Assembly (NCBI RefSeq): GCF_963525625.1
Contig: NZ_CAURLD010000010.1
Coordinates: forward strand, 27,696-91,695
Length of the DNA: 64,000 bases
Origin: an uncultured Streptococcus sp.
GTDB taxonomy: Bacteria; Bacillota; Bacilli; Lactobacillales; Streptococcaceae
Reading direction: 5' to 3'
Part shown: positions 1 through 64,000 of the stretch, piece after piece
How positions within the stretch are numbered: the first letter of the stretch is position 1
Layout of the letters: every line of letters starts with the position of its first letter
The notes under the pieces: model-generated
What the model was told of the DNA's origin: nothing
The model's database searches: none
Seen by the model: only the letters and a program-made list of their open reading frames with translations
Program-made: the position numbers and the translations under genes

Positions 1-425
1 TTGTCAGCTTGGAAAAAATTACCGTGGACCAGAAATTGTCCGACATCACTGGCTTCCCTCCCTACCGACTGGTTTGGCGAATCGTCCGTCAGCGCGTTGT
101 AGACCAAATCGCCTCTGTCTTAGATATTGACTATTTAGACAAGGGCATCGTCCCTGACTTGACAAGGGAAATCGGTGAGCAATCCATTTACGCCTATTTG
201 GAAAATGACTTAAAGCTCAACATCGCCTATGCCAAGAAGGAATTTACCATTGACCACGCCAATGACCGAGACAAGATACTCATGGACCTAGGCAAGGACC
301 AGCAGGTCGTCTCAGTCAAGTCTCAGGTCTATCTGGCAGACGGCCGCCAGTTTCAATATACCGAGAGCCGCCACAAGCTCGACAAATTTCGCTTTGTAGA
401 TTTTGCTAAGCGTCAGAAAGAGTAG
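1..425 (+). CDS. GntR/HutC-family transcriptional regulator, C-terminal UTRA-like effector domain (5' end outside the window)
   Basis: The reading frame is open to the window edge. The C-terminal pattern ...YLADGRQFQYTESRHKLDKFRFVDFAKR is typical of HutC-subfamily UTRA domains. A strong terminator follows. Confidence 0.55.
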   Translation, partial: VSLEKITVDQKLSDITGFPPYRLVWRIVRQRVVDQIASVLDIDYLDKGIVPDLTREIGEQSIYAYLENDLKLNIAYAKKEFTIDHANDRDKILMDLGKDQQVVSVKSQVYLADGRQFQYTESRHKLDKFRFVDFAKRQKE

Positions 426-446
426 CCTTCTTCTTTCCATACTACA

Positions 447-487
447 AAACCACCCCTGCCTTCCAGCTGGCAGAGGTGGTTTCTTTT
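447..487 (+). terminator. Rho-independent terminator after the GntR-like gene
   Basis: Stem aaaccacccctgcc / ggcagaggtggttt (one mismatch) with an 8-nt loop, followed by cttttat. Confidence 0.8.
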
Positions 488-837
488 ATGAGTAGTCTAA
501 GGCTGCCTTGTTTTGGAGCGACAAAGAGCCTCAAAATTTCTTTATACTTGTTTTAGGAGATTTATATGAAAAAATTAGTTAAGGGCTTCTGCTGCTTTTT
601 AAACGTTACTGATTCGTATTACTTCCTTTCCTACTTTTGCGCCTGAGAGAATGTCAATATTTGCTTATCATATAGGGTAACTTTAGATGTCATTGGACTG
701 TCCTCATTTCTATTTTGATGCTATTAGTATAACCCCAGAAACTTAAGACAGACTTATAAAAAACTTGAAAGAAACTTAAAAGGCTGACATTAAATATCAC
801 TTTTTCATACTGCATTGATATATGACATTTTTAAAGT

Positions 838-1191
838 CTATACTTGAGAATTCTCAGATTTCCTTCTTTTATAATATTCATCCTCCAATCGTTCTAAGTC
901 TTTCCGATATTTAGCGGTTATTTCTTCCCTCTCTTCACTAAGTGCATCAAAAAATTTTCTGAAAGACAAATCAAATTGTTCCATATTGTCATTCATCTTA
1001 CTAACTGCCCGATATATCTCATCAGTTGAATGATTTCTAGAATAGTAAAGCAATTGTTCACTCAATAAATCCGTCTTTCTCCGAGCATCTAATCTCATAG
1101 AATCCAGTACTTCTTCAACTTGCTCTATTTTCTTTAATTCTTGCTTATATTTCTCTTCTAGTCTGAATATCTGTTCCATAGCAGACCTCAT
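838..1191 (-). CDS. Small all-helical protein (117 aa), candidate second T7SS toxin partner (TlaA/Lap-like)
   Basis: Charged heptad-like sequence with no TM segment or signal peptide. Its ATG overlaps the stop of the upstream 97-aa gene (ATGA). It is the last gene of the toxin operon. Confidence 0.5.
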   Translation of the reverse strand: MRSAMEQIFRLEEKYKQELKKIEQVEEVLDSMRLDARRKTDLLSEQLLYYSRNHSTDEIYRAVSKMNDNMEQFDLSFRKFFDALSEEREEITAKYRKDLERLEDEYYKRRKSENSQV

Positions 1192-1481
1192 TTAATAGGG
1201 TTTTGCAGATTTGGTTGTGGGATATTTGTTAGATAATTTGTCGCAGCTGTCGCAGCATTCCCAGAAAATCCACCCTTTAGACTGTTATTGAGAGTAGCAG
1301 TAGCAAAATCAGACATCTGTAGCTTTTGCTCAGCCAACCAAGCAGCTAAAAGACTAGACTGCGCTGTAACCTTAGATTTCTCCGATTGAATCAGAGCATC
1401 GATCATCTCCCGTTCTTGAGCCTTCATTAGTTCAACAAGATTATTATTCGCTGTTAATTCTATTCTTCTGAGATTTACCAT
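1188..1481 (-). CDS. Small helical protein (97 aa), candidate first T7SS toxin partner (TlaA/Lap-like)
   Basis: Strong RBS (taGGAGGaact-ATG) 9 nt after the toxin stop. The sequence looks helical and has no signal peptide. Confidence 0.5.
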   Translation of the reverse strand: MVNLRRIELTANNNLVELMKAQEREMIDALIQSEKSKVTAQSSLLAAWLAEQKLQMSDFATATLNNSLKGGFSGNAATAATNYLTNIPQPNLQNPIK

Positions 1482-1489
1482 AGTTCCTC

Positions 1490-3001
1490 CTACTTGCTAC
1501 TAAACTGTATACTTCCTTGACGATCCACTTCTTCGAGTCTATCAGCTGCTTGGCGTATATTAGAACCAAAAATATCCAATTTTTGTTTGTAAGAAGCCGC
1601 CTCACTTAGCGTTGCTTCTTCAACCCCACTATCCCAACAAGTCTCCAATGTAAATTGGGACAAGATCGATTCCAACTCATCATCCGATAAATAGATTCTG
1701 CTACCATAAGCTATCAATCGGAGTGATGTCACCATGTTTTCAATATTTTGCTTATATTCACTCAATTTTTGCTTGATTAGCTCTTCAAACTCTGCTCCTT
1801 GCTGTTCAGCTAAATCCGCAACTGCAGTCACAAGATCTTTTCGCAGATAAACCAGCTGGCTCCCACTAACGCTTGAAAAACCAGACTGAGCCGAAGAAAT
1901 TGTCTCAATCGCACGATTAATAGCCAATAAGCGCTTATATCTAGCCTCAGATATAAACTCACCGTATATCTTTTTATACTCTTTAACATAGTATTCTTCA
2001 TCGTGTTTGTCCCAGAAAGGTGACTGTTCGGCTTTAATTTTAGCTGCTTTACGCACCTGCTTCTCCGTCATACCAACAAAGAATTCACCTTTTTTTGCAT
2101 ACCAGTCTAAATCCAGCATATTACCAATCTTGGGCGGAAACTTTTCATAGTATTCTCGAATGAAGTAAGCTTCATCGTGTTTGTCCCAGATAGGGGTTCG
2201 CTCAGCTTTGATTTTAGCAGCTGCACGTACCTGATCTGGAGTCATCCCTGATACAAACTCACCCCTCTTAGCATACTTTTCTGTATCAAGTCTATTGCCA
2301 ACAATATAGAATGCTGCAGGGTTGTGATCTTCTGCAGGGGAATGCAGTCCTTGCGTTCCTTCACGGGAAATAATATTAGCATAAGGAATCCGTCCACCGC
2401 TACTATCCATTATGGTCGTATCTTTCGTATTAGCATCATAGGTCGTAACATGTCGATTGATATATGCTAAATCACTGGCAGTAAAATTCCCCTTATCAAG
2501 AGCAGCCTGAGCACCCCAGTCTGTATAATTGACGACCATAGGGACGTTATGTTCCGCTGCTATCTTGACAACTGGAGTTGCCGATTGACTAAAGCCACTC
2601 ATGGCATAAATTCTGACCGGCTGGTTTAGCTTCTTGTCACCTACTTCTGTAATCTTCTGGACACGCTGATAAAAAGCTTCAATATCCTCATACTGAGCTG
2701 TCATTCCATCCCCATAAGCACCCCCAAATGCATTGCTGGTTGATGCCCAATGGTCTGAACTGATAGGGTTGGCAAAAACTGGCTGGGTTCCTGCGACTGT
2801 CACAATAGTCTGGGAAACAATGGGCTCCCCATTAGCATCCAAGGGAGCTACTGCAATAGCCTGAGTCACCCCCTCCATTCGGTCAATGATTTGAAAATTT
2901 TGGCCTGTAGCTTTGTTTTCAATTATCTTTTCTGATGGATTTGTTGCGTAAAATTTTGTATCAGATTGTATACGCTGAATATCCTGGTGGGTTACTCCCA
3001 T
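1490..3001 (-). CDS. Candidate secreted polymorphic toxin: N-terminal alpha/beta-hydrolase (lipase-like) domain, internal 2x ~52-aa repeat, C-terminal ~150-aa helical (LXG-like, reversed) domain
   Basis: 503 aa with no signal peptide. The strand-plus-nucleophile-elbow-like motif VRIYAMSGFSQSA has a candidate Ser at aa 138. The GGGAGG RBS and the ATG overlap the stop of the preceding paralog. The helical C-terminus contains IYLSDDE (a YxxxD-type motif). Confidence 0.55.
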   Translation of the reverse strand: MGVTHQDIQRIQSDTKFYATNPSEKIIENKATGQNFQIIDRMEGVTQAIAVAPLDANGEPIVSQTIVTVAGTQPVFANPISSDHWASTSNAFGGAYGDGMTAQYEDIEAFYQRVQKITEVGDKKLNQPVRIYAMSGFSQSATPVVKIAAEHNVPMVVNYTDWGAQAALDKGNFTASDLAYINRHVTTYDANTKDTTIMDSSGGRIPYANIISREGTQGLHSPAEDHNPAAFYIVGNRLDTEKYAKRGEFVSGMTPDQVRAAAKIKAERTPIWDKHDEAYFIREYYEKFPPKIGNMLDLDWYAKKGEFFVGMTEKQVRKAAKIKAEQSPFWDKHDEEYYVKEYKKIYGEFISEARYKRLLAINRAIETISSAQSGFSSVSGSQLVYLRKDLVTAVADLAEQQGAEFEELIKQKLSEYKQNIENMVTSLRLIAYGSRIYLSDDELESILSQFTLETCWDSGVEEATLSEAASYKQKLDIFGSNIRQAADRLEEVDRQGSIQFSSK

Positions 3002-3600
3002 TTACCTACCTCCCGTACATCTACTCGTCTGATTTCTAAATTATAGATAATCTCAGCCTTGGGACTACCTTGGCTATTTTTTTCTACTCCTTTTAGCGAT
3101 CCTTTTTGTGAATAAGCAGTAATTATAGCATCAGTACTCTTATACGTCTTCAATTTTAGGTGTTCTGGGAGATGTTGATATTGTCCTACTTCAATAGATT
3201 CATTTTTTTCATTATATAAATATATAATTTCTGAACCATCATTGACATTAAAATCCAACTCAATTCCAGAAGTCAAAACATAATTAGGAACTAAAGTATC
3301 AATAGTTCCATCATTTCTAAGATAGACTTTATTACCATAAGTATCATAAACTACTGGAATTATACGAGCGTGGACAAACCCTTCCCCTCTTCCTCCACTT
3401 TTAAAAATAGGAGAAAATTCGATTTTGCTGATACCGCTGTAATGCTCTTTTAGGTAGGTTGCGATTTGTTCTTCATAGAGCTGAAAACCATGCCGGTAGA
3501 GATTATCCACTTTCATTCGATCCATATAAAATTTACCTCCTATTACTAGTACAAAAAAACAAAGCAAAGATAAAAGAATAGATTTTGTTCGTTTAGACAT
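2992..3600 (-). CDS. Membrane-anchored paralog 5 (202 aa), candidate immunity protein
   Basis: I take the start at MSKRTKS (GGAGG RBS), not at the longer ORF-track start. It has an N-terminal TM anchor and is about 60-90% similar to the four upstream copies. Its stop overlaps the toxin start. Confidence 0.7.
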   Translation of the reverse strand: MSKRTKSILLSLLCFFVLVIGGKFYMDRMKVDNLYRHGFQLYEEQIATYLKEHYSGISKIEFSPIFKSGGRGEGFVHARIIPVVYDTYGNKVYLRNDGTIDTLVPNYVLTSGIELDFNVNDGSEIIYLYNEKNESIEVGQYQHLPEHLKLKTYKSTDAIITAYSQKGSLKGVEKNSQGSPKAEIIYNLEIRRVDVREVGKWE

Positions 3601-3719
3601 ACAAACCTCCTTTTCTTTATATATTAATTTTACCACAAAAAAGAAGAACGAATGAAAAGAACTCAATTAATCATATGGAAAATTCTTCGTATGTATCTTT
3701 TCCTAAATAAATTAGTGTG

Positions 3720-4325
3720 TTACTGCCATTCGAAAGCCTCTCTTCCCTGCACTCGCCTAATTTCCAAATTATAGATAATCTCAGCCTTGGGACTGCCTTG
3801 ACTATTTTTTTCAACTCCTTTTAGAAGTCCTTCATTCACATAGGCCGTCATAACTTCATCCATGATATCATCCTTCTTTAACTTTAATTCTGGAGGCAGG
3901 TGCTGATACTGATCAGCTTGTATATATTCTTTCTCATCATTTAACAAATGAATAAACTCGGAGCCACCGTACGCAAAATCTAATTCTAGACCGGAAAATG
4001 TTCCATAACGAGGTACTCCAATATCTAGGGGTCTGCCATTTTGGAGATAGGCTTTATTGCCATAATTATCATAAATCACAGGTATAACCCGAGAATGAAC
4101 GAAGCTTTCTCCCTTTCCTCCACTAATAAAAATCGGAGAAAATTCGATTTTATTGATACCGCTGTAATGCTCTTTTAGGTAGGTTGCGATTTGTTCCTCA
4201 TAAAGTTGAAAGCCGTGACGATAGAGATTGTCTACTTTCATTCGATCCATATAAAACTTGCCGCCTATCACAAGAACAACAAAAACTATAAAAGAAAAAA
4301 GAATAGATTTTGTTCGTTTAGACAT
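3720..4325 (-). CDS. Membrane-anchored paralog 4 (201 aa), candidate immunity protein
   Basis: Same family: conserved GGKFYMDRMKVDNLYRHGFQLYEEQIATYLKEHYSGI.KIEFSPIF N-terminal block and NSQGSPKAEIIYNLEIRR C-terminal block. Confidence 0.7.
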   Translation of the reverse strand: MSKRTKSILFSFIVFVVLVIGGKFYMDRMKVDNLYRHGFQLYEEQIATYLKEHYSGINKIEFSPIFISGGKGESFVHSRVIPVIYDNYGNKAYLQNGRPLDIGVPRYGTFSGLELDFAYGGSEFIHLLNDEKEYIQADQYQHLPPELKLKKDDIMDEVMTAYVNEGLLKGVEKNSQGSPKAEIIYNLEIRRVQGREAFEWQ

Positions 4326-4368
4326 TTAAAACTCTCCTCATTCTATCTCAACTTACTAAATTAATCGG

Positions 4369-4977
4369 TTACTTCCATTTATCCAAGTCCCTTTCATCAA
4401 TTCGTTGAATTTCTAAATTATAACTAATCTCAACTTTGGGACTACCTTGGTCATTCTTTTCTACATCTTTAAGATATCCCTCATGAGAAAAAGCTTCCAT
4501 CGATTCATCTGTTGTCTCGTGGTCTACCCATTTCAAATTTTCAGGTAGAGGTTGCCCCCAAATAACACTATTGTGTCTTCTTTTATCATCTCTTAGATTA
4601 ATAATTTCCGAGCCATCATTAACATTAAAATCCAAATCAGTCCCAAATACCATCTTATAATCCACAAGAACCTTCTCAACAAAACCATCATTTCTGAGAT
4701 AGACTTTATTTCCATAACTATCATAAACCACTGGAACTACACGGCCTTGTAAAAAACTTTCCCCATTTCCTCCTGTAATAAAAATAGGGGAAAACTCTAT
4801 TTTACTGATACCGCTGTAATGTTCCTTTAGATAAGTCGCGATTTGTTCCTCATAAAGCTGAAAACCATGCCGGTAAAGATTGTCTATTTTCATTCTATCC
4901 ATATAAAACTTACCTCCTATTACAAGTACGAAAATGCAAAGCAAAGATAAAAGAATATATTTTACTCGTATAGTCAT
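4369..4977 (-). CDS. Membrane-anchored paralog 3 (202 aa), candidate immunity protein
   Basis: Same family and the most diverged copy in its central and C-terminal part. It has a GGAGG RBS. Confidence 0.7.
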   Translation of the reverse strand: MTIRVKYILLSLLCIFVLVIGGKFYMDRMKIDNLYRHGFQLYEEQIATYLKEHYSGISKIEFSPIFITGGNGESFLQGRVVPVVYDSYGNKVYLRNDGFVEKVLVDYKMVFGTDLDFNVNDGSEIINLRDDKRRHNSVIWGQPLPENLKWVDHETTDESMEAFSHEGYLKDVEKNDQGSPKVEISYNLEIQRIDERDLDKWK

Positions 4978-5021
4978 ACAAACCTCCTTTTCTTTCTAGT
5001 CCAACTTACTAAATTGGTGGG

Positions 5022-5630
5022 TTACTTCCATTTGCCTATCTCCCGTACATCTACTCGTCTGATTTCTAAATTATAGACAATCTCAGCCTTGGGACTGCCT
5101 TGACTATTTTTTTCAACTGCCTTTAGATGACCCTCACGGGAAAAAGCAGCCATCACTTCATCCGTAAATTCCTCTTTTTGTAATTTTAACTGTTCTGGAA
5201 GGTGTTGATATATTTCTGAGCTTACAGACTCGCGTTCATTATTTCGCAGATAGATAATCTCTGACCCGTCATTGACATTAAAGCTTAAGTCAAGACCAGC
5301 AAGGGTTCCATAATCTGGCACTGCCATATCTAGCACTCCATCATTTCGTAGATAGACTTTATTTCCATAACTATCATAAACAACTGGGACTATTCGAGCG
5401 TTTACAAAACTTTCTCCTCCTCCCCCACTTTTAAAAATCGGAGAAAATTCGATTTTACTGATACCGCTATAATGCTCCTTTAGATAAGTCGCGATTTGTT
5501 CCTCATAAAGCTGAAAACCGTGCCGGTAGAGATTGTCCACTTTCATTCGATCCATATAAAACTTACCTCCTATTACAAGTACGAAAATGCAAAGCAAAGA
5601 TAAAAGAATTGACTTTATTCGTTTTGACAT
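5022..5630 (-). CDS. Membrane-anchored paralog 2 (202 aa), candidate immunity protein
   Basis: Same family, with a good RBS. Confidence 0.7.
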   Translation of the reverse strand: MSKRIKSILLSLLCIFVLVIGGKFYMDRMKVDNLYRHGFQLYEEQIATYLKEHYSGISKIEFSPIFKSGGGGESFVNARIVPVVYDSYGNKVYLRNDGVLDMAVPDYGTLAGLDLSFNVNDGSEIIYLRNNERESVSSEIYQHLPEQLKLQKEEFTDEVMAAFSREGHLKAVEKNSQGSPKAEIVYNLEIRRVDVREIGKWK

Positions 5631-5674
5631 ATAATTTTCCTCTTCTTTCTATCCAAACTTACCAAATTCGTGCG

Positions 5675-6283
5675 TTACTTCCATTCATAAAACTCCCTTC
5701 CCTGTATGCGTCTAATTTCCAAATTATAGACAATCTTAGCTTGGGGACTGCCTTGGCTATTTTTTTCTACTCCTTTTAAATACCCTGCACGAGAAAAAGC
5801 CTCCATCTTTTCATCAGTAATTTCATCCTTATTCAATTTTAATTCATCTGGTAGATTCTGGTAACTTTCTACACTAATAGACTCTTTCTGATTATTACGC
5901 AAATATATTATTTCCGAACCGTCATTGACATTAAAATCTAAATCAATTCCGGCTGTCATTTCATAATCTGCCACACCCATCTTTAAAACACCATCATTGC
6001 GCAAATATACTTTATTACCATATGTATCATAAACAACTGGGACTATACGAGCATAGACAAAACCTTCTCCACTTCCTCCACTTTTAAAAATTGGAGAAAA
6101 TTCGATTTTACTGATACCACTATAATGCTCTTTTAGGTAGGTTGCGATTTGTTCTTCATAGAGCTGAAAACCATGCCGATATAGATTATCCACTTTCATT
6201 CGATCCATATAAAATTTACCTCCTATCACAAGCACAAAAAGGCAAATCAGTGATAAAAGAATAGATTTCACGCGTTTCATCAT
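5675..6283 (-). CDS. Membrane-anchored paralog 1 (about 202 aa), candidate immunity protein
   Basis: Same family. I prefer the start at MMKRVKS; the ORF-track start at 6295 is also possible. It is the first gene of the operon. Confidence 0.65.
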   Translation of the reverse strand: MMKRVKSILLSLICLFVLVIGGKFYMDRMKVDNLYRHGFQLYEEQIATYLKEHYSGISKIEFSPIFKSGGSGEGFVYARIVPVVYDTYGNKVYLRNDGVLKMGVADYEMTAGIDLDFNVNDGSEIIYLRNNQKESISVESYQNLPDELKLNKDEITDEKMEAFSRAGYLKGVEKNSQGSPQAKIVYNLEIRRIQGREFYEWK

Positions 6284-6391
6284 ACAAAATACCATGTCTT
6301 TCTATATATAGTTTACCATAAAACTAGAGCCTTTTCCGCAATTTTACTATTGAATCATCTCTACCTCAATGACACAAACCTCCTTATTGGG

Positions 6392-6430
6392 ATAATCAAA
6401 AACAGACCTTCTTTATAAGAAAGCCTGTTT
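6392..6430 (-). terminator. Rho-independent terminator after the CNNM/hemolysin-family gene
   Basis: On the minus strand: stem aaacag..cttct / agaag..ctgttt followed by ttgatt. Confidence 0.6.
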
Positions 6431-6447
6431 GATTTACAAAGAGTCAA

Positions 6448-7788
6448 CTATTTATTAGCTTCCTCATCGATTTCCACTTGTTCTGAAATTTCAACTTTCA
6501 CCTTCGTGACACGGCCATTTTTAACCTTGTCATTGGTCAAAATGAGTTTCTTATTCTGACTTTCGACTTCGTAGCTAATGCGTTCTTTCGGATCTGGAAT
6601 AGTCCCTACACAAGTCAAGTAATAACCAGCTATCGTATCTACATCGTCGCTTTCAATCTCAACTTCAAAGTATTCATTAAAGTCATTGAGGGTCATGGTT
6701 CCTAAGACGATGTAGGTATTCTCACCGATTTCATGGACTTCGATTTCAGCCTTGTCAGTCTCATCGTCGATCTCACCGACAATCTCCTCCAAGAGGTCTT
6801 CCAGTGTGACCAGACCAGCCATACCTCCATACTCATCCAAGAGAATCGCCATTTGATTTTGCGTGTTGCGCAGCTCCTTGAGCAAATCATCGACAAACAT
6901 GGTTTCCGGTACAAAGAGCGGTTCCTGCAGGATTTTACGCAGAACGATATTGTCAAAACCATTGATGAATCCTTCATTGAGCAGTCGCTTGGTATGAATC
7001 AGACCGATGACATTGTCCTTATCCCCATCATAGACGGGAATTCGCGAGAAGCTCTGTTTGAGAATGCTTTCAATAATTTCTTTGGTATCGTCCTGAATGT
7101 CCACCATAAAGGCATCCGTCCGCGGCACCATCAGTTCACGCGCCATCAGCTCATCCAGAGAGAAAATCCCCTGCAGCATCTCAATTTCGTCCGCATCCAA
7201 GGTCTCTTCGCTCTTAGTCAGCATATACTCAATCTCGTCCCGGGTCATCTTTTCGTCTGCATCATCAAACTTCATCGGCGTTATCCGGCTCAGCAGGTTG
7301 GTTGATGCTGACAGCAACCAGACGAAGGGGCTGACAATCTTGCCAAGAAAGATAATGACTGGTGCAGCCCGTACAGCTAGATTGTCTTTCAGGTTCATGG
7401 CAATGCGCTTAGGATAAAGCTCCCCCAAAACAATGGAAATATAGGTCAATAGGATCAGGGCCAAGAAAGTTCCGATAGCACGTGCAGTTTCGGAATTTCC
7501 CATCCAAGAAGAGAAAAGTTTTCCCAGATTATCCGCAAAGCTGGCCCCAGACAGGATATTGATAACCGTAATCCCAACCTGAATAGTTGATAAGAAGTTA
7601 TTGGGGCTTTCTAAGACTGCTAAGAGCCGGATATACTTGAGGTCGCCCTCTTCAGCCTTTTGCTCCACACGCGCCCGATTGAGCGATACCATTGCCATCT
7701 CAGCAGCTGAGAAAAAGGCATTTAACAAAGTCAATATAAACAGTAGTAAGGCTTGCCATAACATATTCTGACTGCCAGGGTCTTCCAT
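6448..7788 (-). CDS. CNNM/HlyC-CorC family membrane protein (DUF21 + CBS pair + CorC_HlyC)
   Basis: 446 aa with an N-terminal 4-TM DUF21-like region (AAEMAMVSLN), a central CBS region and a C-terminal transporter-associated domain. Confidence 0.85.
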   Translation of the reverse strand: MEDPGSQNMLWQALLLFILTLLNAFFSAAEMAMVSLNRARVEQKAEEGDLKYIRLLAVLESPNNFLSTIQVGITVINILSGASFADNLGKLFSSWMGNSETARAIGTFLALILLTYISIVLGELYPKRIAMNLKDNLAVRAAPVIIFLGKIVSPFVWLLSASTNLLSRITPMKFDDADEKMTRDEIEYMLTKSEETLDADEIEMLQGIFSLDELMARELMVPRTDAFMVDIQDDTKEIIESILKQSFSRIPVYDGDKDNVIGLIHTKRLLNEGFINGFDNIVLRKILQEPLFVPETMFVDDLLKELRNTQNQMAILLDEYGGMAGLVTLEDLLEEIVGEIDDETDKAEIEVHEIGENTYIVLGTMTLNDFNEYFEVEIESDDVDTIAGYYLTCVGTIPDPKERISYEVESQNKKLILTNDKVKNGRVTKVKVEISEQVEIDEEANK

Positions 7789-7860
7789 TGATTCTTTCTC
7801 CTCGAAAAGTATAGGTAAATCTGATTATATCATATTTTTAAATTTAGTGCACAGGAAATG

Positions 7861-7896
7861 AAAATAAGACGGAAGGCCATTCTTCCGTCTTATTTT
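7861..7896 (-). terminator. Perfect hairpin terminator after the AI-2E transporter gene (possibly bidirectional)
   Basis: aaaataagacggaag-gccatt-cttccgtcttatttt. Confidence 0.85.
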
Positions 7897-7939
7897 CTAG
7901 TCTCGAGACTCTGGATTCAATCGAATTCCAAACTCATCC

Positions 7940-9064
7940 TTATTTATTAATAATACCAAACTCTTCGTTTTTCTTCTGCTGCTGGGCTTCCTTGTGATTA
8001 TCATAGAGGTTAGCCAAGAACTTAGCGATTTCTTTGAGGATAGAATAGGTCGGGATTGCCACAATCATCCCCAGCACACCATAGATATTGCTGGATAAGA
8101 GCAAGAGCACCATGATGGTAATAGGATGGACCTTCATCACACCACCAACGATACGGGGATAGAGGATATTTCCATCAACCTGCTGGATAATCAGCATGTA
8201 AATCAAGGCCGCCACCATCTTCTGAGGATCCGTAAAGGCATACGTAATGACCATGGGAATCAAGCCGATACTCGGTCCCACATAGGGAATCAGATTAGCC
8301 AGACTAGAGAAAATAGCAAAGACCAAAGCGTACTTGAGTCCAATGACACTATAGCCAATATAGGCCAGAGCACCGATAATCAGGGCATCGATTGAAATTC
8401 CGCTGATATAGCGGGCAACAGTAGCATTGAGATTGGTCAGTAAACTAGAGATATTGAGCTTATCCCGCTTGAGGACTGTCCGCTCCAGCATGGGCAAAAG
8501 CTTATGGCCGTCCATGAGGAAGTAAACCAAGAAAATCGGCGTCATAATCAAAATCATCAGCGTATTGACAACTGCTGACAGAACACTTCCCAGACTATTG
8601 GTCACACTGTTAAGGATATTTTGCAGAATGTCCACATAAGACAGGTTGAGCTGCTGGATGGTGGATTGGATATTCAGATTTCGAAAGAGCGGATTTTTAG
8701 ATAATTGATTGACAAAACTTTGAATTTCCCAATAAAGGCCTTGCGTTGAATTAATCAGGCTGCTTAGCTGATTAATCAAAATCGGCAAGAGGTAAATAAC
8801 GCCCAAAGCAATCAAGCCAAACAGAAGGCTGAGCGTAATCAGAATCCCAATCATTCGGTTGATTTTGAGCTTCTCCTGGAGAAATTTCACCAGCGGATTG
8901 GTGATATAGTAAAGGAATCCTCCCACAAGAAAGGGAATCAAGATTGTATTCACAACGCTAACAATCGGGGTTATCATATCCCCCATCTGGCGCCAGATAA
9001 AGAAGATAATCGTTAGCAAAAGGACCTCGCTGGTCCAAAACATCAGCTTACTTTTATGAAACAT
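7940..9064 (-). CDS. AI-2E family transporter (PerM/UPF0118)
   Basis: 374 aa, polytopic, with family-typical length and C-terminal pattern (GLIPMVITYAF...ILYPRIVG). Confidence 0.8.
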   Translation of the reverse strand: MFHKSKLMFWTSEVLLLTIIFFIWRQMGDMITPIVSVVNTILIPFLVGGFLYYITNPLVKFLQEKLKINRMIGILITLSLLFGLIALGVIYLLPILINQLSSLINSTQGLYWEIQSFVNQLSKNPLFRNLNIQSTIQQLNLSYVDILQNILNSVTNSLGSVLSAVVNTLMILIMTPIFLVYFLMDGHKLLPMLERTVLKRDKLNISSLLTNLNATVARYISGISIDALIIGALAYIGYSVIGLKYALVFAIFSSLANLIPYVGPSIGLIPMVITYAFTDPQKMVAALIYMLIIQQVDGNILYPRIVGGVMKVHPITIMVLLLLSSNIYGVLGMIVAIPTYSILKEIAKFLANLYDNHKEAQQQKKNEEFGIINK

Positions 9065-9138
9065 TTGACTCCTCCTATCAGTTATTTTACCATAAATTTT
9101 GTTATAATAAAGGAGATTTAACGAAAGAAAGAGTAAAA

Positions 9139-9933
9139 ATGGAAAAGATTATCAAACTGGAAAATGTAAGCTTGGCTAAACAAGGCCGAACCATCTTAAA
9201 AGATCTCAACTGGCAGGTGAAAAAGGGGGAGCATTGGGCTATTCTCGGTCTCAACGGTTCTGGAAAGTCTACTCTCCTGCGCCTGCTCATGGCTGAACAT
9301 TGGAAGACCCAGGGCAAGGTAACAGTTCTCGGTACTGAATTTGGTGCCGGCGACATTCCCCAGCTGCGAACTAAGATTGGAGTAGTCGGCTCCTTCATTG
9401 CTGAACGACTACCCAGCCATCTCAGTGCCGAAGAAATCGTCCTGACAGGCAAGTATAAAAGCAGTATTCTCTATGCTCCTTATGGACAGGCAGAGCTGGA
9501 TCAAGCTAGGGAAATGCTGGCTTCCATTGGCGGACAAGATTTGATTGGCCGGAGCTACATCAGTCTATCTCAAGGGGAAAAGCAGCTCTTGCTGATTGCG
9601 CGCAGTCTTATGGAAAAGCCAGAATTGCTTATCTTAGACGAAGCGACCAGCGGTCTGGATCTCTTTGCCCGCGAGCGTCTGCTGGATCAGATTGGTAAGA
9701 TTACACAGATGAATCAGGCTCCAACCATCCTCTATGTCACCCACCATGTAGAGGAAATCACTGCTGCTATGGATCATGTCCTGCTCCTAAAAGAAGGTGA
9801 AATCATAGCCCAAGGTCCTAAAGAAAACATACTTCAAAAAGAGGTCATGGATCGCTTCTATCCTCAGCCAGTCGAGCTGATTGAGCTGGGAGAAGACCGC
9901 TATTTCGTCAAGGTGGAGGTCAGATCCTCATGA
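9139..9933 (+). CDS. Stand-alone ABC ATP-binding protein (ModF-like)
   Basis: Walker A GLNGSGKST, signature LSQGEKQ, Walker B LLILDEATSGLD. Confidence 0.85.
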   Translation: MEKIIKLENVSLAKQGRTILKDLNWQVKKGEHWAILGLNGSGKSTLLRLLMAEHWKTQGKVTVLGTEFGAGDIPQLRTKIGVVGSFIAERLPSHLSAEEIVLTGKYKSSILYAPYGQAELDQAREMLASIGGQDLIGRSYISLSQGEKQLLLIARSLMEKPELLILDEATSGLDLFARERLLDQIGKITQMNQAPTILYVTHHVEEITAAMDHVLLLKEGEIIAQGPKENILQKEVMDRFYPQPVELIELGEDRYFVKVEVRSS

Positions 9934-11492
9934 AGCAATTTTCTAATACCATCTTCAATTTGGGCTACTTCCTGATTCTGACCATGACTGCGATTGCCTT
10001 GCTCTTCCTGTCTGGACAGATTCTGCTATCCCATACTTACATCCCTTTGAGGATTGCTGAAGGAGTCCAATTCGTCAGTAATCCTTGGTATTTCTACCCT
10101 ATCCTCCTGCTCTTTCTCCTCAGCCTCTTTTTAATCCGGCCCCTATTGGAAAAGGTTCAGACCAAGCATCTTTTTTGGTTTCTGTCCTTCCTCTTTATAG
10201 CAGCAGCGATTTTTCTGATAACGGCCTACGATGGCCGCATCCGAGCTGACGCCAAGCATGTTTTCAATGCAGCGTTGGCCTTTAACCGAGGAGATTACAG
10301 CTCGCTGACAACCGTCGGAAGCTACATGTATCGTAATCCCCATCAGCTAGGACTGATGACTCTGGAGCGACTTTATGCTTTTATTTCTCCAACGACTCAG
10401 TTTGCCTTTAGCATGAATGTCGTCTGGACTTTACTCAGTCATTTCTTGATTTACAAGATTACTGCCCTGCTCAATGCCAGAGAAATGATTCAGAAATACA
10501 CGATTCTGCTGACTTTTCTCTTTCTACCACAGCTATTTTTCATCCTCTTTGTCTACGGCACCATTCCTGGACTCTTCTTCTGTCTGCTCAGTCTCTATGC
10601 TTTTATCAAGCTGGACCAAAAAGGAAACCTGCTCTATGCCTTGCTGGGAGCGGCCAGTATCAGTCTAGCCTGCCTCCTGCGCAACAACTACATTATCTTT
10701 GCCATTATGCTGATTGGCGTCTACTTCCTGTCCATTTTTTATAAATGGTCTTGGAAGAAACCCTTAACCATCATCCTGATTTTAGCCGGTATCGTCCTTT
10801 CAAACAAGGGTCTGACGGCCTACTATGAGCAGCTGATTGGGGGCAAGATTGGTGTCGGTACCCCAAAAATCGCCTACATCACTATGGGCCTGCGGGATGA
10901 TCCCAATCGGCAGACCTTAGGAGGCTGGTACGATGCCTACAATACCAAGATTCTCAAGCGCAACAAATATGATGAAAATTTGGCTACAGAAATGGCCACT
11001 CGGGATTTGAAGGACATTTTGATTCACTTCAGCAAACATCCTGCTTATGCGCTCAAATTCTTCTACGAAAAGGTCAAGTCTACCTGGACTGAGCCAACTT
11101 TTCAGTCTATTTGGACTGGGCCGCAGATTGAACGCCAGCAATACATGAAGCCAGCTGTCCTGCGCAGCATTTATGAGGAAAGAAAAGGTTATCAGATTGT
11201 TAATTTCCTGCTCTTGACCCTGCTAGCCAGCATCTATCTGCTCTCCTGTTTCTTTATCCTGCATAAATTTTTCGTCGCCGAGGAAAAGCTGACGCCTTTT
11301 GACCTCTATCCCTTCATCTTTCTCTTGGGGGGCGGCCTCTTCCACTTCTTCTGGGAAACCAAGAGCCAGTATGTCTATATCTATGTCCTCCTTCTCATCC
11401 CTTCCGCCGCTCAATCCTTAGTCGACCTGAGCGATTGGTGGAAGAACAAAGGAAAAGGGAAATCAACAGACCAGCTTGAGAAAAACCTATAA
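9930..11492 (+). CDS. Polytopic membrane protein (520 aa), possibly a GT-C-like glycosyltransferase
   Basis: About 12 hydrophobic segments. ATGA overlap with the upstream ABC ATPase gene. The function is a guess based on architecture only. Confidence 0.4.
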   Translation: MKQFSNTIFNLGYFLILTMTAIALLFLSGQILLSHTYIPLRIAEGVQFVSNPWYFYPILLLFLLSLFLIRPLLEKVQTKHLFWFLSFLFIAAAIFLITAYDGRIRADAKHVFNAALAFNRGDYSSLTTVGSYMYRNPHQLGLMTLERLYAFISPTTQFAFSMNVVWTLLSHFLIYKITALLNAREMIQKYTILLTFLFLPQLFFILFVYGTIPGLFFCLLSLYAFIKLDQKGNLLYALLGAASISLACLLRNNYIIFAIMLIGVYFLSIFYKWSWKKPLTIILILAGIVLSNKGLTAYYEQLIGGKIGVGTPKIAYITMGLRDDPNRQTLGGWYDAYNTKILKRNKYDENLATEMATRDLKDILIHFSKHPAYALKFFYEKVKSTWTEPTFQSIWTGPQIERQQYMKPAVLRSIYEERKGYQIVNFLLLTLLASIYLLSCFFILHKFFVAEEKLTPFDLYPFIFLLGGGLFHFFWETKSQYVYIYVLLLIPSAAQSLVDLSDWWKNKGKGKSTDQLEKNL

Positions 11493-11603
11493 AACTTGAA
11501 CACTTGATAAGAATTCCTTATAATTTTATAGGAACATTAAGTGAAACAAAGTTGAATTTGTAATGAAAATTTTTTGTACTTTACGAAGGGAGAATAGCGA
11601 TTT

Positions 11604-11978
11604 ATGTTTTCAATATTAGGTGCAGTATTATTTGGAGTTATAGCAATTATGACAGTTCTTGTTGCTTGCGGTCTGCCTTTGGGCGAATATACAATGGGTG
11701 GACAACATAAAATCTTACCTAAGAAATTTAGAATTGCGGCAGTCATTTCGGTGGCTATCCAAATATTTGCCATGATCATTATTTTGCAAGCCGGAGGTTT
11801 CATTCCCTTGTGGCTGTCTTTTAAGGTTACTAAATATATTTGTTTCTTCTTTGCCGCTTACCTATCCTTGAATACGATTATGAACATGATTTCAAAAAGT
11901 AAGAAAGAAAAATATGTTATGACTCCGATTTCACTTATAGCTGCAATATGTTTTTGGATAACAGCATTTCAGATGTAG
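11604..11978 (+). CDS. Small 4-TM membrane protein of unknown function
   Basis: 124 aa in an AT-rich patch, with an aaGGGAGaa RBS and a terminator downstream. Confidence 0.55.
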   Translation: MFSILGAVLFGVIAIMTVLVACGLPLGEYTMGGQHKILPKKFRIAAVISVAIQIFAMIIILQAGGFIPLWLSFKVTKYICFFFAAYLSLNTIMNMISKSKKEKYVMTPISLIAAICFWITAFQM

Positions 11979-12060
11979 TATGTAAGCGAGAATAACCTAC
12001 AGTGAGTCAATTTGGACGTTGGGAATAAGAATTTGTCTAATTGAATAGAAAAATTTTTAA

Positions 12061-12093
12061 AACAGTAAATCACAAAGGTTTACTGTTTTTTTG
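12061..12093 (+). terminator. Rho-independent terminator
   Basis: aacagtaaa-tcacaaagg-tttactgtt followed by ttttt. Confidence 0.75.
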
Positions 12094-12158
12094 CTCATTT
12101 TCCAAATAAAAGCGTCAATAAATTAAAAAGTCACTTGACCAAACGCTTCCTGAGGCGT

Positions 12159-12713
12159 TTAACTAAGCACTTCTCTCAATTTCTCAATCATGACCAAGAA
12201 AGGCGGGTTGTTAATCTGATTGATGGTCTTGTAGAGGGCGACGGTGAAGTCCTGCTGGGGCAACTGACTAACATAGTCAAGTACCGCATTTTTTTCAACC
12301 TCTCCACCATCATGCCCATAGTAAATCATGATAGCTGCACGGCCCCCTTTTTCCAAGCCTCGACAGACCTTTCCCAGAGCTTCCAGCGTTGTATCAGGTC
12401 GGGTAATGACTGACTTGTCCGCCGAAGGCAGATAGCCCAGATTAAAAATAGCAGCCTTGAAATAGTCTGTGTATTGGTCCAGAGTCTCATGCCCAGCCAT
12501 GATTAGCTGAGCATTGTCCAAGCCAGCTTCTGCCAAGCGCTTGCGGGTCTTTTCCACAGCCTGCTCCTGAATGTCAAAAGCATAGACCTGCTTGGCCAAT
12601 TGAGCCAGAAAGAGGGTGTCATGTCCATTGCCCATCGTAGCATCCACAACAGTATCTTCCTTGGTCACGACTTCAGCCAAAAAGTCATGGGCCATCTGTA
12701 AGGGTCTTAACAT
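12159..12713 (-). CDS. mnmM: SAM-dependent methyltransferase of the YtqB family (tRNA mnm5s2U methyltransferase MnmM)
   Basis: DATMGNGHDT, VYAFDIQE, FNLGYLP and NPPFLVMIEK closely match Bacillus subtilis YtqB as I recall it. It lies directly downstream of ytqA. Confidence 0.8.
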   Translation of the reverse strand: MLRPLQMAHDFLAEVVTKEDTVVDATMGNGHDTLFLAQLAKQVYAFDIQEQAVEKTRKRLAEAGLDNAQLIMAGHETLDQYTDYFKAAIFNLGYLPSADKSVITRPDTTLEALGKVCRGLEKGGRAAIMIYYGHDGGEVEKNAVLDYVSQLPQQDFTVALYKTINQINNPPFLVMIEKLREVLS

Positions 12714-13654
12714 ACGAATCTCTGCTCCTTTGCTTTACAGCCTTGCTTGCTGCCACGACGACGCATTTCTGCCTCGATGGCATTGAGAACTTCCCATTTA
12801 TTGAGGCTCCACATGGGACCAATCAACATGTCTCGCGGAGCATCGCCCGTGATACGGTGGATGACAATATGCTCGGGGATAATCTCAAGCTGGTCGCAGA
12901 CGATGGAGACATATTCCTCCTGACTGAGCAGCTGCAGCCGCCCCTCATGATAATCCCTCTGCATACGGGTATTAGTCATCAAGTGAAGCAGGTGGAGCTT
13001 GATTCCCTGAATGTCATTATCCGTCACGCAACGGCGGACATTCTCCAGCATCATCTCATGGGTTTCGCCCGGTAGGCCATTGATCAAGTGAGAGACAATC
13101 TCCGCCTTGGGGGCTTGCTTACGAACTCGCTGGACCGTCTCCACATAGAGCTCATAAGAATGGGCACGATTGATGAGGTCCGAAGTCTCCTCATAGGTAG
13201 TCTGAAGCCCCAGTTCCACAGTCACATGCATACGCTCGGATAAGTCAGCCAAGTAGGCTATGGTCTCATCAGGCAAACAATCCGGCCTAGTCCCGATATT
13301 GAGTCCAACGACACCCGGCTCGTTAATGGCTTGCTCATAGCGCTCACGGATTACTTCAAGCTTCTCATGAGTATTGGTGAAGTTCTGGAAATAGACCAGA
13401 TACTTGCGAACATCCGACCACTTGCGGTGCATAAAGTCAATTTCCTTATAGAACTGCTCGCGAATGGGCGCATCCGGCGCCACAATGGCATCACCAGAAC
13501 CCGAAACGGTACAAAACGTACATCCTCCATGCGCTACGGTTCCATCCCGATTGGGACAGTCAAAGCCCGCATCAATAGGCACCTTAAAAGTCTTTTCTCC
13601 AAAAAGTTTTCGATAATAATCATTCAAAGAATTGTAAGATTTCATACCTTTCAT
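12707..13654 (-). CDS. ytqA: TIGR01212-family radical SAM protein (YtqA-like)
   Basis: CPNRDG...GGCTFC cluster. I prefer the start at MKGMKSY (13654) or MKSY (13645). The 65-aa N-terminal extension in the ORF track overlaps the next gene and begins at TTG. Confidence 0.85.
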   Translation of the reverse strand: MKGMKSYNSLNDYYRKLFGEKTFKVPIDAGFDCPNRDGTVAHGGCTFCTVSGSGDAIVAPDAPIREQFYKEIDFMHRKWSDVRKYLVYFQNFTNTHEKLEVIRERYEQAINEPGVVGLNIGTRPDCLPDETIAYLADLSERMHVTVELGLQTTYEETSDLINRAHSYELYVETVQRVRKQAPKAEIVSHLINGLPGETHEMMLENVRRCVTDNDIQGIKLHLLHLMTNTRMQRDYHEGRLQLLSQEEYVSIVCDQLEIIPEHIVIHRITGDAPRDMLIGPMWSLNKWEVLNAIEAEMRRRGSKQGCKAKEQRFVC

Positions 13655-13713
13655 TCTACCACAAAAAGGGGCATAGAAACAAAAATTCCCTCTTTCATAA
13701 GGAAAGAAGGAAG

Positions 13714-14013
13714 TCATAGCTCCCACTGATAACGCTTGAGATCTACACAGCCATTGGCCTTCAAGTCCACTCCCTCCGCCCAGAGCAAGTGTCTCTGGTC
13801 CTCCCAGCCAGGTGCGAGGCGCCCTGCTGCATTGACTACCCGGTGGCAAGGATGTTTGCCACCATAAAGTTCCGACTGACTGAGAATCTTTCCCACCAAG
13901 CGAGCGTTTTTAGGCCGCCCAATCAAACGAGCAATCTGACCATAGGTCGCCACGCGCCCAGAGGGAATGCTATCTACTAATGCTAAAACAGCATCTATGA
14001 TTTCTTGATTCAA
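13714..14013 (-). CDS. MGMT-family protein: a short methylated-DNA-protein-cysteine methyltransferase DNA-binding domain protein
   Basis: 99 aa. It retains the PCHRVV active-site motif and the VATYGQIA helix-turn-helix. Confidence 0.8.
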   Translation of the reverse strand: MNQEIIDAVLALVDSIPSGRVATYGQIARLIGRPKNARLVGKILSQSELYGGKHPCHRVVNAAGRLAPGWEDQRHLLWAEGVDLKANGCVDLKRYQWEL

Positions 14014-14262
14014 AACGGAAATGGCCCTCCTTTTTACAAAGTAGATCAGAAAGGCCGGAACACTACCCTTCGTTTTAGAAGCTATATTATTAAACCTCTT
14101 TCATTGATGATGTACTCATATCATTTCCGAGCAACTTCCATTCCACTTATAGATATAAAGCTTTCTTGACCTCCAGTCCATGGCAAGATTGTTCCTACGA
14201 TGGTAGTAATCGAAACTTACTTCTACAGCTTTATTGATTAGCTAACTCTCTAAAAAAATTCC

Positions 14263-14362
14263 AATAATGAAGGTTTAAGAGGTTATAAGTTTTTATACAT
14301 TCCATTCTACCACAAAATCTGGCAGTGACTCGAAAAATCCCTTCTTCCATAAAGAAAAAGGG
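14263..14362 (-). pseudogene. Degenerate duplicate of the ytqA 5' end plus its upstream leader
   Basis: Aligns by eye at roughly 70-75% with 13615-13709. Shared core: cattctaccacaaaa...gaaaaat(t)ccct. The coding remnant reads IKTYNLLNLHY versus MKSYNSLNDYY. Confidence 0.65.
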
Positions 14363-14402
14363 ATAAAATTATACTCAAAAAAATATATAATGCAAAATAT
14401 AA

Positions 14403-17036
14403 TCAATCTACAGATTTTAATGCTTCTAACATGTTTACATTTTTTAAACGGAAATTTACCACAAAACCTAGAATAGATAAAATCAAGATTATGGTCGCTA
14501 CTGGTATCAAGTATACAGTTAACTCAACCACTTTGGGATATACAGTATCTTTGCTCATCATCGTAATAATCGCATTATGTAAGTAATAACCTCCTACTAT
14601 TCCCAATAAGATTCCTATGGCAGAAAGTATCATTGTCTCTCTATAGATATACATCGTTACTTCCTTATCAAAGAACCCGAGGACTTTTATAGTAGATAAT
14701 TCTCTAATTCGTTCAGCCACATTTATATTCGTTAAATTATATAATATTACAATGGCTAACAATACAGAAACAACTACCAAGACCGTCATTGAAGTCCCCA
14801 AAGAATTTACTGCTGTTCTAACAGTTTTAACTAAAGCAGAGTTTTGAGATAGCGCGGATATTCCTGATTTATCCAAGAAAATTTTAGAACTATTAGAAAT
14901 GTTTGAAGCAGACTTATTTTTTAAGTTAATCAAGTATGCATTGTTTTCTGCGATTTCACCAAAAGTTTTATGATAGTAATCATTACTCATAAAAATATAA
15001 TGCCCAACATTCATCTCAACAATATCAGCCACTTTTATTTTGTAATTTTTCCCATTATTATCTTTAAAATTAAAATATTCTCCTTTTTTTACATTATAAT
15101 AATCAGCCAGCTTTTGGGAAATCAAAGCTCCCTTATTAGAAAGTTTTAACTCTTTACCTGATTCAGTATCTCTTAATGTAATGAAAGAATCCAGTTTTCC
15201 ATCACTACTTATAACAGAGATTGACTTCTTATCAATCTGACCTGAAATTTTCTCGCTAATACTTTTATAATGTATTTCTTTAAATTCATTCACTCTCTCA
15301 GACTTCAAAAGATTATCAATTTCTTTTTGCTCATCTTGACTAATATTATTTTTTTTAACAGCTAATATATCAAAACGAGTTATTTCTTTGAATTGATTAT
15401 TTACTACCTTACCAATAGAAGACTGAATCCCTAATCCTGCAAAAAGTAAGGCAACAGAACCAGTAACACCCAGCACCGTCATCATCATTCTTTGCTTATA
15501 TCTAAAAATATTTCTAGCTGTTACCTTTTGAGTAAAATTCAAACCATTCCAAATAAAGCCAATCCTCTCCAAAAGAATCTTTGAACCACTCACTGGAGGC
15601 TTGGGCAACAATAATTGAGCAGTATTTTCATTCAACTCTTTTCTAGCTACCAGAAAAGTAGGCATAACAGCGCTTATTAGAGTAAAAATCAATGACAAGA
15701 GTGAAAAGGAGCAATAGAAATAAAGCTTTGGACCACCTATAATCATCGTATTTGAAACAGTTCGGGTCACGATGCTAGGTAAAACATACTGACCTAAAGC
15801 GATTCCTAATAGTGTTCCGGTAAAACCAGCTACTGTTCCATAACAAATAAACTTTTTCAAAACATCAAAATCTGAATAACCGAGTGCCTTCAATATCCCT
15901 GAATTGATCCGTTCTTCGTTGACGAAGCGAGTCATCGTAGTAAAAGTGACTAGTGCAGCAACAAGGTATAAAACTACAGGAAAAAGGTTACCTATATTAC
16001 CAATATTGTTTTTTATTGACTCATAAGTTCTATAGCCTTCTCCCCCTGGAAAAGTTGTACGCGTATATGTGTTATAACTAGGTGCCTCTAAAGAATCAAT
16101 TTTATTTTGACCATTCTTTATATCTTCTTCAGCTTTATTAATTTTATCCTGTGCCTCAGAAAATTCCTTATTAATCCCGTTTAACTGGGTTTCTGGCAAA
16201 TTCGCAACTGCTTCTCTTTTTTTAGCTAAATTCGATTTTGCTTCTTCAAGTTGAGCTTTTTTTGAATTTATTGACGATTGCTGTGTCTTTTTTATATCAA
16301 CCAATCTCTGCTCTCCATTATCAGAAAGCAAGTCATCTAGTTGTTCCTGTTTTTTCTGAATGATTTCTGAATATTTGTCTGAATAAGGATTTACTCTATC
16401 AGTTTCATCATACTTTAATCGTGCAATTGTATATACATCACTTGAAAATGAATCTGAACTGACAACTCCATAAGCCGATAAAGTCCCATCACCAGCTGTT
16501 GTGTTCCCTAAGTTAGTTGTTGACCAGATTTCTGCAGAATTAACAAAACCGACAATTTCATATTCATCCCCCTTTAAAATTGAATTTTTTTCCTCTTTAA
16601 ATTCAATTTTGTCTCCCACTTTATAACGATCTTTTAAATTCGATGATAAAGCAATTTCCTTACTATTTTGAGGGAATTTCCCAGAAACTAAGTCATATAA
16701 AGAGATATCCTTACTATCTGAAAAAACTCTCATTGACTTGTTACTATCTTTTATGGAAGTATCAACCATATACCCGTATTCAATAGTTACATCCTTTATA
16801 CTGTCCAATTCAGCTTTATCTTTCTTATCTAAACCAGCATTTGATATGACTGCTAAATCCATCGTTTTTTGTTTATCCAAATATGCTCTAGCCGTTCTTT
16901 CCATATCTGGCGGTGTAGCTTTTAAACCGGTTAATGCAAATGAACCAAGAAACATTAACAACATAATCGAAATGAATCGTCCCTTGGATAAGGCAAAAGA
17001 TTTCCTTATATCTTTCCAAAATGTCGTTTTTTTCAC
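14403..17036 (-). CDS. ABC transporter permease with two FtsX domains (MacB-type, 877 aa)
   Basis: TM1, a large extracytoplasmic domain with a coiled-coil insert (aa ~222-317), a 3-TM FtsX domain, then a second copy of the same pattern. The segment is AT-rich. Confidence 0.85.
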   Translation of the reverse strand: MKKTTFWKDIRKSFALSKGRFISIMLLMFLGSFALTGLKATPPDMERTARAYLDKQKTMDLAVISNAGLDKKDKAELDSIKDVTIEYGYMVDTSIKDSNKSMRVFSDSKDISLYDLVSGKFPQNSKEIALSSNLKDRYKVGDKIEFKEEKNSILKGDEYEIVGFVNSAEIWSTTNLGNTTAGDGTLSAYGVVSSDSFSSDVYTIARLKYDETDRVNPYSDKYSEIIQKKQEQLDDLLSDNGEQRLVDIKKTQQSSINSKKAQLEEAKSNLAKKREAVANLPETQLNGINKEFSEAQDKINKAEEDIKNGQNKIDSLEAPSYNTYTRTTFPGGEGYRTYESIKNNIGNIGNLFPVVLYLVAALVTFTTMTRFVNEERINSGILKALGYSDFDVLKKFICYGTVAGFTGTLLGIALGQYVLPSIVTRTVSNTMIIGGPKLYFYCSFSLLSLIFTLISAVMPTFLVARKELNENTAQLLLPKPPVSGSKILLERIGFIWNGLNFTQKVTARNIFRYKQRMMMTVLGVTGSVALLFAGLGIQSSIGKVVNNQFKEITRFDILAVKKNNISQDEQKEIDNLLKSERVNEFKEIHYKSISEKISGQIDKKSISVISSDGKLDSFITLRDTESGKELKLSNKGALISQKLADYYNVKKGEYFNFKDNNGKNYKIKVADIVEMNVGHYIFMSNDYYHKTFGEIAENNAYLINLKNKSASNISNSSKIFLDKSGISALSQNSALVKTVRTAVNSLGTSMTVLVVVSVLLAIVILYNLTNINVAERIRELSTIKVLGFFDKEVTMYIYRETMILSAIGILLGIVGGYYLHNAIITMMSKDTVYPKVVELTVYLIPVATIILILSILGFVVNFRLKNVNMLEALKSVD

Positions 17037-17048
17037 TTTTCATACTCC

Positions 17049-17750
17049 TTAATATTCTATTGATTCAATATCCTTAGGATTGTCATTAATTTCTACTGAA
17101 CTAATTTTTGCATCATGCATGTAAATTACTTTATCCGCAATAGGAGTAAGTGCAGAATTATGAGTGACAATGATCACGGTTGAATTCTTATATCGAGACA
17201 TATCCTGTAAAATTTTTAGCACTTGCTTACCTGTCTTGTAATCTAATGCTCCTGTTGGCTCATCACATAACAATAATTTAGGATTTTTTGCAACTGCTCT
17301 AGCTATTGAAACCCTTTGTTGCTCTCCTCCTGATAACTGAGCTGGAAAATTATTCATTCTTTTTTCTAACCCCACACTCCTCAAAGCTTCTTCAGCATCC
17401 ATAGAATCTTCAACAATCTCTGAAGCAAGTTCAACATTTTCCTTAGCTGTCAAATTAGGAACTAGATTGTAAAACTGAAAAACAAAGCCAACATCCTTTC
17501 TTCGATAATTCGTCAATTCTTTCGCACTATAATCAGAAATATCATTTCCATCGATAATGACCTTTCCTTCATCATTACTATCCATGCCACCTAAAATATT
17601 TAAAACAGTTGATTTACCAGCTCCTGATGCTCCTAAAATAATAACGAGCTCCCCTTTATCTATTTTGAAATTGATATTATTATTAGCGACAATCTCGCTG
17701 TCTCCTGATTTATATCGTTTAAAAGAATTACACATCTCTATATAGGTCAT
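17049..17750 (-). CDS. ABC transporter ATP-binding protein (MacB/LolD-type)
   Basis: [23 protein letters not shown] and [12 protein letters not shown]. Confidence 0.9.
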
Positions 17751-17751
17751 T

Positions 17752-19095
17752 TTATGCCTCCATAATTTTTCTTAATTTAGTCATCATAAATTTTAGCCAA
17801 AACATTATAATCACAAGTATCAAAAAATCTGAAATAAAATAAGAGGACCATAGGCCAGTTATTCCAAACAAAATTGGTAAAAATAACGCTAAAGGTATTT
17901 GAAAAATGATCTGTCTCAGAATAACTAAAAAAGTAGATATCCGCGAGAAAGAAATATATTGAAAATAGTTAGTTCCGATATTGATGATTCCTTGTACAGG
18001 TAACGAAATCATAACAAGTCTTATGGCTGTACTAGAAAACTTTATAAATTTCGGATCGCTTGAGTTAAAAAGTGTAGCTATTTGCACTGCAAAAATTTGA
18101 ATTACAAGGAACAAGCACAGAGAAAAAATTGTGCTGATTATTAGTGAAAGACTAAGTGATTGCTTTATTCTACTATAATTTTTTGCACCATAATTAAAAC
18201 TAATTACAGGCTGAACTCCATTTGTAATAGCATTCATCAAAGAAATAATATAGCGATAGATTGAAGAAGTTATAGATAAAGCAGCAAGACCATAAGTACC
18301 AGCATAATCAAAAGCAACCCTATTATATAATATCAGTAATATCACAGATATGACAGTTGTGAGAAAGAATGGCAGCCCCATTGCAATAATTTTATTGATA
18401 AGTTTTTTATCAATAAATAATAAGCTCTTCAAATCCATTTTTAAATCGTTAGATTTTCCATTGTACTCTCTGAATGTCAAGATAAGTGCAGCAAGATTAG
18501 CCAGAACTGTAGATAAAGCTGATCCAAAAAAACCAGTATGAAGTACAAGAATTAGAACTGCACCAGTCCCTGCATTCACAAGAAATGAAATAGCATTGAT
18601 ATGTAAAACTTCTTTAATCTTACCTTGAGCCCGCAAACAGTACAAAAGAGTGTGTGAGACAAAATATATAGGCGCTCCAATAAGAAATGTAAGGCAAAAT
18701 TCCTTAACATAATGATACAGTTCTTGTGGTGCCCCAAAAATAATCAATAAGCCTTCTAAGGAAAACCACAAAAGTATCGACTGTAGAATTGATAAAATTA
18801 AAGAAACTTGGATAGAGGAATCTAAAATTAATCGGGCATTTTTGTAATCCTTTTTGCCAAGTGAGATTGTCAACAAGGATGCTGTTCCTTCACTCGCTAG
18901 AGCTGAAAAAGCATAGACCAAAGCGTATATCATAAATGTATATGTATTAGCGGAATTTCCCTCAAGCCCTAAGGTCTGTCCAATGAATATGCCATCAACT
19001 AAATTATAAGACCCACTTACTATTGCTGTAACTAATGAGGGAATAATTAGTTGAACTAACAGTTTTTTTACAGATATATTTTCTAATTTATTCAT
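17752..19095 (-). CDS. MATE family efflux transporter
   Basis: 447 aa, 12-TM pattern, with a family-typical N-terminus (...LLVQLIIPSLVTAIVSGSYNLVDGIFIGQ). Confidence 0.8.
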   Translation of the reverse strand: MNKLENISVKKLLVQLIIPSLVTAIVSGSYNLVDGIFIGQTLGLEGNSANTYTFMIYALVYAFSALASEGTASLLTISLGKKDYKNARLILDSSIQVSLILSILQSILLWFSLEGLLIIFGAPQELYHYVKEFCLTFLIGAPIYFVSHTLLYCLRAQGKIKEVLHINAISFLVNAGTGAVLILVLHTGFFGSALSTVLANLAALILTFREYNGKSNDLKMDLKSLLFIDKKLINKIIAMGLPFFLTTVISVILLILYNRVAFDYAGTYGLAALSITSSIYRYIISLMNAITNGVQPVISFNYGAKNYSRIKQSLSLSLIISTIFSLCLFLVIQIFAVQIATLFNSSDPKFIKFSSTAIRLVMISLPVQGIINIGTNYFQYISFSRISTFLVILRQIIFQIPLALFLPILFGITGLWSSYFISDFLILVIIMFWLKFMMTKLRKIMEA

Positions 19096-19435
19096 GACTA
19101 TGTCTCATTTGTTCAAAGCTCTTTCTATTCCTAAAGATTCTTCCAGTCATATACTCTTTTAGAAAACATTTCCCATTTTGATAAAGAGCATAGACACAAT
19201 ACAAATTACATAATAACATTTTCATTATACTGCTTCCAGTACCAAAAATTTACAAAATGTAGCCAAAATATCTCGCTTTTACAGAATAATCAAAAGCAAT
19301 TTAGAAAATTTTTTACAAACTGTAATTTTTTTGTTAGTATTGAATCTAATTAATTATACTTAGACTAAAATAATTTTTTACTAATAACATTAGAAGTACT
19401 AGGCTACATATTGACTGACAAGGAGAATAACGGCA

Positions 19436-20008
19436 ATGACCAAAGATACGCGAGAAAATATTATCACTGCTTTCTTTCGACTTTCTGAAAAATATCCTGA
19501 TAAATCTAACTTTTCTTTTTCTGAGATTGCAGAAGAAGCAGGCATAGCGAGACAAACAATCTATAAAAATCATTTCAACTCTCCTAACGAAATAATTGAA
19601 GCTATTCATCATGACATCGACGAACGAATAATGTCAAAAATGCTAGATTTTGTACCAGGTTCAAATGAATCCGATAATGCTCTTTTTATTAACTACCTTG
19701 CTTCTGAAATAATACCATTAATTTATGAGAATAGAATCTGGCTAAAATATCTTTATTCAACTGCAGCTGATCCTAATTGGGAACTTTTTTTAAAGAAACA
19801 ATATAAGACTTGGATCAGCCAAAACATTCAACTGTCTAGTAAAATGGGTTTATCTAAAGAGTTTACCGAAGAATTACTTGTTAATTATACTCTATCAATT
19901 ATAAAGTCATGGATTACACAAGCAATTCCAGAATCTCCTGAAGTCTTTTCTAAAAAATTCAAATCACTTTGCAAGCTATCTATTCAAGATATTATTCAAA
20001 ATGCTTAA
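19436..20008 (+). CDS. TetR/AcrR family transcriptional regulator
   Basis: N-terminal HTH (FSFSEIAEEAGIARQTIYKNH). It is divergent from the efflux operon. Confidence 0.85.
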   Translation: MTKDTRENIITAFFRLSEKYPDKSNFSFSEIAEEAGIARQTIYKNHFNSPNEIIEAIHHDIDERIMSKMLDFVPGSNESDNALFINYLASEIIPLIYENRIWLKYLYSTAADPNWELFLKKQYKTWISQNIQLSSKMGLSKEFTEELLVNYTLSIIKSWITQAIPESPEVFSKKFKSLCKLSIQDIIQNA

Positions 20009-20018
20009 AACTTAAAAA

Positions 20019-20059
20019 AACACCAAATGAACTACTTACCATGTCCATTTGGTGTTTTT
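20019..20059 (+). terminator. Rho-independent terminator after the tetR-like gene
   Basis: aacaccaaatg...catttggtgtt followed by tttc. Confidence 0.75.
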
Positions 20060-20213
20060 CAACAATTCAATTATAAGTCATTTTTTAACGGCCAGTGTAT
20101 GATAACTGTAAATCCAAAACTAAGTTTGAATTCTAAAACTCAAGAATTATGCCATAAATGATTTTTCGACTCTGTAACTCTGTTCTTATTGATTATTCTT
20201 ATCAAAGTAAACG

Positions 20214-20864
20214 CTATTTCTGCTTTCCCTTGAAACGCCACTGAAAGCGCAGCTTGTCATAAAAGGGAAATTCGATATTGAGAATGGCAAAGCCCATCAA
20301 GGCCCCTCCGATAACATCTGTCGGATAATGCACGCCCAGATAGACTCTGGATGCCATAACAGTGAAGATATAGACCAGGAGCAAACCTTGTACCAAGCGC
20401 TTGATTTTTTGGTTCTGAATTCGTTGCTGAGCGATAATAATCAAGGTCCCAACAACAATGGCTGTCGCCATGGCATGTCCGCTCGGGAAAGAGTAACCAC
20501 CTTCTTTGACCAAATGCGAAATACTAGGCCGACTTCTTTGGTAAACGAGTTTAATCAGCTTAATCAAAATCCCGTGTAAGACCAGATTTCCCGCCAGCAA
20601 GGCAGCCTCCAGCTTCCATTTTTTGTAAAGGAAAAAAAGGACAAGAGCTGAAACCCAGATGATAATCCCCATCGGATCAATCACACTGGTTACAAGTTTG
20701 AAAAAAGTCGTCAAAGCTGCAGGCAAGTCTCCCCGCAACCAGGTCTGAATCGGGGTGTCAAAGCTGGTCAGCTGCTCAGGATAAAACTTGACCATGTAGC
20801 CTAGAATGACGAAAAGTAAAAGGGCAAAAGAGCCCTTTGTTAGATAAGATTGTTTATTTTTCAT
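20214..20864 (-). CDS. PAP2-family phosphatase (BcrC-like undecaprenyl-diphosphatase candidate)
   Basis: KxxxxxxRP (KLVYQRSRP), PSGH and SRVYLGVHYPTDV motifs. Confidence 0.85.
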   Translation of the reverse strand: MKNKQSYLTKGSFALLLFVILGYMVKFYPEQLTSFDTPIQTWLRGDLPAALTTFFKLVTSVIDPMGIIIWVSALVLFFLYKKWKLEAALLAGNLVLHGILIKLIKLVYQRSRPSISHLVKEGGYSFPSGHAMATAIVVGTLIIIAQQRIQNQKIKRLVQGLLLVYIFTVMASRVYLGVHYPTDVIGGALMGFAILNIEFPFYDKLRFQWRFKGKQK

Positions 20865-21426
20865 AGCGTTTTAGGACGGGCTGTAAGAGTTTGTATATTA
20901 GCCAAAAGACGAGAGCCCAGATTACTCCTTCTAATAGGTTAAAAGGGACAATCATAGTCAGCAGATACTTGGAAAGACCAAATGCCTTATTAATATCAAA
21001 ACCAGCAAACCTCGCATAGAGAGGCACAGCATAAATGACATTTAGAATGATCATAGTAATCGTTAGACCAAGTGTTGCTGCTAAGGAAGCCTTCACATAG
21101 CTAGATAAGCTATTTCTTTTTTTCCACAAGAGGGAAAAAGCACAAACAAAGACAGCTACCGCTAGTATATTCATGGGTAGACCGATTAGAGTGCCTACGC
21201 CATTATTATTCAAAGCTAGCTTTAAGACAGAGCGAATCAAGAGCACTGCTAGAGAGCTTTTTAGATCCAAGACTACCAAAGCCAGTAAAATCGGAATAAT
21301 TGAAAAATCCAACTTTAGAAACTCAGTTATCAAAGGAATCTCATAAAGCATGAGTAGAAATGATAGAGCAGATAAAACTGCTACAATCGCCAACTTACGA
21401 GTATTTGTCATCACAGGTTCCTCCAA
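20854..21426 (-). CDS. ribU: ECF transporter S component for riboflavin
   Basis: 190-aa 6-TM S-component pattern, directly preceded by an FMN riboswitch. Confidence 0.8.
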   Translation of the reverse strand: MEEPVMTNTRKLAIVAVLSALSFLLMLYEIPLITEFLKLDFSIIPILLALVVLDLKSSLAVLLIRSVLKLALNNNGVGTLIGLPMNILAVAVFVCAFSLLWKKRNSLSSYVKASLAATLGLTITMIILNVIYAVPLYARFAGFDINKAFGLSKYLLTMIVPFNLLEGVIWALVFWLIYKLLQPVLKRYEK

Positions 21427-21539
21427 TTTATAAAAATTAGAGAAGCCGGAAAGGCCACTGAAAAAAGCTTGTCAGCTAATGATTATTTAGTATAAGGCTC
21501 AGCCCTTAAATAAAGATTAAACGGCAAGAATGCTTCACT

Positions 21540-21695
21540 GCCTCTCGTCTTCTCCCATCCAGACTATACTGTCGGTTGTGGAATCTCACCACATCAGCTT
21601 GCGCTCGCGGACTTGATTTTGCATTAAGGAAAAAACATTTCCAAGCCAAAAATTACCGCCGGTCGGGAATCTCACCCTGCCCTGAAGACATCATT
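21540..21695 (-). promoter_or_regulatory. FMN riboswitch (RFN element)
   Basis: The minus strand reads GTCTTCAGGGCAGGGTGAGATTCCCGACCGGCGGTAA...AGTCCGCGAGCGCAAGCTGATGTGGTGAGATTCCACAACCGACAGTATAGTCTGGATGGGAGAAGAC. The P1 helix is closed by gtcttc/gaagac (21684-21689 / 21547-21552). Confidence 0.9.
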
Positions 21696-21702
21696 ATCAT
21701 AA

Positions 21703-21726
21703 CAAAAAAAGCCTGCCAGAGCAAGC
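21703..21726 (-). terminator. trmL terminator; a candidate ribU promoter (TTGCTC-17-TATGAT) overlaps it
   Basis: On the minus strand: GCUUGC-UCUG-GCAGGC followed by a U7 run. Confidence 0.6.
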
Positions 21727-21809
21727 AATTTGATTGATGTAATTAAAAATGTTTCAACAATAGTATTCTATCTATTAGGAAAATTAACTGCTTAGATACA
21801 TTCATTCCG

Positions 21810-22313
21810 CTACTTCAGCTTGTCCGCTTCATACTCATGTACCAGTTCAAGGCCAGCAAAATTCTGCTGACGCAGGGCCTCGTAAACAATCATGCAGACT
21901 GTATTTGAAACATTAAGACTTCTGACATGCTGGTCATTCATGGGAATACGCAGGGCCTTTTCTGGATGACGACGCATAAATTCCTCTGGCAACCCCTTGT
22001 CCTCACGACCAAACATAAAATAGTGCGAACCTTCTGCTGCAAAATATTCCTCAGAATAGACCTTCTCTGCAAACTTAGAAATCAGATAAAGTTTGCCGTC
22101 CATCTGCTCCATAAAATCGTCTAAACTCTCATAATAGGTGATGTCCAGCTTATCCCAATAGTCCAGCCCCGCCCGTTTCATCTTGCGGTCATCAATGGGA
22201 AAGCCCATGGGCTTGATGATGTGAAGCGGCGAATTAGTCGCGGCGCAAGTACGGGCAATATTTCCGGTATTCTGCGGAATCTGAGGCTCAAAAAGAACGA
22301 TATGATTTTTCAT
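21810..22313 (-). CDS. trmL: tRNA (cytidine/uridine(34)-2'-O)-methyltransferase TrmL (SpoU family)
   Basis: I take the start at [23 protein letters not shown]. The ORF-track N-terminal extension runs into the leader terminator. Confidence 0.85.
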
Positions 22314-22345
22314 AATAAGAATATTTTTCCTAGTATTTTTCTTTA

Positions 22346-22395
22346 GATAAAAAAATAGCCACACTGCCCGGAGTCAAGCTCAGCAAACAGCGTGG
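22346..22395 (-). terminator. Intrinsic-terminator-like hairpin in the trmL leader
   Basis: Minus-strand RNA: CCACGCUG-(21 nt)-CAGUGUGG followed by CUAUUUUUUU. The G-U wobble forms only in the minus orientation. It lies about 35 nt before the trmL ATG. Confidence 0.5.
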
Positions 22396-22456
22396 TTAAG
22401 GCTTCATTAACTTACATCACAACAGGTTTGAGGTAAACCAATGAAGGTACTCATTT

Positions 22457-22484
22457 AGTATAACACTTTCAGCCTACAAGTCAA
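22457..22484 (-). promoter_or_regulatory. Candidate sigma-70 promoter driving the trmL leader
   Basis: TTGACT, 16-nt spacer, then an extended -10 (TGtTATACT) on the minus strand. Confidence 0.5.
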
Positions 22485-22654
22485 TAAAAAATGCTCAAAA
22501 AGTTGTACTTTTTTTAAAAATATCACAGGAAGATACCATTTTGGTAAAAAAATATTGGCAATTCTATAAATAAGCAAGCTATTCTGTATTTTATAGATGA
22601 AATTTAAATGAAAAAAGAGTATGATAGATACATACTTTGGAGGAATCTAAACTT

Positions 22655-24004
22655 ATGAAAATTATCGTTGTTGGCGGCGGGAAGGTCGGAACGGCCCTCT
22701 GTCGCTCCTTAGTGGCTGAAAATCATGATGTTATCCTGATTGAGCAGGATGAGGCTGTTCTCAACCAGATTACCAAGCGCTATGATATTATCGGTATTTC
22801 TGGCAATGGAGCCAACTTCAAAATCCTAGAACAGGCGGATGTTGGGCACTGTGACATCTTCATCTCTATGACCGAGCATGATGAGGTCAACATGGTTTCA
22901 GCTGTTCTGGCCAAACGGATGGGGGCTAAGGAAACTATCGTCCGAGTGCGTAATCCTGAATATTCCAACCCTTACTTTAAGGAGAAGAACATCCTAGGCT
23001 TCTCGCTGGTGGTCAATCCTGAGCTCCTAACTGCTCGCTACATCGCTAATATCATTGACTTCCCTAATGCCCTGTCAGTAGAGCATTTTGCCAATGGGCG
23101 GGTGGCACTGATGGAGTTCAAACTCAAGGAAGACAGCAATCTCTGCCAGATGAATATTTCCCAGTTCCGTAAGAAATTTGGAAATATCATTGTCTGTGCT
23201 ATTGAGAGAAAAGGGCACTTGGAAATTCCTGACGGCGACTTCACTTTGGAGGCCGGGGACAAGATTTATGTAACAGGTAACCGCCTAGACATCGTTCAAT
23301 TCCACAATATGGTACGCCCTAGAGTGGTTAAGAGCCTGATGATTATCGGGGCTGGCAAGATCGCTTATTACCTGCTCAATATTCTCAAAAACAGTAAAAT
23401 TGAGCTCAAAATCATTGAATCCAACCGTGAGCGGGCAAACTTTTTCAGTCAGGAATTTCCTGACCTCTATGTCGTCCATGGAGATGGTACTGCCAAGGAC
23501 ATCCTGCTGGAGGAACGCGCCAATAACTTTGATGCCATCGCTACCCTGACTGGTGTGGATGAAGAAAATATCATCACTTCCATGTTCCTTAATAATCTAG
23601 GTGTGCAGAAAAACATCACCAAGATTAACCGGACTAGTTTGTTGGAAATCATTGATAACCAAGATTTTGCCAGCATTGTGACGCCTAAAGGTATCGCTGT
23701 TGATACCATTATGCACTTTATCCGCGGTCGCTACAATGCTCAATTCTCTAACCTAGAAGCTCTGCACCATGTAGCCAATGGCCAAATTGAAACCCTGCAA
23801 TTCCAAATCAAGGAAGAAAACAAGATGACTGGTATTCCTCTGTCTCAGCTTCATCTGAAGAAAGATGTCCTGATTGCGGCCATTATCCGTCAAGGCAAAG
23901 CCATTTTCCCTACCGGTGATGACGACCTGCAAGTTGGAGATAAGATTATCGTTACCACTCTGCTGCAAAATATCACGCAGATTTACGATCTGTTAGCGAG
24001 GTAG
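22655..24004 (+). CDS. trkA: Trk potassium uptake system, NAD-binding subunit TrkA
   Basis: Start MKIIVVGGGKVG with a GGAGGAA RBS. It has two RCK_N/RCK_C repeats. Confidence 0.9.
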   Translation: MKIIVVGGGKVGTALCRSLVAENHDVILIEQDEAVLNQITKRYDIIGISGNGANFKILEQADVGHCDIFISMTEHDEVNMVSAVLAKRMGAKETIVRVRNPEYSNPYFKEKNILGFSLVVNPELLTARYIANIIDFPNALSVEHFANGRVALMEFKLKEDSNLCQMNISQFRKKFGNIIVCAIERKGHLEIPDGDFTLEAGDKIYVTGNRLDIVQFHNMVRPRVVKSLMIIGAGKIAYYLLNILKNSKIELKIIESNRERANFFSQEFPDLYVVHGDGTAKDILLEERANNFDAIATLTGVDEENIITSMFLNNLGVQKNITKINRTSLLEIIDNQDFASIVTPKGIAVDTIMHFIRGRYNAQFSNLEALHHVANGQIETLQFQIKEENKMTGIPLSQLHLKKDVLIAAIIRQGKAIFPTGDDDLQVGDKIIVTTLLQNITQIYDLLAR

Positions 24005-24008
24005 GCCC

Positions 24009-25448
24009 ATGAATAGATCTATGATTCGCTACCTGCTGGCAAAATTACTGCTGATTGAGGCGGCACTGCTGATTGTGCCCATTATCGTAGCTCTAATCTA
24101 CGGTGAGCCCTTAAAAATCTTTCTCTCTATCGGGGCGACCATGGCCATCCTGCTAGTTTTAGGGGGAATAGGCTCTTATTTCAAGCCCAAGGACTTGCAT
24201 ATCTACGCCAAGGAAGGTGTCCTGATTGTAGCCCTTTGCTGGATTCTCTGGTCCTTCTTCGGAGCTCTGCCCTTTGTTTTTTCTGGGCAGATTCCAGACG
24301 TTATTGATGCTTTCTTTGAGATTAGCTCTGGCTTTACCACCACGGGAGCGACTATCCTTAACGATGTCGGCGTTCTCTCCCATTCGCTGCTCTTCTGGCG
24401 CAGCTTTACTCACTTAATCGGAGGGATGGGAGTGCTGGTCTTTGCCCTAGCTATTATGGACAATGCTAAAAATGGTCACTTGGAGGTCATGAAAGCAGAA
24501 GTTCCGGGACCAGTCTTTGGCAAGGTCGTTTCCAAGCTTAAGCATACTGCTCAAATTCTTTATATCATCTATTTGGCTCTCTTTGCTATCTTTGCTCTGC
24601 TTTATTTCCTAGCGGGCATGCCCCTCTTTGACAGTCTGGTCATTGCCATGGGAACTGCTGGCACAGGAGGATTCACCGTATACAATGACGGTATTGCCCA
24701 CTACAACAGCTCGCTGATTACTTATCTGGTCAGCTTTGGGGTCTTGGCTTTCGGGGTCAACTTTAATCTCTACTATTACTTGCTGATTCGTAAGTTTAAA
24801 GCTTGCTTTGAAGATGAGGAGCTCAAAGGCTATCTCTGGATTGTCTTTCTTTCCACAGCCTTGATTGCCTTTAATGTCTTCCACCTCTATCAAGGCTTTG
24901 CCAAGAGCGTGGAGATCTCCTTCTTCCAGGTAGCCAATGTCATCACAACAACTGGATTTGGCTATGGCGATACAGTCAAATGGCCGCTCTTTTCTCAGGT
25001 TATCCTGCTCCTGCTCATGTGTATCGGGGGCTCAGCTGGATCAACAGCTGGGGGATTCAAGGTCATTCGGGGAATTATCATTTCCCGCATTGCTAAAAAT
25101 CAGATTCTATCTACCCTGTCACCTAATCGCGTCCTAACCTTGCATATCAATGGTGCGGTCATTGACAAGGATACTCAGCATAAGGTACTGAAATACTTAG
25201 CCGTTTATATCTTGATTATTCTAGCTCTCATTTTCATTGTCAGCTTGGATAATAATAACTTTATGACAGTTGTCAGCGGGGTTGTCTCTTGCTTCAACAA
25301 TATCGGTCCCATGATTGGGACGACAGATAATTTTTCTATCTTTAGTCCTTTTTCTAAACTGCTGCTAGCCTTTGCTATGATTGGCGGTCGCTTGGAAATC
25401 TACCCGATTCTCCTGCTCTTCCTGCCTAAGACTTGGTCTAGAAGATAG
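24009..25448 (+). CDS. trkH: Trk potassium uptake system, membrane subunit TrkH
   Basis: 479 aa, polytopic, with repeated selectivity-filter-like TTTGF/GTGG motifs. Confidence 0.9.
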   Translation: MNRSMIRYLLAKLLLIEAALLIVPIIVALIYGEPLKIFLSIGATMAILLVLGGIGSYFKPKDLHIYAKEGVLIVALCWILWSFFGALPFVFSGQIPDVIDAFFEISSGFTTTGATILNDVGVLSHSLLFWRSFTHLIGGMGVLVFALAIMDNAKNGHLEVMKAEVPGPVFGKVVSKLKHTAQILYIIYLALFAIFALLYFLAGMPLFDSLVIAMGTAGTGGFTVYNDGIAHYNSSLITYLVSFGVLAFGVNFNLYYYLLIRKFKACFEDEELKGYLWIVFLSTALIAFNVFHLYQGFAKSVEISFFQVANVITTTGFGYGDTVKWPLFSQVILLLLMCIGGSAGSTAGGFKVIRGIIISRIAKNQILSTLSPNRVLTLHINGAVIDKDTQHKVLKYLAVYILIILALIFIVSLDNNNFMTVVSGVVSCFNNIGPMIGTTDNFSIFSPFSKLLLAFAMIGGRLEIYPILLLFLPKTWSRR

Positions 25449-25476
25449 GAAATATTCGGAAAATATAGATATATAT

Positions 25477-25512
25477 AAAAGTCACACTAGATACTTATCT
25501 AGTGTGACTTTT
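25477..25512. terminator. Bidirectional hairpin terminator between trkH and yidD
   Basis: aaaagtcacactag-atacttat-ctagtgtgactttt. It overlaps the last yidD codons. Confidence 0.8.
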
Positions 25513-25753
25513 TTCTTGAATTATTTCTTCTCAGGCTAAAATGGTCTGGTACAGAATCCTCTCCTGGCTGAGACCAGGGATGACAGCGGAGAATACGCGC
25601 CAAGCCCATTAGGACACCTTTGGCTCCATGCCTCTGGATAGCCTCTATCATATAGTTAGAGCAGGTGGGCCGAAAGCGGCAAGATGGAGGGAAAGCAGGC
25701 GATATGAAGCGTTGATAAAAGCGGACAAGAGCAATAAGCAGTTTCTTTATCAT
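25499..25753 (-). CDS. yidD: Membrane protein insertion efficiency factor YidD
   Basis: YQRFISP...CRF.PTCSNY motif. Confidence 0.9.
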
Positions 25754-26478
25754 TTCTTGGTCTTGGTTACAGCCAGTGTATGCAGCTGGCTGACTTCTTT
25801 TTTATTGAGCTTACGATACTCACCAGGCTTGAGGCCAGTTAAGTCCAAATGACCAAATCGAGTCCGTGAAAGCTTATCCACTTGCAATCCAACCGCCTGG
25901 AACATCTTCTTGACCTGATGATTACGGCCTTCGTGGATGGTCAGCTGAACGACCGAGCGATTTTTCGCCGGATCAACCTTGATAATCTCATAAACTGCTG
26001 GCTTGGTTTTGCGCCCCTCTATCTCAATACCTCGAGTCAGAGGACGAAGAACTTCTTTATTGGCCAATCCTTTGACACGCGCCACATAGACCTTGTCAAT
26101 CTCATTGCGGGGATGAATCATCTCGTCGGTAAAGTCCCCGTCATTGGTCAGAATGAGAATGCCAGAAGTATCCCAGTCCAAACGACCAACCGGATAAATC
26201 CGCTCCTTGACCTGAGGCAAGAGCTCTACGACCGTCTTACGTCCCTTGTCATCACTGACAGAGGAAATGACCCCGCGCGGCTTATTGAGGAGGTAATAAA
26301 CCTTCTCTTCGTTATAGATAGGTTGGCCTTCTACTTCCACACGGTCGCCAGACTTGACGTTCGTCGCCAACTCACGTACCACTTGGCCGTTTATACTGAC
26401 CTTCCCCTGCCTGATTAGCTCTTCTGCCTTACGACGGCTGGCTATCCCAGCATGAGCGATGTATTTATTGATTCTCAT
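25750..26478 (-). CDS. rluB: Pseudouridine synthase, RluB/RsuA family
   Basis: I take the start at [19 protein letters not shown] (S4 domain). It carries the GRLDWDTSG catalytic motif. Confidence 0.85.
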
Positions 26479-27034
26479 CGATATCTGTCCTTTCAATAAA
26501 GAGCTGGCTTTCTTCAGCAACTAGCTCTGTTTCTTCGACAATCGGCAGCTCATCTAGGTGATTGATCCCCATATAGTCTAAGAAATAATCGGTTGTCACA
26601 TAGAGATTTGGCCGGCCAATGACTTCCTTTTTGCCATCTTCTCGAACCAGTTCAAAAGCCAAGAGCTTAGCCAAAGCACCGCTGGAATTAACCCCGCGGA
26701 TGTCATCTATTTCTACCCTTGTAATCGGCTGCTTATAGGCAATGATAGACAAGGTCTCAAGGGCTGCCCGCGACAGACTTTGATTGATTGGCGCCCGTGA
26801 ATAGGCCCGCAGAATCTCAGCAAACTCTGGCTTAGTGACCAGCTTGTACGTTTTTGAGGTTTCCAGCAGGGTCAGGCTAGAGTCCGGATTGGCCTCATAT
26901 TGCTCGGCTAACTTCTCCAAACTCTGAATAACCCCGGTCGGCGGCAAAGAAAGGATTTCTGCTAATTGATGAACCTTGAGTCCATCTTCACCCGCCACAA
27001 AAAGCAGGGCTTCAATCTCTGCTAACTTACTCAT
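26465..27034 (-). CDS. scpB: Segregation and condensation protein B
   Basis: Family-typical sequence (IEALLFVAG...) and position after scpA. Confidence 0.9.
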
Positions 27035-27737
27035 TTCCTCTTCCTACTAAATAAATATTTCCAAAGTTTTCTTCTTGAATGACTTGCACTTCCTGCACCT
27101 TGACCAATTCTAAGGTCGCCAGAAAGAGTGTGATAACCTCATTCATGTCTTTGGTCTCTGCGAAAATCTCCTGCAGAGCCAGACGGCTCTTACCAGCACA
27201 GCGCTGACGCACCACATCCATCATGTCCTCAATCTTGTACTCGTCTCGCACAATGGTTGTATGGCTCTTAGAAAACTCCTCTTGCTTCTTGGCGATAACC
27301 TTGGAAAAAGCCAAGAAAAGATCTATCGTTGACTTGTCATGCAGGAGCTCAGCGTCTTCATAAACCAGCTCCAGCTTAGGCTTAGAGTAATAAAGAGCCC
27401 GGTCATCATGTTGGAGCGACATTTTCTCTCCCAAGAGTTTGAACCTGCGGTATTCCTCAATCTGGCTCAAGAGGTCTTGCTCTAAATCATCTTCCAACTC
27501 AGCATTATCCGCCACCTTAGGCAGAAGCTTGCGGCTCTTAATCAGCATGAGCTGGCTTGCCATGACCATGTACTCCCCCGTCACTTCCAACTTCATGGCC
27601 TGCAAAGTAGCCACATAAGCCAGATACTGCTCGATGACCTCCGTAATAGGCACATCATAAATATCCACCTGGTATTTAGATACGAGGTGGAGCAGCAGGT
27701 CCAGCGGGCCTTCAAAATCTTTTAGTTTGATATCCAT
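27027..27737 (-). CDS. scpA: Segregation and condensation protein A (kleisin)
   Basis: [11 protein letters not shown] motif. Confidence 0.9.
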
Positions 27738-27739
27738 TT

Positions 27740-28471
27740 TTATCTGTATTTTTCTAGTGTAATCATGGTTTTCAATCCCAAATCTTGGGCAATATCATAG
27801 AGACCAATCCCCTTCTCCCGCTGGCGCAAAATAAACTGCTCACGCAGGCTTTGGGCAGATAGACTGGCTTGTCCCTGCTCAATCAAGAAGGCCTCTAGCT
27901 GACGGAAGCCCCATTGACGAGAATAGGATTTGCCGTTTTTCTCAAATAAATATGTCCCTGTCAGATAGTCTTCTAACTCAACCGTCAGACTCTCAGGAAT
28001 CTTTATGACCCGCTTCTGACCGGCCTTTTCAATCTTCAAAACCTGAAAGTCAAGATTGACATCTGCCACTCTGACCTGCAGAATCTCACTGGGCAGCAAG
28101 CCCATTTCCAAAATCAGAAGAGCCATAAGCCGCCCTCTGGGAACGCTTGATTCCTGCCAAAAAGCAGACAGGTCCAGCAGTTCATTTTCCTGCTCCTTCG
28201 ATACAGATACCTTAGGCAAGACTAAGCGGTGAAACTCCTCAATAAGCTGCTGCTGATAAAGGAAGTAGAGAAATTGATTGACTGCTGAGAGCTTCCGCTT
28301 CTGAACAGCTGCCTTAAAATCCTTAATAGAGGCCTGGTAAATCCGCAGATTGGTCTCGGTAATCCGACCATGTACTTCCTCGATAAACTGCTCCAAATCA
28401 TAAGAATAGGCAATTTTAGAATTTTCTGAGATATTTTTTTGATTTAAAAACGGTCTAATGTATTCTTTCAT
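27740..28471 (-). CDS. xerD: XerD-like tyrosine recombinase homologue (short streptococcal form)
   Basis: 243 aa, in the conserved position upstream of scpA. Confidence 0.7.
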
Positions 28472-28929
28472 TTTTTGCGAATTTCGTACTTCTTGCTAAA
28501 GCCGTGCAACAAAGAATTGACAGCTTTCAAAATAGACTTTCTAGTAATAATTCCGTAAAAATGCTGATCCTCGCCCACAACCGGCAGGAATGACTCGTCG
28601 ACCAGCTTATGAAGCACATCTGATACAGTATAATCTGGCCCAACTGTCAAGTCGTCCATTTTGGTCATGTGGACGATGTCTGTCATCATGAATTCCTCTT
28701 CTGGCAAATCATGGCGCATGCGATAGGACATGATGTCTGTCAGGGAAATCGTGCCAACAAACTTTTTATCTGCCGTCACGACTGGTACACGTGAGTATGT
28801 CATCTGACTCAATAGTAAGATAGCATGATCCACATTATGGGTGTCAATCATAACCGCCAGATTTTCCCCAGGCGTCAAAAAAGTTTCTTCATGTTCCAGC
28901 AGATAGTCTTCAAATTCCTTAGCAATCAT
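28468..28929 (-). CDS. cbpB: CBS-pair protein (CbpB/YkuL-like)
   Basis: 153 aa with two CBS motifs. Confidence 0.65.
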   Translation of the reverse strand: MIAKEFEDYLLEHEETFLTPGENLAVMIDTHNVDHAILLLSQMTYSRVPVVTADKKFVGTISLTDIMSYRMRHDLPEEEFMMTDIVHMTKMDDLTVGPDYTVSDVLHKLVDESFLPVVGEDQHFYGIITRKSILKAVNSLLHGFSKKYEIRKK

Positions 28930-29447
28930 CGGCTAAACTCCTTGGACAAGCTTGGATAAAGTTCATGATTTCGCGTATAGTAATCAACTTTAAAGCGGTC
29001 ATCATCAATCTCTACCTTAGCGTAGAGACGTTCGTTGATCAGGCCGCGTGGCTGGCTAATGGAGCCCGGATTCAGAAAGAGCGTTTTGCCTTCCATTCGA
29101 GCATCTGGGATATGCAGGTGACCATAGAGACAGATGTCTGCATTAACCTCTTGCGCCCACAAATCCAGCTTTTGAAAAGAAAAGTTGATATGGAAGAGAT
29201 GCCCATGGGTCTGGGCAATAATGGTCCCCGCCAAATCCGTCACCAAGCGTTCTGGATAGCCGTCGTAAAAGTCCATATTCCCTGCAACAACCTGAATCCC
29301 TTGCCATACCTCATCATCAGAAGGAAGCTCAGAGTCTCCGTTATGGAAAATCGCATCTACCTTTCCAATATAATGATTCCTAATTTCTTCTACAATAGCA
29401 CGGTCGCCATGAGAATCACTCATGACTATAATGGTTTGCTTTGCCAT
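28926..29447 (-). CDS. YfcE/MJ0936-family metallophosphoesterase
   Basis: DSHGD, GDSE, GNMD and HGH motifs. Confidence 0.85.
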
Positions 29448-30430
29448 GCTGGAAATACCTCCACTAATTTCTTAACTGCCTGAGCCCGATGGGATTGCGC
29501 ATTCTTTTCTTCCATCGTCAGCTCGGCAGACGTTTTTCCTGTTTCTCCCACTAAGAACAAAGGATCATAGCCAAAGCCATTTTCCCCTTTTGGCTCATGA
29601 GCAATGTAGCCCGGCCAATCCGCTTCAACTACCAGAGACTCCCTGTCAGGACTGGCCACCACTAGGGTCGTATGGAAATGGGCAGAGCGGTCCTTGACAT
29701 CAAAAACCATAGCCAACTCATGCAGGAGCTTGATGTTGTTTTCATCGTCTGTCGCACCTACTCCAGCAAAGCGAGCAGACCAGACGCCAGGCAAGCCGCC
29801 TAAAACATCGACCTGCAGACCTGAGTCGTCAGCTAGCACCATTTTACCGGTCAGCTTACTGATTGTCTCTGCCTTAAGCCGCGCGTTTTCCTCAAAGGTG
29901 GTTCCCGTCTCTTGCACTTCTGGCAAATCAGGATAATCATTGAGATTTTCAACCTTATAGCCCAGCTTCTCAAAGAGTTTGCGAAACTCTGCAGTCTTTC
30001 CTTCGTTGCGAGTCGCAATCAAAATGGTATCTCCGACAGCCATCTCAGACTCCTGCCCCTGACCAAAAAAGTCGGTCATCTTAACTCCATCTTTAGACAG
30101 GAAGAAAACCTTGCGTAGCAAGTCCTTTTCTGTAATCAGAATAGCCCCCTTATGACTGGTCGCCTTAAAATCCCGCTTCTGGCGGTCGTTAATCATATTG
30201 AGGACAAACTGGATATAAGACATGGGCGAGCCGTATTTGACCACAACTGTGGTAAAAGCATTGTAGTCTTCATCCAAATCCCGCTCAATGAGCTCGCTCA
30301 ACTCTGCATCTATATGCTCCAAGAACCTGTATGGGATGTCGTTGAAATGATAGCCAGCCTTACGAAAGCGAGTCCATTCTCCGATATACCAATTGTTCTC
30401 GTCAATGTATTCATAAATTTTATTTGTCAT
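29426..30430 (-). CDS. Non-canonical purine NTP pyrophosphatase (RdgB/HAM1) with an N-terminal extension domain
   Basis: C-terminal HAM1 motifs ([23 protein letters not shown]). Confidence 0.85.
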
Positions 30431-31221
30431 AAGCTTACATGCTCCACATTCACTTTCAGGCCCAGCCAGCTTTCTGCAATCTCCGAAAAGCTCTTGGCAT
30501 TGGCAGTTGTGTAAAATTGGTGATTGAGCTCCTGTTTTTCCCGACTGCGGTTGATTTCAAAGTAATTGAGCAGGACAGAAATATCCCGTACGCACTCTGC
30601 CCCGCTATCAATCAGCTTCACATTTGGTCCCATCCTATTTTGAATAATAGGCCGGAGCAAGGGATAGTGGGTACAGCCCAAGACAAGGGTGTCTACTCGG
30701 CCAGCCAGAGGTTGCAGGGTTTCATAGACCACTTTTTTGGTAAGACTGGAATGAAGTTCATTGGACTCTACCAAAGGTACAAACTTAGGACAGGCCAAAC
30801 TTTCCACCTGCATCTCCGGCGAGAGCGCTTCAATCTTCTGACGATAAATATCAGAAGAAACAGTCATTGGCGTTCCAATAACACCGATGCGGCCACTGGC
30901 AGTTGACTTAATAGCTGCACTAGCCCCCGGCAGAATCACGCCCAGTACTGGAATATCCAGCTTCTCCTTTACTTCTTCCCAGACAACGGCAGTCGCAGTA
31001 TTGCAGGCGATAACAATCATCTTAACATCCTTGGTCAGGAGGAAGTTGACCAACTGCCAGGTATAAGCGCGAATCTGCTCGGCAGGCCTAGGACCGTAAG
31101 GAGCCCGCGCTGAATCTCCGATATAAATGACCTCTTCGTGGGGGAGCTGCCGCATGAGCTCACGGACTACAGTCAAACCGCCCACTCCTGAGTCTAAAAA
31201 ACCGATTGGTCGATTATCCAT
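30427..31221 (-). CDS. murI: Glutamate racemase
   Basis: [14 protein letters not shown] and GCTHYP motifs. Confidence 0.95.
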
Positions 31222-31319
31222 AAGGTCTTCTTTCTAAAACAAGGGACTGGAAGCCGATTCCAAATCCCCATTTTTTTATAAATTTTCTCTACTGGTATTA
31301 AAAGCCAAGCTCTAGAAAA

Positions 31320-31568
31320 TTATTTTTTCTTTTTGCTCTTAGCAAGCGCAGCTTTCTGCTGGCTGATAATTTGACGATAAACTTGCTGTACTTTCGCTTC
31401 ATTTGGCCGTTGACCGCTAGCGCTAAGCAAGGTCCGAACTGCTTCTACATTCAGACGCGGATTTTCTGCAAATTCCTTCTCCACTTGCCGACGAAGCAGA
31501 TACATACCCAAGATCACGCCTCCAGCAAATGCTGCCATAATCAAGAAAATTGCTAAAACTAAATTCAT
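31320..31568 (-). CDS. UPF0154/YneF family small membrane protein
   Basis: 82 aa with a single TM and a family-typical ENPRLN... sequence. Confidence 0.8.
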
Positions 31569-31624
31569 ATCGAGAACTCCTCTATTTCCATTTTTACATT
31601 GCTCTTCATTATATCAAATTTTCT

Positions 31625-32875
31625 CTATTTTTCAAAATCAAAGCCATATAGTGTCGCAAAATAATCTTCTGGTTTTTCAGCCCGACGAATCATGCGAACA
31701 TTGCCATCTTGTTCCAAGAGAATTTCGCTGGAGCGGAGCTTGGCATTGTACTGATAACCCATAGAAAAACCATGAGCCCCCGTATCGTGAATCACTAGTG
31801 TATCGCCAATTTGACTGACGGGCAGCGAGCGATTAATGGCGAATTTATCGTTATTCTCACAAAGACTGCCGACAACATCCACAATCTCTGTCTCACCCTC
31901 GGGTCGATCCATATTGGTAATGTGGTGATAAGAACCGTACATAGCAGGACGCAGCAGATTGACCGCTGAGGCATCCACCCCCAGGTAAGTTCGGTAGATC
32001 TGCTTCTTATGGGTAACTTTAGTGATAAGTAGGCCATAAGGTGCCAACATAAAGCGGCCCAGCTCCGTATAAATCTTTACCTGTCCTAGACCAGCAGGTG
32101 TCAGAATAGCTTCATAGGCCTGACGAACTCCTTGACCAATAACCGCAATGTCATTTTCCTCACCTTCAGGCTGATAATTAATGCCGACACCACCAGAGAG
32201 ATTGATAAAGTCCAACTCAACTCCTGTCTCAGCCACTACTTCCACAGCCAGCTCAAAAAGCTGACGGGCCAGTTCGGGATAGTAGTCATTGCTTACAGTA
32301 TTAGAGGCCAAGAAGGCATGAATCCCAAACTTCTCAGCTCCCAAGTCCTTGAGCTCTTTGAAAGCTTGAATCAGCTGGTCCTTAGTCATACCAAACTTAG
32401 CTTCTTCTGGATTATCCATAATGCTGGTTCCCAGCTCAAAGACACCGCCAGGGTTGTAACGGCAGGAAATGACCTTGGGAATACCAGCAGCTTCCTTTAG
32501 AAAAGCTACATCTTCATAGGCATCCAGATTGATAGTCGCTCCAAGGTCACGCGCAAACTGAAATTCCTCAGCCGGTGTGTTATTGGACGAAAACATGATA
32601 TCCTGTCCAGCAAAGCCCAGCTTTTGGCTCATGAGGAGTTCGACATAGCTAGCACAATCTACCCCGCAGCCTTCTTCTTTGAGGATTTTTAAAATAGCAG
32701 GATTGGGAGTGGCCTTGACGGCAAAATACTCTTTAAAGCCTGGATTCCAAGAAAAGGCCTCATGCAGGGCACGCGCTCTTTCCCGAATCCCCTTCTCATC
32801 ATAAAGATGAAAAGGTGTTGGAAACTGCGCCGTAATCTCAGCTAACTTTTCACGACTGACAAAAGGAGTTTTCAT
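31625..32875 (-). CDS. lysA: Diaminopimelate decarboxylase
   Basis: PLP-dependent group IV decarboxylase pattern (FAVKATPNP, GGVGI), with streptococcal LysA-like length and N-terminus. Confidence 0.8.
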   Translation of the reverse strand: MKTPFVSREKLAEITAQFPTPFHLYDEKGIRERARALHEAFSWNPGFKEYFAVKATPNPAILKILKEEGCGVDCASYVELLMSQKLGFAGQDIMFSSNNTPAEEFQFARDLGATINLDAYEDVAFLKEAAGIPKVISCRYNPGGVFELGTSIMDNPEEAKFGMTKDQLIQAFKELKDLGAEKFGIHAFLASNTVSNDYYPELARQLFELAVEVVAETGVELDFINLSGGVGINYQPEGEENDIAVIGQGVRQAYEAILTPAGLGQVKIYTELGRFMLAPYGLLITKVTHKKQIYRTYLGVDASAVNLLRPAMYGSYHHITNMDRPEGETEIVDVVGSLCENNDKFAINRSLPVSQIGDTLVIHDTGAHGFSMGYQYNAKLRSSEILLEQDGNVRMIRRAEKPEDYFATLYGFDFEK

Positions 32876-32979
32876 ACTGTTCTCGCTTTCTATTTGCTGG
32901 GTTTATTATACCATAAATCCATAGGAGAAACAAAAAGCACTGGAGCAAACGTCCAATGCTTGAGTCTTATTTAGCTGAG

Positions 32980-33663
32980 TTATTTGTTTCTTCCAAAAAT
33001 ACGCAGCAAGCTGAGGAAGAGATTAATGAAGTCCAGATACAGATGCAGAGCCAGAGAAATAGCCCAGCCATTTCCTGGATTGCCATTGGTCTGCTCATAG
33101 ACATAGCGGATTTTCTGATTGTCCCAAGCGATAAGCCCTGAGAAAATAAGGACGCCAACAATACTTACAATAAAGTCCAAGCCACTGCTTCTCAAGAAGA
33201 TATTAAGGACGCTAGCAGCGATAATACCAATCAAACCGGCCATACAAGCTCTGCCCATTCCAGAAAGATCCTTCTTGGTCACCTTGCCGATGAATCCCAT
33301 AGCAAAGAACATAACGGTCGTTGTCAGAAAGGCTAAGAGAACAGTTGACTGAAGATACAGCGCCATGATAATACTTAAGGTAAAACCATTGATGGCTGAG
33401 TATCCTAAAAACATTGGCAGCGCTGCCGGACTATTGCTCCGAGCTGCCCCAGAAGCTACCAACACAAAGATAAACTCAGCTGCAATAGCCGCATAGAAAA
33501 TCCAGGTGGAGCCTGTCAGAACAGAGATAATAATGTCCTGAAAGAAGTTCAGCATCAAGAGGGATACGATTGCTGAGATTCCGATACCGACGCCAACGAT
33601 AGAATAAATCTTGGCATAGAAAGAATTAATATCTGATTGATCTTGAATAATAGAATGATTCAT
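32980..33663 (-). CDS. BAX inhibitor-1/YccA family membrane protein
   Basis: 227 aa with 7 TM segments and a family-typical C-terminus (LYLDFINLFL.LLRI). Confidence 0.85.
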   Translation of the reverse strand: MNHSIIQDQSDINSFYAKIYSIVGVGIGISAIVSLLMLNFFQDIIISVLTGSTWIFYAAIAAEFIFVLVASGAARSNSPAALPMFLGYSAINGFTLSIIMALYLQSTVLLAFLTTTVMFFAMGFIGKVTKKDLSGMGRACMAGLIGIIAASVLNIFLRSSGLDFIVSIVGVLIFSGLIAWDNQKIRYVYEQTNGNPGNGWAISLALHLYLDFINLFLSLLRIFGRNK

Positions 33664-33688
33664 AGTTACTCCTTTTATAATAAAACAT

Positions 33689-34180
33689 TTACGGTTTCAG
33701 CATCTTTCGATGAAAGAGCTTGCGATTACCGCCCTTGCGTCTCCAAGGTGCCGTCGCTTCTTTGACGGCCCAATACTTGTCCACCATCGTCACAACGAAT
33801 GACTCTTTGTAGCGAGGCGGTGCCAAAGTCAGGCCCCACATATGCTTGACGATAATGTCCTCTTCGACCTTATTGAGCTTAGTAATCTTGCGAGCATTGC
33901 GAACTGCCAGCCTCGGATGAACCCAAGCATGACTCTTCTTAAACTTGGTCACACGCCAGTCATAGTAGAATAAGTCATGAAGCAGGGCGCCGCGTGCCGT
34001 GCTGCGAGCATTCCAGCCAAATTTTTTGGCAATTCTGTAACTAGTATAACTTACATTGATGGAATGTTCAAGTCTATTGGAATAAATATGATGGGGAATT
34101 TCTTTCAGACGCTGCACACTGGGCTTTTCAATCAAGTGCCCAACATAGGCCATAAATTCCTCGTCCTGTTTGTAAGGCAT
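33689..34180 (-). CDS. HD-domain phosphohydrolase
   Basis: H...HD (LLHDLFYYDW) motif. Confidence 0.75.
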   Translation of the reverse strand: MPYKQDEEFMAYVGHLIEKPSVQRLKEIPHHIYSNRLEHSINVSYTSYRIAKKFGWNARSTARGALLHDLFYYDWRVTKFKKSHAWVHPRLAVRNARKITKLNKVEEDIIVKHMWGLTLAPPRYKESFVVTMVDKYWAVKEATAPWRRKGGNRKLFHRKMLKP

Positions 34181-34224
34181 AGAATCACCTCCCTTGCCAA
34201 CTATTATATCTCTTTTTCTGATTT

Positions 34225-34965
34225 TTAGCTTAAATGAAAGATTAAAATACCCGCAGCGACAGCAACATTGAGACTTTCTGCCTGTCCCTTCATGGAAATA
34301 TGGACCAGAACATCAGCTGCTGCCGTCATTTTTGGACTAATTCCCTGCCCTTCATTGCCCATGACTAGAGCAAAGCTCTCTTTACTATCCACCTCTCTGT
34401 AATCGATAGATGTTGACGACAAGGTTGACGCCAGAATTGGCAGACTGGAAGACTGAGCCAGCCTAATAAAATCAGCTGTATCCATCCGATAAACAGGCAG
34501 ATGAAAATGACTCCCCTGCATAGAGCGCAACGTTTTTAAGTTATAGATATCTGCTGACAAACGAGAGATGAAAACCCCATCAAAGCCAGCTGCATCCGCA
34601 GTCCGAATGATAGTGCCGACATTCCCTGGATCCTGAACGTCCTCCAAGAAAAGATAGCGTCCGCTTAACTCCGCCGGTATTTCTTCCCTTTCAAAAGCCA
34701 CTTCCGCGACAATCCCTTGTGGTGTCTTACTATCAGCCAAATCTGCTAAAATCTCTGGACTGACAAAAATCACCTGAGAAAAATCAGCTAATCGCTCTGC
34801 GTATTCCGCTAAAGCAAAAATCCGAATCAGCTCTGCCCCGCTGCTGACAGCCTCCTCAAATAAATGCCAGCCCTCGATCAAATAAGAATCCTTGCGGTAT
34901 TTTTTGTGATGAAGTTTTTTAGCTTTTTTTACCACATTATTGGCTTTTGAGGTTATAATATTCAT
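34225..34965 (-). CDS. TrmH/SpoU-family RNA 2'-O-methyltransferase
   Basis: DPGNVGTIIRTA, GNEGQGIS and ESLNVAVA motifs. Confidence 0.9.
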   Translation of the reverse strand: MNIITSKANNVVKKAKKLHHKKYRKDSYLIEGWHLFEEAVSSGAELIRIFALAEYAERLADFSQVIFVSPEILADLADSKTPQGIVAEVAFEREEIPAELSGRYLFLEDVQDPGNVGTIIRTADAAGFDGVFISRLSADIYNLKTLRSMQGSHFHLPVYRMDTADFIRLAQSSSLPILASTLSSTSIDYREVDSKESFALVMGNEGQGISPKMTAAADVLVHISMKGQAESLNVAVAAGILIFHLS

Positions 34966-35049
34966 AAGAACATTATACCATAATTTAGCAGACTTGCACT
35001 CATACTGAGGGCTTAAATCCCCTCGGTCCGCTCACTAAAGGAGGACACC

Positions 35050-35328
35050 ATGCAGAAAGTAAAAATGATAGCCCAAGGACGAGTACAAGGGGTCGGATTC
35101 CGCTGGGGAGTCTATTCTCTAGCGCTGGAAATCGGAGGTATTACCGGCCGGGTCTGGAACAACGATGACGGTACTGTTGGCATTCTGGCTCAGGCTGATG
35201 ACCCAGCTCTGATGGCCAAATTTATCCAAGAAATCCGCAAGGGACCGACACCTTTTTCTAAGGTCAGTTATTTGGATGTCACTATGGCCAATTTCGACTC
35301 TTACTCTGACTTTAAAATTTCAAATTAG
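35050..35328 (+). CDS. acyP: Acylphosphatase
   Basis: GRVQGVGFR motif; 92 aa. Confidence 0.9.
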   Translation: MQKVKMIAQGRVQGVGFRWGVYSLALEIGGITGRVWNNDDGTVGILAQADDPALMAKFIQEIRKGPTPFSKVSYLDVTMANFDSYSDFKISN

Positions 35329-35409
35329 GTCTGCAGAACTATTGTATATTTTGCAAAAAAACAGTAGAATAGATAGGTATTATTTTTTAGAAACAAAGGA
35401 TATGAACTC

Positions 35410-36333
35410 GTGAAACATTTCAAACGCTTTTTATTCTCAGGTATGGGACTGGCTGCGCTTCTTTTCCTGTCTGGCTGTGTAGGCCGCGACAAGGCCGGCA
35501 ATCCTTCTGGTCTGATCTGGGATGTGATTGGTCAGCCCATGGCGGATGGTATCCAATTCTTTGCCAAGAATTCAGGCCTAGGTTATGGTCTGGCGATTAT
35601 TATCGTTACGCTCATCGTGCGGATTATCATTCTGCCGCTGGGTATCTATCAGTCTTGGAAGGCTACTCTTCAGTCTGAAAAGATGAACTACTTTAAGCCG
35701 ATTTTTGCCCCAATCCAAGAGCGAATCAAAAATGCCGAAACTCAGGAAGAGAAAATGCAGGCTCAGCAAGAACTGATGGCTGCTCAAAAGGAAAATGGAC
35801 TCAGCATGTTTGGCGGTATAGGCTGTCTGCCTCTGCTCATCCAAATGCCTTTCTTCTCAGCCCTCTTCTTTGCAGCCCAGTATACTCAAGGAGTTGCAGG
35901 CAGTTCCTTCCTCTGGATTAAAGACCTGGCCAAAAGCGACTGGGCTTTGACTGCCATTGTCGGTATCCTCTACTATATCCAGTCAGTGCTCTCTCTGCAT
36001 GGCATTGAAGATGAAACTCAAAGAAACAGCATGAAACAAGCTTCTTATATGAGCCCTATCATGATTGTTGGTTTCTCATTCTTCTCTCCTGCTGCAGTTA
36101 CTCTCTACTGGGTAGTCGGTGGTTTTATCCAAATCATCCAGCAATTTATCATTAACTACATCATTCGACCTCGCCTGAGAAAACAGGTGGCAGAGGAATT
36201 TGAAAACAATCCTCCTAAAGGTTTGAAAAAAGCTAGCCGGGCTAAAGATGTCACTCCAAAAGCTCAGCCGGCTATTGAGCAAAAGAACAAAAAGAAAAAG
36301 AACCGCAATGCTGGTAAGCAACGGTCAAGATAA
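35410..36333 (+). CDS. yidC: Membrane protein insertase YidC (YidC2-type lipoprotein with a basic tail)
   Basis: GTG start, LSGC lipobox, and a K/R-rich C-terminal tail. Confidence 0.9.
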   Translation: MKHFKRFLFSGMGLAALLFLSGCVGRDKAGNPSGLIWDVIGQPMADGIQFFAKNSGLGYGLAIIIVTLIVRIIILPLGIYQSWKATLQSEKMNYFKPIFAPIQERIKNAETQEEKMQAQQELMAAQKENGLSMFGGIGCLPLLIQMPFFSALFFAAQYTQGVAGSSFLWIKDLAKSDWALTAIVGILYYIQSVLSLHGIEDETQRNSMKQASYMSPIMIVGFSFFSPAAVTLYWVVGGFIQIIQQFIINYIIRPRLRKQVAEEFENNPPKGLKKASRAKDVTPKAQPAIEQKNKKKKNRNAGKQRSR

Positions 36334-36335
36334 AG

Positions 36336-36370
36336 AAAAATTCTTCTAGCTAATACTAGAAGAATTTTTT
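36336..36370 (+). terminator. Rho-independent terminator after yidC
   Basis: aaaaattcttctag-ctaata-ctagaagaattttt. Confidence 0.85.
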
Positions 36371-36448
36371 AATCTCAAGTAAGAATCAGCGTAACCGATA
36401 TAAAAAACTCAGCAAACAAAGCAATAACTGATGAACGAGGTGACTCTA

Positions 36449-37684
36449 TCACAATAAAACGGTAAAGCCAATCAAGCCTTTCTTATATGAAACCCAAATC
36501 CTGCCCTTAAAAATCCGAACCAGACTTTCTGCCATGGATAGGCCAATCCCGTAGCCAGGCTGCTTCTGATTGTGCGATTCGTCTTCGCGATAGAAACGAT
36601 CAAAGAAACGGCTGTAATCAACATTTTTGCCGTCCGCGTAACTATTGGCCACCGTCAAACGGGCTCGTTTCCCGCGCTTAGCCTTGGTCAGGGTGACAAA
36701 AATTTGCCCATCTTCGTCACAATACTTGCAGGCATTGTCAATCAGGATACTAACCAATTCATAAAGTTCATCTTCAGTTGCCTTAACATGGATATCTTCC
36801 TGCAGCTTGATCTCATACTTCTTGCCTGCCTTCTCAATGACAGACTTGAAGTTCCCAGCCACTTTTTTGACAACTTCTGAGAAATTCACATCTACCAAAG
36901 TAACATCTGGTTGCTCTTCCAGACGGGCCAGAACAACCATTTGATTGATTAGATTACTGAGACGCTTGACCTGGTCCTTGGTGCTTTCTGTCCATTCATT
37001 TTCGCCAGTCATCAGCTCTTGCAGCTCCGTATTGGCTGAGATGATTGCCAATGGCGTCTTCAATTCATGTCCCGCATTAGTGATAAAACGCTTCTGGTTT
37101 TCATAGTTTTTGATATAGGGACGGATGGCAAAGTTGGAAAATCCAGACACTACTAAGACAAAGAAAATAAAGCTATAGAAGCATAACTGGATAGACAGCC
37201 AGAAAAAGTCATTGCGGCTTTCGAGGTAATTGGTCGAATCTAAGACCACCAGTAAATAGCGCTTGGTCTTGGAATCCTGCGTTATCTGGTAGGAATAAAA
37301 TTGACTACCTACCTTAAAAACTCCACTGCTACGACTGTCCTTAATCACTTTGTTAGCGTAGCTAAGCGCCTGCTCCTTAGATAGATTGGAAAGATGGTCT
37401 AAGTTGGTGGAGTAAAGTGTTTTGTCTTCCTTATAGACCACACTGAAATAGCGGTATTGGTAGATCGTGTCAATGGTGATACGGTCGTTTTGCAAGCTCT
37501 CTGCCGTTTCTTCTACGCTGGGAAAATCTCCATTATTGGCAGATAGAATATTGAGAACGGCTTGGATTTCTCCGTTGGTCTGCAGAAAGCGAACGGAGTT
37601 TAAGACAGCAATCATGGTCAGCAAAATACAGACAATAGCTGCCGAAGCCAACAGAATGAACCGAATTTTAAGCTTCCGAAACAT
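36449..37684 (-). CDS. relS: Sensor histidine kinase (RelS-like)
   Basis: I take the start at MFRKLKIRF, overlapping the regulator gene's stop. It has an H-box (NAGHELKTPL) and a G-box (GYGIGLS). Confidence 0.8.
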   Translation of the reverse strand: MFRKLKIRFILLASAAIVCILLTMIAVLNSVRFLQTNGEIQAVLNILSANNGDFPSVEETAESLQNDRITIDTIYQYRYFSVVYKEDKTLYSTNLDHLSNLSKEQALSYANKVIKDSRSSGVFKVGSQFYSYQITQDSKTKRYLLVVLDSTNYLESRNDFFWLSIQLCFYSFIFFVLVVSGFSNFAIRPYIKNYENQKRFITNAGHELKTPLAIISANTELQELMTGENEWTESTKDQVKRLSNLINQMVVLARLEEQPDVTLVDVNFSEVVKKVAGNFKSVIEKAGKKYEIKLQEDIHVKATEDELYELVSILIDNACKYCDEDGQIFVTLTKAKRGKRARLTVANSYADGKNVDYSRFFDRFYREDESHNQKQPGYGIGLSMAESLVRIFKGRIWVSYKKGLIGFTVLL

Positions 37685-38381
37685 GGCTATCTCCTTCCAG
37701 CGGCACCAGAGTGAAACTGCCGCCTTCCTCACCCAAGATAGCAAGATCAGCATGAATAGCCTTCAGCTTCTGACGCAAATAGGAAATATAAATCCAGACG
37801 AAGCCTTCGTCCAAATCCTCATCCTCATCTTTGGACCAAACATGGCGGAAGATTTCCTGAGTAGAAAGACTCTTCTGAGCATTAAGCATGAGAAATTCCA
37901 TCATTCTAGATTCCTTACCGGCTAGGCGGATGGAGTTGGAGCTAATAAGCTCATGTTCTCCGACATTGAGACTGGTTTGGCCAATCTGCAGCAAATTGGG
38001 GGTGAACGTCGCTACTCGTCTGGACATAGAGCGTAGGCGAGCCAGAAGCTCTTTCAGAGAGAAGGGCTTGGTCAGATAATCATCTGCACCGGCATCCAGC
38101 CCTGTGACCTTGTCATCCACCTCTGACATAGCTGTCAGCATGATGACATGGGTCGTATTGCCGGACTGGCGAATTTCTTTCAAGGCTTCAATGCCTGTCT
38201 TGACCGGCATCATGATATCCAGAATCATCAAATCATAGGCATTTCCCTTGGCTAAGTCCACAGCTTCCTGCCCATCAAAGGCTGTATCAACCTGATAGCC
38301 TTCATGGGTCATCGCTGTTTCCAAAACTCGGGACAGCTGTTGCTCATCTTCAGCTAATAAAATTTTCATCATATCACTCAC
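37668..38381 (-). CDS. relR: OmpR-family response regulator (RelR-like)
   Basis: The receiver domain has a DIMMP acceptor, plus a winged-helix output domain. The start may be MMKILL a few codons in. Confidence 0.8.
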   Translation of the reverse strand: MSDMMKILLAEDEQQLSRVLETAMTHEGYQVDTAFDGQEAVDLAKGNAYDLMILDIMMPVKTGIEALKEIRQSGNTTHVIMLTAMSEVDDKVTGLDAGADDYLTKPFSLKELLARLRSMSRRVATFTPNLLQIGQTSLNVGEHELISSNSIRLAGKESRMMEFLMLNAQKSLSTQEIFRHVWSKDEDEDLDEGFVWIYISYLRQKLKAIHADLAILGEEGGSFTLVPLEGDSHVSEA

Positions 38382-38994
38382 TTTCTCGAATCAAATTGCG
38401 GATGGTCTGCATGGTCACATCACAGGAAGCCAGCTCATCAGCACAGCGTTTTAGCTCGCGGACAATCCGCTTGCTGTCTTTAATCTCATGCTTGTACTTC
38501 ATCTGATGCTCTAAGCTGGCCCAAGAATCCATAGCAATGGTCCGAAGCTGGATTTCTACAAAATAGCGGCCGGGGTTTTGACCATGACAGTCCTCATAAG
38601 GAGTCTCCACCTCTAATATCAAGTGGTAGGAGCGATAGCCATTAGGCTTGGCAGCTCGGATATAGTCCTTTTCCAGAACAATCTCACAGCCCTCCAGCTG
38701 ACGAAGCACCTCAATAGTCTGATAGATGTCCTCAATAAAACCGCAAACAATCCGAATCCCAATCGCATCACGAATTTCTTTCAGGGCAGACTCTGGCACC
38801 CTAGGCAGATTCTTACGTTGACATTTCTCTTCCATACTGGCTGCCTGCTTGACCCGTGCATTAAAATGCTCAAAAAGCTTCTGCCCTGTTTCCTGCTTGA
38901 CTCGTTCATTAGCCTCTTGAATACGCTGACTAAGATCATCTAAAATCTTGGGCAGGTAGACACCATATTTCCCATAAATATCTTGCTCTTGCAT
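38374..38994 (-). CDS. relP: Small alarmone synthetase (RelA/SpoT-domain GTP pyrophosphokinase), RelP-type by synteny
   Basis: YRSYHLI and EIQLRTIAMDSWA motifs. It is co-oriented with the two-component pair, as in the Streptococcus mutans relPRS operon. Confidence 0.75.
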   Translation of the reverse strand: MQEQDIYGKYGVYLPKILDDLSQRIQEANERVKQETGQKLFEHFNARVKQAASMEEKCQRKNLPRVPESALKEIRDAIGIRIVCGFIEDIYQTIEVLRQLEGCEIVLEKDYIRAAKPNGYRSYHLILEVETPYEDCHGQNPGRYFVEIQLRTIAMDSWASLEHQMKYKHEIKDSKRIVRELKRCADELASCDVTMQTIRNLIRESE

Positions 38995-39147
38995 ACAGTT
39001 CTCCTACTTTTCTAGCTTATTCTCATTATAGCATAACCATCTGTCTTTTCTCTATTTTTCCCCTGCTCTTCTTATCTAGCCTACACTCTCTGTCTTAAAA
39101 GAAACGAAAAAAGAACCAGTCTTCTAGCCAGTTCCTTTTGGTATTTA

Positions 39148-39630
39148 TTAAACGGTTTTTTCAACCTTGAGAATTTTAACATCGTAGCTGCCAACCGGTG
39201 TTTCGACTGTTGCAGTATCACCTGTCTTTTTGCCAATCAAAGCTTGACCAATCGGGCTTTCATTGGATACCTTGCCTGCAAAAGCATCTGCACCAGCAGA
39301 ACCAACGATAATGTAGACTTCCTCTTCGCTTTCGCCTACTTCTTGGATGGTAACTGTTTTTCCGATAGCTACTTCATCCTTGGCTACAGCGTCACTGTTT
39401 ACAATCTCAGCATAACGGATCTTGGTTTCCAGACTAGAAATCTGACCTTCCACAAAAGCCTGTTCGTCCTTAGCAGCTTCGTATTCACTATTTTCTGACA
39501 AATCGCCGTATGAGCGGGCAATCTTAATACGTTCTACCACTTCTGGACGACGCACCAATTTCAATTCTTCTAATTCTTTTTCTAGTTTTTCCTTTTCCTC
39601 TAGGGTCATAGGATAAGTTTTTTCAGCCAT
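39148..39630 (-). CDS. greA: Transcription elongation factor GreA
   Basis: Canonical GreA sequence; 160 aa. Confidence 0.95.
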
Positions 39631-39775
39631 TTTTTCTCTTTTCTTTTATTTTCTTTTATTTTAAAACTAAAACAAGAGGCTGAGACAAGTCTGTATCAGT
39701 CCCTTTTTTATATAGCAGGACTGAGAAAGCTAGAACAAAATGAGCTAGCTTTCTCTCGTCTGCAATGACAGCAGT

Positions 39776-41275
39776 CTAATTAGAACTGCTACTGGATTGA
39801 GTGAGCTTGCTATTGACATGCTCCTCAACATTTTTGGCGTGTTCCTCATAAGTATTAGCGAAGTAAACAGCGCCTGTTTCAACATTTGCCACAAAGTATA
39901 GGTAGTCCGTCTTACTTGGATTAATGGTAGCCTCTAGAGCAGATAGGCTCGGACTATCAACTGGCCCAGGCATAAGCCCTTCTTTTTTATAGACATTGAA
40001 AGGCGAGTCGATATTGGTATCAATCTCAGCGTCCTCTTTCAGAGTCGTTTTCTTTCCTAGCTTGCCTTGAGCATAAAGGATAGCGATATTACTCTGAAGC
40101 GGCATCGCTTGATTGAGACGATTATAAAAGACGCTGGCAATATCTTTGCGGTCCTGGTCTGTCGAACCTTCTTTTTCTACCAGAGAAGCAAGAGTCAGAA
40201 CTTCATTAACCGTCAAGTTCTTTGATTCAATAGTAGAGTAGTAAGAAGATAGATTGGTATTCATAGCGCCCAACATCTGGTCAATCAAGCTTTCCAAATC
40301 CGCATCCTCACCATAGTTATAAGTGGCAGGGAAGAGGTAACCTTCTAAGCGATACTTGACTCCGCTGTCCTTACTTGGCAATGTGCCCAGCAGCTGTGGA
40401 TATTTAGCCGCCATCTTGGAAATGAAAGCTTCATCCTGCACCTTAGCTAGGAAATCGTCCTTGCTAAAAGGTGTCTTGCTAGTCTTTTTAGAAGTTGCAG
40501 CTGCATTAACCGTCACAGCCTCTGCAATCTGCTCCAGTGTATATCCTTCAGGAATAGTAACCTTGCCAACAACTGGTGGTTGCGGCGTATCTGTTCCACC
40601 TTCCTGAAGCTGCCGAGCAATGGTATCTAGGTCCATACTCTTCTGGAGATTGTAATAGCCAGACTGGTAATTGTTAAAGCTTTTAATCTTGGAATAGAGA
40701 CTAAAAACTTGGGCATTTTTAATCAGCCCCTTTTTTTCGAGGATTTCCCCAATCTGCTTAGAGCTTGAGCCTTCTGGTACTTCAACCGTCACATACTCTG
40801 TTGCGTTTGCATCAACGGGTTTAAGAGCTGAAGATACATAAGTATAGCCGACAACTCCTGTGACCACAAGTCCCAGCAGGACAATCAGCAGAACCGTTGT
40901 CATAATCCTGCGGGCTAAGGTGTTTTGACGTTTTTTCTTGACCGTATTGTTGGCCCGATTAGCCCGAGATAGGACCTCATTGGGCTTCTTATCTTCCTCA
41001 TCCACTCGGCCATAGACCTGAGGGTGAGCCTTTTCATTCTCTGAAACCTTGTAGGAAACATCTACCGAAGCCGGTCTAGCTTCAAAGTCCTCCGCAGCTG
41101 CTGTTTCTTTTGCAGAAGCAGAGTCCGCTTCTGATTGGCTAGTTGAAGAGGGAGTTTGTTCTTCCTTTTCTCCAGCTAAATCTTTCAAAATCTGCTCTTT
41201 AAAGCTCAGATTCTTCTCTTTGTCTTGTGATTTTTCAGTCAAAAATTTGACCTCCTTCATCATAATCCCTAACAT
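39776..41275 (-). CDS. mltG: Endolytic murein transglycosylase MltG (YceG-like) with a long disordered N-terminus
   Basis: A TM anchor followed by a YceG domain (ASLVEKE, PGPVDSPS). The exact start is uncertain. Confidence 0.85.
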   Translation of the reverse strand: MLGIMMKEVKFLTEKSQDKEKNLSFKEQILKDLAGEKEEQTPSSTSQSEADSASAKETAAAEDFEARPASVDVSYKVSENEKAHPQVYGRVDEEDKKPNEVLSRANRANNTVKKKRQNTLARRIMTTVLLIVLLGLVVTGVVGYTYVSSALKPVDANATEYVTVEVPEGSSSKQIGEILEKKGLIKNAQVFSLYSKIKSFNNYQSGYYNLQKSMDLDTIARQLQEGGTDTPQPPVVGKVTIPEGYTLEQIAEAVTVNAAATSKKTSKTPFSKDDFLAKVQDEAFISKMAAKYPQLLGTLPSKDSGVKYRLEGYLFPATYNYGEDADLESLIDQMLGAMNTNLSSYYSTIESKNLTVNEVLTLASLVEKEGSTDQDRKDIASVFYNRLNQAMPLQSNIAILYAQGKLGKKTTLKEDAEIDTNIDSPFNVYKKEGLMPGPVDSPSLSALEATINPSKTDYLYFVANVETGAVYFANTYEEHAKNVEEHVNSKLTQSSSSSN

Positions 41276-41325
41276 TATATCTTAAAAGTCAGATAAATGC
41301 AATAAGAGTAGGATTTTCTAGCTTA

Positions 41326-41844
41326 TTATTGGTTTTTTTGCAGTTTGAGTCTAGGATTTTCCCAGACCATATCAAACCAAGTAGCGCCTGCATAAGTTGA
41401 TTGTGACAAACCTTCATTTACAAAGGCATGCTTCTCGTAGTAAGCGGTGAGGTAGTCGTGGCAAGTCAGATTGATGCCGTGGCGTTCATCTGCTATAGCA
41501 ATTTCTTTCATAGCTTCCAGTAGCTTGCGACCGACTCCCATCCCCTGAGCATCCTTCGAGATAGAAAGGCTGGTCAGAGAGATAAAGCCACCGTCCAGAT
41601 GACCATAATCTTCAATCTCCTCTGTAAAGGAAATGTCCTTTAAATAACGTTCTGGACGGACAGGTCCCTCCAGATAGCCCATAATCTTACCGTCCTTTTC
41701 TGCCACCAAAAAAGTCGAAGATAGGGTTTGGATATGTGCTGCTAGACTTTCGCGGCTAACAGCCTCTTCTGGACTGAAATTCTCCAATTCGATAGCATAA
41801 ATGGCATCTAAGTCAGCCATTTGAGCTTGACGGATAATCATCAC
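41326..41844 (-). CDS. GNAT N-acetyltransferase
   Basis: Q/RxxGxG-type motif (AQGMGVGRKLL). It is a paralog of the next gene. Confidence 0.8.
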   Translation of the reverse strand: MMIIRQAQMADLDAIYAIELENFSPEEAVSRESLAAHIQTLSSTFLVAEKDGKIMGYLEGPVRPERYLKDISFTEEIEDYGHLDGGFISLTSLSISKDAQGMGVGRKLLEAMKEIAIADERHGINLTCHDYLTAYYEKHAFVNEGLSQSTYAGATWFDMVWENPRLKLQKNQ

Positions 41845-42356
41845 TTCTCCTTAAAATTGGGATTTTCCCACACCATATCAGACCAGACAGCTCCACCATG
41901 AGTTGAGTCAGAAATCCCTTCGTGGACGAAACCATTCATCTCATAATAAGGTATCAGCTCATCATGACAGGTTAGGCTAATGCCCTGTCGATTTTGCTGA
42001 ACAGCTGTCTCCTTGAAAGCTGCAAGCAACAAGGTTCCGACCCCCTGCCTCTGAAAATCCGGATGGACGGACAGACTTTGGACGGCAATGAAGCCACCTT
42101 CTGGAGGATTAGCACCCACCTTGCTATAGAGATCATCTGTCAGATATCGCTCCTGAACAGCTGGTCCAACAATATAGCCCGCCAGCTGACCATGCAACTC
42201 TGCTAGCAAAAAAGTATCTGGAATCTGCTCAATCCGCTCTTTGATAACTTCGGAACTGGCTGCTTCTGCTGCTGGAAAATTTAGCTGCTCAATTGCAAGA
42301 ATTTCTTCCCAGTCGCTCAAGTCGGCCTGTCTGATTCGAATCGGTGCTTCCATCAA
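41841..42356 (-). CDS. GNAT N-acetyltransferase
   Basis: FQRQGVGTLLL motif; the start and stop overlap those of neighbouring genes. Confidence 0.8.
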   Translation of the reverse strand: MMEAPIRIRQADLSDWEEILAIEQLNFPAAEAASSEVIKERIEQIPDTFLLAELHGQLAGYIVGPAVQERYLTDDLYSKVGANPPEGGFIAVQSLSVHPDFQRQGVGTLLLAAFKETAVQQNRQGISLTCHDELIPYYEMNGFVHEGISDSTHGGAVWSDMVWENPNFKEK

Positions 42357-42364
42357 GTCTCCTC

Positions 42365-43699
42365 CTACTGAACGTTGCTTGTCAGATTGGACAGGAGGCG
42401 TTCAAAGGAATATTCATAGGTCTGGATGTCTCCAGCTCCCATAAAGACATAAACGGCATTATCGTGATCAAGAAGCGGAGAAACATTATCCACGTCAATG
42501 ACCTTGGCCCGCTTCACAATCTTTTCAGCCAAATCTTCGACCTTAACATCACCATTGTCCACCTCACGCGCAGATCCGTAAATCTGAGCTAGGTAGACTG
42601 AGTCAGCCTGATTAAGGGCATCCGCAAATTCGTCCAAAAGAGCAATGGTCCGAGTGAAGGTATGCGGTTGGAAGATTGCCACGATTTCCTTGCTTGGATA
42701 CTTCTGACGAGCTGCATCCAGAGTTGCGATAATTTCTGTTGGATGGTGAGCAAAGTCATCAATGATAACTGTTTCGTTGACAATTTTCTCTGTAAAGCGG
42801 CGCTTAACTCCGCCAAAAGTCTTGAGGTGTTCCCGAACTAGATTCAGATCAAGACCTGCAGTGTACAAGAGGCCGATGACTGCTGTTGCATTCATAATGT
42901 TGTGGCGGCCAAAGCTTGGAATTTGGAACTCACCCAGCTCTTGCCCGCGGAAAGAAACTTTAAAGCCTGATCCGCTGGTAGAACGTAAGAGGTCGTGAGC
43001 GACAAAGTCATTTCCCTCTTCCTTGAAGCCATAGTAGTAAATCGGGGCATTGGACGTAATCCGGCGCAATTGCTCATCTTCTCCATAAATGAAGAGTCCT
43101 TTGGTAATCTGCTTGGCATAGTCATTGAAAGCGTTAAAGACATCTTCCAGGCTCGTGAAATAATCCGGATGGTCAAAGTCGATATTGGTAATGATCGAAT
43201 ATTCTGGATGATAAGGCATGAAATGACGCTCGTACTCGTCTGACTCAAAGACAAAGTACTTGGCATTGGCAGAACCGCGACCTGTACCATCCCCAATCAG
43301 ATAGCTAGTATCCGTAATATTGGAGAGAACGTGGGAGAGTATACCCGTTGTTGAGGTCTTCCCGTGGGCACCAGCCACTCCCAGGCTGACAAAGTCACGC
43401 ATAAAGCCACCTAAAAATTCATGGTAGCGTTTATAGCCAATACCGTTAGCGTCTGCATAAGCAATTTCTACATTGTTATCTGGACGGAAGGCATTGCCGG
43501 CAATGATTTCGAAGTCTGGCTGGATATTCTTTTCATCAAAAGGCAGGATGGAAATGCCAGCCTGCTCCAGACCGCGCTGAGTGAAATAATATTTATCAAC
43601 ATCACTGCCCTGAACCTTATGGCCCATCTGGTGCAGCATCAAAGCCAAAGCGCTCATACCAGAGCCCTTAATCCCGATAAAATGATAGGTTTTCGTCAT
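42365..43699 (-). CDS. murC: UDP-N-acetylmuramate--L-alanine ligase
   Basis: [14 protein letters not shown] and GAHGKTSTT motifs. Confidence 0.95.
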
Positions 43700-43979
43700 G
43701 ATTACTCCTTAAGATACAAGGCCATAAAAGCAAGTCAAAAGAGGAAAATCTCCGCAGACCCTAATCAGCCCGCAGGGATTTTCTTTATGTACAAGCTTTT
43801 AGGCACCACCAAAACACCAAAGAAGCCGGACCAATCAGTAGGTCCCAGCTTCTAGCATCAGTCTTCTTCAACCGATGATGGATGTTATATGCAGATAGAT
43901 TTTACATTTACATAAGCAAACAGCAATTTCCTTTATACATTAGAAAATTGCAGGCAGAAAATACTCGAGCAAGCCAGCT

Positions 43980-44639
43980 TTATTCACTGTCCAAGCCTGT
44001 CAAGTTCAGCTCTTGAGCCTTGGAATGCTTCAACTGCTCCTCCTTAGCCCTATCCTGATTATAGATCTGACTGGTTTTTAAAAAATCATAATTGTTCTTC
44101 TTAGGCTTTTCTTCCGTCTCCTGTGGCTGAGGGCTATACTCAGGCTGAATATCTGCCAAAATATAGTTATCCTGCTGAAGCCTATCGCCAAACTTCGTAA
44201 ATTCGCCCGATGTATTCTTTTGAAAAGGGGCTGTTGGCTTCGGTCTTTCCGCATTAGAAGCTGTCGGAAGCTTTCTGCTGCGGACCTTAGTCGGAAGGTC
44301 GCTGGTCAGATAAGACGCTGAACGCTTCTTTTTCAAATCTGCCCGAGCCTCCTCGCGTGCCTGCTCAGCATAACGAATGGCCGGATCTTTCTTATCAATC
44401 GGCTTTTTAAAATCCTTGAAAGCAGATTGCTTTTGCAGCGGTCTTCTGATAGCCTGACTGGCAGCGATGGGAGCATGCCTACTGGAGTCCACAATCGGCA
44501 TCCATTCCAAATAATTACGGTCTGTATAGTCTCCGGTAATGTTACTAATGAGATCCAATTCATCATAAAGATTCATATGCGGCATTTCCGTCAGCATGAT
44601 TTCATCATCTGACACCAGAGGAAATTGTTTATCAGTCAT
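43980..44639 (-). CDS. Hypothetical protein, largely low-complexity/disordered
   Basis: 219 aa, co-oriented 55 nt downstream of the SNF2 gene. I recognise no motif. Confidence 0.5.
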   Translation of the reverse strand: MTDKQFPLVSDDEIMLTEMPHMNLYDELDLISNITGDYTDRNYLEWMPIVDSSRHAPIAASQAIRRPLQKQSAFKDFKKPIDKKDPAIRYAEQAREEARADLKKKRSASYLTSDLPTKVRSRKLPTASNAERPKPTAPFQKNTSGEFTKFGDRLQQDNYILADIQPEYSPQPQETEEKPKKNNYDFLKTSQIYNQDRAKEEQLKHSKAQELNLTGLDSE

Positions 44640-44693
44640 ATCTTTTTCCTTTCAACCCTTCATTATTATAAACTATTCAGGCTATTTTTCAAG

Positions 44694-47600
44694 CTATTCT
44701 GCCGAAATTCCCAGAATTTCTCGAATTTCCTCCACAGAGAGACTGGATTTGGCTTCTGCTCCGTCAAGAATAGTCGAAACCAGATTGCGCTTGCTCTCCT
44801 GCAACTCCTGTATCTTCTCCTCAATCGTTCCCCGTGTAATCATCCGATAGACTTCGACATTGCGCTCCTGACCAATACGGTGGGCGCGGCCGATAGCCTG
44901 GGCCTCAACCGCTGGATTCCACCAGAGGTCGACCAAGATGACTGTGTCTGCACCAGTCAGATTGAGACCGACACCTCCGGCCTTGAGGGAGATTAGAAAG
45001 GCTGAACGCTGGCCCTCATTGAAGGATGTTGTCATGTCCTGACGCTCCTTGGCTGGAGTAGAGCCAGTAATCTTAAAGGACTCCATGCCCATCTTGTCCA
45101 GCTCACTCTCGATAATATCCAGCATACCACGAAATTGTGAAAATATGAGGACACGGCGATTACCATCTTGTATCTGTTCAAGTAATTCTCGCAAACTTTC
45201 CAGCTTACCGCTCTCGCTCTCGTAATCTTCCATAAACAGCTTCGGAGTGTCACAGATCTGGCGGAGGCGCATAAGACCTGACAGAATCTCTATCTTGCTG
45301 CGGTTGATTTCATCTTCTGTCGCATGGATGATTCTGTCCTGCATCTGCTTGAGCAGAGCCAGATAAATAGTCTTCTGACTATCTGCCAATTCATTGCGAT
45401 AGGCAACTTCAATCAAATCAGGCAATTCCTGCAGCACATCTTCTTTCTTGCGCCGCATGACAAATGGTTTGATATAGCGAGCGACTTTCTCAGCCTGCAG
45501 TTTTAAAAATTCCTTTTTACTTGGCAAAAGTCCTGGCATGACAATTTGGAAAATAGACCAAAGTTCTCCCAGATTATTCTCAATCGGCGTTCCAGAAAGG
45601 GCATAGGTATGCTCCACTTCAAAATCCCGCAAATACTGGGCAATCTTGGTCTGGTCATTCTTCATTACCTGAGCCTCATCCAAAATCAGATACTGGAAGT
45701 GGTTGTCCCGGTATTCTTCCACATCCTGCCTGAAAGAAGCATAGCTGGTAATGGTAATCTGATGTTTCTCCGCAATCAGCTCATCACGAACATTTTTCAG
45801 ACCATACACCACCGCCACATCCAAATGCGGAGCAAATTTAGCGAACTCATCGCTCCAGTTGTAAATCAGGCTGGATGGTGCCAAGATTAAAACTTTCTTA
45901 GAATCATCTATACGCGAACTCAGAAAAGAAATCGTCTGCAGGGTCTTCCCTAGTCCCATATCGTCAGCCAGAATTCCACCAAATCCATACTTATCCAGCA
46001 TAGATAACCACTTGACACCCGTCTCTTGGTAATCCCGAAGGTCAGCCTTGACTTGCAGCTCAGGAAGAGGGAATTCCTCTGGGTGAGTCAGGTCAAAGGC
46101 CAGTTGCTGCACATCTTTTGAAAACTGTACCCTATCCTTGCCCTTGAAAAACTCTGCCAGTTGATAAGCTGCCAGACTGCTGGTCTGAATGAAGCCATTT
46201 TTAGTCCGCTTACTCCGCAGCTGCTGCAAAGTCCGACTCATCTCCTTGGTCTCTTCATCGAAAATCAAGACTTGCCCAGACTTACTGATAAAGAAGTCCT
46301 GCTCCTTGAAGAGCGAATCAAGCACTGCATCGACCTCTGACTGCGCAATACCGGCAAAATCGAAACCAACATCCAAGAGGCCTCCATTAAGTTGGACTGA
46401 AACATCTGGTTTTGCAGAAACTCCTAGCTCCTGCAATTGATCAGATAACCAAACCTTACCCAATTTTCTAAATGACGGAATAACCTCAGAAAAGAAATGA
46501 TAAATCTCCTCCGATTTCAGAGGTAACCGTCGACTGACAAAATTGTCAGAAAAACCATTAGATACCATCGTTTTAAAAATGTCTTGCTCATGAGTAAAAT
46601 CACTAGCATATGGTAATTTTTCTAGTTCTTCTCTACTCGTTATCTTTCTATCCTCAAATTCAAAAAGGAGAGTCAAAACGATTTCCCGATTTTCCGCAAT
46701 GTCAAAACTAAAGTGAGGCGTAAATTCATGTATCATTAATGATTTCGGAGCTTCAACCCGACCAACTTCACTAAACATGGATAAACTACCTGCCAATTTA
46801 TCTTTCTCAGTCCTATCAAACTGCAAATGCTTTTCCCCGGCTTGACCCATAGGTAAATCTCTTAATGCTTTTATTAAAGTGATTTGTTTATGATTTAATT
46901 GGTAAAAGGTATTGCTAGATAAAATATATTGACCATCATATAACATTTTATAATTTTTTTCTGAAACCGCTAATTCAAAGTAATCAGCATTTTCTTCAAC
47001 CTCAAACTGATAAATCCCAGCATCCTCATGAAAATCCTGAAACATAACTTCTCTGTAACTATAGAAGCCACATTCCAACTGAAATGAAGTGAGATTCATT
47101 AACAGATTGACTCCTTCTTCAAATAGACTTGCAGGAAAAAATAAGTTGCGTCCTGTATTTGGAAAAATGAAATTGGATTCTTTTCCTTGGCAATCCTTTA
47201 ATAGCCCCTGTAAAAAAATGAGAAGTTCCTGACTAGCCTCATCAAATTCTTCAAAGCAAATTGATTCATAATAGCTTTTTCCAATTTGGTAATATCCTTT
47301 TTTTACCACGGTCCTCAAAAAAGATAAAATATCTCGAATGACATAGGAACGTTCATCTGGTAAACGTGAAATTCTAAGAGTCCAAAGAATATGTCCAAGG
47401 TAATCATCTTCTTGACCAAAAGCAGATAATTCATATCGAACATCCTCTTTAGATTTTTCAGAAAAGATTTTATCTAGAAATAAACTTCCGAAAGATACTA
47501 ATTTTTGTGTCTCCTGCTGTGAAGTTTCTTTTTTCTCCATATTTTCCAAAAAAGTCTTACCATCTATATCATTTTTTAGAAAATATTCTAAACCAGCTAA

Positions 47601-47795
47601 ATGAGCACAGTATTTTTTCTTTTTAAAAAAATCGCAAGAACAAAAAATAGCATCATCATTTAAACTATACCGTAAATTTTGTTCATCAATCCGAGCGAAT
47701 AAAAAAGAATCCTTGGCTTCTAAAATTTCAATTTTTCCAGCTTCGGCTAAGTTTATTCCTTCTGTCCGAATCTTACCAGGAATTAATTTTGCCAT
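44694..47795 (-). CDS. SNF2-family helicase with an N-terminal SWIM zinc finger
   Basis: I take the start at MAKLIPG (AAGGTGG RBS). It has a CxC...CxH SWIM motif, the DEAQ/DDMGLGKT helicase motifs and a C-terminal helicase domain. Confidence 0.9.
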   Translation of the reverse strand: MAKLIPGKIRTEGINLAEAGKIEILEAKDSFLFARIDEQNLRYSLNDDAIFCSCDFFKKKKYCAHLAGLEYFLKNDIDGKTFLENMEKKETSQQETQKLVSFGSLFLDKIFSEKSKEDVRYELSAFGQEDDYLGHILWTLRISRLPDERSYVIRDILSFLRTVVKKGYYQIGKSYYESICFEEFDEASQELLIFLQGLLKDCQGKESNFIFPNTGRNLFFPASLFEEGVNLLMNLTSFQLECGFYSYREVMFQDFHEDAGIYQFEVEENADYFELAVSEKNYKMLYDGQYILSSNTFYQLNHKQITLIKALRDLPMGQAGEKHLQFDRTEKDKLAGSLSMFSEVGRVEAPKSLMIHEFTPHFSFDIAENREIVLTLLFEFEDRKITSREELEKLPYASDFTHEQDIFKTMVSNGFSDNFVSRRLPLKSEEIYHFFSEVIPSFRKLGKVWLSDQLQELGVSAKPDVSVQLNGGLLDVGFDFAGIAQSEVDAVLDSLFKEQDFFISKSGQVLIFDEETKEMSRTLQQLRSKRTKNGFIQTSSLAAYQLAEFFKGKDRVQFSKDVQQLAFDLTHPEEFPLPELQVKADLRDYQETGVKWLSMLDKYGFGGILADDMGLGKTLQTISFLSSRIDDSKKVLILAPSSLIYNWSDEFAKFAPHLDVAVVYGLKNVRDELIAEKHQITITSYASFRQDVEEYRDNHFQYLILDEAQVMKNDQTKIAQYLRDFEVEHTYALSGTPIENNLGELWSIFQIVMPGLLPSKKEFLKLQAEKVARYIKPFVMRRKKEDVLQELPDLIEVAYRNELADSQKTIYLALLKQMQDRIIHATEDEINRSKIEILSGLMRLRQICDTPKLFMEDYESESGKLESLRELLEQIQDGNRRVLIFSQFRGMLDIIESELDKMGMESFKITGSTPAKERQDMTTSFNEGQRSAFLISLKAGGVGLNLTGADTVILVDLWWNPAVEAQAIGRAHRIGQERNVEVYRMITRGTIEEKIQELQESKRNLVSTILDGAEAKSSLSVEEIREILGISAE

Positions 47796-47922
47796 AATTA
47801 CCACCTTACATTTATCTCACCATTATACCATACTTTCGACATAAAAAAAGAAAAGCAAGCTCTTATGCTTACTTTCATTTTTACATATAAACGTATGTTT
47901 GTCAAATTGCTACTTCCCAACT

Positions 47923-48110
47923 CTACTTCCGCTTCCTTGCTATCAGGTGAATGGGCGTCCCTTCAAAGACAAAAGCTTTGCGGATTTGATTTTCCAAGAA
48001 ACGCAGGTAAGAGAAGTGCATAAGCTCTTCTTCGTTGACAAAGATGACAAAGGTCGGAGGTTTGGTCGCTACCTGAGTCGCATAAAAAATCTTGAGACGC
48101 TTGCCCTTGT
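47923..48110 (-). pseudogene. Orphan copy of the last about 62 codons of der
   Basis: 188 bp, with 8 differences from 48497-48684. All 8 are synonymous in the der frame. No upstream coding continuation exists. Confidence 0.9.
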
Positions 48111-48251
48111 TTAAGCCGCTGTGCTTTGAGAAGAATTTTTCACTAAGAACATACCAATTGTAACATACAGTGATATAACTAGAATAAGCTTAAACAAAGA
48201 CCATAGCATAAGCAAAAAAACAATAGCCTTCTCATAAAAACTATAATAAGT

Positions 48252-48449
48252 TTAACTCAAATAGTGACCTTGCACTTGTACTTCAACTCCACTGAAAAAA
48301 AGTTGCCAAAGCAGAAGAAAGAAAGCCAGTAAATAAATAGTTGCAAGTATCCAAAACACTATATTATTCCCTAGATATCTCCTTAATGCCCAAACTACAA
48401 GCAGAAATACAGACAAGAAAGTTATTATAAATAATTCAAAATATGACAC
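48252..48449 (-). CDS. Small 2-TM hydrophobic protein (65 aa) within the AT-rich insert
   Basis: Two hydrophobic helices, with an RBS-like gaGGAGata 9 nt upstream. No family recognised. Confidence 0.4.
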   Translation of the reverse strand: MSYFELFIITFLSVFLLVVWALRRYLGNNIVFWILATIYLLAFFLLLWQLFFSGVEVQVQGHYLS

Positions 48450-48496
48450 TTTCTATCTCCTCATAGTAAAAGTAGAAATCCCCAATCTTCCAGCTT

Positions 48497-49807
48497 CTAC
48501 TTCCGCTTCCTTGCAATCAAGTGAATCGGGGTCCCTTCAAAGACAAAAGCCTTGCGGATTTGATTTTCCAGGAAACGCAGGTAAGAGAAGTGCATAAGCT
48601 CTTCTTCGTTGACAAAGATGACAAAAGTCGGAGGTTTGGTCGCTACCTGAGTCGCATAAAAAATCTTGAGACGTTTGCCCTTGTCAGTTGGTGTCGGATT
48701 AATGGCGATGGCATCCATGATAACATCATTGAGCACCGCTGATGGAATACGGGTGTTTTGGTTTTGACTGATTTGCTTAATCATGTCCGGCAGCTTATGG
48801 AGACGCTGCTTGGTCAGGGCAGAGACAAAGATAATCGGTGCATAAGACAGATACTGGAACTGGTCACGAATATCTTCTTCCCAGTCTTTCATGGTATGGT
48901 TGTCTTTTTCCAGTGTGTCCCACTTATTGACAACGATGACAATCCCTTTTCCTGCTTCATGGGCAAAGCCAGCGATTCGCTTGTCGTACTCACGAATTCC
49001 TTCTTCGGCATTCAGCACCATGAGAACGACATCTGAGCGATCAATGGCCCGCATGGCCCGCATGACAGAGTATTTCTCTGTATTTTCATAGACCTTACCT
49101 GACTTGCGCATACCAGCCGTGTCAATCATGGTAAATTCCTGACCTTCACTGTCCGTAAAGACCGTATCAATAGCGTCACGCGTAGTACCAGCAACAGGAC
49201 TGGCAATAACCCGCTCCTCACCCAAGATGGCATTGATCAAGCTCGACTTACCGACATTAGGACGGCCAATCAAGCTAAACTTAATCATATCAGGATTTTC
49301 AGCCACTTCTTCATTAGGCAGATTTTCAACAATAGCATCAAGAACATCCCCTGTACCAATCCCATGGACTGAGGAAACCGGGAATGGATCACCCAAGCCC
49401 AGCGCATAGAAATCAAAAATCTCATTGCGCATTTCAGGATTGTCGACCTTATTGACCGCTAAAATAATCGGCTTATGAGTCTTATAGAGCATGCGAGCCA
49501 CATACTCGTCCGCATCCGTAATACCTTCCTTGCCAGACACGACAAAAACGATGACATCCGCTTCATCCATGGCAATCTCAGCCTGGTGCTTGATTTGCTC
49601 CATAAAAGGCGCGTCAACATCGTCAATTCCGCCCGTATCAATAATACTAAACTTACGGTTGAGCCAGTTTGCGGTCGCATAGATTCTGTCGCGGGTCACC
49701 CCTTCGACATCTTCCACAATGGAAATTCGCTCACCAGCAATCCGATTGAAGAGCGTTGACTTGCCGACATTGGGACGGCCGACAATGGCAATAGTTGGTA
49801 AGGCCAT
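48497..49807 (-). CDS. der: Ribosome biogenesis GTPase Der (EngA)
   Basis: Two G domains (GRPNVGKS twice) plus a KH-like C-terminus. Confidence 0.95.
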
Positions 49808-49849
49808 GTTTTTCCTCTTTCATTCTTTAGGACAGAGCCAAACTCCGCC

Positions 49850-50566
49850 CTATTTTTCTAATTTCTTTTCTTTGAACAATTGGTCAATAGCCTGATTAGG
49901 CTCCTGACCAAATTGGGCAGCTAGGCGCTGACTCCAGGTTTCCTTAGCTCGCTCGCCAGCATATTCAGTCTGTACGCGGTCATAGGCTTGAATAGTTGAA
50001 CAATCCTGTTCACGATATTCTTCCTCAAAGATCACTGCTTCATAAGGCAGACGTGGCTTGACTGCATGGTTCTGGTTGGGAGTCCCCAGAGCAATCCCAA
50101 AGACCGGATAAGTGTAGTCCGGCAGCTTGAAAAGCTCTGCGATTTGACTGGAAGCATAACGAACCAGTCCAATGATTACCCCACCATAACCCAAACTTTC
50201 AGCTGCTAACAGGGTATTTTGCCCCGCCAAAGCGGCATCTACTGAGCTAATCAGGAGATTCTCCGCCCCCTCAGGATAAAAGTCTTCCGTATGCAATTGA
50301 ACGCCCTTTTGGGCACGATTGAGGTCGCCAACAAAAAGCAGGAAAGCCGAAGACTGCCGAATGGATTCTTGAGGCACCAGGTCAAAGAGGGCTTCTTTTT
50401 TCTCTTTGCTTCGCACCACAATGATAGAATAGGACTGGAAATTCTTCCAACTGGACGCAGCTCGACCAGCATCAATGATGGCACGTAATTCCTTATCCGA
50501 AATCTGCTCCTCCGTAAATCGGCGAACAGACGTATGAGATTTCATTAAGTTAATCGTTTCATTCAT
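49850..50566 (-). CDS. NADPH-dependent nitroreductase/FMN reductase (NfsA/NfrA-like)
   Basis: HTSVRRF and AASSWKNFQ motifs. Confidence 0.8.
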   Translation of the reverse strand: MNETINLMKSHTSVRRFTEEQISDKELRAIIDAGRAASSWKNFQSYSIIVVRSKEKKEALFDLVPQESIRQSSAFLLFVGDLNRAQKGVQLHTEDFYPEGAENLLISSVDAALAGQNTLLAAESLGYGGVIIGLVRYASSQIAELFKLPDYTYPVFGIALGTPNQNHAVKPRLPYEAVIFEEEYREQDCSTIQAYDRVQTEYAGERAKETWSQRLAAQFGQEPNQAIDQLFKEKKLEK

Positions 50567-51462
50567 CGGCGGTTCTCTCCTTCTAGGCGTACCTCCTGAG
50601 CCAGAAACTTAATTCGCTCCATAACCCGCTTGGCCTGCCAAGTCTCATCGCCATTCTTAGAGCTGGCAAAGTGACGCTCTAAATCCGCAAAACTAAAGTT
50701 AGAAGTAAAGAAAGTTGGCAGATTTTCCTGCATGCGGTGCTGGAGAATGACCTGCAAAATCTCATCTCGCATCCAAGGACTAGACTGCTCTGCTCCGATA
50801 TCGTCCAAAATCAGCACTTGAGCTGTCTTAACCTGGTCAATCTTCTCCTTGACCAAGCCGGAACTAATCGCATTCTTCACATCCAAAACAAAGCTTGGAT
50901 AATGGAGCAGAGTCGTTGAAACACTGCGTTTTTCTGACAAATCATGAGCCAGAGCAGCCATCATGTAGCTCTTCCCGACTCCAAAATCACCGTAGAGATA
51001 AACAGCCTTCTGATAATGCGGAAACTCCGCGACAAAGTTGGTCAATAGTTCAAAAGCCTTGTAGCGACCAACATCATCCAGATCCACCTGAGCTAGACTG
51101 GCCTCCTTGAGACTGGCTGGTAGACTGATAAGATTGAGACGGTTTCTAATGGCCTCCTGTCTCTCCTGCTCAATCAACTCAGGCGTCTCTTCATAGGCAA
51201 CATCCGCATAGCCTTCATTTTTCACCAAGATTGGCTTATAGCCCTTGGCAATATAGGTCTCGTCCCCCAGCAAAAAGCGGTTGCGCTCCGTAATATACTG
51301 GTTAAACTTGGAGACACTACGCTGAATCTCAGCTTGGGTCAGCTTTTCCTGCTGGATAAAGGCTGCCACATCTGGGTCGGCCATAATCTGCTTGACCAGC
51401 TCCTGATAGTCAAACTGCCGCACCCTATTCATATGAGGCATATTCTGTCCTATTTTCTCCAT
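50563..51462 (-). CDS. dnaI: Primosomal helicase loader DnaI
   Basis: GDFGVGKSY Walker A, LILDDIGAE Walker B, and position after dnaB. Confidence 0.9.
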   Translation of the reverse strand: MEKIGQNMPHMNRVRQFDYQELVKQIMADPDVAAFIQQEKLTQAEIQRSVSKFNQYITERNRFLLGDETYIAKGYKPILVKNEGYADVAYEETPELIEQERQEAIRNRLNLISLPASLKEASLAQVDLDDVGRYKAFELLTNFVAEFPHYQKAVYLYGDFGVGKSYMMAALAHDLSEKRSVSTTLLHYPSFVLDVKNAISSGLVKEKIDQVKTAQVLILDDIGAEQSSPWMRDEILQVILQHRMQENLPTFFTSNFSFADLERHFASSKNGDETWQAKRVMERIKFLAQEVRLEGENRR

Positions 51463-52617
51463 TTATTCGCCTCCTCCTTCAAGTTTGGCTAAGAGCCGAC
51501 GTTTCTGTTCTTCTAGCTCGGCCTGCTTCTCTGCACTCGTTTCATTTTTATAATCCGGCTGACTCCAGTCAGGTACGTTGCTCTTGGTAGAGCCTTGTCC
51601 AGATTTAGCTGGACGGTTCTGGAGCTGCTGGTTGCGCTCACGGATTTTCAGGACCGCTTCCTCAGCTGTCGTCACCTTTTGATAAGAAAAATCATTGGCT
51701 ACCTTGAGGGCATACTTTTCATTGAGATTGGCTGAATCCACCTTATTAAAGGTCAAGAGCAAGATTACGTTGATAACCTCGTCCAAAAGGCCTAATTCAG
51801 CTAAATCCAGCAAAAGCTTTCTCTCCGTCCGCGTAATAGTAGCCTGACGAGTTCTTTTGATTTCTGCCAGAAAGACCATTGGCGATGTTCGTTTCGCTTC
51901 TTGGATAATAGACTGCTCCTGCTTAGAAAACTGACCTTCTGCTGGCTTCTGAGCTAGCTTTTGCTTCATCCGTTTGGTAGAAATGACCTGAGAAACAGCA
52001 GTTTCTCTAGCCAAGACATAGGTCTCATACCAAGTCCACTTCTTCTGCTCAGCAATTGCAAACAATTCTAACAAATCTTCCTTTTCATTGGCAAAGCGAA
52101 GATTGTCCTGAGCCATCCGTTGCTTGAAATACTCCAAGTCAAAATCATTGGCCTTTCGCACTGCTCTTGTCTGCTCAGCTTCCATACCAAACACCTGCAT
52201 AAAAGGCTTAACCAATTTCTCTCCACTAGGATTTTCTGGCCGCAGGGCATCTGCAGCAGCTTCGCCGATTTTCTTTTCCAAGAGCCGGCTGTACACATTA
52301 TGGCTGAAAAATTCCTCCGCCGTTAAGGTCGGGTGGAGTTGAATCAGATAATGGTCATCTGTTTGATACAGGTCCACTAGCTTAATCGCCGCTAAACGCT
52401 CAAAACTTTCTTCTAAAATATTAAGTCCAAAATCTAAATGATTGAGAATCTGACTGAAGAGGTGCTGCTTTTGCCCATTATCCCCAAAAGACAGCAGATA
52501 AAGATAAAGTGATACCGCTTCTCTCCCCAAAATCGGCAGATAGAGCTTGGTCAAGATAGCAATATCTGGGCTGACTGCATTATTGCGCAAGAAAGAAAAC
52601 TGATGGTTTGGTTTCAT
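51463..52617 (-). CDS. dnaB: Replication initiation/membrane attachment protein DnaB (DnaD-domain family)
   Basis: Conserved nrdR-dnaB-dnaI synteny of Firmicutes; 384 aa. Confidence 0.8.
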   Translation of the reverse strand: MKPNHQFSFLRNNAVSPDIAILTKLYLPILGREAVSLYLYLLSFGDNGQKQHLFSQILNHLDFGLNILEESFERLAAIKLVDLYQTDDHYLIQLHPTLTAEEFFSHNVYSRLLEKKIGEAAADALRPENPSGEKLVKPFMQVFGMEAEQTRAVRKANDFDLEYFKQRMAQDNLRFANEKEDLLELFAIAEQKKWTWYETYVLARETAVSQVISTKRMKQKLAQKPAEGQFSKQEQSIIQEAKRTSPMVFLAEIKRTRQATITRTERKLLLDLAELGLLDEVINVILLLTFNKVDSANLNEKYALKVANDFSYQKVTTAEEAVLKIRERNQQLQNRPAKSGQGSTKSNVPDWSQPDYKNETSAEKQAELEEQKRRLLAKLEGGGE

Positions 52618-53091
52618 TTATTTGTCCTTTTTCTTCTTGGACCCCTTGGTAATCTGCTTGAGCAGGCTTTCTAGCTCTCCCACATCCTTGAAACTCCGGT
52701 AAACACTGGCGAAACGAACGTAGGTGATTTCATCCAGCTCTGCTAGTTCATCCATGACTAAGGATCCAATATACTCACTATTGATTTCATTGTCGCTCTG
52801 ACTGCGGACCTTTTGCTCGATTCGGTTGACAATCTCCTCTATTTCGTCACTAGATACTGGTCGCTTTTGAGCCGAGCGAATAATACCGTTAAAAATCTTA
52901 TCTCGAGAAAATTGCTCACGTGTCCCGTCCTTTTTGACAACCACTAGGGTTCTCTCTTCGACGCGCTCGTAGGTCGTGAAGCGGTGCTGACATTCCTCAC
53001 ACTCACGGCGGCGGCGGATTGTATTTCCATCTTCTGCCTGTCTGCTATCAACTACACTTGATTTATTCCCACCACATTTCGGACAACGCAT
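52618..53091 (-). CDS. nrdR: Transcriptional repressor NrdR
   Basis: MRCPKCG...CxxC zinc ribbon plus an ATP-cone. Confidence 0.95.
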
Positions 53092-53303
53092 ACCATTTCC
53101 TCCTAGAATCCTAATACTTCATTATAACACGTTTTCAAGAATAACAAAAGACAGCCGTTTGGGGTAATAACAGTTGAGAAAATCTTTTTTGTTTATTTTT
53201 TTGATAAAAATTAGACAATAAATGCCAATCTGTTATTTTTTTCTATATAAATTTTTATACAATAGATTTGAAAACGTTATCATTTTACTTAAAGGAGATT
53301 ATT

Positions 53304-53798
53304 ATGATATTAACAAATAAGAAAATAATCGCTTACTCTTGCATCTTGCTAGCTTGCGCATCTCTTGCCGCTTGCTCTTCAGACACAAATAATACAGAGG
53401 TTCTTCCTAGTCTCTCGTCATCCTCTTTAAATATTAGCTCATCAAGTAGTAGTTCATCTACACAAAATGATTCAGAAAAAAAAGTTAAAGCAGAAAAAGC
53501 TAAAACTGAACAAGAAGAAAAAGAAGCTGCTGCAAAAGCTGAACAGGAAAGAATAGCGCAAGAGGAAGCTCAAAAGGCTGCGGAAGTTCAAAGACAACAA
53601 GAAGAATCTGCCGCTGAGGCTCAAAAGCAACAAGAGGAAGCAGACGCTCAAGTAGCTCAAGAACAGCCTCAAGCTAATGTTTATTACAAAAATTGCTCCG
53701 AAGCAAGAGCAGCTGGTGCTGCACCCGTTTACCAAGGACAACCTGGATATGGTCGTCACCTTGATAGAGATGGTGATGGTATCGGATGTGAGAAATAA
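53304..53798 (+). CDS. Lipoprotein with a Ser-rich and E/Q/A-rich linker and a C-terminal Excalibur calcium-binding domain
   Basis: I take the start at MILTNKK (AAAGGAG RBS). It has a LAAC lipobox and C-terminal YKNCSEARAAGAAPV...DRDGDGIGCE. Confidence 0.8.
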   Translation: MILTNKKIIAYSCILLACASLAACSSDTNNTEVLPSLSSSSLNISSSSSSSSTQNDSEKKVKAEKAKTEQEEKEAAAKAEQERIAQEEAQKAAEVQRQQEESAAEAQKQQEEADAQVAQEQPQANVYYKNCSEARAAGAAPVYQGQPGYGRHLDRDGDGIGCEK

Positions 53799-53800
53799 TT

Positions 53801-53827
53801 AAAAGCAGTTCAAATTGAACTGCTTTT
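53801..53827. terminator. Bidirectional terminator between the Excalibur lipoprotein gene and mapP
   Basis: aaaagcagttcaa-a-ttgaactgctttt. Confidence 0.85.
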
Positions 53828-53834
53828 AATTATA

Positions 53835-54650
53835 CTAACATGTCACTTGCACTTCTAAACCAAAGTGGTCACTGACAACAGGTATTTCTTTCCCGTCAAA
53901 AACGACAGCGGAGCGCTCAACGTCCATCCCTTGACTAGTGAAAACATAATCAATCTTCAGAGCATGCTTATTGTCGTCCCAGCCTGCAATAGTCCCTTCT
54001 ACTGTCGCCTCTCCGATAGCTTCTTTTGCAGCAGTATGACTATCTTGCAGCTTCAGGGGACTGGCTAAGATGGTCTGGTAGCCTTGCTGACCGACCGGGT
54101 TGTTGAAATCACCCATGAGGACCAGAGGAGTTTCTGCTTTTAGCAGCTCTGCTTCAAGCTTAGCCCATTCCCCTTGGAAACCTTTGTCCCACCAAGACAG
54201 ATGGCAGGAGGCAATTGTCAACAATTGACCATCTACCTCAGTCTCAGCTAGCAAGACCTTGCGGGTATGGTAATCCCTAGGATCATTAGCCTCTGATACC
54301 AGGACTTCTCTAGGAGCCATAGGATTTCTAGATAGGATTGCCACTCCTTCGTTGTAAATATCAAATCCAATATGATTATAAGCCCAGGACCAATGATAGT
54401 CCAGTCCTGCCTCAGCCAACTTTTCTACCAGACATAGAGCAAAATGGTCTTGATGGATCGCAATCGCTCCTTCAACCGCCTGATAGAAAGGAGCCTGAAC
54501 AACCTGTTCAGACTCCGTTAATTGATTGACTTCCTGCAGGCAAATGACATCATATTTTTCTTGAAGAATGCGTTCTGCAAGCTCATTAAGCTTGGTTTCT
54601 TGCTCTTCTTCCATCCAACTATGAGTATTTAATGTCAGGAATTTTGCCAT
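53835..54650 (-). CDS. mapP: Endonuclease/exonuclease/phosphatase-family protein; maltose-6'-phosphate phosphatase MapP by synteny
   Basis: EEP motifs (LQEVN, GDFN, SDH). It lies immediately downstream of the maltose/glucose PTS gene, as in Enterococcus faecalis. Confidence 0.7.
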   Translation of the reverse strand: MAKFLTLNTHSWMEEEQETKLNELAERILQEKYDVICLQEVNQLTESEQVVQAPFYQAVEGAIAIHQDHFALCLVEKLAEAGLDYHWSWAYNHIGFDIYNEGVAILSRNPMAPREVLVSEANDPRDYHTRKVLLAETEVDGQLLTIASCHLSWWDKGFQGEWAKLEAELLKAETPLVLMGDFNNPVGQQGYQTILASPLKLQDSHTAAKEAIGEATVEGTIAGWDDNKHALKIDYVFTSQGMDVERSAVVFDGKEIPVVSDHFGLEVQVTC

Positions 54651-54667
54651 GATTTCTCTTTTCTATT

Positions 54668-56860
54668 TTACAATTCAACCTTAGCAACAACTGTCTTAGC
54701 AGATGCTTGACCAAGTTTTTCTACTGTTACAGACTTGATAGCTGCTGCATTTGTGAAGACTACGATTGTTGAAGTTTCACGTCCTGCTTCCTTGATTGCT
54801 TCCAAGTCAGCCGTGACTAGAAGATCTCCAGCTGCAACTTTTTGACCTTCTGAAACATGAACTTCGAATGGTTTACCTTCAAGGCTAACAGTTTCCAAAC
54901 CAATATGTACCAAAACTTCTAAGCCGTTATCTGTTACAAGACCGATAGCATGCTTGCTAGGGAAGACGCTAGTTACTGTACCGGCAACTGGTGAATAAAT
55001 CTTACCGTTTTCAGGCTCAACTGCAAATCCGTCGCCCATCATTTTTTGTGAGAAGACTGGATCTTTAACGTTTGCCAAGTCAATGACTTGACCGTCCGCA
55101 ACAGTTTCAACTTCCTCAGTCACACCTTTATAAGTAACTTCAGCAGCTGCTGATTCTGCTTTTTGGCTAGGAAGTGTTTCAGGAATCACTTCACCAGAAT
55201 CCAACAAGTCTTGAATATCAGATTTGAGAACGTCAGCTTTTGGTCCGTAGATAGCTTGAACGCCTTGACCTTTCATAACCAAGCCCATAGCGCCTTCAGC
55301 TTTCCACTGTTCTTCTGTTCCAACTTTTTCAGCATCTTTGACAGTCACACGCAGACGAGTCATACATGCATCTACATCTACGATATTAGCGCGACCGCCC
55401 AGAAGGTTGATAACATTTACTGCTTGAGATGCTTCAGCAACTTTACCACCAGTTGACTCTGATGAAGAAGCTTCATCTGAACCATCTGCTGTTTCATAGT
55501 TACCGTTACGTCCTGGAGTTGCATAGTTGAACTTCTTGATCATGAAGTTAGAAATGAGGTACATCACAACACCAAAGAGGATAGTTACCCAGATGAAGTT
55601 GATGATATCCATTCCCAAGCCAGCATTGATGGCCATAGGAGTACGGGTCAAGAATTCGATAGAACCGAATGAGTGCACACGAAGGTTAACGATGTCAGCC
55701 ATTGCAAACGCAGCACCTTGTACAAATGCATAAATGATATACAGTGGTGTTGCAACGAACATGAACATGTACTCGATTGGTTCAGTAACCCCTGTCAAGA
55801 AGGTTGCCAAAGCAGTCGCAATCATCATACCTTTGTATTTGTGCTTCTTGTCAGTATCCACGTTGTGATAGATAGCTGCCGCTACCCCCATAAGGATACC
55901 GAATGAACCAATCATCTGACCAACTTTAAAGCGAGCTGGATGAACTGTATCAAGCAAGTGTTGGTAAGTAGAAGGATCAGCTGATTTCGTACCAACCAAG
56001 TCAGTTACCCAAGCCAACCACAGTGGATCTTGACCAGCTACAGTTGTTCCCGCACCAGAACCAGTAATAACGTGATAAACACCACCTAGTTCTGTGTAGT
56101 TCATTGGGATGGTCAACATGTGGTGCAAACCAAATGGAAGCAAGAGACGTTCCAAAGTACCATAGATGAATGGTGCCAAAACTGGTGCAGTATCTTGTGA
56201 GTTAGCAATCCAAATACCAAAGCTGTTGATACCTGATTGAACAACTGGCCATACGAATGACAAAACAATTGCTACGATTACTGAGCGCAAGATAACAACG
56301 AAAGGTACAAAACGCTTACCATTGAAGAATGACAAGGCATCTGGCAATTTACGGAAATTATAGTATTTGTTATAAGCTGTCGCTCCGACAAAACCAGCGA
56401 TAATTCCGACAAAGACACCCATGTTCAGAGCTGGTGACTCTAGAACGCTGATGAAATAATCAGAAACCTTAATAGATGCGCCAAACATTGTTTTAACTAC
56501 AGCTGCCTTATCTGAGAGCATATCGCTGGTAACGCCAAACATAACACCAGTAATACGGTTAATCAGGATAAAGGACAGACCTGCTGCGAAGGCACCGCCT
56601 GCGCGTTCTTTTGCCCAGCTTCCACCAATAGCCAAAGCAAAGAGGATATGCAGGTTACCGATAACCCCCCAACCAATCTGCTCTAAAACACCACCGGTAG
56701 TGACTAAAACACCTAGATTTGGATTAATCATCGGGATAGACTTACCGATACTAATCATCAGTCCTGCTGCCGGCATAACAGCAACGACCACCATCAAAGC
56801 TTTACCGAATTTTTGCCAAAATTCAAAGCTAAAAATGTTCTTGAATGAATCTTTCATCAT
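54668..56860 (-). CDS. malT: PTS EIICBA component, glucose/maltose family
   Basis: 730 aa: EIIC membrane domain, EIIB (CMTRLRV) and EIIA (VLVHIGLETV). Confidence 0.85.
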   Translation of the reverse strand: MMKDSFKNIFSFEFWQKFGKALMVVVAVMPAAGLMISIGKSIPMINPNLGVLVTTGGVLEQIGWGVIGNLHILFALAIGGSWAKERAGGAFAAGLSFILINRITGVMFGVTSDMLSDKAAVVKTMFGASIKVSDYFISVLESPALNMGVFVGIIAGFVGATAYNKYYNFRKLPDALSFFNGKRFVPFVVILRSVIVAIVLSFVWPVVQSGINSFGIWIANSQDTAPVLAPFIYGTLERLLLPFGLHHMLTIPMNYTELGGVYHVITGSGAGTTVAGQDPLWLAWVTDLVGTKSADPSTYQHLLDTVHPARFKVGQMIGSFGILMGVAAAIYHNVDTDKKHKYKGMMIATALATFLTGVTEPIEYMFMFVATPLYIIYAFVQGAAFAMADIVNLRVHSFGSIEFLTRTPMAINAGLGMDIINFIWVTILFGVVMYLISNFMIKKFNYATPGRNGNYETADGSDEASSSESTGGKVAEASQAVNVINLLGGRANIVDVDACMTRLRVTVKDAEKVGTEEQWKAEGAMGLVMKGQGVQAIYGPKADVLKSDIQDLLDSGEVIPETLPSQKAESAAAEVTYKGVTEEVETVADGQVIDLANVKDPVFSQKMMGDGFAVEPENGKIYSPVAGTVTSVFPSKHAIGLVTDNGLEVLVHIGLETVSLEGKPFEVHVSEGQKVAAGDLLVTADLEAIKEAGRETSTIVVFTNAAAIKSVTVEKLGQASAKTVVAKVEL

Positions 56861-57104
56861 TCAGACCTCCTTATATTTTTTACAAACCACTCCTTTTTGT
56901 GAAATCGTTTGCATGTCGATACATCTATTATAGCACGATTTTTTATTTTGTAAAGGCTTTTATAAAAAATTTTTCTCTTTTTTTGCACCTAAAATACTGT
57001 GTTTTCTCTTCAAGAGTTATATTTTTGATATATTTCAACGAAAACGATTGCATAAAATAGTTAGAAAAATCCCATTAGTTCTCCTATCTATACTATAACA
57101 AGCG

Positions 57105-57139
57105 CAAAAAACTCCGTCTCCTAAGGAGAACAGAGTTTT
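57105..57139 (-). terminator. Rho-independent terminator after ritR
   Basis: On the minus strand: aaaactctgttctcc-tta-ggagacggagtttt followed by ttgcgc. Confidence 0.75.
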
Positions 57140-57146
57140 GATTTTT

Positions 57147-57836
57147 TTATTCTTGCATGGCATAACCAACACCGCGAACGGTTTTGATATAGCTTGGCTG
57201 CCCTTCCACATCAATTTTACTGCGCAGATAACGAATATAAACATCTACAACGTTGGTCTCCGTTGCACTCTCGTACTTCCAGACACGCTCCAGCAGCTGC
57301 TCACGGCTCATGACCTTATTGCTGCCCATCAGGGTCACCAGCAGATCGTATTCCCGCCGCGTCAGTGCAATAACTTCCTCGCCACGGTAAACCGTGTGAT
57401 TTTTAATATCTACTCGCAGATTGCGGTAAGAGGTCGGAATTTTCAAGAGGCTGCAGTGCTGGTCAATAAAGTCGCGCCCGCGGAAAATGATGGAGACACG
57501 CTCCACTAAGTCACTGATAATGAAAGGCTTGACCACATAGGAAACGGCAAAATGCTGGATTGCTTCCTGCTGCTCTGCAATCTCTTCGCGACTAGCCAGA
57601 ACGATAATGACGGACGCTGGCTTAATCAAGCTCAGCTGCTGAGCAAAATCGCTGGCAGTCATATCTTGAAGATCATAGTTGAGCAAGAGCAAGTCATAAT
57701 CCACATCTTTGGCCAAAGTCAGTCCCTCTTGGCCAGTCTCAGCTAAATCTACAAGAAAGCTTTCCTTTTGCAGTTCCAAGCTCACAAATCGGGCAAGATT
57801 TTTTTCATTTTCTACTAGTAAAATTCGCTTTGCCAT
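57147..57836 (-). CDS. ritR: Orphan OmpR-family response regulator with Asn at the phospho-acceptor position (RitR-like)
   Basis: LLLLNYDL stands where DxxMP is expected. It has a linker Cys (DQHCS) and lies downstream of gnd, as in Streptococcus pneumoniae. Confidence 0.75.
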   Translation of the reverse strand: MAKRILLVENEKNLARFVSLELQKESFLVDLAETGQEGLTLAKDVDYDLLLLNYDLQDMTASDFAQQLSLIKPASVIIVLASREEIAEQQEAIQHFAVSYVVKPFIISDLVERVSIIFRGRDFIDQHCSLLKIPTSYRNLRVDIKNHTVYRGEEVIALTRREYDLLVTLMGSNKVMSREQLLERVWKYESATETNVVDVYIRYLRSKIDVEGQPSYIKTVRGVGYAMQE

Positions 57837-57845
57837 AGGCCTATC

Positions 57846-59270
57846 CTATTTTTCGTCGTACCAAGAATAGTGGTAGGTACCTTCTTTGTCTTTACGGTTG
57901 TATGTATGAGCACCAAAGTAATCACGCTGTGCCTGAATCAGATTAGCTGGCAGATTTTCCGCGCGGTAGCTATCAAAGTAAGCAATGGCACTGGAGAATG
58001 TTGGCACTGGTACTCCCGCTTGCACAGCCAAGCTGACAACATCACGTACTGCCTGCTGATACTTAGCCGTAATATCAATAAAGTATTCATCTAAGAGCAG
58101 GTTTGCAAGATCAGCATCACGGCCGTACGCGTCTGTAATTTTCTGAAGGAAGCGGGCACGGATGATACAGCCAGCACGCCAGATAGAAGCAATCTCACCG
58201 AATGGCAGGTTCCAGTTGTTTTCCTTAGAAGCTACACGCAGCTGCGCAAAACCTTGAGCATATGACATGATTTTTGAGAAGTAAAGAGCCTGGCGGATCT
58301 TTTCAATCAACTCCGCCTTGTCTCCCTCAAAGGTGAAAGCAGCTGGTTTTGGCAATACCTTGCTGGCAGCCACACGCTCATCTTTGTAGGTAGAAATGTA
58401 ACGCGCAAAGACTGACTCTGTAATCAATGGCAGTGGCACACCTAAATCCAGAGAAGATTGACTGGTCCACTTACCAGTTCCCTTATTGCCAGCCGCATCC
58501 AGAATGTAGTCAACGATTGGACCATCTTGACCTTCATCGTCCTTACGTGTCAAGATATCCGCTGTAATCTCAATCAGATAGCTGTCTAGCTCGCCTTTGT
58601 TCCACTCTGTGAAGATGTCTGCCATTTCACTAGCTGAAAGCCCCAGCAAGTGCTGCATAAGGTCATAACTCTCAGCGATAAGCTGCATATCTCCATATTC
58701 AATCCCGTTATGGACCATTTTTACATAGTGACCAGCGCCGTCAGGACCGATATAGGTCACACATGGTGCGCCGTCTTCAGGAGCTTTAGCAGAGATTTCT
58801 TCCAAGACATCTGCTACCAGCTCATAAGCTTCTTTTTGACCACCTGGCATGATAGACGGTCCTTCCAATGCGCCCTTTTCACCACCGGAAACACCTGTAC
58901 CGATGAAGTTGATACCAGAGTTAGCCAACTCTTCATTACGGCGAATAGTATCTTTGTAGAAAGTATTCCCGCCGTCAATCAGGATATCGCCCTTATCCAA
59001 GTGAGGAAGCAAGGCCTGAATAGTCGCATCTGTACCAGGACCAGCTTGCACCATCAGCATAATCCGACGTGGCTTTTCGATAGAGTTGACAAAAGACTCC
59101 ACATCATAGCTTGGCACAAAGTTTTTCTCAGGATGAGAGGCAATGACATCCTCTGTCTTGTTTGCTGAGCGGTTATAGATGGCAACTGTATAGCCACGAG
59201 ATTCGATATTTAGGGCAAGGTTACGGCCCATAACAGCCATACCAACAACACCAAAATTTGCTTTAGTCAT
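57846..59270 (-). CDS. gnd: 6-phosphogluconate dehydrogenase (decarboxylating)
   Basis: [15 protein letters not shown] and a canonical full-length sequence. Confidence 0.95.
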
Positions 59271-59362
59271 TATGTTCTCCTATAGTTTGTTTGTCTTATT
59301 TTATCATTTTTAAGGCTTAAAAGAAAGTATTAAGTCGGAGAGGGATGAAAGAGGAGAGGTAT

Positions 59363-59395
59363 AGAAAAACCAAGCTCAGATGAAACTGAACTTGG
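59363..59395 (-). terminator. Strong minus-strand terminator upstream of the gnd promoter
   Basis: Minus-strand RNA: CCAAGUUCAG-UUUCAU-CUGAGCUUGG followed by UUUUUCU. The G-U pair forms only in this orientation. Confidence 0.75.
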
Positions 59396-59966
59396 TTGTG
59401 GGAGTTTATAATAAAGTAGAGACTTTCATAGTAGTCTCCAAATGCCTAGTTGGAAACGCCTTCTTGCTGAACATCGTGAATATCACGACCATCCAGATGA
59501 GTGTATAGGTGATTTAACTTATAAGACTGACGTGCATACTAATTGACTACTGGCATACACCACTCTGAACTCGTTGGTCTGTTCAAATTTCAACTTAATT
59601 CCCCCCAACAATTGAGAATAAAGCTGGAATTTTTTACTTTTCAGGTTGGTTCGAACTTACAGAATTTGTCATGTGGTAAGCTGCTTTCTAAAATGTTGGC
59701 ATAAAGATTAATATAAAAATGATATCTAAAAAATTTATTCTCTTGATGAAATAACTATACAGTGTTAGGAATAGAACATATGAGAAATTGAAATCTCAGT
59801 AGGAAATAAATAAATGTTAAAAGATAATTTAATTATAAAAAGCAAGAAATACTTGCTGGTAATATAAAACATATTAAATTTCTAATAGGAAAGAGTGATA
59901 TCTCAATCTATTAAACAAATATAGGATGTCTATATGTAAGGAACTATACTAGATAACATTTATTAT

Positions 59967-60953
59967 CTACAGTTTACTTTTCCAGAGCGCAAGATTATTA
60001 AAAATTATTTTTTGATAAATTGAATAAAATGCATCAGATAAAGTTTTACCGTCAACGTAGTTATGGATATGTGTTTCAACATCTAGAAGTTCTTGTTCAT
60101 TATTCGCGTTATGAAAAAACATATAAACAAAACCATACTCGACTATCCTGTTATCTTCTTGTAAATGTTTTGCATATCTATCAAGTTGTTCAATTCCTAG
60201 TAGACATTTATCTTGTAATTTATAGTAACTTTTTCCTTCATAAATAGACCTTAAAAATGAAAATTTCACTTCTATAATTGCTTGTTCTTGACCATCATTT
60301 AAATATATATCCACGGATTCCTCATCTCTTATAATCGATGTGCAGTATTCGATAGAAACTTCACCCTTCATTTTATTTCTTAAAAATTCTAATAAAATAT
60401 TACGTAATTCCTGCTCTTTTATCTCAGCTTTAATTTTACCTCGGGAATTGAAACATTTGTTATAATAGTACTCTTTATATTGACACTCTACATTAAAGGT
60501 TTCAAACACTTCTTTTAACTCTGAAATTGGCTTTAATAAATTTAATTGATCTTGCATTGTTTTAGTCTTTGCTAGGCATGCCTCTACCTCTGTGTTTATC
60601 ACACCATTTTGAGCAATTAGTTTTATCCCTTCATTAACAGCATAGACAATACAATTTTTTTTCCTAGAAATCTCTAAAACCATATTAATAAATTCAGGAT
60701 CAGAAATTTTACGTAAGGCTATTTCTTTAGAAGTAAATTCAGATTCATTTATATCGATACAATGTATCTTAGCAATAGGTAAGAACCGTATTTCTGCCAA
60801 TAACTCATCCAATTGTTCTGTAATACTTAGACTCGATTGTGTACAGATCACGACAACTTTACTATATTCTGCAAAGATATCTAATAATTTACTCTCACTA
60901 GTTACACTTTCAGTTTTTGAAGCTCTTTCTAAAAATTTCTCAGCATCAAGCAT
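59967..60953 (-). CDS. Candidate effector: unknown N-terminal domain plus a C-terminal PD-(D/E)xK-like nuclease motif
   Basis: 328 aa. E182...D215-x12-E228-V-K230 (VDIYLNDGQEQAIIEVKF). There is an 8-nt start/stop overlap with the upstream gene. Confidence 0.45.
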   Translation of the reverse strand: MLDAEKFLERASKTESVTSESKLLDIFAEYSKVVVICTQSSLSITEQLDELLAEIRFLPIAKIHCIDINESEFTSKEIALRKISDPEFINMVLEISRKKNCIVYAVNEGIKLIAQNGVINTEVEACLAKTKTMQDQLNLLKPISELKEVFETFNVECQYKEYYYNKCFNSRGKIKAEIKEQELRNILLEFLRNKMKGEVSIEYCTSIIRDEESVDIYLNDGQEQAIIEVKFSFLRSIYEGKSYYKLQDKCLLGIEQLDRYAKHLQEDNRIVEYGFVYMFFHNANNEQELLDVETHIHNYVDGKTLSDAFYSIYQKIIFNNLALWKSKL

Positions 60954-61545
60954 CTATCTCTTTTCCTTTCAGATATTCTTCGAAAATATAGTCTAACCAA
61001 GCAATAAATACATCATATTTGTCTAGATCAACATTAGAAGATTTTGCTTTATTCTGAAAGTTTTCCAATAATTTATAAAGTTGGTTGTTATTCAATAAAA
61101 TATTAGTTTTGTTCCTACTCAAGGCCTCTTCAATATTTGGTTCGTTGAAAAAAATAGATAAAACAATCTCATCGCTATATGATGAAATCATATTTACAAA
61201 ATAAGCAACTAATTTTAAATCATTCTTGAATTTTTCAGAATTTTTCAGATTTTTCCCACATTCTGCTATCAATTTATCACAAATATTGATTTTAAAACCA
61301 ATAAGAGAAATATAGTCTTGAGAGTTTAAAACTCCCAATGTATATTCCATTTGATATGAATTAACTATTCCAATTTTAGGCTCAATTATCAATTCATCTA
61401 GAATTTCATTTTCATCACTATTCAAGAAAGAATTCGAAACAATGAATATATAAATATAACGAAAAAGTGAACTTTTTGTTATATTTTTTTTATGTCTAAG
61501 CGAATATAAAAAAAGCGACATATAATAATACAATTTGTGATTCAT
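60946..61545 (-). CDS. Helical 199-aa protein, candidate middle component of an ABC-3C/Lamassu-like system
   Basis: No recognisable motif. It has an AAGGAG RBS inside the end of the ATPase gene, with a 1-nt gap. Confidence 0.4.
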   Translation of the reverse strand: MNHKLYYYMSLFLYSLRHKKNITKSSLFRYIYIFIVSNSFLNSDENEILDELIIEPKIGIVNSYQMEYTLGVLNSQDYISLIGFKINICDKLIAECGKNLKNSEKFKNDLKLVAYFVNMISSYSDEIVLSIFFNEPNIEEALSRNKTNILLNNNQLYKLLENFQNKAKSSNVDLDKYDVFIAWLDYIFEEYLKGKEIDA

Positions 61546-61546
61546 A

Positions 61547-63439
61547 CTATCTCCTTAACAATTTATAAATATCCAATTCTTCTATGTCTTTATATTGTTT
61601 ATTTGCATGTCTTGAAATTTCTAATAAATTAATAATTCTAATTGAACTATTTTTCTTTATAAGCGAAGTGACCAACGAACTATTGCGTGCATTGGCAGAA
61701 AGAAATAAAGTATTCCCTGATTGTAAATAACTATTAAAAGTGTCGACAGCATTCTCTTCAAATAAATAATCGAGAGTACTGTCCGGTGTTTCACTTATAA
61801 AAAAAGTATCTTTATGAAAAAACTCTAATGTAGAAAGCCTGAAAGCCATATCAATGAAAATTCTTTGTGACTCAGAAAGAGATTCCTCACTTTCACGTGC
61901 TGAATTGTTTAGGAAAAATTTAAAAAGTGTATTATCTCCACTACCAACTAATTCTAATCTAATATTTGAATCATTTCCTAAGAAAGAATAAGCATACTTG
62001 TAAAATATTTTACTAAAATTTATAAATACACTTTTTATACTTTGATCGATATCGTTAGCTAATTGATTTTCTTTTTTCTTAGTTTCTTCTAATTTATTTA
62101 AAAAAAGCTCTTTTTCTCGATTTAATTGGTTATATTTCTCAAGATTCTCATTAGACTCATTATTTATTTTGCTTTTTATTTTTAACTTTTCTTTAGTTGT
62201 TTCAAAAAGTTCACTCTCTCCATCTTTTATCATCCTATCAATATCTTCAATTTCTTGTGTCAATTCCTCATACCTTGAATCTAGTTTCCCTTTTTTAATT
62301 TGTAGATTCTTTTGCTTTATCTCTATTTCTGTTAAATTTGTATTGGTGTTGATATTTATCCTACTCTTACAAAAAAAACACTCTAAAATATCGATATGAA
62401 AATCAATATGTTCAGTTCCACAAAATGGACATACTCCTGAACTTAAAACTGGGGTAAATTTATCATAAAAGTCTTGATAGGTATTGGGAAAAATATTCTT
62501 ATACCACTTTTTTTCAAGATCTGCAAGTTCTGCTCTAACTCTATCGATTTCTATTCTATTCTGGAGTCTCTGTTGAGATCTTTTATTTAAGAGTTCTCTA
62601 TATTCATCGATTTTTGTATTGATTGTCTTAACTTTAAACTCCACATCTTCTAAATCTTTAAGAGAGTATACTTCATCGCCAGATTTATTTAAGTCTTCTC
62701 CTAAAAACTCTTTAACCATTGACATTTTATAGGATTTCAATCGCGCTTGGCTATCATATTTTTTTATTAATTTTTGAGTTTCACTATATTCAAAATACTT
62801 CTCTCTAGGCATAAATTTACTTAAAACCAATTTACTAAGATTTTCATCCCAGAAAACAAAATTTCTTGCTTCTGAGAAAAACATTATTTCGGTTAACATC
62901 AAAATAAATGAGTTTATATCTGGAAACCCTGAAGATTTAATTAACGCATTATGATACTTATTGATTAAAGATTCGCTTAGTTGTTCATCATTTATTGAAG
63001 AAAAGTATTTTTTTTCATATCTCTCATAATCCAGTTCTTTCTCTCTTTCATCCTCTTTTTTTCCATTAACACTAAAACTAATTAGCCTATGTGAATATAA
63101 ACTGTGCTTTGTTACAAATGTATCATTTGCAATAGAAAATTCAACTTCAACTTCTGCTACATTTAAAGGAAATTCCATTCGATTTTTAAAATAATCCCTA
63201 TCAAACATAGGGCGTCTGGATTTTTGCTGATCCTTATAATTCCTAACCTGTTCTCTTCCTTTATATGGCCCTATTATGGAATACCTTATTATGTTTAGTA
63301 ATGTTGTTTTTCCCAAACCATTAGTTCCAAATATAATATTTAATTTATCTGATAAGTCTATTTCAAGAGGACATTTATATAAATCAAAATTATCAATTTT
63401 TAGCCGTTTAATCTTTGGTAAGTAGTAGTTAAATTCCAT
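61547..63439 (-). CDS. Coiled-coil ABC/SMC-like ATPase with an embedded 4-Cys zinc ribbon
   Basis: Walker A GTNGLGKTT (aa 38-46), signature-like LSESQR (aa 521-526), Walker B/D-loop FFISETPDSTLD (aa 546-557), about 300 aa of heptad-rich insert, and CPFC-x13-CFFC (aa 337-357). Confidence 0.7.
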   Translation of the reverse strand: MEFNYYLPKIKRLKIDNFDLYKCPLEIDLSDKLNIIFGTNGLGKTTLLNIIRYSIIGPYKGREQVRNYKDQQKSRRPMFDRDYFKNRMEFPLNVAEVEVEFSIANDTFVTKHSLYSHRLISFSVNGKKEDEREKELDYERYEKKYFSSINDEQLSESLINKYHNALIKSSGFPDINSFILMLTEIMFFSEARNFVFWDENLSKLVLSKFMPREKYFEYSETQKLIKKYDSQARLKSYKMSMVKEFLGEDLNKSGDEVYSLKDLEDVEFKVKTINTKIDEYRELLNKRSQQRLQNRIEIDRVRAELADLEKKWYKNIFPNTYQDFYDKFTPVLSSGVCPFCGTEHIDFHIDILECFFCKSRININTNTNLTEIEIKQKNLQIKKGKLDSRYEELTQEIEDIDRMIKDGESELFETTKEKLKIKSKINNESNENLEKYNQLNREKELFLNKLEETKKKENQLANDIDQSIKSVFINFSKIFYKYAYSFLGNDSNIRLELVGSGDNTLFKFFLNNSARESEESLSESQRIFIDMAFRLSTLEFFHKDTFFISETPDSTLDYLFEENAVDTFNSYLQSGNTLFLSANARNSSLVTSLIKKNSSIRIINLLEISRHANKQYKDIEELDIYKLLRR

Positions 63440-63443
63440 CGTA

Positions 63444-64000
63444 TTATTTCTCCAATACTATTACACCTTCAAGTAATTTGCCAATCTTTTCCTTCTGCTG
63501 AGGACTTGGATTTAAGTAACGTGCTTTTCTTATTTCAACAACTTCAAATCCTATAATTTCAGCAATTTCAGAGCAAATCTCTAAAGTATTAATTAACACT
63601 CCAAAATAAGCAGAATTTGAAACATTAAAATAGATTCGCCGCCCTTTTTTTAGCTTTTGATACATTCCATTAAAAATGATCTCCATATCTTCAAAATAAG
63701 CAATAATCATATTTTGAATTTCTGTATTCCATACTACTGAATCTTTGCTTAGAGATTCCATTTCAGATATGGTAGCTTTAAGAATCTTACTTTGTATCCC
63801 CTTTAAATTTTGTATTTTTAACTGGACATGTGAGCGTATAGTCTGTTCTCGTAATTTTTTTATATCATTATAATTTGTTAAAAAATCTAGCGCTTTCAAT
63901 TCTAACATATAAGAATCTGTATAATCCCTTGAATTCAGATACGGAGGAGAGGTAATAATTAAATCTACAGAGTTATCATCCACATTCTCAAAAATTAGTT
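63444..64000 (-). CDS. N6/N4 DNA-methyltransferase-like ORF (5' end outside the window); no AdoMet-binding motif I is seen after the catalytic SPPY motif
   Basis: The frame is open to the window edge (...LIFENVDDNSVDLIITSPPY). The downstream blocks KKGRRIYFNVSNS / GFEVVEIRKARYLNP / EGVIVLEK resemble the middle of beta-class MTases, but the ORF stops before any HPTxKP/FxGxG region. Confidence 0.6.
   Translation of the reverse strand, partial: LIFENVDDNSVDLIITSPPYLNSRDYTDSYMLELKALDFLTNYNDIKKLREQTIRSHVQLKIQNLKGIQSKILKATISEMESLSKDSVVWNTEIQNMIIAYFEDMEIIFNGMYQKLKKGRRIYFNVSNSAYFGVLINTLEICSEIAEIIGFEVVEIRKARYLNPSPQQKEKIGKLLEGVIVLEK

Follow-up and report, generated by a model that had tools for sequence, protein, structure and literature searches.

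The last part of the window, the stretch of 64,000 nucleotides that was analysed, is occupied by four tightly packed genes on the minus strand, which encode, in this order, a DNA methyltransferase (MTase), an ABC ATPase, a small middle protein and a nuclease-type effector. The genes and the hairpins that follow them are:

63444..64000, minus strand: 3' part of the MTase gene, C-terminal 184 aa (PADLOC MTase_II, 1.9e-32; Pfam N6_N4_Mtase)
61547..63439, minus strand: Rad50/SMC-like ABC ATPase with a coiled-coil insert, 630 aa (PADLOC LmuB PDLC03859; Pfam AAA_23)
60946..61545, minus strand: middle component, 199 aa, with an N-terminal winged-helix-like domain and then a helical C-terminal half
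59967..60953, minus strand: effector, 328 aa, with an N-terminal alpha/beta domain and a C-terminal PD-(D/E)xK nuclease domain
59841..59857, minus strand: terminator-like hairpin with a T-run, about 110 nt past the effector stop (consensus scan only)
59368..59397, minus strand: stronger terminator-like hairpin with a 12-bp stem, in the spacer before gnd (consensus scan)

Re-checking the ORF list reproduced the coordinates, the strand and the spacings of +4, +1 and -8 nt given in the initial annotation. Shine-Dalgarno-like motifs, which had also been claimed, lie within each preceding gene: GGAG 10 nt 5' of the ATPase ATG, AAGGAG 5 nt 5' of that of the middle gene, and AAAGGA/GAGA ahead of that of the effector gene. 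An extended -10 box, TGGTATAAT, is located past the valS terminator, 57 nt 5' of the MTase ATG. The probability of a 630-codon open frame is about 1e-24 at ~27% GC, where ~8.5% of random codons are stops (our own arithmetic); this value and the conservation of all four proteins in other phyla place the genes beyond chance.

The host is an oral Streptococcus, and the cassette is inserted between valS and gnd. The GC content is 0.44-0.48 in gnd and drops near 59500 to 0.25-0.30, a level kept up to the window end, so that the cassette has 25-30% GC against 44-48% in the adjacent housekeeping genes. It climbs back toward the host level near the hairpin at 59368..59397, which may represent the island boundary. 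Retrieval of the sequence beyond the window, advised in the initial annotation, gave identical contigs which contain the 5' end of the MTase gene and, directly upstream of it, valS; there is therefore no fifth gene, and the island consists of exactly four genes with valS on one side and gnd on the other. Gene packing, GC fall and these contigs together bear out one operon-like cassette of foreign composition, and many independent metagenome contigs contain the four ORFs, intact and identical. In a strain with an identical Gnd protein the same slot holds instead a cassette of a C5-methylase and a PLD-SF2-helicase (helicase-nuclease).

Structural features of the four proteins

The motifs discussed below are located as follows:

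63939..63950, minus strand: SPPY catalytic motif (motif IV) of the MTase, from the translation; the best-conserved stretch of the MTase family
63302..63328, minus strand: ATPase Walker A, G38-T46, GTNGLGKTT, with lysine K44; invariant in alignment A3
62369..62431, minus strand: zinc-hook-like CPFCG-x13-CFFC (C337, C340, C354, C357) at the coiled-coil apex
61862..61879, minus strand: ABC signature equivalent LSESQR, L521-R526, aligning to LSGGER of Rad50
61769..61804, minus strand: Walker B and D-loop, FFIS-E550-T551-PDSTLD557; E550-D557 invariant in alignment A3
60264..60311, minus strand: nuclease catalytic motif D215...E228-V-K230, aligning to VDI...IIEVK of SduA

The full MTase, whose 5' end lies outside the window, comprises 426 aa (full length from L001:8716-9996; 412 aa in RefSeq). 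It contains FSGSG (FxGxG) at residues 58-62, a central region of ~190 aa and then the SPPY stretch, for which the mean column majority in the family was 0.98. By this layout it is a complete alpha-class DNA methyltransferase with a central target-recognition domain, and the motifs suggest m4C or m6A as its product. Aligned over 97% of its length, the MTase is 22% identical to a methyltransferase of the D. radiodurans plasmid pCP1, which may be M.DraR1 (DR_C0020), a Type II m4C enzyme with the site CCGCGG encoded on this small plasmid (PMC6712171). The MTase is the slowest-evolving component: its identity remains at 52-55% where the values are 34-53% for the ATPase, 27-44% for the middle protein and 26-41% for the effector. 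A methyltransferase is usually more conserved than its restriction partner.

The identification of the second gene product as an SMC/Rad50-like ABC ATPase was upheld. It matched PADLOC LmuB PDLC03859 nearly over its full length (3.8e-16, residues 9-543 on model positions 4-534 of 611), and LmuB models were the best defence-family match for 13/13 family members tested, the best value being 2.9e-20. The match is modest (57 bits), and the family profile ranked Rad50 and SMC heads first in the PDB, with no chain named LmuB or DdmC recovered at E<=1. PbeC and DndD models were matched as well, in the P-loop region only (residues 10-68), whereas LmuB models align over ~530 residues.

The four-cysteine motif noticed earlier in the coiled coil is invariant in alignment A3 (C337, C340, C354 and C357, together with P338 and G341), and CPxCG is the zinc-hook motif of LmuB (PMC10586767), the short LmuB proteins having 0-2 CxxC copies. 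Residues S522-R526 of the signature are likewise invariant in A3. Two details of the initial annotation required correction. The Walker A lysine is K44 (GTNGLGK44T), not K45, and the supposed replacement of Asp by Ser in Walker B arose from a wrong register: in FFIS-E550-T551 it is E550 that aligns to the Walker B Asp of Rad50 and T551 that aligns to the catalytic Glu. In the Burkholderia homologue the sequence is TLVIETPEASLD, and a hydrophobic residue occupies the 'S' position. The Walker B of the ATPase lacks the catalytic Glu and has Thr in its place; this and the CPxCG hook are both LmuB features.

As the initial annotation had it, the middle protein and the effector matched no named family in Pfam, NCBIfam, PADLOC, PHROGs or PDB. 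The family of the middle protein is small and closed (48 representatives among 1.84 billion proteins), and 0/28 of its members gave a Pfam or PDB match. Its AF2 model (pLDDT 81, pTM 0.82) gave in Foldseek weak MarR/PadR-type winged-helix matches only, and the protein is predicted to be winged-helix-like. In the effector the alpha/beta domain spans residues ~30-170 and the nuclease domain ~180-328 (AF2 model, pLDDT 87.6). Foldseek matches to Can2 (1.8e-3), SfsA, Hjc and EndoMS, a match of the family profile to the nuclease core of Shedu SduA (8ps4, E 1.1e-3), and weak Pfam matches of some members to HSDR_N, SduA_C or SfsA identify the nuclease domain as a Shedu/HsdR-N-like PD-(D/E)xK domain, in agreement with the first assignment. 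D215, E228 and K230, along with E180, E202, E212 and Q256, are invariant across 58 effector sequences. The effector is the only nuclease-type gene of the operon, and no sequence-reading domain was identified in it.

Distribution of the quartet

The quartet also occurs outside the source strain, where its absence had been named as a ground for rejecting the proposal: loci were found in Bacillota, Bacteroidota, Alpha- and Betaproteobacteria, in four gene arrangements. A same-subfamily MTase adjoins the ATPase trio in every one of ~21 independent loci, counting only those with sufficient flanking sequence, and the MTase is strictly co-inherited with the trio. The co-directional order MTase-ATPase-middle-effector was found in Streptococcus, Lachnospiraceae, Veillonellaceae, Bulleidia, Anaerosporobacter, a Bacteroidales MAG and others. 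In L036 and L038 the trio is followed by a convergent MTase, with HMM scores of 1e-61 to 1e-75 for the MTase and an ATPase only 21-23% identical. The arrangement in Azospirillum is convergent with one KAP NTPase gene between MTase and trio, and in Burkholderia one MTase lies between two paralogous trios. Homology of the middle protein and effector of the remote (proteobacterial, soil) quartets to those of Streptococcus was not detected, and conservation throughout the family was demonstrable for the MTase-ATPase pair only. What the earlier description called a 'methylase-like ORF' is no add-on but the best-conserved and, it appears, obligatory partner.

The quartet is patchily distributed and is carried as cargo on integrase/relaxase (integrative mobilisable) elements. 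AbiU2 and HpaII/Vsr genes are among its neighbours, and in several loci XRE-type HTH genes, resembling R-M controllers, are found beside it.

A probable restriction-modification-like defence and its alternatives

The reading preferred here, to which a probability of roughly 0.55 is given, is that of a horizontally acquired, four-component, ATP-dependent restriction-modification (R-M)-like defence cassette with a Lamassu-like complex. It is based on the MTase present at every sufficiently flanked trio, its complete motifs and its relation to the pCP1 enzyme, its slow evolution in the manner of R-M systems, the sole nuclease-type gene with invariant catalytic residues, the LmuB-like ATPase with its hook and altered Walker B, and the promoter-like -10 box and terminator-like hairpin which flank the cassette. 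The defence role is further indicated by the foreign GC content, the mobile-element cargo, the AbiU2, HpaII/Vsr and XRE neighbours, and the exchange of the slot with a C5-methylase cassette. Counted against it are the resemblance of the nuclease to non-specific nucleases (Shedu, the HsdR N-terminal domain, Hjc), in which no sequence-reading domain was identified, the modest LmuB match with Rad50/SMC ranked first in the PDB, and the undetected homology of the middle protein and effector from the remote quartets to those of Streptococcus; moreover, canonical Lamassu acts through abortive infection and is not known to include a modification enzyme.

We infer that the trio forms a complex, that it responds to a DNA trigger and that cleavage is sensitive to methylation. 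The stand-alone MTase would mark the host genome, and an ATPase dimer would be held at the coiled-coil apex by the Cys4 zinc hook, with the small winged-helix protein bridging or binding DNA and the nuclease docking via its N-terminal domain. Because Thr replaces the catalytic Glu, the ATPase should bind ATP, hydrolyse it slowly and act as a switch. Its sensing of incoming or replicating DNA (DNA ends or unmodified sites) would release or activate the nuclease, which methylation would keep off the chromosome; the outcome would be targeted restriction, not host suicide.

It seems unlikely that the cassette is instead a Lamassu variant acting by abortive infection, in which the trio senses phage replication intermediates or DNA ends, the released nuclease destroys all DNA and the cell dies. 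The MTase would then not protect the host and would be a guarded protein, an addiction partner, or an orphan blunting the restriction of other cells after transfer. ABC ATPases guarding R-M enzymes are known (PrrC, which guards a Type I enzyme, and RloC), and the closeness to LmuB in hook and hydrolysis-impaired Walker B and the non-specific type of the nuclease core would suit such a mechanism. However, none of the ~21 loci, in any arrangement, has a trio without the MTase, which is the most constrained component, and beyond the putative effector the cassette offers no cognate restriction enzyme for a guard to monitor.

A Dnd/CxC-type mechanism, in which the ATPase and the small DNA-binding protein scan DNA and load or direct the MTase while the PD-(D/E)xK protein alone restricts, is rather improbable. 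Aravind and colleagues proposed the same logic for ABC ATPases of the DndD/CxC type that are paired with DndE, and in some of these systems the coupling is to cytosine methylases in place of phosphorothioation (PMC10853773); a conserved MTase-ATPase core with fast-diverging middle and effector proteins would agree with it. The N-terminal PbeC and DndD matches that speak for it, however, are confined to the P-loop; in addition, a winged-helix fold is predicted for the middle protein whereas DndE is a double RHH, an HKD-SF2 helicase gene is absent, and an alpha-class MTase, which brings a target-recognition domain with it, does not normally require a loader. A non-defence role, as a mobile DNA-repair or epigenetic-regulation module (a Rad50/SbcC-like ATPase, a nuclease and a regulatory MTase) or as a decaying remnant, is hardly credible: the Rad50 heads ranked first in the PDB, and for Lamassu itself an origin from SbcCD/Rad50-Mre11 has been suggested, but an Mre11/SbcD-type phosphoesterase is absent, the GC content is foreign, the spread is patchy and involves integrative mobilisable elements and swap sites where R-M-type cassettes also occur, and the ORFs are intact and identical in independent contigs.

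Comparison with known systems

The assignment to the Lamassu family made in the initial annotation holds only for the ATPase. In common with Lamassu/ABC-3C/DdmABC (short-LmuB subfamily) the cassette has a Rad50/SMC-like ATPase of ~630 aa whose coiled coil is short, whose CPxCG zinc hook has two CxxC copies like that of some short LmuB proteins, and whose Walker B lacks the catalytic Glu. It likewise joins the ATPase to a small middle protein and to a nuclease effector that includes an additional non-catalytic domain, and its middle and effector proteins evolve fast. Every test of homology of the middle protein to LmuC and of the effector to LmuA failed, Foldseek recovering no LmuC and LmuA only at rank 34 (E 0.33). 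No match was obtained between the middle protein and the Pfam ABC-3C MC families or between the effector and the CTD families, the gene order is B-C-A against A-C-B (the reversal of LmuA-LmuC-LmuB pointed out earlier), the nuclease domain is C-terminal rather than N-terminal, Walker B reads hhhhE-T against hhhhD-[Q/S/T/E], and the obligatory MTase is foreign to Lamassu.

The CxC-clade, PbeABCD and Dnd-like systems (PMC10853773) resemble the cassette in combining a coiled-coil ABC ATPase that has an apical Cys motif with a nuclease and a small protein that binds DNA. Some of their loci contain DNA methylases in place of phosphorothioation, and the idea of an SMC-like scanner coupled to a modification enzyme is common to both. 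In contrast, the present ATPase resembles PbeC/DndD in the P-loop region only, the partner is winged-helix-like and not a double RHH, the nuclease is a stand-alone PD-(D/E)xK protein and not an HKD-SF2 helicase, the small disordered protein is absent, and the MTase is alpha-class with SPPY. Type I/III R-M systems likewise combine an MTase, more conserved than the restriction parts, with an NTP-dependent multi-subunit nuclease containing a PD-(D/E)xK domain, to which the weak HSDR_N matches correspond; their motor, however, is an SF2 helicase and not a Rad50/SMC-type ABC ATPase, and here an HsdS subunit is absent and the MTase is Type II-like and stand-alone. The core VDI...IIEVK...G-x-Q-x-x-KY of Shedu SduA aligns to the effector (PDB 8ps4, E 1.1e-3), but Shedu is a single-gene system without ATPase or MTase, and its N-terminal sensing domains are unrelated to the cassette. 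MADS also unites an MTase and an ATPase within one defence operon, and the ATPase partially matches mad3 (8e-11) and the MTase weakly matches mad2 (1.7e-3), yet the former match is limited to the N-terminal head, and MADS has eight genes against four here, the other mad genes being absent.

No description of the cassette was found in the literature searched; the arrangement may already be listed by Krishnan et al. 2020. The MTase with the ATPase trio fits no named system and, since the MTase-ATPase pairing also recurs across phyla, probably represents an undescribed R-M-like defence.

Organisation of the island and of the valS–gnd slot

The island consists of four minus-strand genes, which were called as open reading frames in the window as follows:
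63444 to the window edge, minus strand, 3' part of the methyltransferase gene
61547–63439, minus strand, ATPase, 630 aa
60946–61545, minus strand, middle protein, 199 aa
59967–60953, minus strand, effector, 328 aa

The genes are separated by +4, +1 and -8 nt, Shine-Dalgarno-like motifs are located within the preceding genes, and the GC content of the four genes is 0.25–0.30, compared to 0.44–0.48 for gnd and beyond. The packed, AT-rich minus-strand set described in the initial annotation was thus borne out. The sequence past the window edge, which that annotation had called for, was obtained from contigs carrying an identical ATPase; valS is the gene directly upstream of the complete, 426-aa methyltransferase, so the island is limited to exactly four genes (~4.8 kb) in the valS–gnd interval. 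The start of the methyltransferase is annotated differently between sources, giving 412, 426, 433 or 440 aa (positions 8716 versus 8758 of locus L001, and 4691 of locus L006). An exact extended -10 box (TGGTATAAT) was found 3' of the valS terminator hairpin, 57 nt ahead of the methyltransferase ATG, and a terminator-like hairpin is located after the effector gene; a promoter scan within the island gave matches no better than chance in AT-rich DNA. The NCBI product names of the four proteins are generic. The four-gene cassette is real and conserved, and has no name.

A different cassette occupies the same slot upstream of gnd in a contig encoding an identical Gnd protein (L044, positions 1230–6833). 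Three proteins are encoded there: a C5 DNA methylase of 553 aa, a 416-aa hypothetical protein, and an 887-aa protein that combines PLDc_2 with DEAD/ResIII/SNF2 helicase domains. The presence of this alternative beside the same Gnd indicates that restriction-type cassettes which are linked to a methylase and depend on ATP are exchanged at the valS–gnd slot.

Other features of the slot were observed. In locus L005 (11806–19333) the DNA 3' of the effector holds, in place of gnd, a series of small genes of phage or plasmid type (DUF2786, PriCT_1 primase-related), which points to a further rearrangement at the site. The 696 bp spacer between the island and gnd (59271–59966) contains a short ORF on the plus strand (59441–59545, MPSWKRLLAEHREYHDHPDE...) and two further terminator-like hairpins, and may represent a gene remnant from an earlier cassette exchange. 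Directly after gnd, a response regulator (57147–57836, minus strand) reads DLLLLNYDL, with Asn at the expected phospho-acceptor Asp, and no histidine kinase gene adjoins it; it resembles the RitR-type orphan regulator, which is known beside gnd in streptococci.

Sequence and predicted structure of the four proteins

The methyltransferase matched PADLOC MTase_II (1.9e-32) and Pfam N6_N4_Mtase. Along the full-length sequence, FSGSG (residues 58–62) is followed by a central region of ~190 aa and then by SPPY, so that the AdoMet motif precedes the target-recognition domain and the catalytic motif comes last, as in alpha-class enzymes. Aligned over 97% of its length, the protein shares 22% identity with a methyltransferase encoded by the Deinococcus radiodurans plasmid pCP1. 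This small plasmid encodes M.DraR1 (DR_C0020), an experimentally characterised alpha-class m4C enzyme which recognises CCGCGG (PMC6712171, PMC10855626), and the pCP1 match is not equated with M.DraR1. The base modified by the cassette enzyme would be converted to m4C or m6A.

The ATPase contains the Walker A motif GTNGLGK44T, a signature-like LSESQR and a D-loop STLD. Its long coiled-coil insert carries, at the apex, CPFCG-x13-CFFC with all four Cys invariant, in agreement with the four-Cys motif noted earlier. The PADLOC models of LmuB, the Lamassu ATPase, were the best match for 13 of the 13 family members tested, with ~530 residues aligned, at modest scores (57 bits; best E 2.9e-20 within the family). 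The family profile found Rad50 and SMC heads in the PDB, and no chain named LmuB. In the alignment to these heads, the Walker B Asp corresponds to E550 and the catalytic Glu to T551, and the corresponding region of a Burkholderia homologue reads TLVIETPEASLD. The "S instead of D" reported for Walker B in the initial annotation is therefore a register error, and the motif reads hhhhE-T, with no Glu at the catalytic position. Many LmuB proteins have the CPxCG hook. Those of the short type are ~600–650 aa long and combine this hook with 0–2 copies of CxxC and with a variant Walker B, hhhhD[Q/S/T/E]; compared to LmuB, the acidic residue preceding the Thr is Glu rather than Asp. A switch operated by ATP binding, with slow hydrolysis, has been proposed for LmuB, and by analogy the Thr at the catalytic position suggests the same behaviour here. 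The models of PbeC, DndD, GajA, PtuA, AriA and mad3 matched the ATPase solely in its N-terminal P-loop region (PbeC and DndD only at residues 10–68), and an identity with MADS, Pbe/Dnd, PARIS, Gabija or Septu was rejected on this ground.

Searches with the middle protein gave nothing significant in PADLOC, Pfam, NCBIfam or PHROGs and no PDB sequence match, and none of 28 family members matched the Pfam ABC-3C middle-component families. An exhaustive profile search with its alignment among 1.84 billion representatives recovered 48 proteins, which form a closed family with no bridge to LmuC, the Lamassu middle protein. The AF2 model (pLDDT 81, pTM 0.82) showed a winged-helix-like N-terminal unit followed by helices; Foldseek against the PDB returned only weak MarR/PadR-type winged-helix matches (E>0.3) and no LmuC chain. 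The protein occupies the position of an LmuC analogue and matched none of the types MC1–MC8.

The homologues of the effector fall into 118 clusters, none of which has a name, and neither the family scans (PADLOC, Pfam, NCBIfam, PHROGs) nor single-sequence PDB searches gave a significant match. The residues E180, E202, E212, D215, E228, K230 and Q256 are invariant in the C-terminal half. With the AF2 model (pLDDT 87.6), Foldseek retrieved the PD-(D/E)xK proteins Can2, SfsA, Hjc and EndoMS, confirming a nuclease fold at the level of the predicted structure. In the family profile, VDI...IIEVK...GxQxxKY aligned with the core of the nuclease domain in SduA of Shedu (8ps4, E 1.1e-3), and some members gave weak HSDR_N, SduA_C or SfsA matches. 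The N-terminal alpha/beta domain (~residues 30–170) is the more variable part; the resemblance of the whole chain to the CARF-nuclease Can2 is weak (TM 0.26), and a CARF- or SAVED-like assignment of this domain is not relied on. Among 58 effector members, none matched an LmuA-type CTD in Pfam or LmuA in PADLOC, and LmuA 9nxx appeared only at Foldseek rank 34 (E 0.33). The nuclease domain is C-terminal, and the LmuA plan of an N-terminal effector domain with a C-terminal docking or oligomerisation domain (CTD1–12) was not found. No relatives of the effector were found in phage, plasmid and IMG/VR collections, so it is not a gene of phages and not one typical of plasmids.

Conservation of the cassette across genomes

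Related loci were compared by tblastn with the four cassette proteins. Recurrence of the genes together outside this strain, on which the initial annotation had staked its proposal, was confirmed: the same genes, order and tight packing were present in every related locus with enough flanking sequence. The quartet, in the order methyltransferase, ATPase, middle protein and effector, was found in Streptococcus oralis, a Bacillota MAG, Veillonellaceae DNF00626, four Lachnospiraceae and Bulleidia, and also in Anaerosporobacter mobilis, a Clostridia MAG, a Bacteroidales MAG and a record labelled Erwinia with Gram-positive neighbours. Human oral streptococci commonly carry the quartet; it is also common on mobile elements of gut Firmicutes, where it is cargo of integrase/relaxase elements. 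The identity of the methyltransferase is 52–55% where that of the ATPase is 34–53%, of the middle protein 27–44% and of the effector 26–41%.

The most distant detectable ATPases (21–23% identity, E ~1e-33 to 1e-35) occur within trios of ATPase, ~210-aa and ~360-aa proteins. In the two loci with the remotest ATPases (L036 and L038) the methyltransferase is convergent and immediately downstream of the trio, and belongs to the same subfamily (HMM E 1e-61 to 1e-75, compared to only 5e-33 for the pCP1 methyltransferase). Azospirillum brasilense (NZ_CP059450.1) showed a convergent arrangement with a KAP-family P-loop NTPase gene between methyltransferase and trio. In Burkholderia stagnalis (NZ_CP156686.1, 2694000–2712000) one methyltransferase lies between two diverged paralogous trios, with the following locus-internal positions:
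1793–5691, minus strand, first trio
6089–7423, minus strand, methyltransferase
8102–11916, plus strand, second trio

The two Burkholderia ATPases are 28% identical to each other and both have the CxxC pair. The Azospirillum and Burkholderia ATPases share this pair and the motif hhhhETPxxSLD, and one effector matched PDDEXK_9.

Overall, the methyltransferase is kept beside the trio in about 21 of 21 assessable loci, in four gene arrangements; loci L021 and L037, cut off by contig edges, stand outside this count. When the middle and effector proteins of the Firmicute quartets were compared by HMM and hhalign with those of the proteobacterial and soil quartets, no significant match was obtained; the catalytic motifs line up by eye. 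Since remote homology of these two proteins could not be demonstrated, the demonstrably conserved core of the family, as judged from sequence comparison, is the methyltransferase–ATPase pair.

Several particulars of single loci were recorded. In Azospirillum (locus L035; the features noted there lie at 12518–14718, minus strand, and 9197–10771, plus strand) the ATPase homologue is divided into two ORFs of 527 and 196 aa, possibly by a frameshift, in addition to the KAP-family gene mentioned above. Genes for an HpaII-type restriction enzyme and Vsr are present directly upstream of the quartet methyltransferase in three loci (L011, positions 2755–5503, L012 and L013), with no intervening C5 methylase gene, and with a HEPN AbiU2 gene and transposases further upstream. 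Small XRE-type HTH genes (HTH_26, HTH_3) adjoin the methyltransferase in L033 (4520–4948), L034 (96–524) and L036 (5847–6083 and 12048–12392), and resemble R-M controller (C) proteins. The record labelled Erwinia sp. CPCC 100877 (GCA_009707675.1, WLYM01000031.1) contains a SpaA pilin with Gram_pos_anchor and an Rgg_C regulator as neighbours, and given these Gram-positive-type genes the organism label of the assembly or contig looks wrong.

Proposed function and comparison with known systems

The best-supported reading, with a probability of about 0.55, is that the cassette is an ATP-dependent restriction–modification (R-M)-like system. Its observed elements are the identities of the domains, their motifs, the operon structure and a strictly co-inherited methyltransferase; complex formation, the trigger and the methylation sensitivity of cleavage are what we infer. 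The methyltransferase would mark self DNA, and methylation would spare the chromosome. The ATPase dimer, closed by the Cys4 hook, would form with the winged-helix middle protein and the nuclease a Lamassu-like complex, which may sense foreign DNA and then release or activate the PD-(D/E)xK nuclease.

It is tempting to go further, although we give this somewhat less than even odds, and to consider the cassette an unrecognised class of ATP-dependent R-M systems. A zinc-hook Rad50/SMC ABC ATPase, derived from or sister to LmuB, would replace the helicase motor of Type I/III systems, and a Type II-like methyltransferase would turn suicidal nuclease release into self-sparing, methylation-gated restriction, the methyltransferase–ATPase pair being an ancient co-evolving core from Firmicutes to Proteobacteria. 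Lamassu and other SMC-based immune systems are not known to have a self/non-self mark, and the mode of action ascribed to them is killing of the infected cell. If the proposal is true, a Lamassu-like sensor always co-inherited with a DNA methyltransferase would indicate that such machinery can be combined with epigenetic self-marking, and an ABC/SMC-motor branch would be added to the R-M repertoire. The system is experimentally tractable, with four genes and clear residues for mutation: SPPY of the methyltransferase, K44 and E550/T551 of the ATPase, the four hook Cys, and D215/E228/K230 of the nuclease. The middle protein and the effector N-terminal domain are unannotated folds or families, whose adaptor, DNA-reader or docking roles could clarify how effectors are restrained by SMC-like sensors. 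Being common in oral streptococci and gut Firmicute mobile elements, the cassette is relevant to gene flow, phage therapy and genetic tractability.

The membership in Lamassu (ABC-3C) put forward in the initial annotation stood for the ATPase, which is SMC/Rad50-like, has ~600–650 aa with a coiled-coil insert and a CPxCG hook, and fits LmuB. It did not extend to the middle and effector proteins, which failed every LmuC and LmuA test, so that the likeness lies in the ATPase and the three-part logic. The Lamassu operon is LmuA-LmuC-LmuB; the cassette, as that annotation had stated, has the opposite order, ATPase, middle protein and effector after the methyltransferase, and the domain order of the effector is also reversed, the effector domain of LmuA being N-terminal and the cassette nuclease C-terminal. 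An abortive-infection variant of Lamassu with a guarded or addictive methyltransferase would agree with the LmuB match; Lamassu as described has no modification enzyme, in contrast to the methyltransferase in every cassette locus examined, and we judge this variant unlikely.

In Dnd/CxC-type systems the ATPase and a small protein have been proposed to serve the modification side (PMC10853773). An equivalent role here appears rather improbable: the likeness to CxC/Pbe systems with methylases is one of concept, not of components. They combine a DndD/CxC-clade ATPase with DndE, which has two RHH domains, whereas the cassette middle protein is predicted to be winged-helix plus helical, and they usually have an HKD-SF2 nuclease-helicase, whereas the cassette contains no HKD or helicase gene. 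MADS is an eight-gene set (mad1–mad8), compared to four genes in the island, and gave only partial mad3 and weak mad2 matches; the NCBIfam MAD3 model scored 14 bits against a cut-off of 420. A non-defence role is highly improbable, and the location at an exchange site supports a defence or R-M role of the quartet.

No description of a methylase-linked Lamassu or SMC system was found in the literature covered, the supplement of Krishnan et al. 2020, where a prior listing is possible, being outside its scope; SMC, Rad50 and Lamassu are absent from a 2025 review of R-M biology. The resemblance to Type I/III R-M systems is functional. The cassette contains a DNA methyltransferase with AdoMet-binding and catalytic motifs and, beside it, a predicted PD-(D/E)xK endonuclease with an invariant D...ExK. 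The motor of Type I/III systems is an SF2 helicase-type subunit (HsdR or Res); that of the cassette is an ABC ATPase, and Pfam detected no helicase domain in the four proteins. The best classification of the cassette is a Lamassu-like SMC module with a hard-wired R-M-type methyltransferase.
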